A stretch of DNA of 41,884 bases from an uncultured bacterium. GTDB lineage: Bacteria; Abyssobacteria; SURF-5. The stretch lies in contig CAZEBC010000007.1 in the NCBI GenBank assembly GCA_964510165.1, positions 1 through 41,884 on the forward strand, written 5' to 3'. The notes below the pieces were generated by a model. That model was given only the letters and a program-made list of their open reading frames with translations. It did no database searches and was not told the origin of the DNA. Below are positions 1 through 41,884 of this stretch, one piece after another (within the stretch, counting starts at the first letter, position 1; each line of letters opens with the position of its first letter). Position numbers and translations under genes: made by a program.

Positions 1-70
1 TCACGTTCCAGTCGACGGCCCCAACCCAATACACGCCCTCCGCGACTTGTACTTTGTTTATGTTGGTCAT
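1..70 (-). CDS. fprA: FprA-family flavodiiron (A-type flavo)protein, N-terminal fragment running off the left edge
   Basis: Reverse complement reads MTNINKVQVAEGVYWVGAVDWNV, the typical flavodiiron protein N-terminus. GGAGG RBS lies just upstream of the ATG at 70. Confidence 0.75.
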   Translation of the reverse strand, partial: MTNINKVQVAEGVYWVGAVDWNV

Positions 71-187
71 GGATTATCCTCCGATCGGGGTATTGAAACA
101 GACTATTGATTTCTATCCTATAGCATGAGCATTTTCCGGGACCAGATGCAAGGCCTTAAAGAAGGCGAGAAATGAGAACGAGGAAAT

Positions 188-219
188 CACGCTTTCCAAA
201 TGTTGCCCTTCGGCCGCTC
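188..219 (-). pseudogene. Degenerate fragment of tRNA-Ser(GGA), D-arm to anticodon arm
   Basis: 188-219 matches 2271-2302 of the intact tRNA at 26/32 ungapped positions, including exact CACGCTTTCCAA and CCTTCGGCC blocks. Confidence 0.65.
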
Positions 220-840
220 TTATGAATTCATTTCGCCTAGTTGTTGAAAGAAGCCTCCCAACTCGGTGACAAACCTTTTCAGTCCAGCGTCGAGCTTGCC
301 TGCAGCATGGAGGTTCATGTTGGTGGCGATTCTCTCGCCATATTGGGCCCCATCGAGCAGAGCGCGAATGCCCGAGGCAGCCAAAGCTTGTCGCACCGCT
401 TCCTTGTAAATGTCCCTTCGGCATTTGTACGTCGGGACTTTGGGTTCTCCGCGAATTCCGGTTGACCTCGAAAAGGCGCGTTTGTCGAGAAGATACCAGC
501 GTTCGATATGAGGATTGGGGATGGCGAAAATGAGCTTGCCCCGCAACGCCTTCATATATTTTTCGACTTTCTTTCTGAGTTCTTCTTCCCGCTCCACGCT
601 TCCCATACAATTTCCGTCGTGCGCCACGATGAGCAGATCAAAGAGGCCAGGATTAGATGTGGCTTGTTGAACGAACTCCGCAAACCGATCTTGCACTCGG
701 CTACCCCGGGCGGAGATCGTTTGAAGCAAGTACAGGTTCCCGGAGAAGCCCTTTTCAGTGGCTATTCTATTGACCAGTCCCCTGATCATACTCTCCTGCA
801 TTCGGTCCTCAAGAAACGCGAAAATCCTTATTTTACCCAC
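220..840 (-). CDS. DUF4276/RloB-like TOPRIM-fold protein, putative nuclease partner of the upstream ATPase
   Basis: Likely GTG start at 840 overlaps the ATPase stop. Motifs IFAFLED, LIVAHDGN and AIPNPHIERWYLLD resemble the E / DxD / ExW-L-D pattern of this family. The ORF-track extension to 969 overlaps the ATPase. Confidence 0.65.
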   Translation of the reverse strand: MGKIRIFAFLEDRMQESMIRGLVNRIATEKGFSGNLYLLQTISARGSRVQDRFAEFVQQATSNPGLFDLLIVAHDGNCMGSVEREEELRKKVEKYMKALRGKLIFAIPNPHIERWYLLDKRAFSRSTGIRGEPKVPTYKCRRDIYKEAVRQALAASGIRALLDGAQYGERIATNMNLHAAGKLDAGLKRFVTELGGFFQQLGEMNS

Positions 841-2098
841 CGAAGTCCCCTCGTACAATTCTCTCCTCAAGGCCTCGTCGTATGTCACCCTCTTTGTATA
901 GGGGTCCGACAGTTGTGAAGGGAGTGACCGTGGTGTAGCCATTGTCTTTCTGGCAAACAAATAACTCATCGTCTGAGAAGAACCCGGGCAAATACGGGGA
1001 GTGAGTATTGATTATAATCTGTTTGCCGGAATTGGTTGAGGCGGTCTTAAGCAACTGCGCGATAACCTCCAATCTGGTGGGATGGACCCCGTTTTCCGGC
1101 TCTTCATATCCGATTACCGTTGTCTCCGTGCTTGGATGCACCGCGGCAAGCAGTCCAAGAACTCTCAGTATTCCCTCCGAAATGAGTCTGGCGGGATAAG
1201 AGAGACCATCTTCCCGGATGCGAAGGGAGAGCAATCCGTCGGGCGTTCTCTCGACAGATACCCCGTTCAGAGTCGGAAGCACGCTCCTGAGCGATAACTG
1301 TAGATCCTCGAACTCTTGCGGAAAACGGTGCTGAAGGGTGTTTAAGAAACTCGGAAGATTCTCTCCACGCGCGCCAATACGCTCGACTTCGGCTACCGGC
1401 ACCGTTGCCCGCATGATCTCTCTGGGCTCGAAATAGTAGACTCTCCAATTCTCCAATTCCTTCTTAAGTGCGGCAATGTGGGGGTAGTGAGGTTCGTAAA
1501 GGGGGGTCGAGACTATAGTATGGTCCAGGCCGATTTCGAAATATCTCGGGTGGGCCTGACCTTCGAGCCGCAAATGCAGGCGCTTGCCGCTTTCTGGATC
1601 TCTTTCTATGAAGGGTGTCCTTTTCTTTGGATCGAGGCTTGGTTTCAGCGCGGTGAAAAATTCATCCACTATCCGCAGAATTCCAGTCTTGGGAATTATT
1701 TCGATGGAAATGCGATACCGAACGTATTTCTCAATTTTGGTCTTCTTGCGGACGTCATCCAAACCTCTCCGCTTTTCCCTGATGATCTCTTCGATGGATT
1801 GGCGGATTCTATCTGAAAGTTCGATGTCAACCTCAAAAGTTGCGGTCACTCGGTCGTCCAAGATTAGCTTCTCGAATCCTTTATCACCGTAATAAAAGCT
1901 CTCCAGAGGAAACCCCCTGTGCCCTTCAAACGCCTCCGTCAGAGTCTTGCAAGTTCCAAGTCTTGAGATCAAGTAGATGGAATCGAGCAGATTACTCTTT
2001 CCGGCAGCGTTCGGCCCGAAGATCACAGAGAGGGGCTTTAGGCACAAATCAACATCCTTAAGTGACTTGTACCCCTGAATCCGTATTCTCTTGATCAT
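833..2098 (-). CDS. ABC-type ATPase (AAA_15/AAA_21 family)
   Basis: N-terminal IRIQGYKSL, Walker A GPNAAGKS, signature ISEG, Walker B/D-loop IGYEEPENGVHP, H-loop INTHSP; no transmembrane partner. Confidence 0.9.
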   Translation of the reverse strand: MIKRIRIQGYKSLKDVDLCLKPLSVIFGPNAAGKSNLLDSIYLISRLGTCKTLTEAFEGHRGFPLESFYYGDKGFEKLILDDRVTATFEVDIELSDRIRQSIEEIIREKRRGLDDVRKKTKIEKYVRYRISIEIIPKTGILRIVDEFFTALKPSLDPKKRTPFIERDPESGKRLHLRLEGQAHPRYFEIGLDHTIVSTPLYEPHYPHIAALKKELENWRVYYFEPREIMRATVPVAEVERIGARGENLPSFLNTLQHRFPQEFEDLQLSLRSVLPTLNGVSVERTPDGLLSLRIREDGLSYPARLISEGILRVLGLLAAVHPSTETTVIGYEEPENGVHPTRLEVIAQLLKTASTNSGKQIIINTHSPYLPGFFSDDELFVCQKDNGYTTVTPFTTVGPLYKEGDIRRGLEERIVRGDFGG

Positions 2099-2199
2099 GC
2101 GTTAGAACCGTTGATTTCGATTTGAAATCGACAATCGAGATTTGACCGCAATCGAGAAAGACTTTCATCCAATTTCGAATCTCGATTCTCGATTGCTCT

Positions 2200-2228
2200 G
2201 CCAAAATTTTGAAAAGCAAAATTTTGGC
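2200..2228 (-). repeat. Perfect 12-bp inverted repeat overlapping the tRNA 3' end (trailer hairpin)
   Basis: GCCAAAATTTTG-AAAAG-CAAAATTTTGGC; one arm contains the tRNA GCCA end. Confidence 0.7.
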
Positions 2229-2314
2229 GGAGAGGGAGGGATTCGAACCCTCGATGGAGTTTCCCCCATACACGCTTTCCAAGCGTGCTCCTTCGGCCTC
2301 TCGGACACCTCTCC
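2225..2314 (-). tRNA. tRNA-Ser (anticodon GGA), 90 nt, long variable arm, encoded CCA
   Basis: GGAGAGG acceptor stem pairs with CCTCTCC-GCCA; anticodon arm CACGC-TTGGAAA-GCGTG; T-loop GGTTCGAATCC. Confidence 0.97.
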
Positions 2315-2332
2315 GACCGTTTTCCAATCAGA

Positions 2333-2362
2333 AGGATAGCAAACCACACGAAGGTATGTCAA
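2333..2362 (-). promoter_or_regulatory. sigma70-type promoter of tRNA-Ser
   Basis: TTGACA-18 nt-TATCCT with extended TGn, just upstream of the tRNA 5' end. Confidence 0.7.
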
Positions 2363-2463
2363 GGAAAGAGCGAAGGGGCGAAGGGTGAGAACTGCTTTGT
2401 CCGGGTGTCCCTGCGCCTCCGTGGTTAGGAGGCCGTTTCCATCCCCGCATCACCCTTTGCAAG

Positions 2464-3132
2464 TCAGATGTTGCGTGAGGGGCAGAGATCGCGCACAACG
2501 CATCCGGCGTGGTTAGGCTTTCTTGCGAAGCACACCGCGCGACCGTGAAGGATGAGGACGTCCGACACAATCTTCCACTCCTTCTTTGGGAAAAGTTTGC
2601 AGAGGTCGGCCTCTATCTTGTCGGGGTCGTTGTGTTCGGTGAAGCCGAGTCGTTGTGCGAGGCGCCTCACGTGGGTGTCAACGGCTATTCCCTCAACGAC
2701 ACCATATGCATGTGACAGCACGATGTTTGCAGTCTTCCGGGCGACGCCGGGGAGTTCAACCAGTTCCTCCATTGTTTTGGGCACTTGGGAATTGTACCTG
2801 TCGATCAGCATCTGGCACGCGGCCCGTATGTTCCTCGCCTTGTTCCGGTAGAAGCCCGTCGAGCGGATATCCTGCTCGAATTCTTCCTCGGGCACTCTCA
2901 GGTAGTCGCGGGGAGAACAGTATTTCTTGAAGAGCGTTTTGGTCACCTGATTGACGCGCTCATCGGTACATTGGGCCGACAAAATGGTGGCGATCAGCAG
3001 TTCCAGTGGATTGGAGGACTCAAGCGCGACTGTTGCGCCTGGATATTCCTTTTTCAGAAGTATAAGTAGCTTTTGTGCCCGTTTCTTTTTGTTCTCGAAA
3101 GATTCCTTTGGCGGCATACCGGTTTCTCCCAT
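2464..3132 (-). CDS. nth: Endonuclease III (HhH-GPD DNA glycosylase)
   Basis: ILSAQCTD, HhH LPGVARKTAN, AVDTHV and a C-terminal Fe-S motif (C-X6-H-X2-C-X5-C). The start may be the second Met (MPPK). Confidence 0.95.
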   Translation of the reverse strand: MGETGMPPKESFENKKKRAQKLLILLKKEYPGATVALESSNPLELLIATILSAQCTDERVNQVTKTLFKKYCSPRDYLRVPEEEFEQDIRSTGFYRNKARNIRAACQMLIDRYNSQVPKTMEELVELPGVARKTANIVLSHAYGVVEGIAVDTHVRRLAQRLGFTEHNDPDKIEADLCKLFPKKEWKIVSDVLILHGRAVCFARKPNHAGCVVRDLCPSRNI

Positions 3133-3202
3133 CGCAGGACCGTCTCTTACAGACTTGCTGAAAGTATTTCATAAAAACGGTTCGAAAGCAATCCGGTTTC
3201 GC

Positions 3203-3231
3203 TTGCGCTCTATGGCGGCCACGGGTATAAT
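3203..3231 (+). promoter_or_regulatory. sigma70-type promoter for the DUF523-slt pair
   Basis: TTGCGC-17 nt-TATAAT about 30 nt upstream of the ATG at 3261. Confidence 0.7.
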
Positions 3232-3260
3232 GGGGAGGCTCGGACAGTAGTGGAGGCGCC

Positions 3261-3686
3261 ATGTACGGCTCAAGCGCTTGTCTTGTGGGTTTGAAGACAC
3301 GATATGACGGCGGGGACGCCGCCGACCCGGCTGTCCGGCGGCTGTTCCTGGAGGGGAAAGTCATACCCTTGTGTCCGGAGCAACTGGGCGGACTGTGCAC
3401 GCCGCGCTTGAGGTCCGAGATCGCCTCAGGCTCGGGCGAGGACGTCCTTGACGGCAAGTCCGCCGTCATCATGGAGGATGGAAGCGACGTGACGCTTCAG
3501 TTCTTGCGGGGCGCCAACGAGGTGCTCCGCGTTGTGAAGGACCTCGGGATACGCACATTCTACATGAAAAGGAAGAGCCCTTCCTGCGGGATGGGAAAGA
3601 TTTACCGGCAGGGCAAGCTCACATCGGGCAACGGCGTATGTACTGCCGCGCTCCTGAGGGAAGGGATTGAAATAGTCCCGGTCTGA
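3261..3686 (+). CDS. DUF523 family (2-thiouracil desulfurase TudS-like) Fe-S protein
   Basis: SACLVG..RYDG, CPEQLGGL.TPR and KSPSCG motifs; GGAGG RBS. Confidence 0.85.
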   Translation: MYGSSACLVGLKTRYDGGDAADPAVRRLFLEGKVIPLCPEQLGGLCTPRLRSEIASGSGEDVLDGKSAVIMEDGSDVTLQFLRGANEVLRVVKDLGIRTFYMKRKSPSCGMGKIYRQGKLTSGNGVCTAALLREGIEIVPV

Positions 3687-3687
3687 C

Positions 3688-5829
3688 ATGCATCTCAAGT
3701 CCACCCAAACGCTCACCGCAATACTCCTGGTCTGTCTTGCACTCGCAATCTGGCCTGATTTTACGGCCCGAGCGCAGCAAGAGGACTACCCTGGTGGCCC
3801 GCAGTTCATTGAAGGGCGCCGTCTTCAGCGCGCCAGGGAATGGGCCGCTTCGATAGAGCAGTTTCGCGCCGCCAGCAACGTGTATTCGCTTGTCCCGGAC
3901 TATGCGCTTTACCAAACGGCTCAGAGCGCATATGAGACGGGAGATACTCAGCTCGCCGCTGAGGCTCTGGAGAAGATGCTGTCGTTGTATCCCGAGACTC
4001 CGGTCCGCCGCAAAGGGCAACTGGAACTGGCCTCCATTTATTACGAGGACGACAAGCCGGCGCAGGCGGCCGCCTTGATCGAGGAGGCATTGCCGGGCGT
4101 CGAATCTTCGAGGGAGAGAGTCGACTTGCTCCTCTTGCTTGCCAAAGCGTATGGTGAATCTCAGAATTCCGCGAAGTGCGACAGCGTATGCTGGCAATTG
4201 ATTCATGGCTGGCCCGCCACCCCCGAGGCGTTAGAGGCGGCCGAACTGGTGTGCGAGCCGGATACGCCGTTCAAGCGGCTTGCGGTCGCCAATGTGTATC
4301 TCAAGAACAAGAAGACCGACAAGGCACTGAAGACTCTTGATGGATTGATGGGTGATCCGGGCGCGGCCGAACTCATGCCCGAAGTTCTTGTCCACAAAGC
4401 GGCGGCGCTGGAGCAGAAAGGGGATCGGTCCGGCGCGCTTGCTCTTTACGATAGAATCGCGGATGAGTTCTCCGATTCCTCATTCGCCGCCACGGCGATT
4501 TTCAGGCGCGCGCTCCTCAAGAAATGGGATGGACTGTTTGAAAAGGCGGCCGCAGATTTTGACCTGGTGACCGAACGATTCCCCTCGAGCGAGCATGCCC
4601 CCGCCGCGATGCGGGAACGCGCAAAGATATTCGAGCGCGCCAATGACCCGGCTGAATACGACGAATATCGGCGGCTTCTTGACAAGTATCCTCGCGCCGC
4701 GCTCGCCTATCCGACAGCCATGTATTGGGGACTGCGACTCTTTCGGGCGCGCGACTATTCCGGCGCGTGCGCGGTATTCGAGAGGCTCCAGTCACTGAAT
4801 CTCGGCGCCGACGCGGACACGGATGCGGCCTTCTGGATCGCGAAGTGCCACGCGGCCGATGGCCGGACCGATTCAGCCAAGGTTCACTTCGCCAACGTGA
4901 TCGGAAGATACGGAGAAACGTTTCAGGCATACCGTGCGCGAGCCATCTTACAGGTTTTGAATCGCGCCGACTCCGTATACTCGAATGAACCGGCGTGGGG
5001 GGACATTATTGGGTTGGACCGTCTTCCCTTTGTTTCATTTGAGATCGACTCGGCCGACGAGGCATTCGGTCTTCTCGCGAACGAATTGACTTCACAGGAC
5101 GAGAGGACCCTGGCGCGCTTGAAATTCCTGATGTGCAACGAGCTTCCTGAGGCGGGATGGGAGCTTCGGCGGTTATTGAACGGGGTCTCGGGCGAAAGCG
5201 GCAGGTATGCGCTCGCGTGGGCGCTTTTCCATTCTCAGGCATATAATGACGCCATTCGCATAGCTTCTTCGATTCGAGACAAGCTCTCACAAGAAGATAG
5301 GGCGACACGGGTGCTTTATCTGTTATACCCGCCTGCACACGCCGATTTGGTCCGGGCGGCCGCGTTTCGCTACCGTGTTGAACCGGCGCTCGCGCTCGCC
5401 GTAATGCGGGAGGAAAGCCATTTCCGCGAGGATGCCGTTTCGGTTTCGGACGCGCGCGGACTGATGCAAATACTGCCGAGCACGGGCGAATGGCTTGCCG
5501 GGAAACTCGCCGGACCTGGAACCTTCGAGCCGTCGGCCCTGTTTGTGCCGTCAGTCAATATCGAGATGGGAAGCTACTACCTGCGATACCTGCTCGACAA
5601 GTTTGGCAACAACATGGTGCTTGCTGTGGCGGCCTATAATTGGGGAGAGACCAACCTGAGGAGATGGCTGGGCGAGAGTCCGCCGAACGATCTGGATGTT
5701 CTGGTGGAAAGCATTCCCGCGGATGAGACAAGGAAATATGTGAAAAAGGTGCTAAGGTCCTACGCCGTTTACAACAGCCTCTACCCGCCTGATTTTTTGA
5801 CAGTTGAGGAATTTGCGCGCAACCAGTGA
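3688..5829 (+). CDS. slt: Exported soluble lytic murein transglycosylase with TPR scaffold (Slt70-like)
   Basis: Signal peptide, long TPR-like helical region and SLT motifs MREESHF, ARGLMQILPSTG, AAYNWG, ETRKYV. Confidence 0.9.
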   Translation: MHLKSTQTLTAILLVCLALAIWPDFTARAQQEDYPGGPQFIEGRRLQRAREWAASIEQFRAASNVYSLVPDYALYQTAQSAYETGDTQLAAEALEKMLSLYPETPVRRKGQLELASIYYEDDKPAQAAALIEEALPGVESSRERVDLLLLLAKAYGESQNSAKCDSVCWQLIHGWPATPEALEAAELVCEPDTPFKRLAVANVYLKNKKTDKALKTLDGLMGDPGAAELMPEVLVHKAAALEQKGDRSGALALYDRIADEFSDSSFAATAIFRRALLKKWDGLFEKAAADFDLVTERFPSSEHAPAAMRERAKIFERANDPAEYDEYRRLLDKYPRAALAYPTAMYWGLRLFRARDYSGACAVFERLQSLNLGADADTDAAFWIAKCHAADGRTDSAKVHFANVIGRYGETFQAYRARAILQVLNRADSVYSNEPAWGDIIGLDRLPFVSFEIDSADEAFGLLANELTSQDERTLARLKFLMCNELPEAGWELRRLLNGVSGESGRYALAWALFHSQAYNDAIRIASSIRDKLSQEDRATRVLYLLYPPAHADLVRAAAFRYRVEPALALAVMREESHFREDAVSVSDARGLMQILPSTGEWLAGKLAGPGTFEPSALFVPSVNIEMGSYYLRYLLDKFGNNMVLAVAAYNWGETNLRRWLGESPPNDLDVLVESIPADETRKYVKKVLRSYAVYNSLYPPDFLTVEEFARNQ

Positions 5830-5831
5830 GC

Positions 5832-5860
5832 TTGCGCGTGACGGACATCAGTGGTATAAT
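5832..5860 (+). promoter_or_regulatory. sigma70-type promoter for the TIM-barrel/mce/M28 operon
   Basis: TTGCGC-17 nt-TATAAT with extended TG; same hexamers as the promoter at 3203. Confidence 0.7.
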
Positions 5861-5885
5861 CCGCGCAACCACGCGAGGACCAATG

Positions 5886-5918
5886 CCCTCTGCCGGTGGG
5901 AGAGGGTTGGGGTGAGGG
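5886..5918. repeat. REP-like element of the CCCTCTCCC..GGGAGAGGG-TTGGGGTGAGGG type
   Basis: ccctctgccggtgggagagggttggggtgaggg: an imperfect hairpin plus the GGGGTGAGGG tail of a widespread intergenic repeat family. Confidence 0.6.
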
Positions 5919-5980
5919 AGAAGCGCGAAAGAAATTCCTGATTTTCATGTTGAGTACTGCAGGGCACAGGAGATACGAGA

Positions 5981-6838
5981 ATGAGAATCGGCACAATGAT
6001 CGAGCCCAAGAAGATAGCTCAGGCGTTTCTCAGTTCTGACGGTAAGCACTCGCTCGCCAATGAGGCGCGCAGACTGATGCGGGCGGGAGCGGACCATATC
6101 GAGATAAGCGGCGAAGCCGTGGCCGTACTGCCCGGCCCGCTTCGGGATAAGTTTCGCGAGGAAGCGGCGGGCGGCCTGAGAAAATTGCGCGAGAAAGAGG
6201 GCGTCACGTTTTCGGTGCATCTCCCGTTCATGGGCGGCGTGAATTTCACGACGAGCATCGATTCCATCCGCGAAGCCTCTTTCCAGGTAATCAAGGATAT
6301 CACCGAGCAATGTGCGCCTCTGGAGCCGATTACGTATGTGCTGCACATCTCCGGCCTGCTGGAGGAACTGATGGGAGTCGGCCTGCGCGATGACGCGGTT
6401 GTGGAGGCTTATCTTTCGTGCGCCGAAGAGAGCCTTGGCAAGATCGTGGAATTGATTCCTCCGAAGAAGCTCTGCATCGAGAATCTGGAATACATCGCGT
6501 TTGAAAAGCTGTATCCACTGGTAGAGAAATTCGATACCAGCGTGTGTATGGATGTCGGCCATATCAAGCTCAGGGGCGAGGATATCGGCGAGTTCATAAC
6601 GGCGTACGCCGATCGTCTGGGACAAATCCATATGCACGACGTGACGTGGCGCATGTTCGACAAACGGGTAAGGGTGATGGACGACCATCAGGAACTCGGC
6701 TCGGGCATAATTGAAGTGGGCGAGGTGATTCGAATGCTTCGCGCCGCACGCTTTACCGGCCCGGTCGTTCTGGAAGTGCATACGGTTGATCCCTACGATT
6801 CGGTCAAGGTTCTGAGAGACGCGGTCAAGGCGAAATGA
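5981..6838 (+). CDS. AP-endonuclease-2/xylose-isomerase-like TIM-barrel metalloenzyme (possibly CbiR-like)
   Basis: Metal-ligand motifs SVHLP, VLH, IENLE, MDVGH, IHMHD, DH..LG.G and VLEV. Confidence 0.8.
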   Translation: MRIGTMIEPKKIAQAFLSSDGKHSLANEARRLMRAGADHIEISGEAVAVLPGPLRDKFREEAAGGLRKLREKEGVTFSVHLPFMGGVNFTTSIDSIREASFQVIKDITEQCAPLEPITYVLHISGLLEELMGVGLRDDAVVEAYLSCAEESLGKIVELIPPKKLCIENLEYIAFEKLYPLVEKFDTSVCMDVGHIKLRGEDIGEFITAYADRLGQIHMHDVTWRMFDKRVRVMDDHQELGSGIIEVGEVIRMLRAARFTGPVVLEVHTVDPYDSVKVLRDAVKAK

Positions 6839-6863
6839 ATGTGCGAGTGGAAAGGAGCGGAAC

Positions 6864-7262
6864 ATGATCAGAAAGATAGATCACATCGGGATCGCGGTCG
6901 GTAATCTGGATGAGGCTCTCAAGCTGTATCGGGACGTGCTTGGATTGAAGGTGGAGCATATCGAGGATTTCGAGGGAATGAAGATCGCATTCATTCCGAT
7001 TGGGGATACCGAGTTCGAGCTCTTGCAGCCCACCGACCCTGAGGGCGCTCTTGCGAAATTCATGGAGAAGCGCGGCGAGGGGGTCCAGCACATAGCTCTC
7101 CAGGTGGATGATGTCAAGAAGTCCCTTGAGGAACTCAAGGGAAAGGGCCTGCAGGCGCTTGACAAGGAACCGCGCCCGGGGGCGGGCGGCGCCAGCATCG
7201 CGTTCTTCCATCCGAAAAGCACAAAGGGAGTTCTCCTGGAAATCTGTCAGCGGAAGGGTTGA
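6864..7262 (+). CDS. mce: Methylmalonyl-CoA epimerase (VOC family)
   Basis: IDHIGIAV, FELLQP, KRGEGVQHIAL, AFFHPKSTKGVLLEI; AAGGAG RBS. Confidence 0.93.
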   Translation: MIRKIDHIGIAVGNLDEALKLYRDVLGLKVEHIEDFEGMKIAFIPIGDTEFELLQPTDPEGALAKFMEKRGEGVQHIALQVDDVKKSLEELKGKGLQALDKEPRPGAGGASIAFFHPKSTKGVLLEICQRKG

Positions 7263-7299
7263 GTGTGCGCCATTTATTTCCAAGCCGGAGGCGGAGGTC

Positions 7300-8481
7300 T
7301 TGCTGAACATACAGCCTATCGAGCACGTGAAGGCGTTGTGCGCGGAGATAGGGCCGCGCGGGCCGACGACAGAGGATGAGGGCCGGGCCGCGGCCTATGC
7401 CGCAGCCAAGCTCGAGGAAACTGGGGCCAGGGATGTGACCGTGGAGACCTTTCGAAGCGTGCCGTCGCTGTGGTGGGCTTTGGAGGTTGCATCGGCTGTG
7501 GCGCTCGCCTCGACTCTCGTGTTCTTCCTGGGGCACGGCGGGCTTTGGGGTTTGTCCGCCTTCTTCTGTGCAGCCTCGCTTTATTTCTTTCTCGCGGAGT
7601 TCAATTTCTGGAAATTCTCCCTGAGCAATATTCTTCCGAAGCGGGTCTCCCAGAACGTGTATGGCAAAGTACCTCCGAAAGGCGAGCTGCGCAGGAAGCT
7701 GGTTGTCATCGGACACCTCGACACGAATCGCACGCCGATCTTATTCCATCCGCGCCTTGTCGGGCTCTTACCATGGATGCTGGGGCTGGTTTTCGCGTGC
7801 CTTATTGGAAAGGCGCTGCTCTTTCTTGTGGGGGGACTGGCAGGCGCGTACATGAAGCCTCTGGTTGCCTCGCTCATTCTCGACATCCCGATAGCGGCGG
7901 GATTGGTTGCGATGCTGCATGGCGACCTTTTCTCTCCGTTTACCGAGGGGGCCAATGATAACGCTACAGGGGCGGCGGTCGTCCTGAGCTTTGCCGAGCT
8001 TCTGTCGCGTGACCCGCTTGAGAATACCGAGTATTGGGCGTTGTGCACCGGCTGCGAGGAGGCGACGCTCACCGGCATCAAGGCATTTCTCGCGAGACAC
8101 GGGGATGAGCTGAGGGATGCATACTTTGTCGACCTGGAATGCCTGGGCATCGGGGAACTCCGGTACATTACGTACGAGGGAATGCTAAAGAAGTACTACA
8201 GCAATGCCGGTCTGGTACGGGCGGCATCCGATGCGGCGCGAGCGATCAAGGGCGATTCCGTTCGCGCCACGGCTCTGCGAACGGGATACACGGAAACGGC
8301 GATCGTAGTTCGTGACGGGTTCAAAGGAATAACGCTGATGGCGTTCCCTGAAGGGAGCGAGCTTGTTCCTCATTGGCACTGCGTGTCGGACCGAATCGAG
8401 CACATTGACCCGCAGAACCTCACCAAAGCGGTTACCTATCTGGCGGCGCTTGCGAAAGAATTGGATTCGGAAGGCGCCTGA
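7300..8481 (+). CDS. Membrane-embedded M28 family metallopeptidase
   Basis: GHLDT, GANDNATG, GCEE, DLECLG and HWH..D motifs with two inserted hydrophobic hairpins. TTG start at 7300 follows GGAGG; the ORF-track start at 7108 overlaps mce. Confidence 0.85.
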   Translation: MLNIQPIEHVKALCAEIGPRGPTTEDEGRAAAYAAAKLEETGARDVTVETFRSVPSLWWALEVASAVALASTLVFFLGHGGLWGLSAFFCAASLYFFLAEFNFWKFSLSNILPKRVSQNVYGKVPPKGELRRKLVVIGHLDTNRTPILFHPRLVGLLPWMLGLVFACLIGKALLFLVGGLAGAYMKPLVASLILDIPIAAGLVAMLHGDLFSPFTEGANDNATGAAVVLSFAELLSRDPLENTEYWALCTGCEEATLTGIKAFLARHGDELRDAYFVDLECLGIGELRYITYEGMLKKYYSNAGLVRAASDAARAIKGDSVRATALRTGYTETAIVVRDGFKGITLMAFPEGSELVPHWHCVSDRIEHIDPQNLTKAVTYLAALAKELDSEGA

Positions 8482-8664
8482 ACTGGAAAGACAAAGGGGC
8501 ACCCAATCAGCCGCAGAGGAGGGGAGGGCTTCCTGAAGAAACACTGTTCGGTCTTACACAGACAGCATCGTATTGGAGCGACGCTTACTTTATGTTGGGC
8601 TGTGGGAGATCCACATGACAATCCAAGCACCGCTTAAAATAATGAAGTCTATTCAGCAACTGTG

Positions 8665-8697
8665 AAGACTTGACCTTATAATTCAAGACTTGACCCC
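8665..8697. repeat. Tandem AAGACTTGACC repeat ending in GACTTGACCCC
   Basis: 11-mer at 8665-8675 and 8685-8695 in an AT-rich gap between convergent genes. Confidence 0.6.
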
Positions 8698-8719
8698 TTT
8701 GGTTCAAGGGCGTTGTATT

Positions 8720-9724
8720 TCAGGCTCTGATACGGGTGGAGAGCATTTCGCGTTGGAGCATTTCGGCTCCGTTGGAGGCGCGGATCTCCTGTTGGATTTT
8801 CGTGAGCTCGTAGAATATCTGAACGACGTCGGCGGGCCTACGGTCGGGATGCTTCTGCAGGCAGCTCAGGGTCAGATTCAGGAGACCGTAGGGGAGATAG
8901 GACCTGACATCTCCTTCGAGGGTGAAGGGGCGGTCCTGCTTATAGAGATACACCTTGCGCGACAGGTGGTCGAGCTGGCGGTCCTGCTGGAAGGTGTGGA
9001 TGAACTTTTTCTCGAGCCTGGTTTTCTTGCCGATCACCTGGTCCATGACTCTGCCGAACGAGTAGATATCGCATCGCTTGTCGTACTTGCCGTCTTTACG
9101 CATCTGTTCGGGAGCGGCGTAGTTTACGGTGCCGGCGCGTCGTCCGCCTCCGAGGAAGCGTCGGAGGTCCGTCTTGAATTTTGCGATCTTGTCCTGGCTG
9201 AGGCCGAAATCGCAAATAACCACCCACGTGCCGTTGTCGGTGAGATTGTAGAGGATGTTGGAGGGTTTCAGGTCGCGATGGATGATGTGATTCTGATGGA
9301 GGTAGTTCATGCCGGCGACGACCTGAATGAGCATGTCAAGCAGGAACGCGAGCGGATATTTATTATCGTCTGCGAGCAGGTGGTCGAGGTTGTGTTGCAT
9401 GCGGGGCATGACATAGAAGACGTTTTCGGCGTCCTCGAAGTAGTCCACTCCCTTCATGACGTTGGGATGATCGAAGGCGTACTCGGTCTCGCGACGAAGG
9501 CTTCTCCTGAAGCGCTCGGCCTTGTCGGCGGGAGGATTTCCGCCCAGATGTTTTATCGCCCTTAATTGTCCGGTGGCCAGACGCCGAACTTCGTCAACCC
9601 GGGACATTCCGCCGCGGCCGATGACCTGGACGAACTGATATCCGTGCTGTCTGAGGGTTCGCCGGTAAACTTCCTCGAAGCCATTCTCTCCAAACGCATC
9701 ATTAATCCTGTTCGACATTGTCAT
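8720..9724 (-). CDS. Hanks-type Ser/Thr protein kinase, soluble, catalytic domain only
   Basis: IGRGGMSRV, AIK, HRDLKPSN, DFG, GTVNYAAPEQ, DIYSFG and HPDRRP. The start is uncertain; ATG 9724 is preferred over GTG 9796, which lies inside a REP. Confidence 0.92.
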   Translation of the reverse strand: MTMSNRINDAFGENGFEEVYRRTLRQHGYQFVQVIGRGGMSRVDEVRRLATGQLRAIKHLGGNPPADKAERFRRSLRRETEYAFDHPNVMKGVDYFEDAENVFYVMPRMQHNLDHLLADDNKYPLAFLLDMLIQVVAGMNYLHQNHIIHRDLKPSNILYNLTDNGTWVVICDFGLSQDKIAKFKTDLRRFLGGGRRAGTVNYAAPEQMRKDGKYDKRCDIYSFGRVMDQVIGKKTRLEKKFIHTFQQDRQLDHLSRKVYLYKQDRPFTLEGDVRSYLPYGLLNLTLSCLQKHPDRRPADVVQIFYELTKIQQEIRASNGAEMLQREMLSTRIRA

Positions 9725-9788
9725 GCTCGTCTCTCTTGGGCTTTCGAACCTCCGGTTCGGTTGTTGGGGGTGGCGCCAGTTTCCTTCA

Positions 9789-9811
9789 GGGCGCACGCCC
9801 TGCGCCCCTAC
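9789..9811 (-). repeat. GTAG-type REP palindrome
   Basis: Minus strand GTAG-GGGCGCA-GGGCG-TGCGCCC; it supplies the TAG stop of the receiver gene. Confidence 0.6.
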
Positions 9812-10215
9812 AATATTTGTACTTGCTGGGCGATTGCTCCACGGAGCAGGCTGGTAAAGCCTGAGGGGAGGCGGTCGGACTCGGATTTTTGGACGAATCC
9901 CATCGCGCCCGCCTTCATGGCCTGCTTTATCAATTCATAATCAAAATACTTACTAATTATAATTATCTTGCTTTCCGTGTTCATTTGACGAATTTGCCTG
10001 AGAACCTCGAAGCCGCTTTCCTTCTCGAGCACGAGGTCCAGCAGTACCAGGCATGGGTTGACTCGTTCGAATTCGAGGATGGCTTCCTTTTCGTCGATCG
10101 CGGTGGCGATTCGCCATTTGCTCCTCTTGAAGAATTCAATGATCGCCTTCAAGGATTCGAGTTCGTCATCGATGATGAGCACGCTGTTACACGAAACCAT
10201 TTTTGTCGGCGCCAT
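9808..10215 (-). CDS. Stand-alone response regulator receiver domain protein
   Basis: VLIIDDE, phospho-acceptor LLDLVL, SGFEVL, IIIS and FVQK; AGGGGG RBS. Confidence 0.9.
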   Translation of the reverse strand: MAPTKMVSCNSVLIIDDELESLKAIIEFFKRSKWRIATAIDEKEAILEFERVNPCLVLLDLVLEKESGFEVLRQIRQMNTESKIIIISKYFDYELIKQAMKAGAMGFVQKSESDRLPSGFTSLLRGAIAQQVQIL

Positions 10216-10249
10216 TTTTCCCCCTGTCGTTTATTTATGGTTCATATAG

Positions 10250-10266
10250 AGCAACGGCTGTGCCAA
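10250..10266 (-). promoter_or_regulatory. sigma54 (-24/-12) promoter for the receiver + kinase genes
   Basis: Minus strand TTGGCAC-AGCCG-TTGCT, consensus, about 35 nt upstream of the ATG. Confidence 0.85.
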
Positions 10267-10314
10267 ATTGTCTGGGTGCCGGGCCGAGGATGGCATGGCC
10301 GGGCAGGTAGGCGC

Positions 10315-10340
10315 ATAACCATTGATTTATTAATAACTTA
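10315..10340. promoter_or_regulatory. IHF-like binding site upstream of the sigma54 promoter
   Basis: AT-rich ATAACCATTGATTTATTAATAACTTA contains near matches to WATCAA-N4-TTR on both strands. Confidence 0.5.
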
Positions 10341-10523
10341 CGGATGAGCATGATAGAGTCTTGCGGGCGGCCTTAACGATAGTTCGGGAGGTCTTGTTTT
10401 GTGGGTAGCACAAATGACTTGTCCTTTATACAATGGAAGGGGCTGTGGCGCGAAAAAGTGTGCGAATGAATTCGCGCCTAAGCCGGAGTTTGGCCGCGTT
10501 CCCAGTTACGTGGCAATCTTTTC

Positions 10524-11102
10524 TCAGGGAATTCGGACGATGCCTGTGAATGTGGGACCTGAGTGGCCGAGTTGTATTCTTATGCGAGCGCCGTCGGACA
10601 GGCCGGGTGGCAGGGTGATCGTAAGGCTTTTTATTTGCCGGATGACACCGGCGCCTCGGCATGAAGGGCAGGCGGCAAAGAAGAGCAGGCCGACCCCGTC
10701 GCAGCGTGGACAGGCGGTATTGACGGGCAGGTCGAGGGTGAATGAGGTTCCGAGGGCCGCTTCTCTTGGGGAGACCGAGATTTCGAAGTCTGGTTCCTGG
10801 GGGGACAGGGTAAACCACGAAGAGGAGAACCAAGGGCGGGCGAGCCGTGAGCGGCGGTAGGGAGGTGACTGACGGGTCCGGCGCTGAGTGTCGTCCTGTT
10901 TGCGAGTGTCCGGGCCGCCAAGCCGTTCATAGGCCTCTCGAATCTCCCTGAATCTTTCACAAGATTCCTCGCCTCTTTCCGCGCAGTCCGGGTGATACTT
11001 TTTGGCCAGCCGTCGGAAGGCATCCCTGACGGCCTTCTGGTCAGCGTTGTTTTGAAGGCCCAGTATCTTGAGGTATTTTTGCCGATTTTGGCGGGTCATC
11101 AT
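10524..11102 (-). CDS. Short DnaJ-domain protein with a single Zn-finger unit
   Basis: J-domain (YLKILGL...AFRRLAKKYHPD...EAYERL), two CxxCxGxG repeats and a partial C-terminal domain (LPPGLSDG). The start overlaps the activator stop. Confidence 0.85.
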   Translation of the reverse strand: MMTRQNRQKYLKILGLQNNADQKAVRDAFRRLAKKYHPDCAERGEESCERFREIREAYERLGGPDTRKQDDTQRRTRQSPPYRRSRLARPWFSSSWFTLSPQEPDFEISVSPREAALGTSFTLDLPVNTACPRCDGVGLLFFAACPSCRGAGVIRQIKSLTITLPPGLSDGARIRIQLGHSGPTFTGIVRIP

Positions 11103-12460
11103 CGTAGTCTAAGTTCTTTGAGTTTCTTGGAGAAGTTGCCCTCATCCATGCCCAGCTTTTGCGCCGCTTCCCGATTGGAGGAGGATTCGCTCAGGGTCTT
11201 AGCGATGAGGTCGCGCTCGAACATGCGTTCAGCTTCCTTAAGGGTCATTCCTGTATAATCTTGCATTGCGGGGGCGGCGGCTCGCAAGTCTTCGTTTTTT
11301 TGGAGCAGGTCCGCGGTGATGACGTCAGTGACACGTACGGCCGCCCATTGGATGACGTTTCTCAATTGGCGGACGTTACCCGGCCACGGGTGTGACGCCA
11401 GCAGTTCGAGGGCTTTGTCGTCGATGGCGACGGGTTTCTTGTGCAGTTCCAAACAGGCTCTGGAGAGCAGGTATTCCGCGAGGGGCTTAATGTCCTCCTT
11501 GTGTTCCCTGAGCGGGGGACAGGTTATCTTGTAGGTGAGCCGATACCTGACGTCCTCCCTGAACTCGCCTTTCTTGATCATTGAGTCCATGTCTCGGTTG
11601 GTGGCGGCGACGACGCGCACGTTCACCTTTATTTCCTTTTGTCCGCCGACCCGCATAACTGTTTTGTCCTCGAGCACCCTCAGCAGTTTCGCCTGCGCTT
11701 CGTAGCTGAGGTCACCGATCTCGTCGAGAAAGAGGGTGCCCCCGTTGGCGAGTTCGAATTTTCCTTTACGCTGGTCCACCTGGGTGGCCACTCGCTTTTC
11801 GATTCCGAACAGTTCGGATTCGAGGAGAGAGGAGGTAAGGGCGCTGCAGTTGACGGGCACGAAGGGGGCGTTGCGGCGATGGCTGTTTCGGTGGATGTTG
11901 TGGGCCGCGAGTTCCTTTCCCGTGCCGCTCTCTCCGCAGATGAGGACGGTGTAGTCGCTTGGGCCGATGAGACGTATTTCCTCCCGGAGCTTTTGCATTG
12001 CCGGGCTGTCGCCGATCATGCGATACTTCTCATCCATCTCCTGAGTGAGGAGTTCTCTTTCCTGTCGGCGCGAGAGCAGGTTATGGATGACGATGGGCAG
12101 GCGGGGCGGCACCTTCCATTTGTTAGCCCCATCCTCGCGCACCTTTTTGATTATGTCGTAGGCGCCATGGCTGACGGCTTGAACGGCCATCTCGAGGGAA
12201 GCCCCTTCGCTCAGGACGACGATATCGAGTCCCGGGAACTCACCCCGGAGAGAATTGAGGACTTCGAGTCCGATCTCTCGCTCGAGCACCCAATCGAGGA
12301 ACACGATGTCGTAGGCGGTGCGTTTCAGGAGGCGGGTCGCTTCGAGGCGGTCGTACGCGACGGTGACCTCGAATCCTTCCTCTTTGAGATAGTTGACGAT
12401 TTCCTGTACGGTTTCCAGTTCATCGTCAACTATGAGAATCTTGCTGCCTTTGACGGACAC
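11099..12460 (-). CDS. NtrC-family sigma54-dependent response regulator (REC-AAA+-HTH)
   Basis: ILIVDDE, FLDW, GESGTGKE, ESELFG, LFLDEIG, WPGNVRQL and a Fis-type HTH. GTG start at 12460 follows AAAGGA (ORF track starts at 12556). Confidence 0.92.
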   Translation of the reverse strand: MSVKGSKILIVDDELETVQEIVNYLKEEGFEVTVAYDRLEATRLLKRTAYDIVFLDWVLEREIGLEVLNSLRGEFPGLDIVVLSEGASLEMAVQAVSHGAYDIIKKVREDGANKWKVPPRLPIVIHNLLSRRQERELLTQEMDEKYRMIGDSPAMQKLREEIRLIGPSDYTVLICGESGTGKELAAHNIHRNSHRRNAPFVPVNCSALTSSLLESELFGIEKRVATQVDQRKGKFELANGGTLFLDEIGDLSYEAQAKLLRVLEDKTVMRVGGQKEIKVNVRVVAATNRDMDSMIKKGEFREDVRYRLTYKITCPPLREHKEDIKPLAEYLLSRACLELHKKPVAIDDKALELLASHPWPGNVRQLRNVIQWAAVRVTDVITADLLQKNEDLRAAAPAMQDYTGMTLKEAERMFERDLIAKTLSESSSNREAAQKLGMDEGNFSKKLKELRLR

Positions 12461-12566
12461 GTTGTTGTTCCTTTCGAGACTGTCCCGTAATGTGGTTTCC
12501 CCCCCGGAGACGCCCCTACAATTTTCTCGCGGGCGGGGCGGGGGGCGTGAGAGCACCCTGCGGGTA

Positions 12567-14561
12567 TCAGGCGTTCTGGGCCAGATACCAGTAGGCCTCG
12601 ACGGTGCCTATCGCCGCGCCCAACTCCTCTTGGGTGAAATCCTTTCGCAGATAGCGGTCGAGGCTGATGCCCTCGTACTTTGCCATTTCCGATTTTGCAT
12701 CGGCCACGTTCGAGGTAAACGCAATTATCGGGATTCTCGCGGTATCGCCGGTCTTCTTGAGGCGATATGCGAGCGATGATCCCGAGATGGTGTCTTCCAT
12801 ATCCAGGTCAATCAAGATGACGTTGGGGTTGAGCTCGACCACCTTTCGCGTGGCCGTGAGGAATTCATCGAGAACTACCGGATAATAGCCGCTCTTTTTG
12901 CATTCGGAATCCAGACGGGATATGAGCGCCGGGTCCATCGAGAGTATGACGGGCCTGGATTTCAAAAGGGTAAAGCAGAAGGTACTGCCGCGGCCTTTGC
13001 CTTCTGAGTCGGCCCAAATTCTCCCGCCGTGAGCACGTATGAAATCGCGGCATATGGAGAGACCCATTCCGGTGCCGCCTTTGCGGAAGCTGACGTGTGG
13101 TTCAAATATCTTATCGAGGTTTTCATGGGGGATACCTGCGCCGGTATCAGAGACTGAGATGTGTATCTCCTCTGGCGCGTCCTCCGCGGAGATGGTGACG
13201 GCTCCGTCGGGGCAGTGTTGGACGGCGTTAAGGAGGATGTTCATGAGCACTCGCGATGTGGCGTTTGGGTCGCAGCAGACGGTAGGGAGTTTTTCGGGAA
13301 GATTGACCCGTATTGTGACCCGGCTTGCGGCGTTTTGCTCGAGCGACGAGGCGAAGTCGCTGACGTTGGCCCTGATTATTTCAGTGAGATCGCAGTGGCG
13401 CAGTCTGAGGTCAAGGGACTGGGGCCTGAAGGCGCTAACGATGGACTTCACCATGGTTGCGACGGTGTTGTAACAGCCTTCGAGCTTCTCGAGGGATATA
13501 TTGAGGTAGGCGCGCTCTTCCCTGGAATCGGCGCTGGCCGTGTCGAGGGCCTGCCTGATGAATCCCTTCACTTCGCCGAGCATCCCCTTCAGTTCATGGA
13601 TTGTTTGCGAGACTTTCTTGTCTTCGAGTCGTTTTTCAATAGTAACGTCGCGGAGGACCAGGAGCTTGCCGAGCGGGCGTCCGATTTCGGTGGTGACCTC
13701 ATGGGCGCCGGCACGGAAGGTAAGTTGTTCCTGGAACCCGGGCATGGTAGTTACCAATTCTTCGACCTTGGTTTGGTCGGAGTTCAGCAGCCTGTCGAAG
13801 AACTGCCGGTTTTCGGGGTTGGCGACTAGGGAGAGGAGGGTGCGATTTCTGAAGTTTTTGCCTTTGGGCTGTCCCAAAAGTGCACGGGCCGGTTCGTTTG
13901 CGAACACCAGGCGGTTATAATTGTCCACCATGAGAATAGGCTCCAGCGTATTGGCCAAGACAAGTTCCAACTCGCCTTTTGCCGCCTCAATCTGACGAGC
14001 CTGCCATACCATTATGAGGACTCCTATCGCGGTGGCAAGGATTATGCTTCCCACGATAACGGAAAGACGCCGCTGGGACTCAATTTCATAGGCGACCTCG
14101 GGGTCTATGCCAAGATTCAGGGCGATTGGTTGTTGAGGGGAGACGGTGCGAAAGATTTCGAACTTGCCGCTGTCGATCTTGACGGCCATTCCTTTGCTCA
14201 TGAGGTCGGCCCATATATCGGGTTCCGCGCGACCGACAGGTTGGCGGACTCCTTTTTCATCGAACGTGAAAACGGAGCCTTCTTTCAGGTCAACGAATCG
14301 GATATACGAGATATTCTTATTGGCTTTGTTTGATTGAGACATTGTGAAGAGCACTCGGTCCAGGCTTTCGGGAGGGAGTTCGCCGGACTGCAAGGCTGTG
14401 GGGGGCTGGAGGTCGTCCACAATTTGTTTGGCGAGGCGCCCTCTTCCGATGAGGCCGGGGAAGAGTAGGACAATGGCCGCTGCGCAAAGCACAAGAAGGA
14501 CAGTGCCCAACATGACGACCATAAGACGAGAGGGAACAATTTTAGGAGAAGAATACCTCAT
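12567..14561 (-). CDS. Membrane hybrid sensor histidine kinase (2 TM, PAS, HisKA, HATPase, C-terminal receiver)
   Basis: Two TM segments, PAS-like region, H-box HELKG, N-box NILLNA, DTGAGI, GTGMGL and a C-terminal ILIDLDM receiver. The start is 14561 or 14600. Confidence 0.9.
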   Translation of the reverse strand: MRYSSPKIVPSRLMVVMLGTVLLVLCAAAIVLLFPGLIGRGRLAKQIVDDLQPPTALQSGELPPESLDRVLFTMSQSNKANKNISYIRFVDLKEGSVFTFDEKGVRQPVGRAEPDIWADLMSKGMAVKIDSGKFEIFRTVSPQQPIALNLGIDPEVAYEIESQRRLSVIVGSIILATAIGVLIMVWQARQIEAAKGELELVLANTLEPILMVDNYNRLVFANEPARALLGQPKGKNFRNRTLLSLVANPENRQFFDRLLNSDQTKVEELVTTMPGFQEQLTFRAGAHEVTTEIGRPLGKLLVLRDVTIEKRLEDKKVSQTIHELKGMLGEVKGFIRQALDTASADSREERAYLNISLEKLEGCYNTVATMVKSIVSAFRPQSLDLRLRHCDLTEIIRANVSDFASSLEQNAASRVTIRVNLPEKLPTVCCDPNATSRVLMNILLNAVQHCPDGAVTISAEDAPEEIHISVSDTGAGIPHENLDKIFEPHVSFRKGGTGMGLSICRDFIRAHGGRIWADSEGKGRGSTFCFTLLKSRPVILSMDPALISRLDSECKKSGYYPVVLDEFLTATRKVVELNPNVILIDLDMEDTISGSSLAYRLKKTGDTARIPIIAFTSNVADAKSEMAKYEGISLDRYLRKDFTQEELGAAIGTVEAYWYLAQNA

Positions 14562-14620
14562 GTTCGGTCGCCATTTTAGGTCGGAAAAGACGTGCGTCAC
14601 GTAATGTTTCAGACAGTGTA

Positions 14621-14649
14621 ATTATATCGGAACAATGAACTTAAGTCAA
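14621..14649 (-). promoter_or_regulatory. sigma70 promoter of the kinase-activator-dnaJ operon
   Basis: Minus strand TTGACT-17 nt-TATAAT. Confidence 0.8.
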
Positions 14650-14732
14650 ACAATCTCCGGGCTTGTTTCCCAGATAGTTTAGGTGGAGGAAATCTCGGGG
14701 ATCAAAGAGGGTTAACTTTCGGTCAGGCACGC

Positions 14733-16046
14733 ATGAAAGAATTCAAGGGAGCAAACAAGAAACTGGCTGACCTTTTGGTTCGCGAAGAGATTGTCACCCG
14801 TCAGCAGATAGAAGAAGCGTTGCGCGAGAAAGATGCGCTAAACCAGTTTCTTGGGGAAATACTGGTCCGTCTGTGCTATATCAGCGAGGACGAGCTTATC
14901 GGTTTTCTGGTTCGCCAATGCCGGATTCCGCATTTGAAATTATCAAACTTGCAGGTGGCCACCGAGGCGGCCGGCCTGATTGCCTCGGACATATGCAGGG
15001 AGCACAAGCTGCTTCCGATAGACAAGCTGGGGACGCTTCTTACGGTTGCGATGGTTAATCCGCTCGACACCGAAGGTCTGGAGAGGGTGAAACAGACGGT
15101 GAAACTGCGGATAAAGCCTATCCTGTGTAGTTGGGCCGACTTCAAGGAACTCTATGCGAAGATTTATGGCTCCGACGACCACAAGGCCAGGTTCGAGGAA
15201 GAGTTGTTGGGAGAGTTCGATGAGCCTGCCGCACCGGAAGCGATTGCCGGCGCTTCGGCGGCTCCCGAAGAGGACACAGAGGCGACCGCGCGGGCGCCGG
15301 AAAAGCGACGCGGAGATGGTCTGATAGAGAGGTTCACCTTCGACAATTTCGTAGTTGCCGAAGCGAATTCCTTCACGTATGCTCTGTCGCGTTCGGTTGC
15401 GGATTCGCCGGGCTCCGAGTACAATCCGTTCTTCATTTATGGCAACACCGGTCTGGGCAAGACGCATCTTTCGAACGCGATTGGAAATGAAGTGGTCAAG
15501 CGCGACAGGAAAAAGGCGGTGGTGTATGCGCCGGTGAGTCGCTTCATAGACGAGATGCTGGATGCGGTTGAGGCGGACCAGATGCGGGAGTTTCGCGAGA
15601 AGTACTCCGACGTTGACATTCTGATAATTGACGATGTCCAGTTTCTTGCTGGCAGGGAACGCGCGCAGGAAGAATTCTTCAACATATTCAATCAGATACA
15701 TGGCAAGAAGAAGCAGATAATTCTGGTGAGTGACGTTGCCCCGAAGAACCTGGAGGGTCTCGAGAGACGCCTGATATCGAGATTTGAGGGCGGGGTAGTG
15801 GCTTGTCTGGAGGAGCCCGACCTTCACACACGATTGACCATCCTGAGACGAAGGACGGAAGAGGCGGGCGCCGTCGTGAGCGAAGAGGTGCTCAAGCTGT
15901 TGGCCGAGTCTGTGACGGCGAATGTCCGGGAGTTGGAGGGGGCGTTAAAGAAGCTGCTGGCCTACTCGTCTCTGGTGGGGCACGAGATAACCGTTGAGCT
16001 TGCGCAGGAGATACTGAAACACCTGTTCAAAGGGAACCGGGCATAA
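14733..16046 (+). CDS. Fusion protein: PilB/GspE N-terminal (MshEN-like) domain + DnaA-type AAA+ domain III, lacking DnaA domains I and IV
   Basis: aa ~9-145 resemble the PilB N-terminus (FLGEILV...LTVAMVNPLD). From aa 196: FTFDNFVV, YNPFFIYGNTGLGKTHL, IIDDVQFLAG, QEEFFNIFN, RLISRF and NVRELEGAL. The stop directly follows domain IIIb. Confidence 0.9.
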   Translation: MKEFKGANKKLADLLVREEIVTRQQIEEALREKDALNQFLGEILVRLCYISEDELIGFLVRQCRIPHLKLSNLQVATEAAGLIASDICREHKLLPIDKLGTLLTVAMVNPLDTEGLERVKQTVKLRIKPILCSWADFKELYAKIYGSDDHKARFEEELLGEFDEPAAPEAIAGASAAPEEDTEATARAPEKRRGDGLIERFTFDNFVVAEANSFTYALSRSVADSPGSEYNPFFIYGNTGLGKTHLSNAIGNEVVKRDRKKAVVYAPVSRFIDEMLDAVEADQMREFREKYSDVDILIIDDVQFLAGRERAQEEFFNIFNQIHGKKKQIILVSDVAPKNLEGLERRLISRFEGGVVACLEEPDLHTRLTILRRRTEEAGAVVSEEVLKLLAESVTANVRELEGALKKLLAYSSLVGHEITVELAQEILKHLFKGNRA

Positions 16047-16067
16047 CGCAAGATTGGCAGGGAACGC

Positions 16068-17786
16068 ATGGTCGAGACTCTTAAGAAAAGGTTGGGCGAC
16101 ATACTGCTTGAAGAAAGGCTGCTTACTCCGGACCAGCTACAACAGGCGCTCTATGAGCAGAGGCGCACCGGCCAGCCGCTTGTCGCAATTCTGATCGCTT
16201 TCGGGCTCGTGAGCGAAGAAGATATCGTCATTACTCTCAGCGAACAGTTGGGCATTCCGCATCTTCGGGTGGAGAGCTATGAGATTCCGTCCGAAGTTCT
16301 GGCCGAAGTGCCCGAAGGGATCGCGAGACGCTACCATCTGATGCCGGTCGCAAAGACTGGAAAATCACTCACGGTAGCCATGTCCGACCCTCTGAACATC
16401 GTTGCCATCGATGATGTGCGGATGCTTACCGGCTACGAGATAGAGACGGTGGTCAGTCTCGATTCCGAGATAAAGAAGGCAATCGAAAGGTACTATGGAG
16501 GAAAGGACGTCACGGCACTGGAGGATTATGAAGACATTTTGAGGGACGCCCAGGCGGACGTGGAGACGGTTCATGAAGGCAAGGAAGAGATAGATATCTC
16601 CAGCCTCAAGAAAGAAGTCGAGCAGGCGCCTGTGATCCGGCTGGTCAATCTGATTCTCGTAAACGCCGTCCGGCAGGGCGCCAGCGACATACACATTGAG
16701 CCTTATGAGAGGGAACTCCGCGTTCGTTATCGTATAGACGGGGTCCTGCGAGAGGTTCAGTCTCCGCCGAAGGCTCTGCAAGCTGCGGTTGTCTCGCGTC
16801 TGAAGGTTCTCTCCGAGCTTGACATCGCCGAGCGTCGAGTGCCTCAGGATGGGCGTTTCCGGATAAAGTTCGAGGGACGCGAGATAGATTTTCGGGTGTC
16901 CACGCTTCCCACATACTTTGGAGAGAAAGTGGTGCTTCGCATACTCGACAAGGGGGGACTCCATCTGGACCTTGAGAAACTGGGGTTCGAGAAGCAGCCG
17001 ATCGAGGATTTCCAGGACAGTCTGCGCAGGCCCAACGGCATTATTCTCATCACGGGCCCGACGGGAAGCGGAAAGACAACGACGTTGTACTCTGCGCTTC
17101 ACCAGCTCAATACGATGGATGTCAACATAGTGACGGTCGAGGACCCGGTGGAGTATGAGTTGCACGGAATAAACCAGGTGCAGGCGAAGCCCGAGATAGG
17201 TCTGACCTTTGCCTCGGGATTGAGGTCAATCCTGCGGCAGGACCCTGACATAGTCATGGTCGGCGAAATCCGGGACGAGGAAACAGCGGACATAGCGATT
17301 AAGGCCGCTCTCACGGGCCATCTGGTGTTGAGCACGCTTCATACCAACGACGCGCCGGGCGCCATAACGAGGCTCATCGACATGGGAATGGAGCCGTTCC
17401 TGATCGCTTCGTCACTGCTGATGGCGGCCGCTCAACGGCTGGTCAGGAAGATATGCCCCGATTGCCGTCAGTCCTATCGCGTGCCCGACCAGGTCCTGCA
17501 GCGGGCGCAATTCAAAGTTTCCCCGGGCGAGAAGGTGCCGCTCTTCAAGGGTGGCGGCTGCGCGCGTTGCGGGGAGACGGGATATCGAGGAAGGCTTGCG
17601 CTGCTCGAAGTTCTGCGGATTCGCGAGAACATTCAGGACCTGATCATGGCGCAGGCTCCTTCGGGCGAGATAAAGCGCAAGGCCATCGAGAACGGAATGT
17701 TGACGCTGCGGCAAGTCGCGGTGAACAAGGTTAAGGCGGGTCTGACGACTCTTGAGGAAGCACTTCGCGTTACTGCTCCAGACTGA
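16068..17786 (+). CDS. pilB: Type IV pilus extension ATPase
   Basis: N-terminal MshEN (RLGDILL...Q), ASDIHIEP, PQDGRF, GPTGSGKT, EDPVE, LRQDPD, GHLVLSTLHTND and CPDC/CARC Zn motif. Confidence 0.93.
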   Translation: MVETLKKRLGDILLEERLLTPDQLQQALYEQRRTGQPLVAILIAFGLVSEEDIVITLSEQLGIPHLRVESYEIPSEVLAEVPEGIARRYHLMPVAKTGKSLTVAMSDPLNIVAIDDVRMLTGYEIETVVSLDSEIKKAIERYYGGKDVTALEDYEDILRDAQADVETVHEGKEEIDISSLKKEVEQAPVIRLVNLILVNAVRQGASDIHIEPYERELRVRYRIDGVLREVQSPPKALQAAVVSRLKVLSELDIAERRVPQDGRFRIKFEGREIDFRVSTLPTYFGEKVVLRILDKGGLHLDLEKLGFEKQPIEDFQDSLRRPNGIILITGPTGSGKTTTLYSALHQLNTMDVNIVTVEDPVEYELHGINQVQAKPEIGLTFASGLRSILRQDPDIVMVGEIRDEETADIAIKAALTGHLVLSTLHTNDAPGAITRLIDMGMEPFLIASSLLMAAAQRLVRKICPDCRQSYRVPDQVLQRAQFKVSPGEKVPLFKGGGCARCGETGYRGRLALLEVLRIRENIQDLIMAQAPSGEIKRKAIENGMLTLRQVAVNKVKAGLTTLEEALRVTAPD

Positions 17787-17867
17787 TCTGCATCTTCCTT
17801 GCCGAAATTCCACATCGGGACGCTCCTTTCTTTTTCGAATGACACTCAGCGTAGCTGGTTACAAAAT

Positions 17868-17884
17868 TTGGCACAGGAATTGCT
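17868..17884 (+). promoter_or_regulatory. sigma54 promoter upstream of pilT
   Basis: TTGGCAC-AGGAA-TTGCT consensus in the pilB-pilT gap. Confidence 0.8.
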
Positions 17885-18021
17885 CATTTTACCGTAGATT
17901 GCGAAAGTTTCCGTGAAAAACGGACAGTTTTGAAATTTCGCGAGTACAAAACTTGCCGTTAATTGACACTATTGTGCGAACGCTGGCGTGAAGGCCTTGA
18001 GGGGCCAATGGAGAGATCGTC

Positions 18022-19086
18022 ATGATGCAGCTTGAAGAACTTTGTCGGCACATGGTAGAGAACGGAGCTTCCGACCTTCATCTTGCCGTGGGCATCCCCC
18101 CGCAGCTCAGGATCGACGGGGAACTCTATTCGATGGACACGGATGTGCTTACCCCCGAATTGACGAAGTCGCTTGCCTACAGCATTCTGACGGAACAGCA
18201 GATAAAGGAATTCGAGCAAGAGCATGAACTGGACATGTCATTCGGGATCAAGGGATTGAGCCGGTTCCGGGTGAATCTGTTTGTTGATCGCAGCTCGGTA
18301 AGTGCGGCCATTCGAACGATCCCGTACGACGTCATGACCTTTGAGGAACTCGGTCTGCCCAAGTGCGTTCGGGAATTGGCGGAGCGGCCTCAAGGGTTGG
18401 TGCTTGTGTGCGGGCCGACGGGCAGCGGGAAGAGCACCACGCTTGCGGCGCTCATCAACAAGATTAATGTTGAACGTCGCTGTCACGTGGTCACGATAGA
18501 GGACCCGATCGAATATCTGCATCAGCACAAGCAATCCATTGTCAACCAGAGGGAAGTCTATTCAGACACCCACTCTTTCGCTCATGCGCTCAAGCACATC
18601 CTCAGACAAGACCCCGATGTGATAATGATAGGCGAAATGCGGGACCTGGAGACGATCGACGCGGCCATTACCGTTGCGGAGACCGGCCACCTGGTTTTCG
18701 CAACGCTGCACTCAAACGACGCCACCCAGACCATCAATCGTATCGTGGACGTATTTCCGCCCCACCGCCAGACGCAGGTCAGGACTCAGCTTTCGTTCGT
18801 CATAGAAGGAGTAGTGGTTCAGCGGCTGCTGCCGCGCAAGGACATGAACGGCCGGGTGCTCGCGCTTGAGATCATGGTCGCCACCCCTGCGATTCGGAGC
18901 TTGATACGCGAGGAAAAGCTGCACCAGATATACTCCAGCATCAGCACGGGCGGCGCTCTCGGGATGCAGACGATGAACCAGAGCCTCTACAAGCTGTACA
19001 AGAGCGGGCAGATATCGTACGAGCTGGCGCTGGAAAGCAGCTCGAATCAGGAAGACTTGTTGAGACTGATGGGGAAGGGCTTTTGA
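18022..19086 (+). CDS. pilT: Type IV pilus retraction ATPase
   Basis: ASDLHL, GPTGSGKST, EDPIE, LRQDPD, AETGHLVFATLH, AIRSLIRE (AIRNLIRE-like) and GMQT. Confidence 0.96.
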   Translation: MMQLEELCRHMVENGASDLHLAVGIPPQLRIDGELYSMDTDVLTPELTKSLAYSILTEQQIKEFEQEHELDMSFGIKGLSRFRVNLFVDRSSVSAAIRTIPYDVMTFEELGLPKCVRELAERPQGLVLVCGPTGSGKSTTLAALINKINVERRCHVVTIEDPIEYLHQHKQSIVNQREVYSDTHSFAHALKHILRQDPDVIMIGEMRDLETIDAAITVAETGHLVFATLHSNDATQTINRIVDVFPPHRQTQVRTQLSFVIEGVVVQRLLPRKDMNGRVLALEIMVATPAIRSLIREEKLHQIYSSISTGGALGMQTMNQSLYKLYKSGQISYELALESSSNQEDLLRLMGKGF

Positions 19087-19091
19087 GAAAC

Positions 19092-20717
19092 ATGATGAAT
19101 CCCTTCAAAACCGACCAGGAACAGGGCAAGCTGGTGATCAAGCGGTTTGCCCAGGCACGAGCGGCAATCGTTGTGATTGTGGCGCTCGCCTGCAGTGCGG
19201 TCCATTTCAGGAAGGGGATGTCGCTCGACCTCGCCACTGCCTATCTGTACGCGATATTTGCCATCGCGCTGATCGAGTCGCTGGTCGTGGTAATCATAGT
19301 GGCGGGGGGATACGACCCCACGCTTCGGTTCTCGTTTCTCCTGCTCTGCGCCGACCTTGCGCTTATCAGCGCGATTGTGACAATGACGGGAGCGAGCAGG
19401 AGCGTATTTGCTTTCCTATATATCATTGCAATCCTCTCGGCGAGCATCCTTCTTACCTTCAAGTGGACTATTGTCATAACAACCATTTGTTCGATCTTAT
19501 TTGTGGTCGTGACAGTGCTTGAAAACAGCGGGTACGTAAGGGCGGCTTCCGCGTTCCGTTGGACTGAGCCCGCGATGTATCTGAGCGATGTGCTGGCGTA
19601 CTCCGGCATGAAAGTCTTTGCATTCTATCTGACGGCCTTCCTTTCCGGTTGTCTCTCGCGGAGGGTTGGACTGCTGCAGATGTTCCAGCAGAACCTCTTG
19701 GACAACCTTGTCAGCGGGTTCATCACGGTGAATCATGATGGCCGGGTCTCGTTCATGAATCATGCGGCCTCGAATCTGCTGCGGCAATGGGAGAGTCCAG
19801 TCGGCAAACACATCTCGGCGGTGTTTCCGGTGACCGACGCCTACATAAATCCGGTCGAGGAGGCGATATCGAGACGGAAGGAATTCCAGAGCAGACAGAT
19901 CGACGTGATCAGGGGCGACGGCAAGATTATCCCCGTGGGCGTCACGGTCTCGCCGATAAGAAACGGGACGGACAGCCTGATGGGCGCCATTGCGAGCTTC
20001 GTGGACCTGACCGAATACAAGAAGATGGAGGAACGGGTCAGGCGCTCGGACCGACTTGCGGCGGTGGGGGAGATGACTGCGGCCCTCGCACACGAGATAA
20101 GAAACCCGGCGGCCTCGATCAGGGGGTCGGTGCAGGAACTATCCGAGAACCTGAGCTTGGAGGGGACAAACGACCAATTGCTGAGAATAGCGATCAGGGA
20201 GTGCGACAAGCTCAACGGGATAATCTCCGATTTTCTGGCGTTCGTGGGAAACAGGCCTCCGGTCAAGGAACCGTTTGATCTTGACCAGCTTCTGACTGAA
20301 GTGATGCAGGCGGCCGAACAACGCTCGAACAGGAACGACGTTGTGATCCTCAAGGATTGCGCGTCACCTGCGGGGTGTGTCTTGGGCGACCGCGGACAAA
20401 TAAAGGAAGCCGTACTGAATGTCGTGCTGAACAGCGCCGGAGCGGCAAAGACGGGCGGACATGTCAAGATTCAAACGAGCGCAAGCGCTGACTCGCCGGA
20501 TCACATCAGCATTGTCGTTCAGAGCGAAGGCAACGGACTCGCCGGTGCAGACACACGCAGGATGTTCGATCCTTTTTACATGACGAAGCAGCCGGGAGGG
20601 GGCCTCGGCATGGCGATCGCGCACAGGATAGTCGCTTCTCACGGAGGTTCGATGGATGTGGAGAGCGCGCAGGGTATAGGGACAACGGTGACAATAACTC
20701 TACCGAGAGAGGACTGA
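19092..20717 (+). CDS. pilS: PilS-like multi-TM sensor histidine kinase with PAS
   Basis: About 6 TM helices, PAS, RLAAVGEMTAALAHEIRNP and FDPFYMTK..GGGLG; directly upstream of a pilR-like gene. Start between 19083 and 19095. Confidence 0.8.
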   Translation: MMNPFKTDQEQGKLVIKRFAQARAAIVVIVALACSAVHFRKGMSLDLATAYLYAIFAIALIESLVVVIIVAGGYDPTLRFSFLLLCADLALISAIVTMTGASRSVFAFLYIIAILSASILLTFKWTIVITTICSILFVVVTVLENSGYVRAASAFRWTEPAMYLSDVLAYSGMKVFAFYLTAFLSGCLSRRVGLLQMFQQNLLDNLVSGFITVNHDGRVSFMNHAASNLLRQWESPVGKHISAVFPVTDAYINPVEEAISRRKEFQSRQIDVIRGDGKIIPVGVTVSPIRNGTDSLMGAIASFVDLTEYKKMEERVRRSDRLAAVGEMTAALAHEIRNPAASIRGSVQELSENLSLEGTNDQLLRIAIRECDKLNGIISDFLAFVGNRPPVKEPFDLDQLLTEVMQAAEQRSNRNDVVILKDCASPAGCVLGDRGQIKEAVLNVVLNSAGAAKTGGHVKIQTSASADSPDHISIVVQSEGNGLAGADTRRMFDPFYMTKQPGGGLGMAIAHRIVASHGGSMDVESAQGIGTTVTITLPRED

Positions 20718-20726
20718 GAGCGTACG

Positions 20727-22112
20727 ATGGAACGGCATCGCATTCTGATCGTCGAAGATGAACCGAGCATGCGGGAGTTGTTGGCCATAATGCTCGAGAA
20801 ACAGGGGTACGAGGTGGACGGAGTGGAAACCTGTCAGGAAGCCGCCGCCAAGTTGCGAAACGGGCTATGGGACCTGATCATCACCGACCTTTGGCTCCAG
20901 GATGACAGACAGGGCGGCATGCGAGTGCTCAGGGAGGCCCAGGAAGCCGACGGGTTTACGCCGTCCATCGTCATTACGGCTCATAGCTCAGTGGATTCTG
21001 CCGTCGAGGCGATGAAGCTTGGGGCGTACGATTACCTTATCAAGCCATTCAAGAACGACGAGCTCAAGCTGGTGGTGGAGAAGGCGATCGAGAGCAAGAA
21101 ACTCCGGGTCGAAAACCGCACGCTCCGATGCGAACTCAAGAAGATGGGGCGGCTGGATGATCTTGTGGGCAATAGCGCCACCATGCACGCCATGAAGAAT
21201 CTGATTCACAAAGTGGCCTGTCTTTCCAGTACGGTGCTCATACTTGGTGAGAGCGGAACCGGCAAGGAGCTTGTGGCGAAGGCGATCCATAATTGCAGCC
21301 CTCGAAGCGAGAAGCCCTTTGTCGCAATAAACTGCGGAGGCATGCCCGAGAACCTGCTGGAGAGCGAGTTGTTCGGCCATGTAAAGGGCGCGTTCACCGG
21401 CGCTGTCTCCCACAAGGATGGGTTGTTCAAAGTAGCCAACGGCGGCAGCCTATTCCTGGACGAGATCGGCGAGACGAGCATGGCGCTGCAAGTGAAGCTG
21501 CTCCGTGTGCTGGATGAGATGAAGATAAGACCCGTCGGAAGCGCGGCCGATTTTTCCGTTGACGTCCGTCTGATATCGGCGACCAACAAGAACCTTGAGA
21601 CCTTGGTGAACGAGGGAAGATTCCGGGAGGATTTCTATTATCGTCTGAACGTGATTCCCATATACGTGCCTTCGTTAAGGGAACGCCGCGAGGATATCCT
21701 CCTCCTGTCGCGCCATTTTCTCAAGAGATTCTGTGAGCGGGTGGGCAGGCAGATTGCCATCACGCCGGAAGCCGATAAAATGCTGGAGCAATACGCGTGG
21801 CCTGGAAACGTGAGGGAGCTTGAAAACGTCATTGAGAGGGCGGCGGCTTTGTGCAACAACGAGACGATTGCGGTTGAAGACCTGCCCGCCAAACTGTGCA
21901 ACTCTGCGGTCGAAGAGCCCTATGCGTCGGAGTTCAATCCGGATGGCATCGATCTGAACGAGCGTGTCGAGGCGTTCGAGCGTTCACTGATACGACAGGC
22001 AATGAGGAGGTCAGGCAATTCGCAAACGCGGGCGGCCAGGCTGTTGAGGCTTTCGCCACGGTCGCTGAGATACAAGCTTGAGAAATTCAACCTGAAGGGA
22101 AGAGAGAACTAG
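20727..22112 (+). CDS. pilR: PilR-like sigma54-dependent response regulator
   Basis: REC (ILIVEDE, ITD), GESGTGKE, canonical GAFTGA, FLDEIG, WPGNVRELEN and HTH (RSLRYKLEK). Confidence 0.85.
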   Translation: MERHRILIVEDEPSMRELLAIMLEKQGYEVDGVETCQEAAAKLRNGLWDLIITDLWLQDDRQGGMRVLREAQEADGFTPSIVITAHSSVDSAVEAMKLGAYDYLIKPFKNDELKLVVEKAIESKKLRVENRTLRCELKKMGRLDDLVGNSATMHAMKNLIHKVACLSSTVLILGESGTGKELVAKAIHNCSPRSEKPFVAINCGGMPENLLESELFGHVKGAFTGAVSHKDGLFKVANGGSLFLDEIGETSMALQVKLLRVLDEMKIRPVGSAADFSVDVRLISATNKNLETLVNEGRFREDFYYRLNVIPIYVPSLRERREDILLLSRHFLKRFCERVGRQIAITPEADKMLEQYAWPGNVRELENVIERAAALCNNETIAVEDLPAKLCNSAVEEPYASEFNPDGIDLNERVEAFERSLIRQAMRRSGNSQTRAARLLRLSPRSLRYKLEKFNLKGREN

Positions 22113-22139
22113 ACTGAAATAGGACTGGAGGGAACCCCA

Positions 22140-23366
22140 ATGTCAACATTTCAGTACACCGCTCGTGACAAATCGGGCGCCAGCCGTTCCGGTGTGATGG
22201 AGGCCGAAAACAAGCAGGACCTGCTGCAAAAGCTCAGAGGCAAGGGGCTCGTGGCGACAGCCGTTTATGAGGGTGCGGCGCCGGCGGCGTCTCGGGCCAA
22301 GGGCGTCACCGGCACGCGGAAAGGCAAGAAGGTAAAGTCGGAGGAAATGATCCTGTTCACCCGGTCGCTGGCCACGATGGTTAACGCCGGGTTGCCGTTG
22401 CTGCAGGGCATCGACATCATGATCGAACAGACCGAGAATTTGAACTTCAAGCGGGTGCTCACGCAGATCGGGCAGGACATCGAGGCGGGCATGACGTTTT
22501 CGGATGCCTTGAAGAAGCACCCGAGAGTTTTCTCCGATCTGTACTCGAGCATGGTTCGGGCTGGCGAGGCGAGCGGCAATCTGGACGGAATCCTGATACA
22601 GTTGGCCGAGTATCTTGAGGCCACCGAGAAACTGAAGCGCGATATCAAGTCCGCGATGACATATCCGATAATAGCGCTTGTAATCGTGGTCGCCATCGCC
22701 GCCGGGCTGCTTGTGTTCATCGTTCCGAAGTTCCAGGAGATTTTCGAGAGCCTGGGAGGCACACTGCCGGCGCCCACGCTGATGCTCATAAATCTCAGTA
22801 ATTTCGTGCGTAGCTCGATCCTGATCGTGCTCGGGGCCATTTTTGCCGTGGTCGTGGCGTTGCGCTATTACATCAGCACGCCATCGGGCAGATACCAGTT
22901 CGACAGCCTGAGACTCAGATTGCCGGTCTTCGGGCCGCTCTTCCGAAAAGTGGCGGTGTCGCGGTTCGCGCGCACCATGTCCACATTAACCCGAAGCGGA
23001 GTGCCCGTTCTGGGGGCATTGGAGATCGTGGAACGCACTATCGGAAACGAAGTCATCGCGCGGGCCGTGGCTGGTTCCCAATCGAGCATCAAGGCCGGCG
23101 CCACAATAGCCGACCCGCTGGCGCGCAGCGGGGTGTTCCCTCTGATGGTGACGCGGATGATTGACGTGGGCGAGAGGACGGGCTCTCTTGATGAGCTTTT
23201 GACGAAGATATCGGAGTTTTATGACCAACAGGTGGAGGCTGCCATTGCCAGCCTTACATCGCTCATCGAGCCGATGCTCATCCTGTTTCTTGGCGTCGTG
23301 GTCGGCGGGATGGTGCTTGCGTTGTTCCTGCCCATCTTCAAGCTTTCCACGCTGGTAAGCGGCTGA
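22140..23366 (+). CDS. pilC: Type IV pilus platform protein (T2SSF family)
   Basis: FQYTARD, FTRSLATMVNAGLPL, SMVRAGEASG, KSAMTYP, VGERTG, SLIEP and LFLPIF. Confidence 0.95.
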   Translation: MSTFQYTARDKSGASRSGVMEAENKQDLLQKLRGKGLVATAVYEGAAPAASRAKGVTGTRKGKKVKSEEMILFTRSLATMVNAGLPLLQGIDIMIEQTENLNFKRVLTQIGQDIEAGMTFSDALKKHPRVFSDLYSSMVRAGEASGNLDGILIQLAEYLEATEKLKRDIKSAMTYPIIALVIVVAIAAGLLVFIVPKFQEIFESLGGTLPAPTLMLINLSNFVRSSILIVLGAIFAVVVALRYYISTPSGRYQFDSLRLRLPVFGPLFRKVAVSRFARTMSTLTRSGVPVLGALEIVERTIGNEVIARAVAGSQSSIKAGATIADPLARSGVFPLMVTRMIDVGERTGSLDELLTKISEFYDQQVEAAIASLTSLIEPMLILFLGVVVGGMVLALFLPIFKLSTLVSG

Positions 23367-23384
23367 GAAAGGAACCGAATCGAA

Positions 23385-24422
23385 ATGGAGGAGATAAAGG
23401 GCAAGACCATATTCCTGACGGGTGGAGCCGGATTCATCGGGTCCACTCTGGTGCGCCGGCTGTTGGACCAGAACAAGATCGTGGTATATGACAACGGCCA
23501 TCGCAACGCGCTCAAGGACTCGCCTGCGTGGACTCACCCGAACCTGTTTTATATTCACGGCGACGTACTTGATAACGAGAAGGTGGCTTCGGCCATACAG
23601 CGAGCAAAGCCGGAGATGGTCCTGCATCTGGCTGCCATAGCCGGCGTCGACACGGTATTGCGTGTTCCGGCGAGGACGATGAAGATAAACTTTATCGGAA
23701 CCTACAACCTTCTGGAGGCTGTCCTCACGCATGCCCCCAACGTGGAAAGGTTCGTTGATTTTTCAACGAGCGAGGTGTTCGGAACTCACGTGTATCATGC
23801 CGAGGAGATGAGCGCCACCACGCTCGGCACCGTGGGCGAGGCTCGGTGGACGTACGCCGTCAGCAAGCTTGCGGCCGAGCATCTGGTGCACAACTATGGA
23901 AAAGAGAGCGGTCTGCCGACGGTTTCCATCAGGCCGTTCAATGTGTTCGGTCCCGGACAGGTCGGAGTAGGGGCCATCCATACGTTCGTGGTTCGCGCTC
24001 TGAAGGGCCTCCCACTGGAAGTGCACGGCGACGGCAATCAGATTCGGGCGTGGTGTTACATTGACGATATGATCGAGGGCATCATGCTCACTCTGACCAG
24101 AAGCGAGGCCGTTGGCCACGTGTTCAATATTGGGAACCCGAGGGGAACGGTCACGATAAACACTCTTGCCGAAAAGATAAAGGCGCTCTCGGGCTCACAA
24201 TCGGAAATCCGTTACGTGAAGAAGGACTATGTGGATGTGGAGCTTCGGATTCCGAGCATTCAGAAGGCCGCCACTCTCCTGGGGTACGAGCCAAAGGTAG
24301 ACCTGAACGAAGGGCTGACTCGAACCATCGAGTGGTATCGAGAGCAGCTGAGAGCGGGGAAGGAGTCCGGCTTTATCCATGCGCAGAGGCAGGAGATGGA
24401 GCCGGTCGCTCAACACGTTTAA
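23385..24422 (+). CDS. NAD-dependent NDP-sugar epimerase/dehydratase (UDP-glucuronate decarboxylase-like SDR)
   Basis: TGGAGFIG, HLAA, STSEVFG, RWTYAVSK (YxxxK), RPFNVFGP and GDGNQIRAW. Confidence 0.9.
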   Translation: MEEIKGKTIFLTGGAGFIGSTLVRRLLDQNKIVVYDNGHRNALKDSPAWTHPNLFYIHGDVLDNEKVASAIQRAKPEMVLHLAAIAGVDTVLRVPARTMKINFIGTYNLLEAVLTHAPNVERFVDFSTSEVFGTHVYHAEEMSATTLGTVGEARWTYAVSKLAAEHLVHNYGKESGLPTVSIRPFNVFGPGQVGVGAIHTFVVRALKGLPLEVHGDGNQIRAWCYIDDMIEGIMLTLTRSEAVGHVFNIGNPRGTVTINTLAEKIKALSGSQSEIRYVKKDYVDVELRIPSIQKAATLLGYEPKVDLNEGLTRTIEWYREQLRAGKESGFIHAQRQEMEPVAQHV

Positions 24423-24459
24423 CGCACCGCCGGAGGGAGCCGACTCGCTCAGACAGACA

Positions 24460-24969
24460 ATGGCCAAATCGCACGGCAGCGGCACGCCGGACACATCAAA
24501 GCTTGCCCGCCTCGGCACGGACGTCATCTTTGAGGCGGGCGTGCTCATTTTTCACCCGGAAAACATCGAAATAGGCGACAACGTGTATGTCGGCCACTAC
24601 ACCATTCTGAAGGGCTATTACAAGAACAAGATGGTGATAGGGAACGGGACCTGGATCGGACAGCAGTGTTTCTTCCACAGCGCGGGCGGTCTCAGAATTG
24701 GAAGGAACGTCGGTGTTGGTCCCGCTGTCAAGATCATAACCTCGCATCATGAAGGGAAAGAGACGTCGCTACCTATCCTGCACACGCCGCTCGTCTTCGA
24801 GCCGGTGGTGATCGAGGATGACGCCGATATAGGCACGGGCGCGATTATCCTGCCGGGGGTAACGGTGGGCAAGGGGTCGCAGGTGGGCGCCGGAGCGGTT
24901 GTCAGCGCCGATGTGGAGCCTTACACGGTGGTCGGCGGTGTTCCGGCCAGATTGATAAGGAGGAGGTGA
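24460..24969 (+). CDS. Hexapeptide-repeat (left-handed beta-helix) acyltransferase
   Basis: IEIGDNVYVG, IGTGAIILPGVTVG, VGAGAVV and VGGVPARLI. The ATG at 24460 (MAKSHGSG) is preferred. Confidence 0.88.
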   Translation: MAKSHGSGTPDTSKLARLGTDVIFEAGVLIFHPENIEIGDNVYVGHYTILKGYYKNKMVIGNGTWIGQQCFFHSAGGLRIGRNVGVGPAVKIITSHHEGKETSLPILHTPLVFEPVVIEDDADIGTGAIILPGVTVGKGSQVGAGAVVSADVEPYTVVGGVPARLIRRR

Positions 24970-24971
24970 CA

Positions 24972-25706
24972 ATGCAACCTTACTTGTCGGTAGTCGTTCC
25001 CGCCTATAACGAAGAGGCGAACCTGCGCGCGACGGTTGGGCGTGTGTCCGGGAAACTGGACGCACTCGGGACAACATTTGAAATAATCATCGTGAACGAC
25101 GGCAGCACTGATGGAACGAAAGCGATAGCTGAAGAATTGAGCGCGTCCGATGCGCGCATTCGGCTTATCAATCATCCTCGCAATCTGGGGCCGGGAAGCG
25201 GAGTGTTCACCGGCATCGAGTCGAGCAATGGCGAGTTTGTCATCTTCATTCCGGCTGATTTGGCGCTTGACATCGACGACTTGACCAAATACATCGAGAC
25301 GTCAAAAAGCTGCGACCTGGTGGTGGGAATCCGCTCCGACCGGCGCGATTATTCGGTGTTTCGAAAGTTCGTCTCGCTTGTCAACATCGCGCTCATAAAG
25401 ATTCTATTCCAGATGAAAGAGCGGCAATTCAACTATATACACATGTACCGCAGGGCGATGCTGAGCCGCATCGAAATCGAGTCGAGGGGCGTCTTCATAA
25501 CCGCCGAGATCATGATCAAGGCGCGCGATCTGGGCTACCGGCTCAAAGAGGTGGACATACGATATGTCCCCAGGTCGGCCGGGAAGGCGACGTGCGGAAG
25601 CAGGAAGGTGATTCTCAGGACTGTCAAGGACCTGTTCAGGCTATGGTGGAAGCGAACCTTTCGCAGTGCGGTCTATCTGCGGTCCGAGCGAAACGCGGGC
25701 GCCTAA
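24972..25706 (+). CDS. GT2 polyprenol-phosphate glycosyltransferase (DPM1-like)
   Basis: LSVVVPAYNEE, VNDGSTDGT, HPRNLG, PADL and EVDIRYVPR..G; about 245 aa without a TM tail; AGGAGG RBS. Confidence 0.88.
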   Translation: MQPYLSVVVPAYNEEANLRATVGRVSGKLDALGTTFEIIIVNDGSTDGTKAIAEELSASDARIRLINHPRNLGPGSGVFTGIESSNGEFVIFIPADLALDIDDLTKYIETSKSCDLVVGIRSDRRDYSVFRKFVSLVNIALIKILFQMKERQFNYIHMYRRAMLSRIEIESRGVFITAEIMIKARDLGYRLKEVDIRYVPRSAGKATCGSRKVILRTVKDLFRLWWKRTFRSAVYLRSERNAGA

Positions 25707-28079
25707 ATGAACCTCTCCAAGCTTACATCAAGAGCCGGATGGCTCGCATTTCTTCTTCCCAGTGCCGTCTACGTGTTCACCCTGTGCCCAACCGTTTATT
25801 GGGACGACTCCGGTGAGCTTATAGCTGCCGCATACACTCTCGGCATTCCGCATCCACCCGGGCATCCTCTATACGCGATTCTGGGGAAGCTGTTTACGTT
25901 CATCCCATTTGGCTCAATCGCATGGCGCGTCAACTTCATGTCGGCGTTCTTCGGGGCGCTGGCCTCTCTGCTTGTTTACAGGATAATTGCCGAACTGCTC
26001 GAGGAAAGCTCGGTCAGGCCGCTGGCCGCGCTCTGCGGGGCGCTTTTTTTCGCTTTTGCCCCGACCATGTGGGACCAGGCGACGGTAGCTGAGACCTCGA
26101 CGCTTCATGTGTTCTTCATGATGCTGCTGACTTGGCTCTCTCTTCGCATCACATCACGCAAGACGATTGGGAAGAATGAAACTGGGTGGCTTTGCCTGTT
26201 CAGTTTCCTTTATGGGCTGAGCCTGACCAATCATGTGGCTGGAGTACTATTCATTCCCGCGTTCCTGTACGTCTTCCTTATGGGTTTGGGGAAGCGGCTG
26301 TTCGTGCCGTCGCTGTTGGGCAAGATGTTAGCTGCTTTTTGCGTCGGGCTGACTGTGTATGCGTATCTGCCTATCAGGTCCCTTGCCGACCCTGCAATAG
26401 ACTGGGGCAACCCCGAGACATTTGAGAATTTCCTTTGGGTGATAACCGCCAGGCAGTTTTCGCCAAACATCAGCAAAACCCATAACATCTATGCCATAGC
26501 GGCGCATCTGTATGTCAGGGGAAGAGACCTCTTGGGGGATTTCACGATTTTGGGTTGTGTGTTGGGCCTCATTGGGGCCGTTCAACTCTTCAGAAGACAG
26601 CCCCGATTTCTCGCATTCAGCCTGATTGTTATCGCTGAACTCGTCTATGTTAGCTTCAATCCCGCGTTTATTTCGGCGTATCTGATTCCTGCGATTGCTT
26701 TTCTGGGCGTCTGGATCGGAGCCGGAGTTCACGCGGTGGCTCAGTCTCTGGAAACGATTCCCGCCTTTCCCGGCAGGATTGTGGCGAGACAGACGCTGTG
26801 CACGGCGCTCGCCGTGAGTTTTGTACTGCCTCTGGGCATTCATTTCAGCGACATGGACCGAAGCAACGATCTGTATGCACTGCAATATGGTGAGCAAGTA
26901 ATGGCGGGTTTACCGGAGGGTTCGGCATTCTTCACGACCGATGGATATGCACTGTTTATCCTCTGGTATCTGAAGTATTGCGAGAACAGGCGGGCCGACC
27001 TCATGGTGATAGAGCCGACATGGCTCTCGGCAGACAATCCTTTGCGGGAGCAAACATTGCAGCAATATCCCGATCTGGCGTCTCCTTCGCACGACGTTCT
27101 CGCCAGGTATCTCGCCGGAGTGAACGATCCGGTGTCGAGGCAGTATCTGGGTATTCAGGCGGTGCTCGACGCAAATCACGAGAGCCGCCCCATATACTGG
27201 GGGATAATCCAGCGGGAGCTTCCGTTCGCGAAGCACCTTACGCCGCAGGGAATGTTGCACCGATACTCGGTCAATACCGTGACACTCACCGAAGAAGTGC
27301 TTGCAAAAAACCGCGAGTTCTGGGAGGCGGAAGCGGCGCGGTTCAAGCGCGACCCGGCAATGGCCAAAGACAAACTGGCCCTTGAAATCTATCCGGTCGA
27401 ACTGAACAATCAGGGACTGATGTTTGATGAATTGGGACACGGCGACCTCGCGAGATGGGCGATCGAGCTCGCGCTCGTATTCAATCCTGATTATCCGGTA
27501 AGCAGGTATAACCTTGGCTGGCTCGAGACGCGAGCGGGGCACTACGAGAAAGCCGTTGAGGAATACAAGTTGGCGATAAAGGGGAATCCATATATGGCGG
27601 TGGCTCATTACGAGCTCGGCAAAGCGTATCGCAATCTGGGTCGTTTGGATGAGGCGTTTCTGTCGTTTCGGAAGGCGACCCAAATGCACCCCGACTATTA
27701 CGAGGCCATTACCGCTCTGGGGCAATTGTATGCGCGTGTCGGACAGCATGAGGATGCAGTGGAGAGGTTTGAGAGGGCTCTTTCGATCAATCCCTCGTAT
27801 CCGTTTGCTCTCAGAGGCCTGGCCTCGGCCTATCTCGAACTGGATCGCCTGGTCGAGGCGCGCGACACGCTCGAGCGCGCGCTCCGGTTTGAGCCCGAAT
27901 CGGCGGCGGCGCTGTTTGCCCTCGCGAAATATGGTGTTCGCACGGATGATGAGCGAACTGCCAGAGAGGCGTTAGAAAGGTCGTTGGAAATCGGAGGCGC
28001 TGATTTCCTTGAACAGGCGCTCATGGATAAGGACTTAGAGAAGCTGGCAAGAGAAATCGCCGGAGGCGAGCAAATATGA
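25707..28079 (+). CDS. DUF2723/TMEM260-like GT-C glycosyltransferase with C-terminal TPRs (copy 1)
   Basis: PTVYWDDSGEL, LGIPHPPGHPLY, GLSLTNH, YLPIRS..P.IDWGNP, about 10-11 TM segments and a TPR tail. Confidence 0.88.
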   Translation: MNLSKLTSRAGWLAFLLPSAVYVFTLCPTVYWDDSGELIAAAYTLGIPHPPGHPLYAILGKLFTFIPFGSIAWRVNFMSAFFGALASLLVYRIIAELLEESSVRPLAALCGALFFAFAPTMWDQATVAETSTLHVFFMMLLTWLSLRITSRKTIGKNETGWLCLFSFLYGLSLTNHVAGVLFIPAFLYVFLMGLGKRLFVPSLLGKMLAAFCVGLTVYAYLPIRSLADPAIDWGNPETFENFLWVITARQFSPNISKTHNIYAIAAHLYVRGRDLLGDFTILGCVLGLIGAVQLFRRQPRFLAFSLIVIAELVYVSFNPAFISAYLIPAIAFLGVWIGAGVHAVAQSLETIPAFPGRIVARQTLCTALAVSFVLPLGIHFSDMDRSNDLYALQYGEQVMAGLPEGSAFFTTDGYALFILWYLKYCENRRADLMVIEPTWLSADNPLREQTLQQYPDLASPSHDVLARYLAGVNDPVSRQYLGIQAVLDANHESRPIYWGIIQRELPFAKHLTPQGMLHRYSVNTVTLTEEVLAKNREFWEAEAARFKRDPAMAKDKLALEIYPVELNNQGLMFDELGHGDLARWAIELALVFNPDYPVSRYNLGWLETRAGHYEKAVEEYKLAIKGNPYMAVAHYELGKAYRNLGRLDEAFLSFRKATQMHPDYYEAITALGQLYARVGQHEDAVERFERALSINPSYPFALRGLASAYLELDRLVEARDTLERALRFEPESAAALFALAKYGVRTDDERTAREALERSLEIGGADFLEQALMDKDLEKLAREIAGGEQI

Positions 28080-30457
28080 GTTCAGACCGGCGCCTTCGCT
28101 TTTGCATTCCGGTTGCGCTATTCAGCCTTGTTCTGGTCGTCTATGCAAGCACCTTATGTCCGACCGTCTATTGGGAAGACGCGGGCGAACTCATCACCGT
28201 ATCCCACGTGCTCGGCATCGCACATCCTCCGGGACATCCACTCTATGCGATTCTCGGCCACCTCTTCACGCTGGTCCCATTCGGGACGATAGCGGCGCGT
28301 GTGAATTTGATGTCGGCCTTTTTCGGAGCGGTTGCTGCGGCTCTGGTGTATCCCGCAGTTCTGGCACTTCGTAGGAAGGATGGGAATCCCCTTGTCGCCC
28401 ACTGTTCGGCGGTCACCGCCGCTCTCTGCGCAGCATTCGGGTTGTCTCTGTGGGATCAATCCGTGGTGGCGGAGACCTCGACTCTCCACGCTTTTTTCTT
28501 CATGTCCCTGGTTCTCGTTTTTCTCACCGTGATACGCGCCCCAAAAGACCGATCATTTACTCATCGCCTCTGGCTGTTCAGCTTATTGTTCGGATTGAGT
28601 TTGACAAACCACGTCGCGGGCGTTTTCGTAACTCCCGCATTTGCGCTGTGGGCTGTTATCAAGGCAGGTCGGAGGCTCCTCAAGTGGGAGAACATGGTAG
28701 GGTCAGTGGTCTTCTTTGCGTTCGGATTGAGCGTATATCTTTACCTACCGATCCGGTCGGCACAGGACCCCCTGATCGATTGGGGTAATCCCGAGAGCCT
28801 TGCCAATTTCTGGTGGGTGGTGAGCGCCGCGCAGTTCCGGGACAACGTGCTCGACGCGCCCGCGACCGTAGAGATGCTGGAGGCAGCCATTCGGCGACTC
28901 TCCGACATTTGCGAGAATTATTTGGCAATCGGGGTCGCGCTCATTGTCCTCGGAGCATGGGACTCGTTTCGGCGACGCAAGGACTTTCTTCTCTTTGCCG
29001 CGGTTGTCATTGGTACGCTGTTTGCGGTCACGTTGAATCCCTCCTTCATTTTGGCCTATTTCATTCCTGCGTTGCTGCTGCTCGCGATGTTCCTTGGGTT
29101 CGGCGCGAACATGGCGGCACACGCAATATTGAACATGTTCAGGACTCCGGCGTCAAAGCGTGTCGCAGTGATCTGCTCGTGCGCGGTTCTGCTGCTTCTG
29201 CCAGCCATTCCCTTGGCGAGACATTACCCGATGAATGATAAGAGCCGTTACCACCACGCGCGCGACTACGGCGTGACTATTCTGGAGGCGCTGCCGCCGA
29301 ACGCGGCATTCTTTACAATTGACCTCAATGCCGTATTCACGCTCTGGTACCTGATCTATTGCGAAGGGATGAGGCCGGACGTGATAGTGGTCGAGCCGAC
29401 TTGGCTTACGAATTCCGACCAGATGCGCGAGGAACTGCTGGCGAGATATCCGGACCTGCTCATGCCGGAAATTGGCGAGAGAGCGGTTCCCGGCGAGCTT
29501 TTGGGCGACTCCCCGATGTATGACCGGGACCTGCTGTTTTCCATCCTTCGAAAGAACGCCGAGATCCGGCCGGTTTACTGGGGGGCGACGCCGGTCGTTC
29601 CGTCGCTCCGGCCTCGTGGATTGGTGTACGAATTGGTCGCGGTCACAGAAGACCCGATGGCCGAAGATGCGCTCAGGGAGAATGCTGCGTTCTGGGAAGA
29701 CATGACGAAGCGCTTTCGGAACGGTCAAGGTGGGCTGAGCGCTGACCGGGTCGCTTCGCAAATCTATCCCGAGAATCTCAGGCACCAGGGGCAGTATTTC
29801 AAGAATATGGGACGAACGGACCTGGCGCGCTGGGCTTTCGAGCTTTCGAGCACGATGAACCCGAGCTACGCGCCCGCCTTTCTCGACCTTGGCGAACTCT
29901 ATAAAGAGGAAGGGGACTTCGAGACGGCGTTCCGGCACCTGCAGAATGCCGCCAACCTCGACTACCGTGTGAAGGACCGGGCATCTTACCACAAGGGCCA
30001 GATCTTTTATGAAATCGGAGAATACGATCGGGCAATGGCGGAGTTCGTGAAAGTTGTCCGGCGCAGACCGAACTATCCGAATGTGCATAACATGATCGGT
30101 TCGATATGCCTTGTCCGCGGTGACCCGGTGAAGGCTGAGGCGGAATTCCAGGAGGAAATCAAGCGCAACCCTTCCACGCCCGCCGCGTATTCGAATCTGG
30201 CGCAGATCATGATTCAGAAAGGAAATCTGGAAGAGGCAGAGCGTCTGCTTGAGGCAGGAATTGATGCGGATGCCAGCATGTGGCAGAACCTCTATTTCCT
30301 TGCCCAAGTTAATGTGCTCAAGGGGAGGCCGGACGCCGCACAACTCCACCTCAGGAGCGCGCTTGCCCGTGGCGGCGAACGGGTGAGGCAGATGTCAAAG
30401 AATGAAAGACTATTCGACGATATTCTACCCGAGGCAATGGAAGGAGTTGGTGAATAG
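28076..30457 (+). CDS. DUF2723/TMEM260-like GT-C glycosyltransferase with C-terminal TPRs (copy 2)
   Basis: PTVYWEDAGEL, LGIAHPPGHPLY, GLSLTNH, YLPIRS..P.IDWGNP, TPR tail; ATGA overlap with copy 1. Confidence 0.88.
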   Translation: MSSDRRLRFCIPVALFSLVLVVYASTLCPTVYWEDAGELITVSHVLGIAHPPGHPLYAILGHLFTLVPFGTIAARVNLMSAFFGAVAAALVYPAVLALRRKDGNPLVAHCSAVTAALCAAFGLSLWDQSVVAETSTLHAFFFMSLVLVFLTVIRAPKDRSFTHRLWLFSLLFGLSLTNHVAGVFVTPAFALWAVIKAGRRLLKWENMVGSVVFFAFGLSVYLYLPIRSAQDPLIDWGNPESLANFWWVVSAAQFRDNVLDAPATVEMLEAAIRRLSDICENYLAIGVALIVLGAWDSFRRRKDFLLFAAVVIGTLFAVTLNPSFILAYFIPALLLLAMFLGFGANMAAHAILNMFRTPASKRVAVICSCAVLLLLPAIPLARHYPMNDKSRYHHARDYGVTILEALPPNAAFFTIDLNAVFTLWYLIYCEGMRPDVIVVEPTWLTNSDQMREELLARYPDLLMPEIGERAVPGELLGDSPMYDRDLLFSILRKNAEIRPVYWGATPVVPSLRPRGLVYELVAVTEDPMAEDALRENAAFWEDMTKRFRNGQGGLSADRVASQIYPENLRHQGQYFKNMGRTDLARWAFELSSTMNPSYAPAFLDLGELYKEEGDFETAFRHLQNAANLDYRVKDRASYHKGQIFYEIGEYDRAMAEFVKVVRRRPNYPNVHNMIGSICLVRGDPVKAEAEFQEEIKRNPSTPAAYSNLAQIMIQKGNLEEAERLLEAGIDADASMWQNLYFLAQVNVLKGRPDAAQLHLRSALARGGERVRQMSKNERLFDDILPEAMEGVGE

Positions 30458-32848
30458 ATGCGAGAAAACGGGGCCGGCCGCCTGCTCTTTCCGGGGATTG
30501 TGTTTTTCGTCTCCTTTGCCGTATATATCTATACCCTGTGTCCGACTGTGTACTGGGACGACGCCGGTGAGTTGATAGCGGCATGCTACACGCTCGGCAT
30601 CCCACATCCGCCGGGCCATCCCTTGTATGCGATCCTCGGATGGCTTTTCACGCTTCTGCCGGTCGGTTCGCCCGCATACCGTGTGAATCTGATGTCGGCG
30701 TTTTTTGGCGCGCTGAGCTGCTCGGTCCTTCTTGTGATTGTGAAGGACATGGTGAAGCGGGATGAGGCGGTCAGCCGTTTCGCAAATCTCGCGGGCATCA
30801 CGGCGGCGTTGAGCGCGGCCTTTTCATTGATCCTGTGGGACCAATCGGTCGTTGCCGAGACGACAACGCTGCACTCGTTTTTCATGCTGATAGTGACAAT
30901 GATTGTCTTTCGAATTGACGCCGCTGGCCCCACCGATATCCGGCTGTCAAAGGGACTGCTCTTGCTCAGTTTCGTGTATGGCCTGAGTTTCACGAACCAT
31001 GTGGCGGGGTTGTTCTTTGCGCCCTCAGTCGGCTTCGTGCTTCTGTACCGGATTCGAAGGGACCTTTTCAATCCGGGCAGGCTGGCGGCGATGGCGCTGC
31101 TGTTCGCCCTTGGGCTTTGCGTGTATGTGTATCTGCCGCTTCGGTCGCGATACGATCCGGCCATCGACTGGGGAAATCCGGAAACCCTGAGGAATTTCTT
31201 GTGGGTCGTTACGGCGAGGCAGTACAGTTCCAACCTGGTGCGGATACCATCGGCGCAGGCGGTTGTGCTGGGGTTCGTCAACCTGGCAAAGGTATTCGTG
31301 TCGAATCTCACTCCTCTCGGAGTGGGACTTGCGGTATATGGCGCCGCGAGGTTGTGGAAGACAAGAAAAGCGGTTGTGATCTACGGGCTTCTGGTCATTG
31401 CAATCCTGTTTCCTGTCAGTTTGAACAACGCCTTCATCTTCGTCTATTTGCTGCCGGCGACTTTGCTTGCGACTGTCTGGTCTGGCTATGGCGTTGCCTG
31501 CGTTTGCGAAAGGGGCATGCGCACGGCGTCTGAGTCCGTGGGCGTCAGAAAACCTCTATTCGAGTGGAGTCCAAAACTCTTGGCCATAAGCCTCGTGCTG
31601 CTGTTGTTTGGGACTCATCTCGATGAGAACAACAAGCGCAGATACTGGCACGCCTATGAATACGGCATCTCCCTTCTTTCGAAACTGCCCGAGAACGCCC
31701 TCCTCATAACCGGCTCGGCAGACCCGCTCTTTATAAGTTGGTACCTTCAATATTGCGAGAATTACCGTACAGACATAAAGGTGATCACGCGGAACGGCCT
31801 CGTGAGGCCCGGCTACCTCGAGCAAGTGCGACTTCGACATCCCGAGCTGAATGTCCCACGCGAGTTCCAATACGAGGAGGACCAGGGGGTACGTCCGGGG
31901 CGCATCCATGAACGAGGAGATGGCCTTCCATGGTATGCGAATTCATACTTCAAATCTCTCTATGATCTGAACGTTGCCGCCTATCCGGTATTCTGGGAGG
32001 GAATTGAGTCGAATCAGCTGCTGATTGAACGGTTCGTCCCTTATGAATTAGTGTTTCAAATCGCCCCGCCAGGGGGAGAGCGGCCATATGCGCGATTCGT
32101 GAACCTCGCGGAGGTGAGGGCGCGTATCGGCGACGACCGCGCGACGCGAAAAGTCTACGGCAATCATATCTTCAACTACGGCCTGCTCTGTCAATTGCGC
32201 GCCGACAGCGTCAACGCGGAACGCTGGTATTCAGAAGCAGTGGCGCTCAATCCCGACGATTCACGCGCGCTGAACAATCTCGGGACGATATTGAGCGAAC
32301 TCGGCCGAGACGACGAGGCATTCGAGAGGTTCTCGGCGGCGTTGCGCGTGAATCCGAACGACGCAACGTCGAACCACAATGTCGGACAAGCGCTTCTCAA
32401 TCGGGGCGAATTCAGAAAAGCCATTCGATATTTCAGGCGAACCATGGCACTTGATCCAGGCGGATTCGAAGATTATTACAGTCTTGCACTTTGTTATGGG
32501 GAGACCGGCGAGTACAAGCGCGCTATCCGGATGTTTAAGTATGCCCTGGAGCTGAAACCAGATTCCCCCGAAGCTCTTTCGTCGCTGGGAGTGATTTACC
32601 TCCGTGTCGGCGAGACGGAAAACGCCGAAAAGTTACTGAAAGCGGCAACCGACCTGGAGCCTCATAATGCGGAAAACTGGTATAACTTCGCGTGCCTGCA
32701 TGTCACGAAGGGCGACACGGCTCTGGCAGGCGACAGTCTTTCAAGAGCTCTAACACTTGATCGTCAAGCCACTTATGCGCTTGCTGCGAAGGATTCGCGC
32801 ATGGCCTCGCTGCTCTCTTCCCTCTCGGAAGTCCCGGCCACAAAATAA
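30458..32848 (+). CDS. DUF2723/TMEM260-like GT-C glycosyltransferase with C-terminal TPRs (copy 3)
   Basis: PTVYWDDAGEL, LGIPHPPGHPLY, GLSFTNH, YLPLRS..PAIDWGNP and a TPR tail; abuts copy 2. Confidence 0.88.
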   Translation: MRENGAGRLLFPGIVFFVSFAVYIYTLCPTVYWDDAGELIAACYTLGIPHPPGHPLYAILGWLFTLLPVGSPAYRVNLMSAFFGALSCSVLLVIVKDMVKRDEAVSRFANLAGITAALSAAFSLILWDQSVVAETTTLHSFFMLIVTMIVFRIDAAGPTDIRLSKGLLLLSFVYGLSFTNHVAGLFFAPSVGFVLLYRIRRDLFNPGRLAAMALLFALGLCVYVYLPLRSRYDPAIDWGNPETLRNFLWVVTARQYSSNLVRIPSAQAVVLGFVNLAKVFVSNLTPLGVGLAVYGAARLWKTRKAVVIYGLLVIAILFPVSLNNAFIFVYLLPATLLATVWSGYGVACVCERGMRTASESVGVRKPLFEWSPKLLAISLVLLLFGTHLDENNKRRYWHAYEYGISLLSKLPENALLITGSADPLFISWYLQYCENYRTDIKVITRNGLVRPGYLEQVRLRHPELNVPREFQYEEDQGVRPGRIHERGDGLPWYANSYFKSLYDLNVAAYPVFWEGIESNQLLIERFVPYELVFQIAPPGGERPYARFVNLAEVRARIGDDRATRKVYGNHIFNYGLLCQLRADSVNAERWYSEAVALNPDDSRALNNLGTILSELGRDDEAFERFSAALRVNPNDATSNHNVGQALLNRGEFRKAIRYFRRTMALDPGGFEDYYSLALCYGETGEYKRAIRMFKYALELKPDSPEALSSLGVIYLRVGETENAEKLLKAATDLEPHNAENWYNFACLHVTKGDTALAGDSLSRALTLDRQATYALAAKDSRMASLLSSLSEVPATK

Positions 32849-32849
32849 A

Positions 32850-32866
32850 CTGGTACAGTTCTTGCC
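32850..32866 (+). promoter_or_regulatory. sigma54 promoter of pilin 1
   Basis: CTGGTAC-AGTTC-TTGCC with correct GG-N10-GC spacing, about 50 nt upstream of the ATG at 32918. Confidence 0.65.
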
Positions 32867-32917
32867 CCGTGAACAGAAAGAAACCGCCACTTGGGCCGCG
32901 CTACTTGCGAAAGAGTT

Positions 32918-33424
32918 ATGCGACGAAGGAATGCATTCACCCTGATCGAACTCATGATAGTCACCGCTATCATAGGCATAATTGCAGCCGTGGCGGTCCC
33001 GCTTCTCCTTCGTTCCAGGCTGGCAAGCAATGAGGCGAGCGCGATAGGCTCCTTGAAAGCGCTTTGCGGCGCGCAGGTGACCTTCCAGAACGCCCGCGTC
33101 CGCGACGCCGATGGCGACGCTATCGGAGAATTCGGCTCATTCTCGCAGCTAAGCAATGCAACCCCGGCTTTCATTGATGAGGTGTTGGGCGCCTCCAAGA
33201 AATCGGGCTATTTCTTCCTCGTGACCACTACTGGGGTGGCCAACAGTGATGAGTGCTTCTGGCAGGCGACGGCGTATCCTATCCTTCGAGGGTTGACCGG
33301 GACAAGGACCTTTTACATCGACCAGAATGGGATTCTCAGAGGCAAGGACGTAGGCGGTCTGCCCGCGACTCGCGCAATGGCCGATCCAGCGGCTGGCGGC
33401 AATTTTCCGCCTGTTTCGGGGTGA
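32918..33424 (+). CDS. Type IV prepilin (second or minor paralogue)
   Basis: MRRRNA|FTLIELMIVTAIIGIIAAVAVP class III signal peptide with E5; collinear with the downstream pilin. Confidence 0.9.
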   Translation: MRRRNAFTLIELMIVTAIIGIIAAVAVPLLLRSRLASNEASAIGSLKALCGAQVTFQNARVRDADGDAIGEFGSFSQLSNATPAFIDEVLGASKKSGYFFLVTTTGVANSDECFWQATAYPILRGLTGTRTFYIDQNGILRGKDVGGLPATRAMADPAAGGNFPPVSG

Positions 33425-33599
33425 CGCCGCAAATCGGCGGAATGCGACAATTCTCGGCGCTGACGATTGTGGAGCGAAAAGAAGCGATGACGGCGACGAT
33501 GACAAAGTGCGGAACCGATGGGGCTGAAATGCGCCCATTTTACTGGGAAATTTGGAGGTCGCCCAATCTGCGCCGCAAAATGCGGGCGCCAAGAAATGA

Positions 33600-33616
33600 T
33601 TGGTATGCGAATTGCT
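33600..33616 (+). promoter_or_regulatory. sigma54 promoter of the major pilin
   Basis: TTGGTAT-GCGAA-TTGCT; PilR/sigma54 control of pilA is established in Pseudomonas, Myxococcus and Geobacter. Confidence 0.8.
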
Positions 33617-33738
33617 CTCTACCCAATGCAACAAACAATGACCTTTTCGAAGGCAGGAGGTGAGACAGAGCCCGTAGAGAGAGTCGAGGTTGAGCCGAAT
33701 CCAAAGATGCACTCATCGTATCCAAAAAGGAGGAAAAC

Positions 33739-34245
33739 ATGAAAGGCAACAAAGGCTTTACCCTTATCGAGTTGATGATCGTTGTTGCGATCATCGCAAT
33801 CATCGCGGCCATCGCGATACCGAACCTGCTGCGTGCGCGTTTGGCCTCGAACGAAACCTCAGCCATCGGTTCCTTGAGGACCATTGCAAGCGCGCAGAGC
33901 ACCTTCCAGTCGTCTCAGGGCATCGATCAGGACTCTGACGGCATCGGCGAGTACGCAGATCTGGTATTGCTTTCCAACGGTACCCCGCCGTACATTGACG
34001 AGACGTTGGGTGGCGGCCAGAAGTCCGGTTACTTCTTCGTGATCACCACGACCGGCAACAACGACACCGACGAAGTCATATGGTATGCGGAAGCCTACCC
34101 GGTTTCGTATCAGAGCAGCGGAAACCGGTCCTTCTACGTTGACGAATCCGGCGTCGTGCGCGCTTCGGATAATGGCGGCGTCCAGATAGGCGCCCACGTC
34201 GTTCCCGGCGCCATCCCCGCTGGTCTTCTCCCCGTCGGTGGTTGA
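33739..34245 (+). CDS. pilA: Type IVa major pilin
   Basis: MKGNKG|FTLIELMIVVAIIAIIAAIAIP; strong AAGGAGG RBS, own sigma54 promoter and terminator. Confidence 0.88.
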   Translation: MKGNKGFTLIELMIVVAIIAIIAAIAIPNLLRARLASNETSAIGSLRTIASAQSTFQSSQGIDQDSDGIGEYADLVLLSNGTPPYIDETLGGGQKSGYFFVITTTGNNDTDEVIWYAEAYPVSYQSSGNRSFYVDESGVVRASDNGGVQIGAHVVPGAIPAGLLPVGG

Positions 34246-34290
34246 TAGGAACGTGTGTTAGCCACTGGCAGGAAATGTTCAACCAAAGGG

Positions 34291-34330
34291 AACGGGCCGG
34301 CATTCCCCAAAGGAATGCCGGCCTCGTTTT
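34291..34330 (+). terminator. Rho-independent terminator after pilA
   Basis: GGCCGGCATTCC-CCAAA-GGAATGCCGGCC 12-bp stem followed by TCGTTTT. Confidence 0.85.
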
Positions 34331-34528
34331 AAGAGCAGTTAACACTTCTCAGTTGCTTTTTGCGGCGGTTTATGCGACTATTAGGCTTATCGGCTCGCAC
34401 ACGGCTGCATTGCTGACTGAGCGGTATGACAGGGTAATAGATAGATTCGGGCGCAGTCACGCCAAGGCGTGTGACGCTCCTGCAGACAGAGCGGGCGTTC
34501 TGAGGGAGAGGTAGATCCGAATAGACAC

Positions 34529-35911
34529 ATGGCAGCGATCCCTTATTTCATAATCAGTCCAAACACCCTGATCAGCGTATTGGGCCTGCTTCGCGGCCCC
34601 GACAAGACCGTGCCCACGCCTTCGGAAGACTGGCGTAAGGCGACGGTGGACGTGGTCATACCCGCCTACAAGGAAGAACACAACATCGCCCTTTGTCTCG
34701 CGTCCGTCGCCAGACAGACGCTCCGTCCCAAGAGAATCGTGCTGATCGATGACGGCAGCGGCGATCGAACCGCCGACTACGCAAAGACGTTCTGCGAGCT
34801 TAATGATATGCAGATAACAATCATTAAGCGCAAGGCCTCCATCGGCAAGACTCCCACGATAAAACGGCAGGCGCGAGAGTTCGACTCTGACGTCGAGTTC
34901 ATACTCGACGGCGACACGATTCTCGAATCGGACAACTATATTGAGCGAACAGTGCAGGAGTTGTACCAGGGAGTGGGGATCGCCTGCGCCTGCGGAACCA
35001 TACTGCCGTTGCGGGAGAGGGACCGCAATGCGGTCGTCAAAGAGGCTTCGGTCCAGAGATTCCTTGAAGCGGTTCCCGAGGCGCCCATCCATTCTGAGAG
35101 TATCAGCCTGTTCCGACGACTGCAGCGAGGGCTCACCAATCTCTACCGCGATGTTCTGTACATGTTCCTTCAGCGATTCATTTATCGCGGACAGATGGTG
35201 TTTTTCGGCTCGATCCTGAATCCGGTGGGCTGCGCGGTTGCATATCGCCGAAAGTACGTAAAGAATTTATTCGACAGGTATGAGCCGATACTCGGCGACG
35301 ATCTCACCAATTCCGAGGATATATTCATCGGGTTCGCCCTCGTTGACCAGGGCTACCGAAACATACAGTTGACGGACGTGTACGCCCGGTCCGAAGAGCC
35401 CGAGGCCAGTGTGCTTCCGCGCCAACTGTATTTGTGGTCGTCTTCTTTTCTCCAAAGCTGCTATTATTTTGATGTTCTTCTTCAGAGTCCCTTCAAGGTC
35501 CTGAGGCGATATCGGATGAGACGCCGAATCAAGAAGTCCGGAGTAGAAGAAAAACGGCGTGTCAAGGAGCAGTACCGCCAGGCGTTCGGCTCCGACTACA
35601 CCAGGAAGTATGGCCGTCCGATAGGGTGGTCGTTCATGACGTCCGCGATTGAAAAGCTCTTTTTCCCCATCGCCTTGCTGATCATGCTCTTTTTGCAGCT
35701 CTGGTGGCCGCTCGCCATCACGGTGGGCGCGGAGACCGTCATTGCGCTGACGGCCCTCACCATAGCGGCCAAGGGCAAACGGCTGGAGTATCTTCTCAAG
35801 GGATTGCTCATAGCGCCATTGCGCTATTTGCCGGTGTTGTTCGACGTTTATACCATGATTCGTTTTTCCCTTGACCTGTGGGTGTTCCGAAACCGGAGAT
35901 GGCGGAAGTGA
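34529..35911 (+). CDS. Membrane GT2 glycosyltransferase of processive-synthase type
   Basis: VVIPAYKEE, IDDGSGD, LDGDT, SEDIFIG, RQLYLW (QxxRW variant) and C-terminal TM helices. Confidence 0.85.
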   Translation: MAAIPYFIISPNTLISVLGLLRGPDKTVPTPSEDWRKATVDVVIPAYKEEHNIALCLASVARQTLRPKRIVLIDDGSGDRTADYAKTFCELNDMQITIIKRKASIGKTPTIKRQAREFDSDVEFILDGDTILESDNYIERTVQELYQGVGIACACGTILPLRERDRNAVVKEASVQRFLEAVPEAPIHSESISLFRRLQRGLTNLYRDVLYMFLQRFIYRGQMVFFGSILNPVGCAVAYRRKYVKNLFDRYEPILGDDLTNSEDIFIGFALVDQGYRNIQLTDVYARSEEPEASVLPRQLYLWSSSFLQSCYYFDVLLQSPFKVLRRYRMRRRIKKSGVEEKRRVKEQYRQAFGSDYTRKYGRPIGWSFMTSAIEKLFFPIALLIMLFLQLWWPLAITVGAETVIALTALTIAAKGKRLEYLLKGLLIAPLRYLPVLFDVYTMIRFSLDLWVFRNRRWRK

Positions 35912-37728
35912 TGAGACTTGCCCGTATCCTGATAACCTTGCTTGTTGTTGCGGTTTGCTCTGGCGGAGCGCTGGCCCAGCCGCCCGTGCCTGAAGGGGGA
36001 CTCGCAGCCGAGATGGCGGGGGAGTGGGAAAGAGCCATCGAGATTTACAAGGACGTATTGCAGCGGGAACCCAATCGCGCCGATCTTTGGGCTCGCATAT
36101 CGGACATCGAGGCTCACTTGGGAAACGAGCTACGCGCCGCCGAGGCGCTCGGCAAGGCTGCGGAGTTGAGCCCTGACGATGCTGACCTCCAGTACCAATC
36201 CTCCAACGCTTGGGCCGCTGCCGACCAGCCTGAACCCGCGCTCGCGGCAGTCGAGCGCGCTCTTGAACTTGATCCGGATAACGTCGAATATCTCAGGGCC
36301 CATGCCGAACTCGCCAACTGGACGGGTCGCTCCCGGCTTGCCGCCAAGAGCTACGAGCGCATCATGGAACTTGCGCCTGAAGACGACATCAGCCTCCTGC
36401 ACTATGCGCGATCAAGTTCCTGGGGCGGGGAACTGGACGAAGCCGTCGCCGCCTATGAAGAGTATTTGAGCAGACACCCGGAGGAGAAGGACGCCCACAT
36501 CGAACTTGCCAAGGTTGAGTCGTGGCGAGGTAATTACAACGCGTCCCTGCGGATACTGGAGAGTTACCGCAAACAGTGGGGGGAGACGAGGGAATACAAG
36601 GAAACAAAGGCGCGAGTGCTCGCCTGGGCCGAGCGGCCAACGCTGGCGTTCGAGTATATCGCTCCACTCCTGGAGGAGACCCCAGACGACTATGAGGTGA
36701 ACTACTCCAGAACCATCGCGCTCCATCACGATAACCGTCCCCGCGAGGCAATCGAGAGCCTGGACAAACTCAGCGAACTCCGACCGGACTCGAAGGCGAC
36801 CTATGATATCCGTCGCTTCGTGCTGACCCCGTTACGCTCCAATGTCACGTTCCTGACTGATTTCTACACCGATTCCGACGACCTGGACCGCTACCATAAC
36901 GCCGCGGAGGGGGCTTACTACTTGAATCCTGAAACCCGCCTGGAGGCTGGTATCGAGACCGATTATCTGAGGGCGGAACGGGGGAGCGGGCTGGAGCACA
37001 GGGACGGGAGCGAGCACGCGTGGCATCATCGCGGATGGCTGGGCGCATACCACCGCTTTACTCCTGACCTTGCTCTCGATGGATACCTGGGCGTCGCGGA
37101 CGCCGAGGATAAGACGCGGCCCTCTTACGGCATCGGGGCTGACTACGAGCCTCGCGACAACCTTTTTCTCAGGCTGGAGCGAGATTACGGGTTCTACGTC
37201 GTCTCGCCACGGAACGTATCGCGCGGGGTCAGGCGCGGCGCGAATACCCTCTTCGCCCAATGGGAACCCGATCTCCTGTACACCGTTGTGGGGCAACTCG
37301 GCTTTGACGATTTTTCCGACAGCAACAAGCGGTGGGAGGCGGTTCTTGCGCCGAGGCGCTCCGTCATGCGCGCGGAGGATTTCAACCTCGACCTGGGCGT
37401 GAGGGGTCAATGGTATGGCTTCGAGGACGAGAACCCCGATAACGGCTATTATGATCCGGAATTCTATCAGAGCTATATGGCCACGGCGTTCGGCTATTGG
37501 AAGATCAGCGACGATGACGGGGTCAGCGTCGCGCTTGAAAGCGGCGCCATCAAGGACAACGACCTCGAGCACTTTCGTTTCGCGTGGGGCGCCAACGTCG
37601 AGGGCATCTTCGGAATTTACCGCGATGTGATGCTGAGGCTTGGCGGCGGAGTGTCCCGCAACTCGCGCCAGGAAGGCGGCGCTTTCAGAGCGTACATGCT
37701 ATATGCCGCGCTCACATTTCGGTTCTAG
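35911..37728 (+). CDS. Exported TPR protein with C-terminal outer-membrane beta-barrel (PgaA/BcsC/YaiO-like architecture)
   Basis: Signal peptide (...GGALA-Q), TPRs with WxG repeats, alternating aromatic beta-strands, GYYDP loop and terminal LTFRF. The ATG overlaps the GT2 stop. Confidence 0.8.
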   Translation: MRLARILITLLVVAVCSGGALAQPPVPEGGLAAEMAGEWERAIEIYKDVLQREPNRADLWARISDIEAHLGNELRAAEALGKAAELSPDDADLQYQSSNAWAAADQPEPALAAVERALELDPDNVEYLRAHAELANWTGRSRLAAKSYERIMELAPEDDISLLHYARSSSWGGELDEAVAAYEEYLSRHPEEKDAHIELAKVESWRGNYNASLRILESYRKQWGETREYKETKARVLAWAERPTLAFEYIAPLLEETPDDYEVNYSRTIALHHDNRPREAIESLDKLSELRPDSKATYDIRRFVLTPLRSNVTFLTDFYTDSDDLDRYHNAAEGAYYLNPETRLEAGIETDYLRAERGSGLEHRDGSEHAWHHRGWLGAYHRFTPDLALDGYLGVADAEDKTRPSYGIGADYEPRDNLFLRLERDYGFYVVSPRNVSRGVRRGANTLFAQWEPDLLYTVVGQLGFDDFSDSNKRWEAVLAPRRSVMRAEDFNLDLGVRGQWYGFEDENPDNGYYDPEFYQSYMATAFGYWKISDDDGVSVALESGAIKDNDLEHFRFAWGANVEGIFGIYRDVMLRLGGGVSRNSRQEGGAFRAYMLYAALTFRF

Positions 37729-37733
37729 CCAGA

Positions 37734-40124
37734 TCATTCTGCCGGCGCAAGCGTAAGCGTGTGTTCCAGGTTTTTCTGGATTTGCTCCCTGGTGAACAGC
37801 ATCGGGTGCGCCTCATGTTTCATCCAGAGATTCAGGAGTTGGTCCTGGTAATGCGGGCTTCCCGGGTCTCCGCTTTGACCGCCGGGAATCGTGTTGACGG
37901 CCCGCTCCACGCCCGGCGTAAGTTCCACCGTCATCCGCAGTGAAGGGCCTGAGCCGGAGCTAAAGTCTCGCTGGAAGAACGGAAAACCGGCGTTGTCCAC
38001 GGTGTCGTTGGAGCCGGCGCGAGGGTATGGCCCATTATTATAGGAGGCGCGCCGTTTGCCAAGTCCATGCCGCAGTGTTGTCGCATGGACCCTGCCCCAC
38101 GTCCAATCGGTCATTTCATACCCGAGCATGAGACCGAGTTCATCTACCGCGTCTTGCAGGCTTCTGACGATGATATGCTGCTTCGTCTCATGCAGCTCGG
38201 TGTTGGCATTGTCGAACCAGTCGTGCCCCAAGCCTTCGTCCGACTCGCTTCTCAGGAGAAGCACCAGGATCACATCAGGGTTGGAGGCCCAATAGTCGTA
38301 CAGTTCCTTGCTCAGATCGTCCCGCAGCGTGTTGAGGGCAATGCGCTCCAGCCACTTGTTGAAGATGGTGCATGCCGCGCTGTCGATGGTGGCCCGGTTG
38401 TCCCACTCCTCGACCATCTTTGCGGCCCGCGCCGTGCGCTCGGGCAGGTTCGACTCCGATTGTTGGACAGCGGCCATGAGTTGCGGTTTCAGTCGCTCCG
38501 CGGCCAGAATGTAGTTGTCGGCCTGGATGGCGCGGACGTCCTCGAACGTCAATTTCTCTTGGGTCGCCAACAGGTCTTTGATCCGGCGCGTACGATATCC
38601 CACATCGAAGAAGTAACCGATGTAGTAAGGATAAGAGGAATCAACCGGCCTCGCGTTGGCCGTGGCAATGAAGTGCTCTTCCGGATTCAGCGCTCTCGGC
38701 AACTCTTCATAAGGGATATAGCCCTCCCATTCGTATTCGCCCGACGAGCCGTCGAGCGGCAGAAATGGGGCGCCTCTTCTGATCGGCACTTTGCCCGTTG
38801 GCTGGTAAAAGATATTGCCATCCATGTCCGCGTAGATGAAGTTCTGCGCTCCCAGTTGATAATAACTGAGGGCCTCGCGGAATTCCTCGACATTGGTGGC
38901 GCGGTTCAAAAGGTATAGGTACTTGAATTCGGTTGAAGGCTCATGGCCGGTCCACTTCAGGGAGTACACGGTGTTGTCTTCGGTGTGGACTACCGGCCCG
39001 TGAACCGTAAAAAGGATGTCTTGCTCGAATTCCTTCATAGAACTGCCGCTCTTGTATCTGATCTTTTCGGTGTTCTTCTCGAACGGTATGGATTCGCCCT
39101 TGAAGATATAGCGCTCCTTATTTTCGGGATCGAGCGCCTCGGCATAGAGGTCGCACACATCATAGCCGACATTCGTGACGCCCCATGCGATGTGCTCGTT
39201 GTGACCTAGTATCACGCCCGGTGTTCCGGGAAAGGTGGAGCCGATGACATTGATGCCGGGACCCATCAGATGAACTTCATACCAGATCGGCGGATTAAGC
39301 AGCGCGAGATGCGGGTCATTGGCCAGGATTGGCGCGCCCGTCGCTGATTTCTCTCCGTCGATCACCCAGTTATTGCTTCCTATCAAGCGCAGTGAGCCTC
39401 CGCGCATCGAGAAATCCTTCAGGTTCGAAAGAATCTTGAATCCTTCGCGCCCGAAGTCCTTTGGCAGGGAAGCGCCTGCTCGCTTCCAAACAATGTGGGT
39501 GACCGGATCAGCCGGCTGGCCCGAGACCAATTCGAGAGCTTTTTCGGAACCTAATTCGGCCACCAGCTTGGAAAGCATGAGTTCTTCGTCGAGCGAGCCC
39601 GAGAGGTGCCAGAACATCATCATTGGAATCGCGAGCGAATCCACCGGATGCCACGGCTCGGGCGCGTATGCCAGTTCTTTGAACTCCCGGGGAAGGTTGT
39701 CCTTGTTCAGATTCATGTAGTGATTGACGCCCGCGGCATAAACGGCCACAATCTTCTTCATCTCATCGCTCATGGCCTGGTACGTCGCTTCGGCGCCGCG
39801 ATGCAGGCCGAGCCGCCTGATCTCGAAATCCTGCTCTGCGAACGATTCGCCAAGTATCTCGGCCAGCCTGCCAGCGACGAGGCGGCGGTTGTACTCCATC
39901 TGCCAAAGCCGGTCCCGCGCGGTTACGTAACCCTGTGCGAAGTAGAGATCGTAGTCATTGGAGGCGGTTATGTGAGGAACGCCATATATGTCGTACTGAA
40001 CAGCAACTCTTTCGAAAAGTTTGAACTCTGCGGCCTGAGTGCTGCGCGAAAACAACCACACGGCGCACAGCGCCAATACACCCATGATGCATGATGGCAG
40101 GCTGGTAACCCGTCGAGTCTCCAT
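37734..40124 (-). CDS. Penicillin acylase family Ntn-hydrolase (peptidase S45), exported
   Basis: YGVPHI, FAQGYVTARDRLWQM, GSNNW nucleophile, LANDPHL, TANAR and PGGQSG.PGSPHY.DQ. Confidence 0.95.
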   Translation of the reverse strand: METRRVTSLPSCIMGVLALCAVWLFSRSTQAAEFKLFERVAVQYDIYGVPHITASNDYDLYFAQGYVTARDRLWQMEYNRRLVAGRLAEILGESFAEQDFEIRRLGLHRGAEATYQAMSDEMKKIVAVYAAGVNHYMNLNKDNLPREFKELAYAPEPWHPVDSLAIPMMMFWHLSGSLDEELMLSKLVAELGSEKALELVSGQPADPVTHIVWKRAGASLPKDFGREGFKILSNLKDFSMRGGSLRLIGSNNWVIDGEKSATGAPILANDPHLALLNPPIWYEVHLMGPGINVIGSTFPGTPGVILGHNEHIAWGVTNVGYDVCDLYAEALDPENKERYIFKGESIPFEKNTEKIRYKSGSSMKEFEQDILFTVHGPVVHTEDNTVYSLKWTGHEPSTEFKYLYLLNRATNVEEFREALSYYQLGAQNFIYADMDGNIFYQPTGKVPIRRGAPFLPLDGSSGEYEWEGYIPYEELPRALNPEEHFIATANARPVDSSYPYYIGYFFDVGYRTRRIKDLLATQEKLTFEDVRAIQADNYILAAERLKPQLMAAVQQSESNLPERTARAAKMVEEWDNRATIDSAACTIFNKWLERIALNTLRDDLSKELYDYWASNPDVILVLLLRSESDEGLGHDWFDNANTELHETKQHIIVRSLQDAVDELGLMLGYEMTDWTWGRVHATTLRHGLGKRRASYNNGPYPRAGSNDTVDNAGFPFFQRDFSSGSGPSLRMTVELTPGVERAVNTIPGGQSGDPGSPHYQDQLLNLWMKHEAHPMLFTREQIQKNLEHTLTLAPAE

Positions 40125-40164
40125 GATCTTTCCTCCCGACCGTCGGTTGAAAAATCGTTCTCTC

Positions 40165-40189
40165 GTAGGGGCGGTTCGCGAACCGCCCC
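40165..40189 (+). repeat. GTAG-type REP palindrome
   Basis: GTA followed by the perfect 22-bp palindrome GGGGCGGTTCGCGAACCGCCCC. Confidence 0.8.
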
Positions 40190-40201
40190 GAGTGCGCCGC
40201 G

Positions 40202-40231
40202 ATTATAACATAGCCCCAAAGACGATTTCAA
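40202..40231 (-). promoter_or_regulatory. sigma70 promoter of the acylase gene
   Basis: Minus strand TTGAAA-18 nt-TATAAT with extended TG. Confidence 0.65.
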
Positions 40232-40263
40232 AGCCTTCTCGCGGTTCGCCCCTCTGTTTCGAC

Positions 40264-40292
40264 TTCACGGCTCGTGCGAAATATGGTACAAT
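40264..40292 (+). promoter_or_regulatory. sigma70 promoter of the hypothetical gene
   Basis: TTCACG-17 nt-TACAAT with extended TG. Confidence 0.5.
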
Positions 40293-40312
40293 GGGAAATG
40301 GAAGGGAGTCCC

Positions 40313-40804
40313 ATGCTCGATAGAGATTCATGGCTCTTCAGAGAAGTGTTCGATGAGACCGAGATAGTCAAGAAGCCGACTACCGGATTTATTTCGGGCT
40401 ATCATGTGTTGCCCTATATTCTGCTCGGACGCTCGGCCCAGAGGGAAGACAACGTGGTCGAGATTCGCGGCCGCGTGAGCGTGTCGCCCAAGTTGGTTAT
40501 CTCGCCGGAACACCTCGGCCCGACCTACGGCGAATTATTCGGGGCGGAAGGCCTTGACGAGAGCATCGTGGGCCGCGTCTTTGCCTTTCCGTACTTGAAA
40601 AAACATCCGGTGAATATCGAGTCCGCGGAGCTTACCGTCAAGAGCATCGAGAGGGAACTGGGCTCCGTTCTTGCTTCTGTGCTCGATGAACTGGAGCGGA
40701 AGGAGATAATCAACACGGGCGTAATCATTACCCCCAACGTCCGATTCTATCCCGTCTCGATTGAAAAGTTCATTCTCAAGATTCTGGACCGGGAATTTGA
40801 ATAG
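40313..40804 (+). CDS. Hypothetical soluble protein (163 aa)
   Basis: ATG after AAGGGAG; protein-like composition; fills the gap between flanking genes. No family recognised. Confidence 0.75.
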   Translation: MLDRDSWLFREVFDETEIVKKPTTGFISGYHVLPYILLGRSAQREDNVVEIRGRVSVSPKLVISPEHLGPTYGELFGAEGLDESIVGRVFAFPYLKKHPVNIESAELTVKSIERELGSVLASVLDELERKEIINTGVIITPNVRFYPVSIEKFILKILDREFE

Positions 40805-40812
40805 CATCCCAT

Positions 40813-41884
40813 TCAGAGGGGCAATCGAACACGCGAATTGCTCTTCGAAGAACGATAAATGGCCTCGACTATCTCGTGTGCCTTGAGAGCCACTCCAAAG
40901 TCGGGATAGGGCGCGGTCCCGGTTTCGAGCGCGCGCAGAAAATGGTAGTCTTCCAAACCCTGCATGAACCAAAGCGAGTTATATTCGGGCCCGACAAGGC
41001 CGATGGATGAAAGATATCGGCTCAACACTTCTTCCTCAGCAATGACGGAGAACTCACCATCGCCCACCTGATGGCCGACCGTGCCAAAGAAATCATACGC
41101 GCTTGACACGAAGCCATTCTCGAAAAAAGCCTCCATGTAGCGGTTCGACTCTCGTTTCGTGATGTTGTGCCAGGCTGAGGTCAACTGGCCAAAGGCCCCA
41201 CTCTCGAACTCGAATTGAACAGCGGCCAGGTCTTCGATCCCCTGGTAACCTGCGAAGCATTTGACCTCGCCGCGCACACTGGCTATCTCGCCGAACAGCC
41301 ACCGCAACACGTCGGCGTCGTGGATGCTGTGTTCGATAAGGGCGCCGCCGCCCGCCATAGCGACGTCGGAGCGCCATGTGCTTCCGTATATTCCACGAAT
41401 CGGGAAATACTGGTCGTCTCGGAAGATGACCGACATTGGACGGCCAAGTTCGCCATCAGAGACGAGTTGCCGCAGGGCGTTGTAGACCGGAGAATAGCGA
41501 AGCACCAGGCCGACCTGATTCTTGACCCCGGCCTGAAGCACCGTGGAGAGCATCGCCTGAGCATCGGAAAACGTGCGCGCGAGCGGCTTTTCGCAGAAGA
41601 TATTGAGCTTTTTCTCAGCCGCCTCCTCAACCAGTTCCCGATGAAACCGGGTGGGTGTGCAAATGAAAACCGTATCAATCTCGCCTGAATTGATGAGTTC
41701 GAGCGGGTCGGTCCAGGCGCTTGCGGCTCCGAACGATTCGGCGATCGCCCGCGCACGTTCGGCGTCCGTATCGCATACCGCCTGGAAATCGGCCGCGACA
41801 AATCCTTCCTTCACTATCGCCTCTATGGCGTTGGCGTGAGCCACTCCGATGAAACCCGCGCCGATCAATCCCACACGAAGCCTT
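40813..41884 (-). CDS. Gfo/Idh/MocA family oxidoreductase (start lies just beyond the right edge)
   Basis: RVGLIGAGFIG, VFICTPTRFH, FCEKPLA and GGGALIEHSIHDAD. Confidence 0.92.
   Translation of the reverse strand, partial: RLRVGLIGAGFIGVAHANAIEAIVKEGFVAADFQAVCDTDAERARAIAESFGAASAWTDPLELINSGEIDTVFICTPTRFHRELVEEAAEKKLNIFCEKPLARTFSDAQAMLSTVLQAGVKNQVGLVLRYSPVYNALRQLVSDGELGRPMSVIFRDDQYFPIRGIYGSTWRSDVAMAGGGALIEHSIHDADVLRWLFGEIASVRGEVKCFAGYQGIEDLAAVQFEFESGAFGQLTSAWHNITKRESNRYMEAFFENGFVSSAYDFFGTVGHQVGDGEFSVIAEEEVLSRYLSSIGLVGPEYNSLWFMQGLEDYHFLRALETGTAPYPDFGVALKAHEIVEAIYRSSKSNSRVRLPL

What the first reader, a model, noticed from the sequence alone, without database searches (positions are those of the whole stretch)
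14733..16046. PilB-N-terminal (MshEN-like) domain fused to a DNA-binding-less DnaA ATPase, heading the type IV pilus operon
Seen: the first ~145 aa parallel the N-terminus of the adjacent PilB (IPHL, LTVAMxxPL). After an acidic Ala/Pro linker comes a well-conserved DnaA domain III with Walker A GNTGLGKT, Walker B IDDVQ, sensor I SD, Arg-finger box RLISRF, sensor II NVRELEG, and Leu/Arg at the positions of the E. coli ssDNA-binding residues V211/R245. The protein stops after domain IIIb and pilB starts 21 nt later, so no frameshifted domain IV exists. Established: DnaA domain III forms the ATP-dependent initiator filament; PilB N-domains bind c-di-GMP and/or the pilus platform. Inference: a pilus-docked or c-di-GMP-gated DnaA mimic that co-polymerises with, caps or stimulates hydrolysis in the true initiator, coupling surface attachment to replication initiation. 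I know of no characterised protein with this architecture.
Basis: partly seen in the sequence, partly recalled or inferred. Interest (0 to 1): 0.9.

Follow-up and report, generated by a model that had tools for sequence, protein, structure and literature searches.

The report
Pilus-operon c-di-GMP sensor with DnaA-type ATPase
A real, conserved but uncharacterised gene that sits directly in front of the pilus motor gene pilB in two little-known bacterial phyla joins a c-di-GMP-sensing pilus-motor domain to the ATPase core of the replication initiator DnaA, and it more likely regulates the pilus motor than DNA replication.

Summary
Window 14733-16046 (+) encodes a 437-aa protein with an MshEN/N1D domain (res 8-149), a disordered acidic linker and a DnaA domain III (res 197-434). 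It has no DnaA domain I or IV, and pilB starts 21 nt later. It is not a chimera or a singleton: contigs from three studies bridge the linker, and 98 of the 150 best 50%-identity cluster representatives share the architecture. Both domains have dN/dS of 0.06-0.10. The gene directly precedes pilB in 9 of 9 relatives of the window's phylum and in 19 of 19 family loci sampled in a Hydrogenedentota-type phylum. A full dnaA lies elsewhere, next to dnaN. The ATP-binding motifs and the arginine finger are near-invariant. DnaA's Glu204 and Arg227 are replaced. The 29 pilB genes next to it have all lost the Gly and the basic residue of the second c-di-GMP half-site, which 28 and 29 of 29 control PilBs keep; this protein keeps the Gly. 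Best reading: a c-di-GMP-sensing AAA+ accessory of the type IVa pilus motor (0.45).

The parts
14733..16046 (+). Whole gene ('X'): MshEN/N1D - linker - DnaA domain III, 437 aa
14754..15179 (+). MshEN / GSPII (N1D) domain, res 8-149: a four-helix c-di-GMP subdomain (about res 8-62) plus an alpha/beta N1E-like subdomain (res 64-149, the PF05157 match)
   Evidence: residues identical in at least 95% of 200 members: L15 G41 L70 P95 D97 G100 L103 T104 A106 M107 P110 K128 P129 C132
14760..14918 (+). Two 24-residue MshE-type c-di-GMP half-sites, res 10-33 and 39-62. The window copy has Ala12 where V. cholerae MshE has Gly11, and keeps Gly41 (Vc Gly40)
   Evidence: motif and mutant data from PMC5013675 sections 10 and 12
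15180..15320 (+). Acidic Ala/Pro-rich disordered linker, res 150-196; it varies in sequence and length (17-776 aa) across the family
   Evidence: dN/dS 0.16-0.43
15321..16034 (+). DnaA-type AAA+ domain III (IIIa + IIIb lid), res 197-434; the protein ends 3 residues later
   Evidence: (B. subtilis DnaA 8BV3/8BTG, 230 bits)
15441..15464 (+). Walker A GNTGLGKT (res 237-244)
   Evidence: Lys in 200 of 200 members
15618..15635 (+). Walker B ILIIDD (res 296-301)
   Evidence: Asp in 200 and 199 of 200
15768..15785 (+). Box VII RLISRF (res 346-351) with the arginine finger R350, which aligns with E. coli R285
   Evidence: R350 in 198 of 200, R346 in 182 of 200
15921..15941 (+). Sensor II NVRELEG (res 397-403); R399 aligns with E. 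coli R334
   Evidence: 199 of 200
16068..17786 (+). pilB (T2SSE ATPase with its own MshEN domain). Its second c-di-GMP half-site is degenerate: Pro at the Vc R38 position and Val at the Vc G40 position
18022..19086 (+). pilT-like retraction ATPase. Named from its translation and its conserved place after pilB, not from a family scan
19083..20717 (+). PilS-like histidine kinase (6TM_PilS, PAS, HisKA, HATPase_c)
20727..22112 (+). PilR-like response regulator. Named from its translation and its 34-37% identity to the sigma-54 activator at 11099-12556; not scanned itself
22140..23366 (+). pilC-like platform protein. Named from its translation and conserved synteny; not scanned
12567..14600 (-). 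Divergently transcribed hybrid histidine kinase (HATPase_c + receiver). It is kept beside X in the 7 of 9 phylum relatives whose fetched stretch reaches upstream
11099..12556 (-). Sigma-54-dependent response regulator downstream of that kinase

Best explanation
X is a conserved accessory subunit or regulator of the type IVa pilus extension motor. Shown: it is a real gene under purifying selection. It is placed directly upstream of pilB in every family locus examined in two phyla. It carries an MshEN/N1D domain of the kind that binds c-di-GMP in PilB/MshE and that docks on GspL in the type II secretion homologue (for PilB and PilM this contact is only inferred). It also carries a DnaA-clade AAA+ module that keeps ATP binding and the arginine finger but has lost domains I and IV, Glu204 and Arg227. 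Inferred: X is the c-di-GMP receptor of this pilus system, having taken over from PilB, whose own second half-site has decayed wherever X is present. Its N1D would dock at the motor, on PilB's N1D ring or on the PilM/PilC platform. The AAA+ module would act as a slowly hydrolysing ATP switch that self-assembles head to tail through its arginine finger. That would cluster several N1D domains on flexible tethers and so promote, hold or block PilB engagement, much as other initiator-clade AAA+ proteins (DnaC, Cdc6) manage ring ATPases. It is not itself a replication initiator.
For: Synteny: X is followed by pilB and pilT in 9 of 9 relatives of the window's phylum, and 8 of these continue pilS-pilR-pilC (the ninth contig ends). 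An ortholog is present in 10 of 11 genomes of that phylum, the window's own included; the one without is 77% complete. In a second phylum, 19 of 20 sampled loci hold X_N, X_AAA and then pilB. The twentieth is a paralog without the AAA+ domain. No terminator-like site lies between X and pilB. Selection: dN/dS is 0.06-0.10 in both domains and 0.16-0.43 in the linker, in two congeneric pairs. ATPase core, in 200 members: Walker A Lys 200, Walker B Asp 200 and 199, sensor I Asp 191, Arg finger 198, sensor II Arg 199. Division of labour: at the V. cholerae G40 position, X has Gly in 29 of 29 loci and the adjacent PilB in 0 of 29 (A16 V8 P3 S1 Q1). At the R38 position the adjacent PilB is basic in 0 of 29. 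In 29 PilB orthologs from a phylum where X was not found, G40 is Gly in 28 of 29 and R38 is K or R in 29 of 29. G40I and G11L abolish c-di-GMP stabilisation of MshEN (PMC5013675 section 10). Across the family both Gly are kept in 169 of 200, and both Gly plus nine hydrophobic contacts in 149 of 200. The genome has 6 GGDEF matches. N1D-PilM contacts are inferred in the field from GspE-GspL crystal structures (passages of PMC11656802).
Against: No binding was shown. Nothing here shows that X touches PilB, PilM or PilC, or that it binds c-di-GMP or ATP. The window copy has Ala at the G11 position, one of 9 of 200 members that do. X has Phe, not Arg, at the R38 position. Motif reading alone can mislead: PilF GSPII-A did not regain binding when its consensus was restored (PMC12002112 section 6). 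The PilB degeneracy pattern comes from only two phyla, so it may reflect one or two evolutionary events. No X-PilB fusion appears among the 120 longer relatives listed. The AAA+ domain stays unusually DnaA-like: 42-49% identity to DnaAs, which are 46-63% identical to each other. A pilus role does not explain that. The same module occurs with TPR, coiled-coil and tandem partners that have no shown pilus link.
Confidence: 0.45

Rival explanations
1. DnaA mimic. The domain-IV-less DnaA module joins, caps or stimulates ATP hydrolysis in oligomers of the true initiator. It is gated by c-di-GMP or anchored at the pilus base, so that surface attachment or pole identity is coupled to replication initiation or to origin positioning.
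For: The AAA+ domain scores 326.5 bits on the DnaA equivalog model against 96.9 on Hda. It is 42-49% identical to bona fide DnaA domain III, only slightly less than DnaAs are to each other (46-63%). The arginine finger, R281, both sensors and 35 further positions are shared at 90% or more with DnaA. The window copy keeps Leu and Arg at V211 and R245. A separate complete dnaA exists as a target.
Against: Arg227 is R in 27 of 31 DnaAs and in 7 of 200 X. Glu204 is E in 30 of 31 DnaAs and in 9 of 200 X. The R245 position is Glu in 95 of 200, and the V211 position is Ala or Ser in 54 of 200. X is no closer to its host's DnaA (41.9%) than to E. coli's (42.6%). It is never seen beside dnaA or dnaN, and always beside pilB. 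No Hda-type clamp-binding motif is at the N-terminus (motif recalled; sequence read).
Confidence: 0.15
2. A general c-di-GMP effector whose AAA+ output acts on something other than the pilus motor or DnaA. It would be co-transcribed with pilB only for co-regulation.
For: The N-domain's nearest paralogs are MshEN-HDOD signalling proteins, not PilB. MshEN is fused to many outputs (PMC5013675 section 12). The DnaA-type module also occurs with TPR, coiled-coil and tandem partners.
Against: The gene order X then pilB, with short spacers, holds in 28 of 28 family loci outside the window, across two phyla. The reciprocal decay of PilB's own c-di-GMP half-site is hard to explain without a functional link.
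Confidence: 0.13
3. A single-stranded-DNA handler for pilus-dependent DNA uptake. The DnaA-type module would bind ssDNA in an ATP-dependent filament at the pilus base.
For: DnaA domain III binds ssDNA in solved complexes (the B. subtilis and A. aeolicus entries are the best sequence matches). The window copy keeps L276, R308 and R310 at the V211, K243 and R245 positions. Type IV pili serve natural transformation in some bacteria (abstracts listed).
Against: These positions are not conserved family-wide: the R245 position is Glu in 95 of 200 and the V211 position is Ala or Ser in 54 of 200. No competence genes were seen beside it in the fetched loci (only the pil genes were searched for). Incoming ssDNA enters through ComEC, not through the pilus motor (recalled).
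Confidence: 0.07

Closest known systems
DnaA domain III (chromosomal replication initiator; solved for B. subtilis 8BV3/8BTG, T. maritima 2Z4R, A. aeolicus 1L8Q/3R8F)
   Same: Same AAA+ fold and length with no indels in the initiator-specific region. Walker A/B, sensor I/II, R281 and the Arg finger are kept. 230 bits to B. subtilis DnaA; 42-49% identity.
   Different: No domain I, II or IV. It falls below the DnaA equivalog cut-off. Glu204 and Arg227 are replaced. It is not next to dnaN, and the genome has its own complete DnaA.
Hda / HdaA (DnaA-related regulatory inactivator)
   Same: A DnaA-related AAA+ protein without a DNA-binding domain that keeps an arginine finger.
   Different: It scores 96.9 bits against a cut-off of 194.8 on the Hda model. 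No N-terminal clamp-binding motif is present (motif recalled; sequence read). It has an MshEN domain instead, and it is far more DnaA-like than the Hda entries are (40 bits for PDB Hda chains against 230 for DnaA).
MshE / PilB / PilF N-terminal MshEN (GSPII, N1D) c-di-GMP receptor domain (5HTL, 5TSG, 6F8L)
   Same: Gap-free alignment to V. cholerae MshEN over res 8-117. Both 24-residue half-sites are recognisable. It is above the NCBIfam motif cut-off and has the alpha/beta N1E-like subdomain.
   Different: It is fused to an AAA+ module rather than a T2SSE ATPase. Phe replaces the stacking Arg38 in 179 of 200 members. The window copy has Ala for Gly11.
PilB cofactors that bring c-di-GMP control in trans (FimX, PilZ; review PMC11656802, passages read)
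   Same: The proposed role is the same: a separate c-di-GMP-binding protein acting on the extension ATPase.
   Different: No sequence relationship. X uses a PilB-like N1D and an AAA+ switch rather than EAL/GGDEF or PilZ domains. The interaction with PilB is not shown.
Initiator-clade loaders DnaC / IstB
   Same: Same AAA+ clade. IstB_IS21 Pfam scores 36.4 bits, above its cut-off but far below Bac_DnaA. Small ATP switches that manage another ATPase or ring (role recalled).
   Different: X is much closer to DnaA than to DnaC or IstB. There is no evidence that it loads anything.

Membership tests
DnaA (chromosomal replication initiator, TIGR00362) | Whole-protein score at or above the curated equivalog cut-off | tested here: not met
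   326.5 bits against a cut-off of 343.9
DnaA (chromosomal replication initiator, TIGR00362) | C-terminal DnaA-box-binding domain IV (Bac_DnaA_C) | tested here: not met
   No PF08299 match. The protein ends 3 residues after domain IIIb and pilB follows after 21 nt. 96 of 98 family representatives end within 30 aa of the AAA+ domain.
DnaA (chromosomal replication initiator, TIGR00362) | N-terminal domain I (DnaA_N) | tested here: not met
   No PF11638 match; MshEN is there instead. The genome's true DnaA has it.
DnaA (chromosomal replication initiator, TIGR00362) | AAA+ domain III with Walker A/B, sensor I/II and the box VII arginine finger | tested here: met
   PF00308 196 bits. The motifs are near-invariant in 200 members.
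DnaA (chromosomal replication initiator, TIGR00362) | Hydrolysis-promoting Glu204 and inter-protomer Arg227 (E. coli numbering) | tested here: not met
   Ser269 and Ser292 in the window copy. E in 9 of 200 and R in 7 of 200 members, against 30 of 31 and 27 of 31 DnaAs. The E204Q effect comes from a passage of PMC5319796; the role of R227 is recalled.
Hda / HdaA | Score above the Hda equivalog cut-offs | tested here: not met
   TIGR03420 96.9 against 194.8; the other Hda/HdaA models score 18-61 bits against cut-offs of 268-307
Hda / HdaA | N-terminal beta-clamp-binding motif | tested here: not met
   No such motif is in the N-terminal sequence. The motif itself is recalled, not taken from a call.
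MshEN / GSPII c-di-GMP receptor domain | PF05157 and the NCBIfam c-di-GMP motif above their cut-offs | tested here: met
   59.9 against 23.1 bits; 46.8 against 38 bits
MshEN / GSPII c-di-GMP receptor domain | Both key glycines (Vc G11, G40) and the hydrophobic contacts of the two half-sites | tested here: inconclusive
   The window copy has Ala12 at G11, Gly41 at G40, and all nine hydrophobic positions kept. In the family both Gly are kept in 169 of 200.
MshEN / GSPII c-di-GMP receptor domain | Measured c-di-GMP binding | not testable with these tools
   Needs ITC, DSF or NMR on the purified domain
PilB / GspE-type T2SSE ATPase | T2SSE (PF00437) ATPase domain | tested here: not met
   Absent from X and present in the neighbouring PilB (483 bits)

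The most novel reading that the evidence does not exclude
X and its relatives (TPR-, coiled-coil- and tandem-fused DnaA domain III proteins) are adaptor-tethered DnaA mimics. They would insert into or cap the initiator oligomer at oriC. In X, c-di-GMP and the polar pilus motor would then directly gate replication initiation or anchor the origin at the piliated pole. That would make a physical link between surface sensing and the cell cycle through a pseudo-initiator.
Probability: 0.13. Interest if true: 0.9.

Novelty: new variant of a known kind. Interest (0 to 1): 0.62.

Why it matters
If the best reading is right, this adds a new class of component to a well-studied nanomachine. It would be an initiator-clade AAA+ switch working with a secretion-type ATPase, and a case where the motor's own second-messenger site has been handed to a partner encoded next door. 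The contrast between X-linked and control PilBs (0 of 29 against 28 of 29 with the key glycine) gives a direct prediction that can be tested in vitro. The finding also shows that the DnaA ATPase module has been reused outside replication in several architectures, within phyla that have few or no cultured members. If the DnaA-mimic reading is right, it would be a direct molecular link between c-di-GMP or pilus signalling and replication control.

Tried and rejected
(1) Complex prediction of the X N-domain (alignment A1, res 1-150) with the PilM domain of the genome's pilMNOPQ cluster (alignment A2): score 0.00, 'no answer'. This is evidence neither for nor against binding. The single job is spent, so X-PilB, X-X and X-DnaA were not tried.
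(2) The look-up of sequencing runs: no RNA holder was listed, so nothing can be said on expression or co-transcription.
(3) The search for related loci on genome contigs with the full alignment: the 80 loci kept were mostly ordinary dnaA genes, and only L006, L007 and L057 were family members. I switched to the genome search with the N-domain.
(4) The listing of cluster members gave almost no names or taxa.
(5) The sigma-70 promoter scan found no promoter-like site on the + strand upstream of X. A sigma-54 promoter was not searched for.
(7) Family tree (FastTree only, 113 rows): canonical DnaAs cluster apart with weak support (80), and the host DnaA pairs with its C92 paralog (97). The X rows do not form one clan (9 changes), so I claim neither a single origin nor a root.
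(8) Rejected, chimeric assembly: contigs of 1231, 664 and 280 nt from other runs cross the linker, and no joints were reported.
(9) Rejected, recent duplication of the host DnaA or of PilB's N-terminus: identities.
(10) Supplements are closed. Supplementary Table 4 and Fig. 3b of PMC5013675 list MshEN architectures that I could not see and may already include a DnaA fusion.
Full report
**What is there**

Window 14733-16046 (+) is an intact 437-codon ORF. The next ORF, pilB, starts 21 nt after its stop.

- Pfam finds an MshEN domain (res 64-149, 59.9 bits) and a Bac_DnaA ATPase domain (res 199-356, 196.2 bits). It finds neither DnaA_N nor Bac_DnaA_C.
- NCBIfam places the C-terminal two thirds on positions 83-342 of the 437-position DnaA model (326.5 bits, just under the 343.9 cut-off). 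Hda scores 96.9 bits.
- The MshE-type c-di-GMP motif model scores above its cut-off at res 11-62 (46.8 against 38).
- An AlphaFold2 model built on a 24-sequence family alignment has two confident domains (1-149 and 192-434). They are joined by a linker with pLDDT below 50. Mean pLDDT is 84.9 and pTM is 0.56, so the mutual arrangement of the domains is not defined.
- The best solved relatives by sequence are B. subtilis DnaA domain III (230 bits) for the C-terminal part, and Geobacter PilB, Thermus PilF and V. cholerae MshEN for the N-terminal part.
With E. coli DnaA fetched and aligned here, V211 and R245 correspond to L276 and R310.

**Not an artefact, not a singleton**

Contigs from runs of three studies hold the stretch. 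One 12.8-kb contig spans all of it; this one may be the source assembly. Contigs of 1231, 664 and 280 nt from other runs cross the linker, and no joints or loose ends were reported.

A word-indexed search lists 120 best relatives, and 110 of them have the same two domains. An exhaustive HMMER search of 1.84 billion 50%-identity representatives gives 150 best hits:

| Architecture | Count among the 150 |
|---|---|
| MshEN + one C-terminal DnaA-type AAA+ | 98 |
| Two DnaA-type AAA+ domains in tandem | 29 |
| MshEN-AAA-long spacer-AAA | 3 |
| One AAA+ domain without MshEN (mostly ordinary DnaAs) | 20 |

Family members are 398-1202 aa long (median 705). The difference lies in the linker, which is 17-776 aa. 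In 96 of the 98 the protein ends within 30 residues of the AAA+ domain, so the absence of domain IV is a family trait.

In two congeneric pairs, dN/dS is 0.06-0.10 in each domain and 0.16-0.43 in the linker. dS is 0.9-1.5, which is close to saturation.

**Where it occurs and what it sits beside**

An ortholog of the N-domain (at least 166 bits, against at most 81 for paralogs) is present in 10 of the 11 genomes of the window's phylum, the window's own included. The missing one is 77% complete. The closest named proteins are labelled Candidatus Abyssubacteria.

In all 9 relatives the order is X, pilB, pilT. Eight of them continue with a PilS-like kinase, a PilR-like regulator and pilC; the ninth contig ends there.

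In a second phylum, the one holding a genome titled Candidatus Hydrogenedentota, 113 of 121 sampled genomes have an N-domain match at E ≤ 1e-25. This is an upper bound, because paralogs of about 450 aa also score. Of 20 loci fetched there, 19 hold N-domain, AAA+ domain and then pilB, and pilT follows in 18 of them. The twentieth is a paralog without the AAA+ domain.

The same query found nothing at that threshold in 101 genomes of the phylum of an Acidobacteriaceae-titled genome, nor in 61 genomes of the phylum of a Sumerlaeota-titled genome. Two ESM Atlas clusters (72 and 56 members, all carrying both Pfam families) are mostly Hydrogenedentota and are named 'hypothetical protein'.

The window's genome also carries a complete dnaA next to dnaN on another contig, with DnaA_N, Bac_DnaA and Bac_DnaA_C.

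**What the AAA+ domain has kept and lost**

In 200 family members:

- Kept: Walker A Lys 200; Walker B Asp 200 and 199; sensor I Asp 191; R281 182; Arg finger R285 198; sensor II R334 199.
- Lost: Glu204 and Arg227. Glu204 is Glu in 30 of 31 DnaAs but Ser, Gly or Thr in 179 of 200 members (Glu in 9). Arg227 is Arg in 27 of 31 DnaAs and in 7 of 200 members.
- Eroded: the ssDNA positions. Position V211 is Ala or Ser in 54 of 200. Position R245 is Glu in 95 of 200, although it also varies in my DnaA sample.

E204Q lowers DnaA's ATPase activity (passage of PMC5319796). The roles of V211, R245, R227, L290, R281, R285 and R334 are recalled from the DnaA literature and were not read here.

The domain is 41.9% identical to the host's DnaA III, 42.6% to E. 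coli's and 43-49% to 29 others. Those DnaAs are 46-63% identical to the host's. X is therefore an old paralog and not a recent copy, yet it remains strikingly DnaA-like.

A FastTree of 113 domains puts the canonical DnaAs together (support 80) and apart from the orphan modules. It does not resolve whether the MshEN-fused forms have one origin.

**What the N-domain says**

The N-domain aligns without gaps to V. cholerae MshEN, with X residue n matching Vc residue n-1.

- In the family, the two glycines whose replacement abolishes c-di-GMP stabilisation in MshEN (G11L and G40I; PMC5013675 section 10) are both kept in 169 of 200.
- Both glycines plus nine hydrophobic contacts are kept in 149 of 200.
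- The window copy is one of 9 with Ala at G11, so its own binding is less certain.
- Phe replaces Arg38 in 179 of 200.
- The alpha/beta subdomain, which is the part homologous to the GspL-binding N1E domain of GspE, is the most conserved part of the protein.

The genome has 6 GGDEF matches.

**The most informative comparison**

I compared the c-di-GMP half-site residues in three sets of 29 proteins each.

| Position (V. cholerae MshE numbering) | X (29 loci) | PilB next to X (29 loci) | Control PilB (29 loci) |
|---|---|---|---|
| G40 is Gly | 29 of 29 | 0 of 29 (A16 V8 P3 S1 Q1) | 28 of 29 |
| R38 is basic (K/R) | 0 of 29 (F28 Y1) | 0 of 29 (P10 N9 S8 L1 G1) | 29 of 29 |
| G11 is Gly | 27 of 29 (A2) | 22 of 29 | 29 of 29 |

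The controls are the best PilB orthologs from the phylum in which X was not found. Thirty loci were delivered and one, from an unpublished genome, was dropped.

Within the window's genome, 5 of the 9 other MshEN-like domains keep Gly at G40, while the window's PilB has Val. So wherever X is present, PilB's second half-site has lost its hallmark residues and X carries the intact glycine.

Two caveats apply. The two phyla may represent only one or two independent events. [quoted passage not shown]

**Interpretation**

Three lines of evidence tie X to the type IVa pilus extension motor:

- the invariant gene order;
- the PilB-type docking domain;
- the reciprocal decay of PilB's own second-messenger site.

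I read X as the motor's c-di-GMP receptor. It is fused to an ATP-binding, Arg-finger-competent and probably slowly hydrolysing AAA+ switch. Self-assembly of that switch would cluster several N1D domains near PilB, PilM and PilC. How this acts on PilB (recruitment, loading, holding or blocking) is inference. The analogy with DnaC- and Cdc6-type managers of ring ATPases is only an analogy.

It alone explains why the module has stayed so DnaA-like. It lacks any genomic link to dnaA or the origin, and it must accommodate the loss of Arg227 and Glu204.

**Literature**

Full-text searches found no paper joining the two domains or linking a DnaA paralog to pili.

- The main text of the MshEN paper lists REC, HD-GYP, CheA, CheX, cyclase and kinase fusions but not DnaA (section 12). 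Its supplementary architecture tables could not be read.
- The 2024 review of PilB cofactors has no occurrence of DnaA or AAA+.
- Database names are 'ATP-binding protein', 'DnaA ATPase domain-containing protein', 'DnaA/Hda family protein', or, wrongly, 'chromosomal replication initiator protein DnaA'.

**Verdict**

X is a new variant among c-di-GMP receptors and pilus-motor cofactors, built from two known domains. It is conserved in two candidate phyla and its biochemical function is untested.

Noticed in passing
G000 contig C99, L129:4304-9382 (+): A 1692-aa ORF with a DnaA-type AAA+ domain at each end (Pfam Bac_DnaA, 2 stretches). They are separated by about 1000 residues rich in E, K, L and Q that look like coiled coil. 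The layout resembles SMC or Rad50, but with initiator-type heads. A related architecture with an extra N-terminal MshEN domain (1867-1999 aa) exists in 8 proteins among the longer relatives listed.
   Followed up: partly
G000 contig C92, L130:4495-5538 (-): A second DnaA paralog of 347 aa with domains III and IV but no domain I. It is 52% identical to the host's DnaA and is its sister in the tree. It lies about 400 nt downstream of two tandem ORFs of 575 and 597 aa. The nearer one reads as a T2SSE ATPase, and both carry MshEN-like N-termini that keep Gly at the G40 position.
   Followed up: partly
G000 contigs C41 (L098:1459-2799 +) and C289 (L108:622-1932 -): MshEN-HDOD fusion proteins of about 440 aa. 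They are the nearest paralogs of X's N-domain (34% and 32% identity). Similar frames of about 450 aa score in most genomes of the second phylum.
   Followed up: partly
P0062, P0065 and 27 other representatives: A family of 570-700-aa proteins made of two DnaA-type AAA+ domains in tandem and no DNA-binding domain. Some are labelled Gemmatimonadetes/Gemmatimonadota.
   Followed up: no
L017:5528-10780 (+) and many proteins: Giant TPR-repeat proteins (about 1350-2150 aa) ending in a domain-IV-less DnaA-type AAA+ module. They are labelled Sumerlaeota and Hydrogenedentota. This is another adaptor fused to the same module.
   Followed up: no
window 25707-32848 (+): Three consecutive ORFs of 790, 793 and 796 aa. 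The first was scanned and is a TMEM260-like protein O-mannosyltransferase with C-terminal TPR repeats. They follow an epimerase-like ORF and a family-2 glycosyltransferase just downstream of pilC, which could point to a pilin or surface-protein glycosylation island.
   Followed up: partly
G000 contig C3, L142:4524-6188 (+): PilM is fused to a PilN-like transmembrane and coiled segment in one 554-aa ORF. It is followed by PilO-like and PilP-like ORFs and an 841-aa secretin-like ORF. The fusion frame (568-582 aa) is kept in the phylum relatives.
   Followed up: partly
window 14919-14921 and 15126-15128 (X residues C63 and C132): Two cysteines in the N-domain stand out. C132 is identical in at least 95% of 200 members. 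C63 is invariant in the 24-sequence alignment, and the neighbouring PilB does not share it. Their role is unknown.
   Followed up: no
Long-linker family members, alignment A1 columns about 330-600: The long linkers of the second-phylum members carry repeated amphipathic-helix-like motifs (of the type xxMRESVxxAMQEAM) and a short conserved motif (DERVL) just before the AAA+ domain. The window's short form has neither.
   Followed up: no
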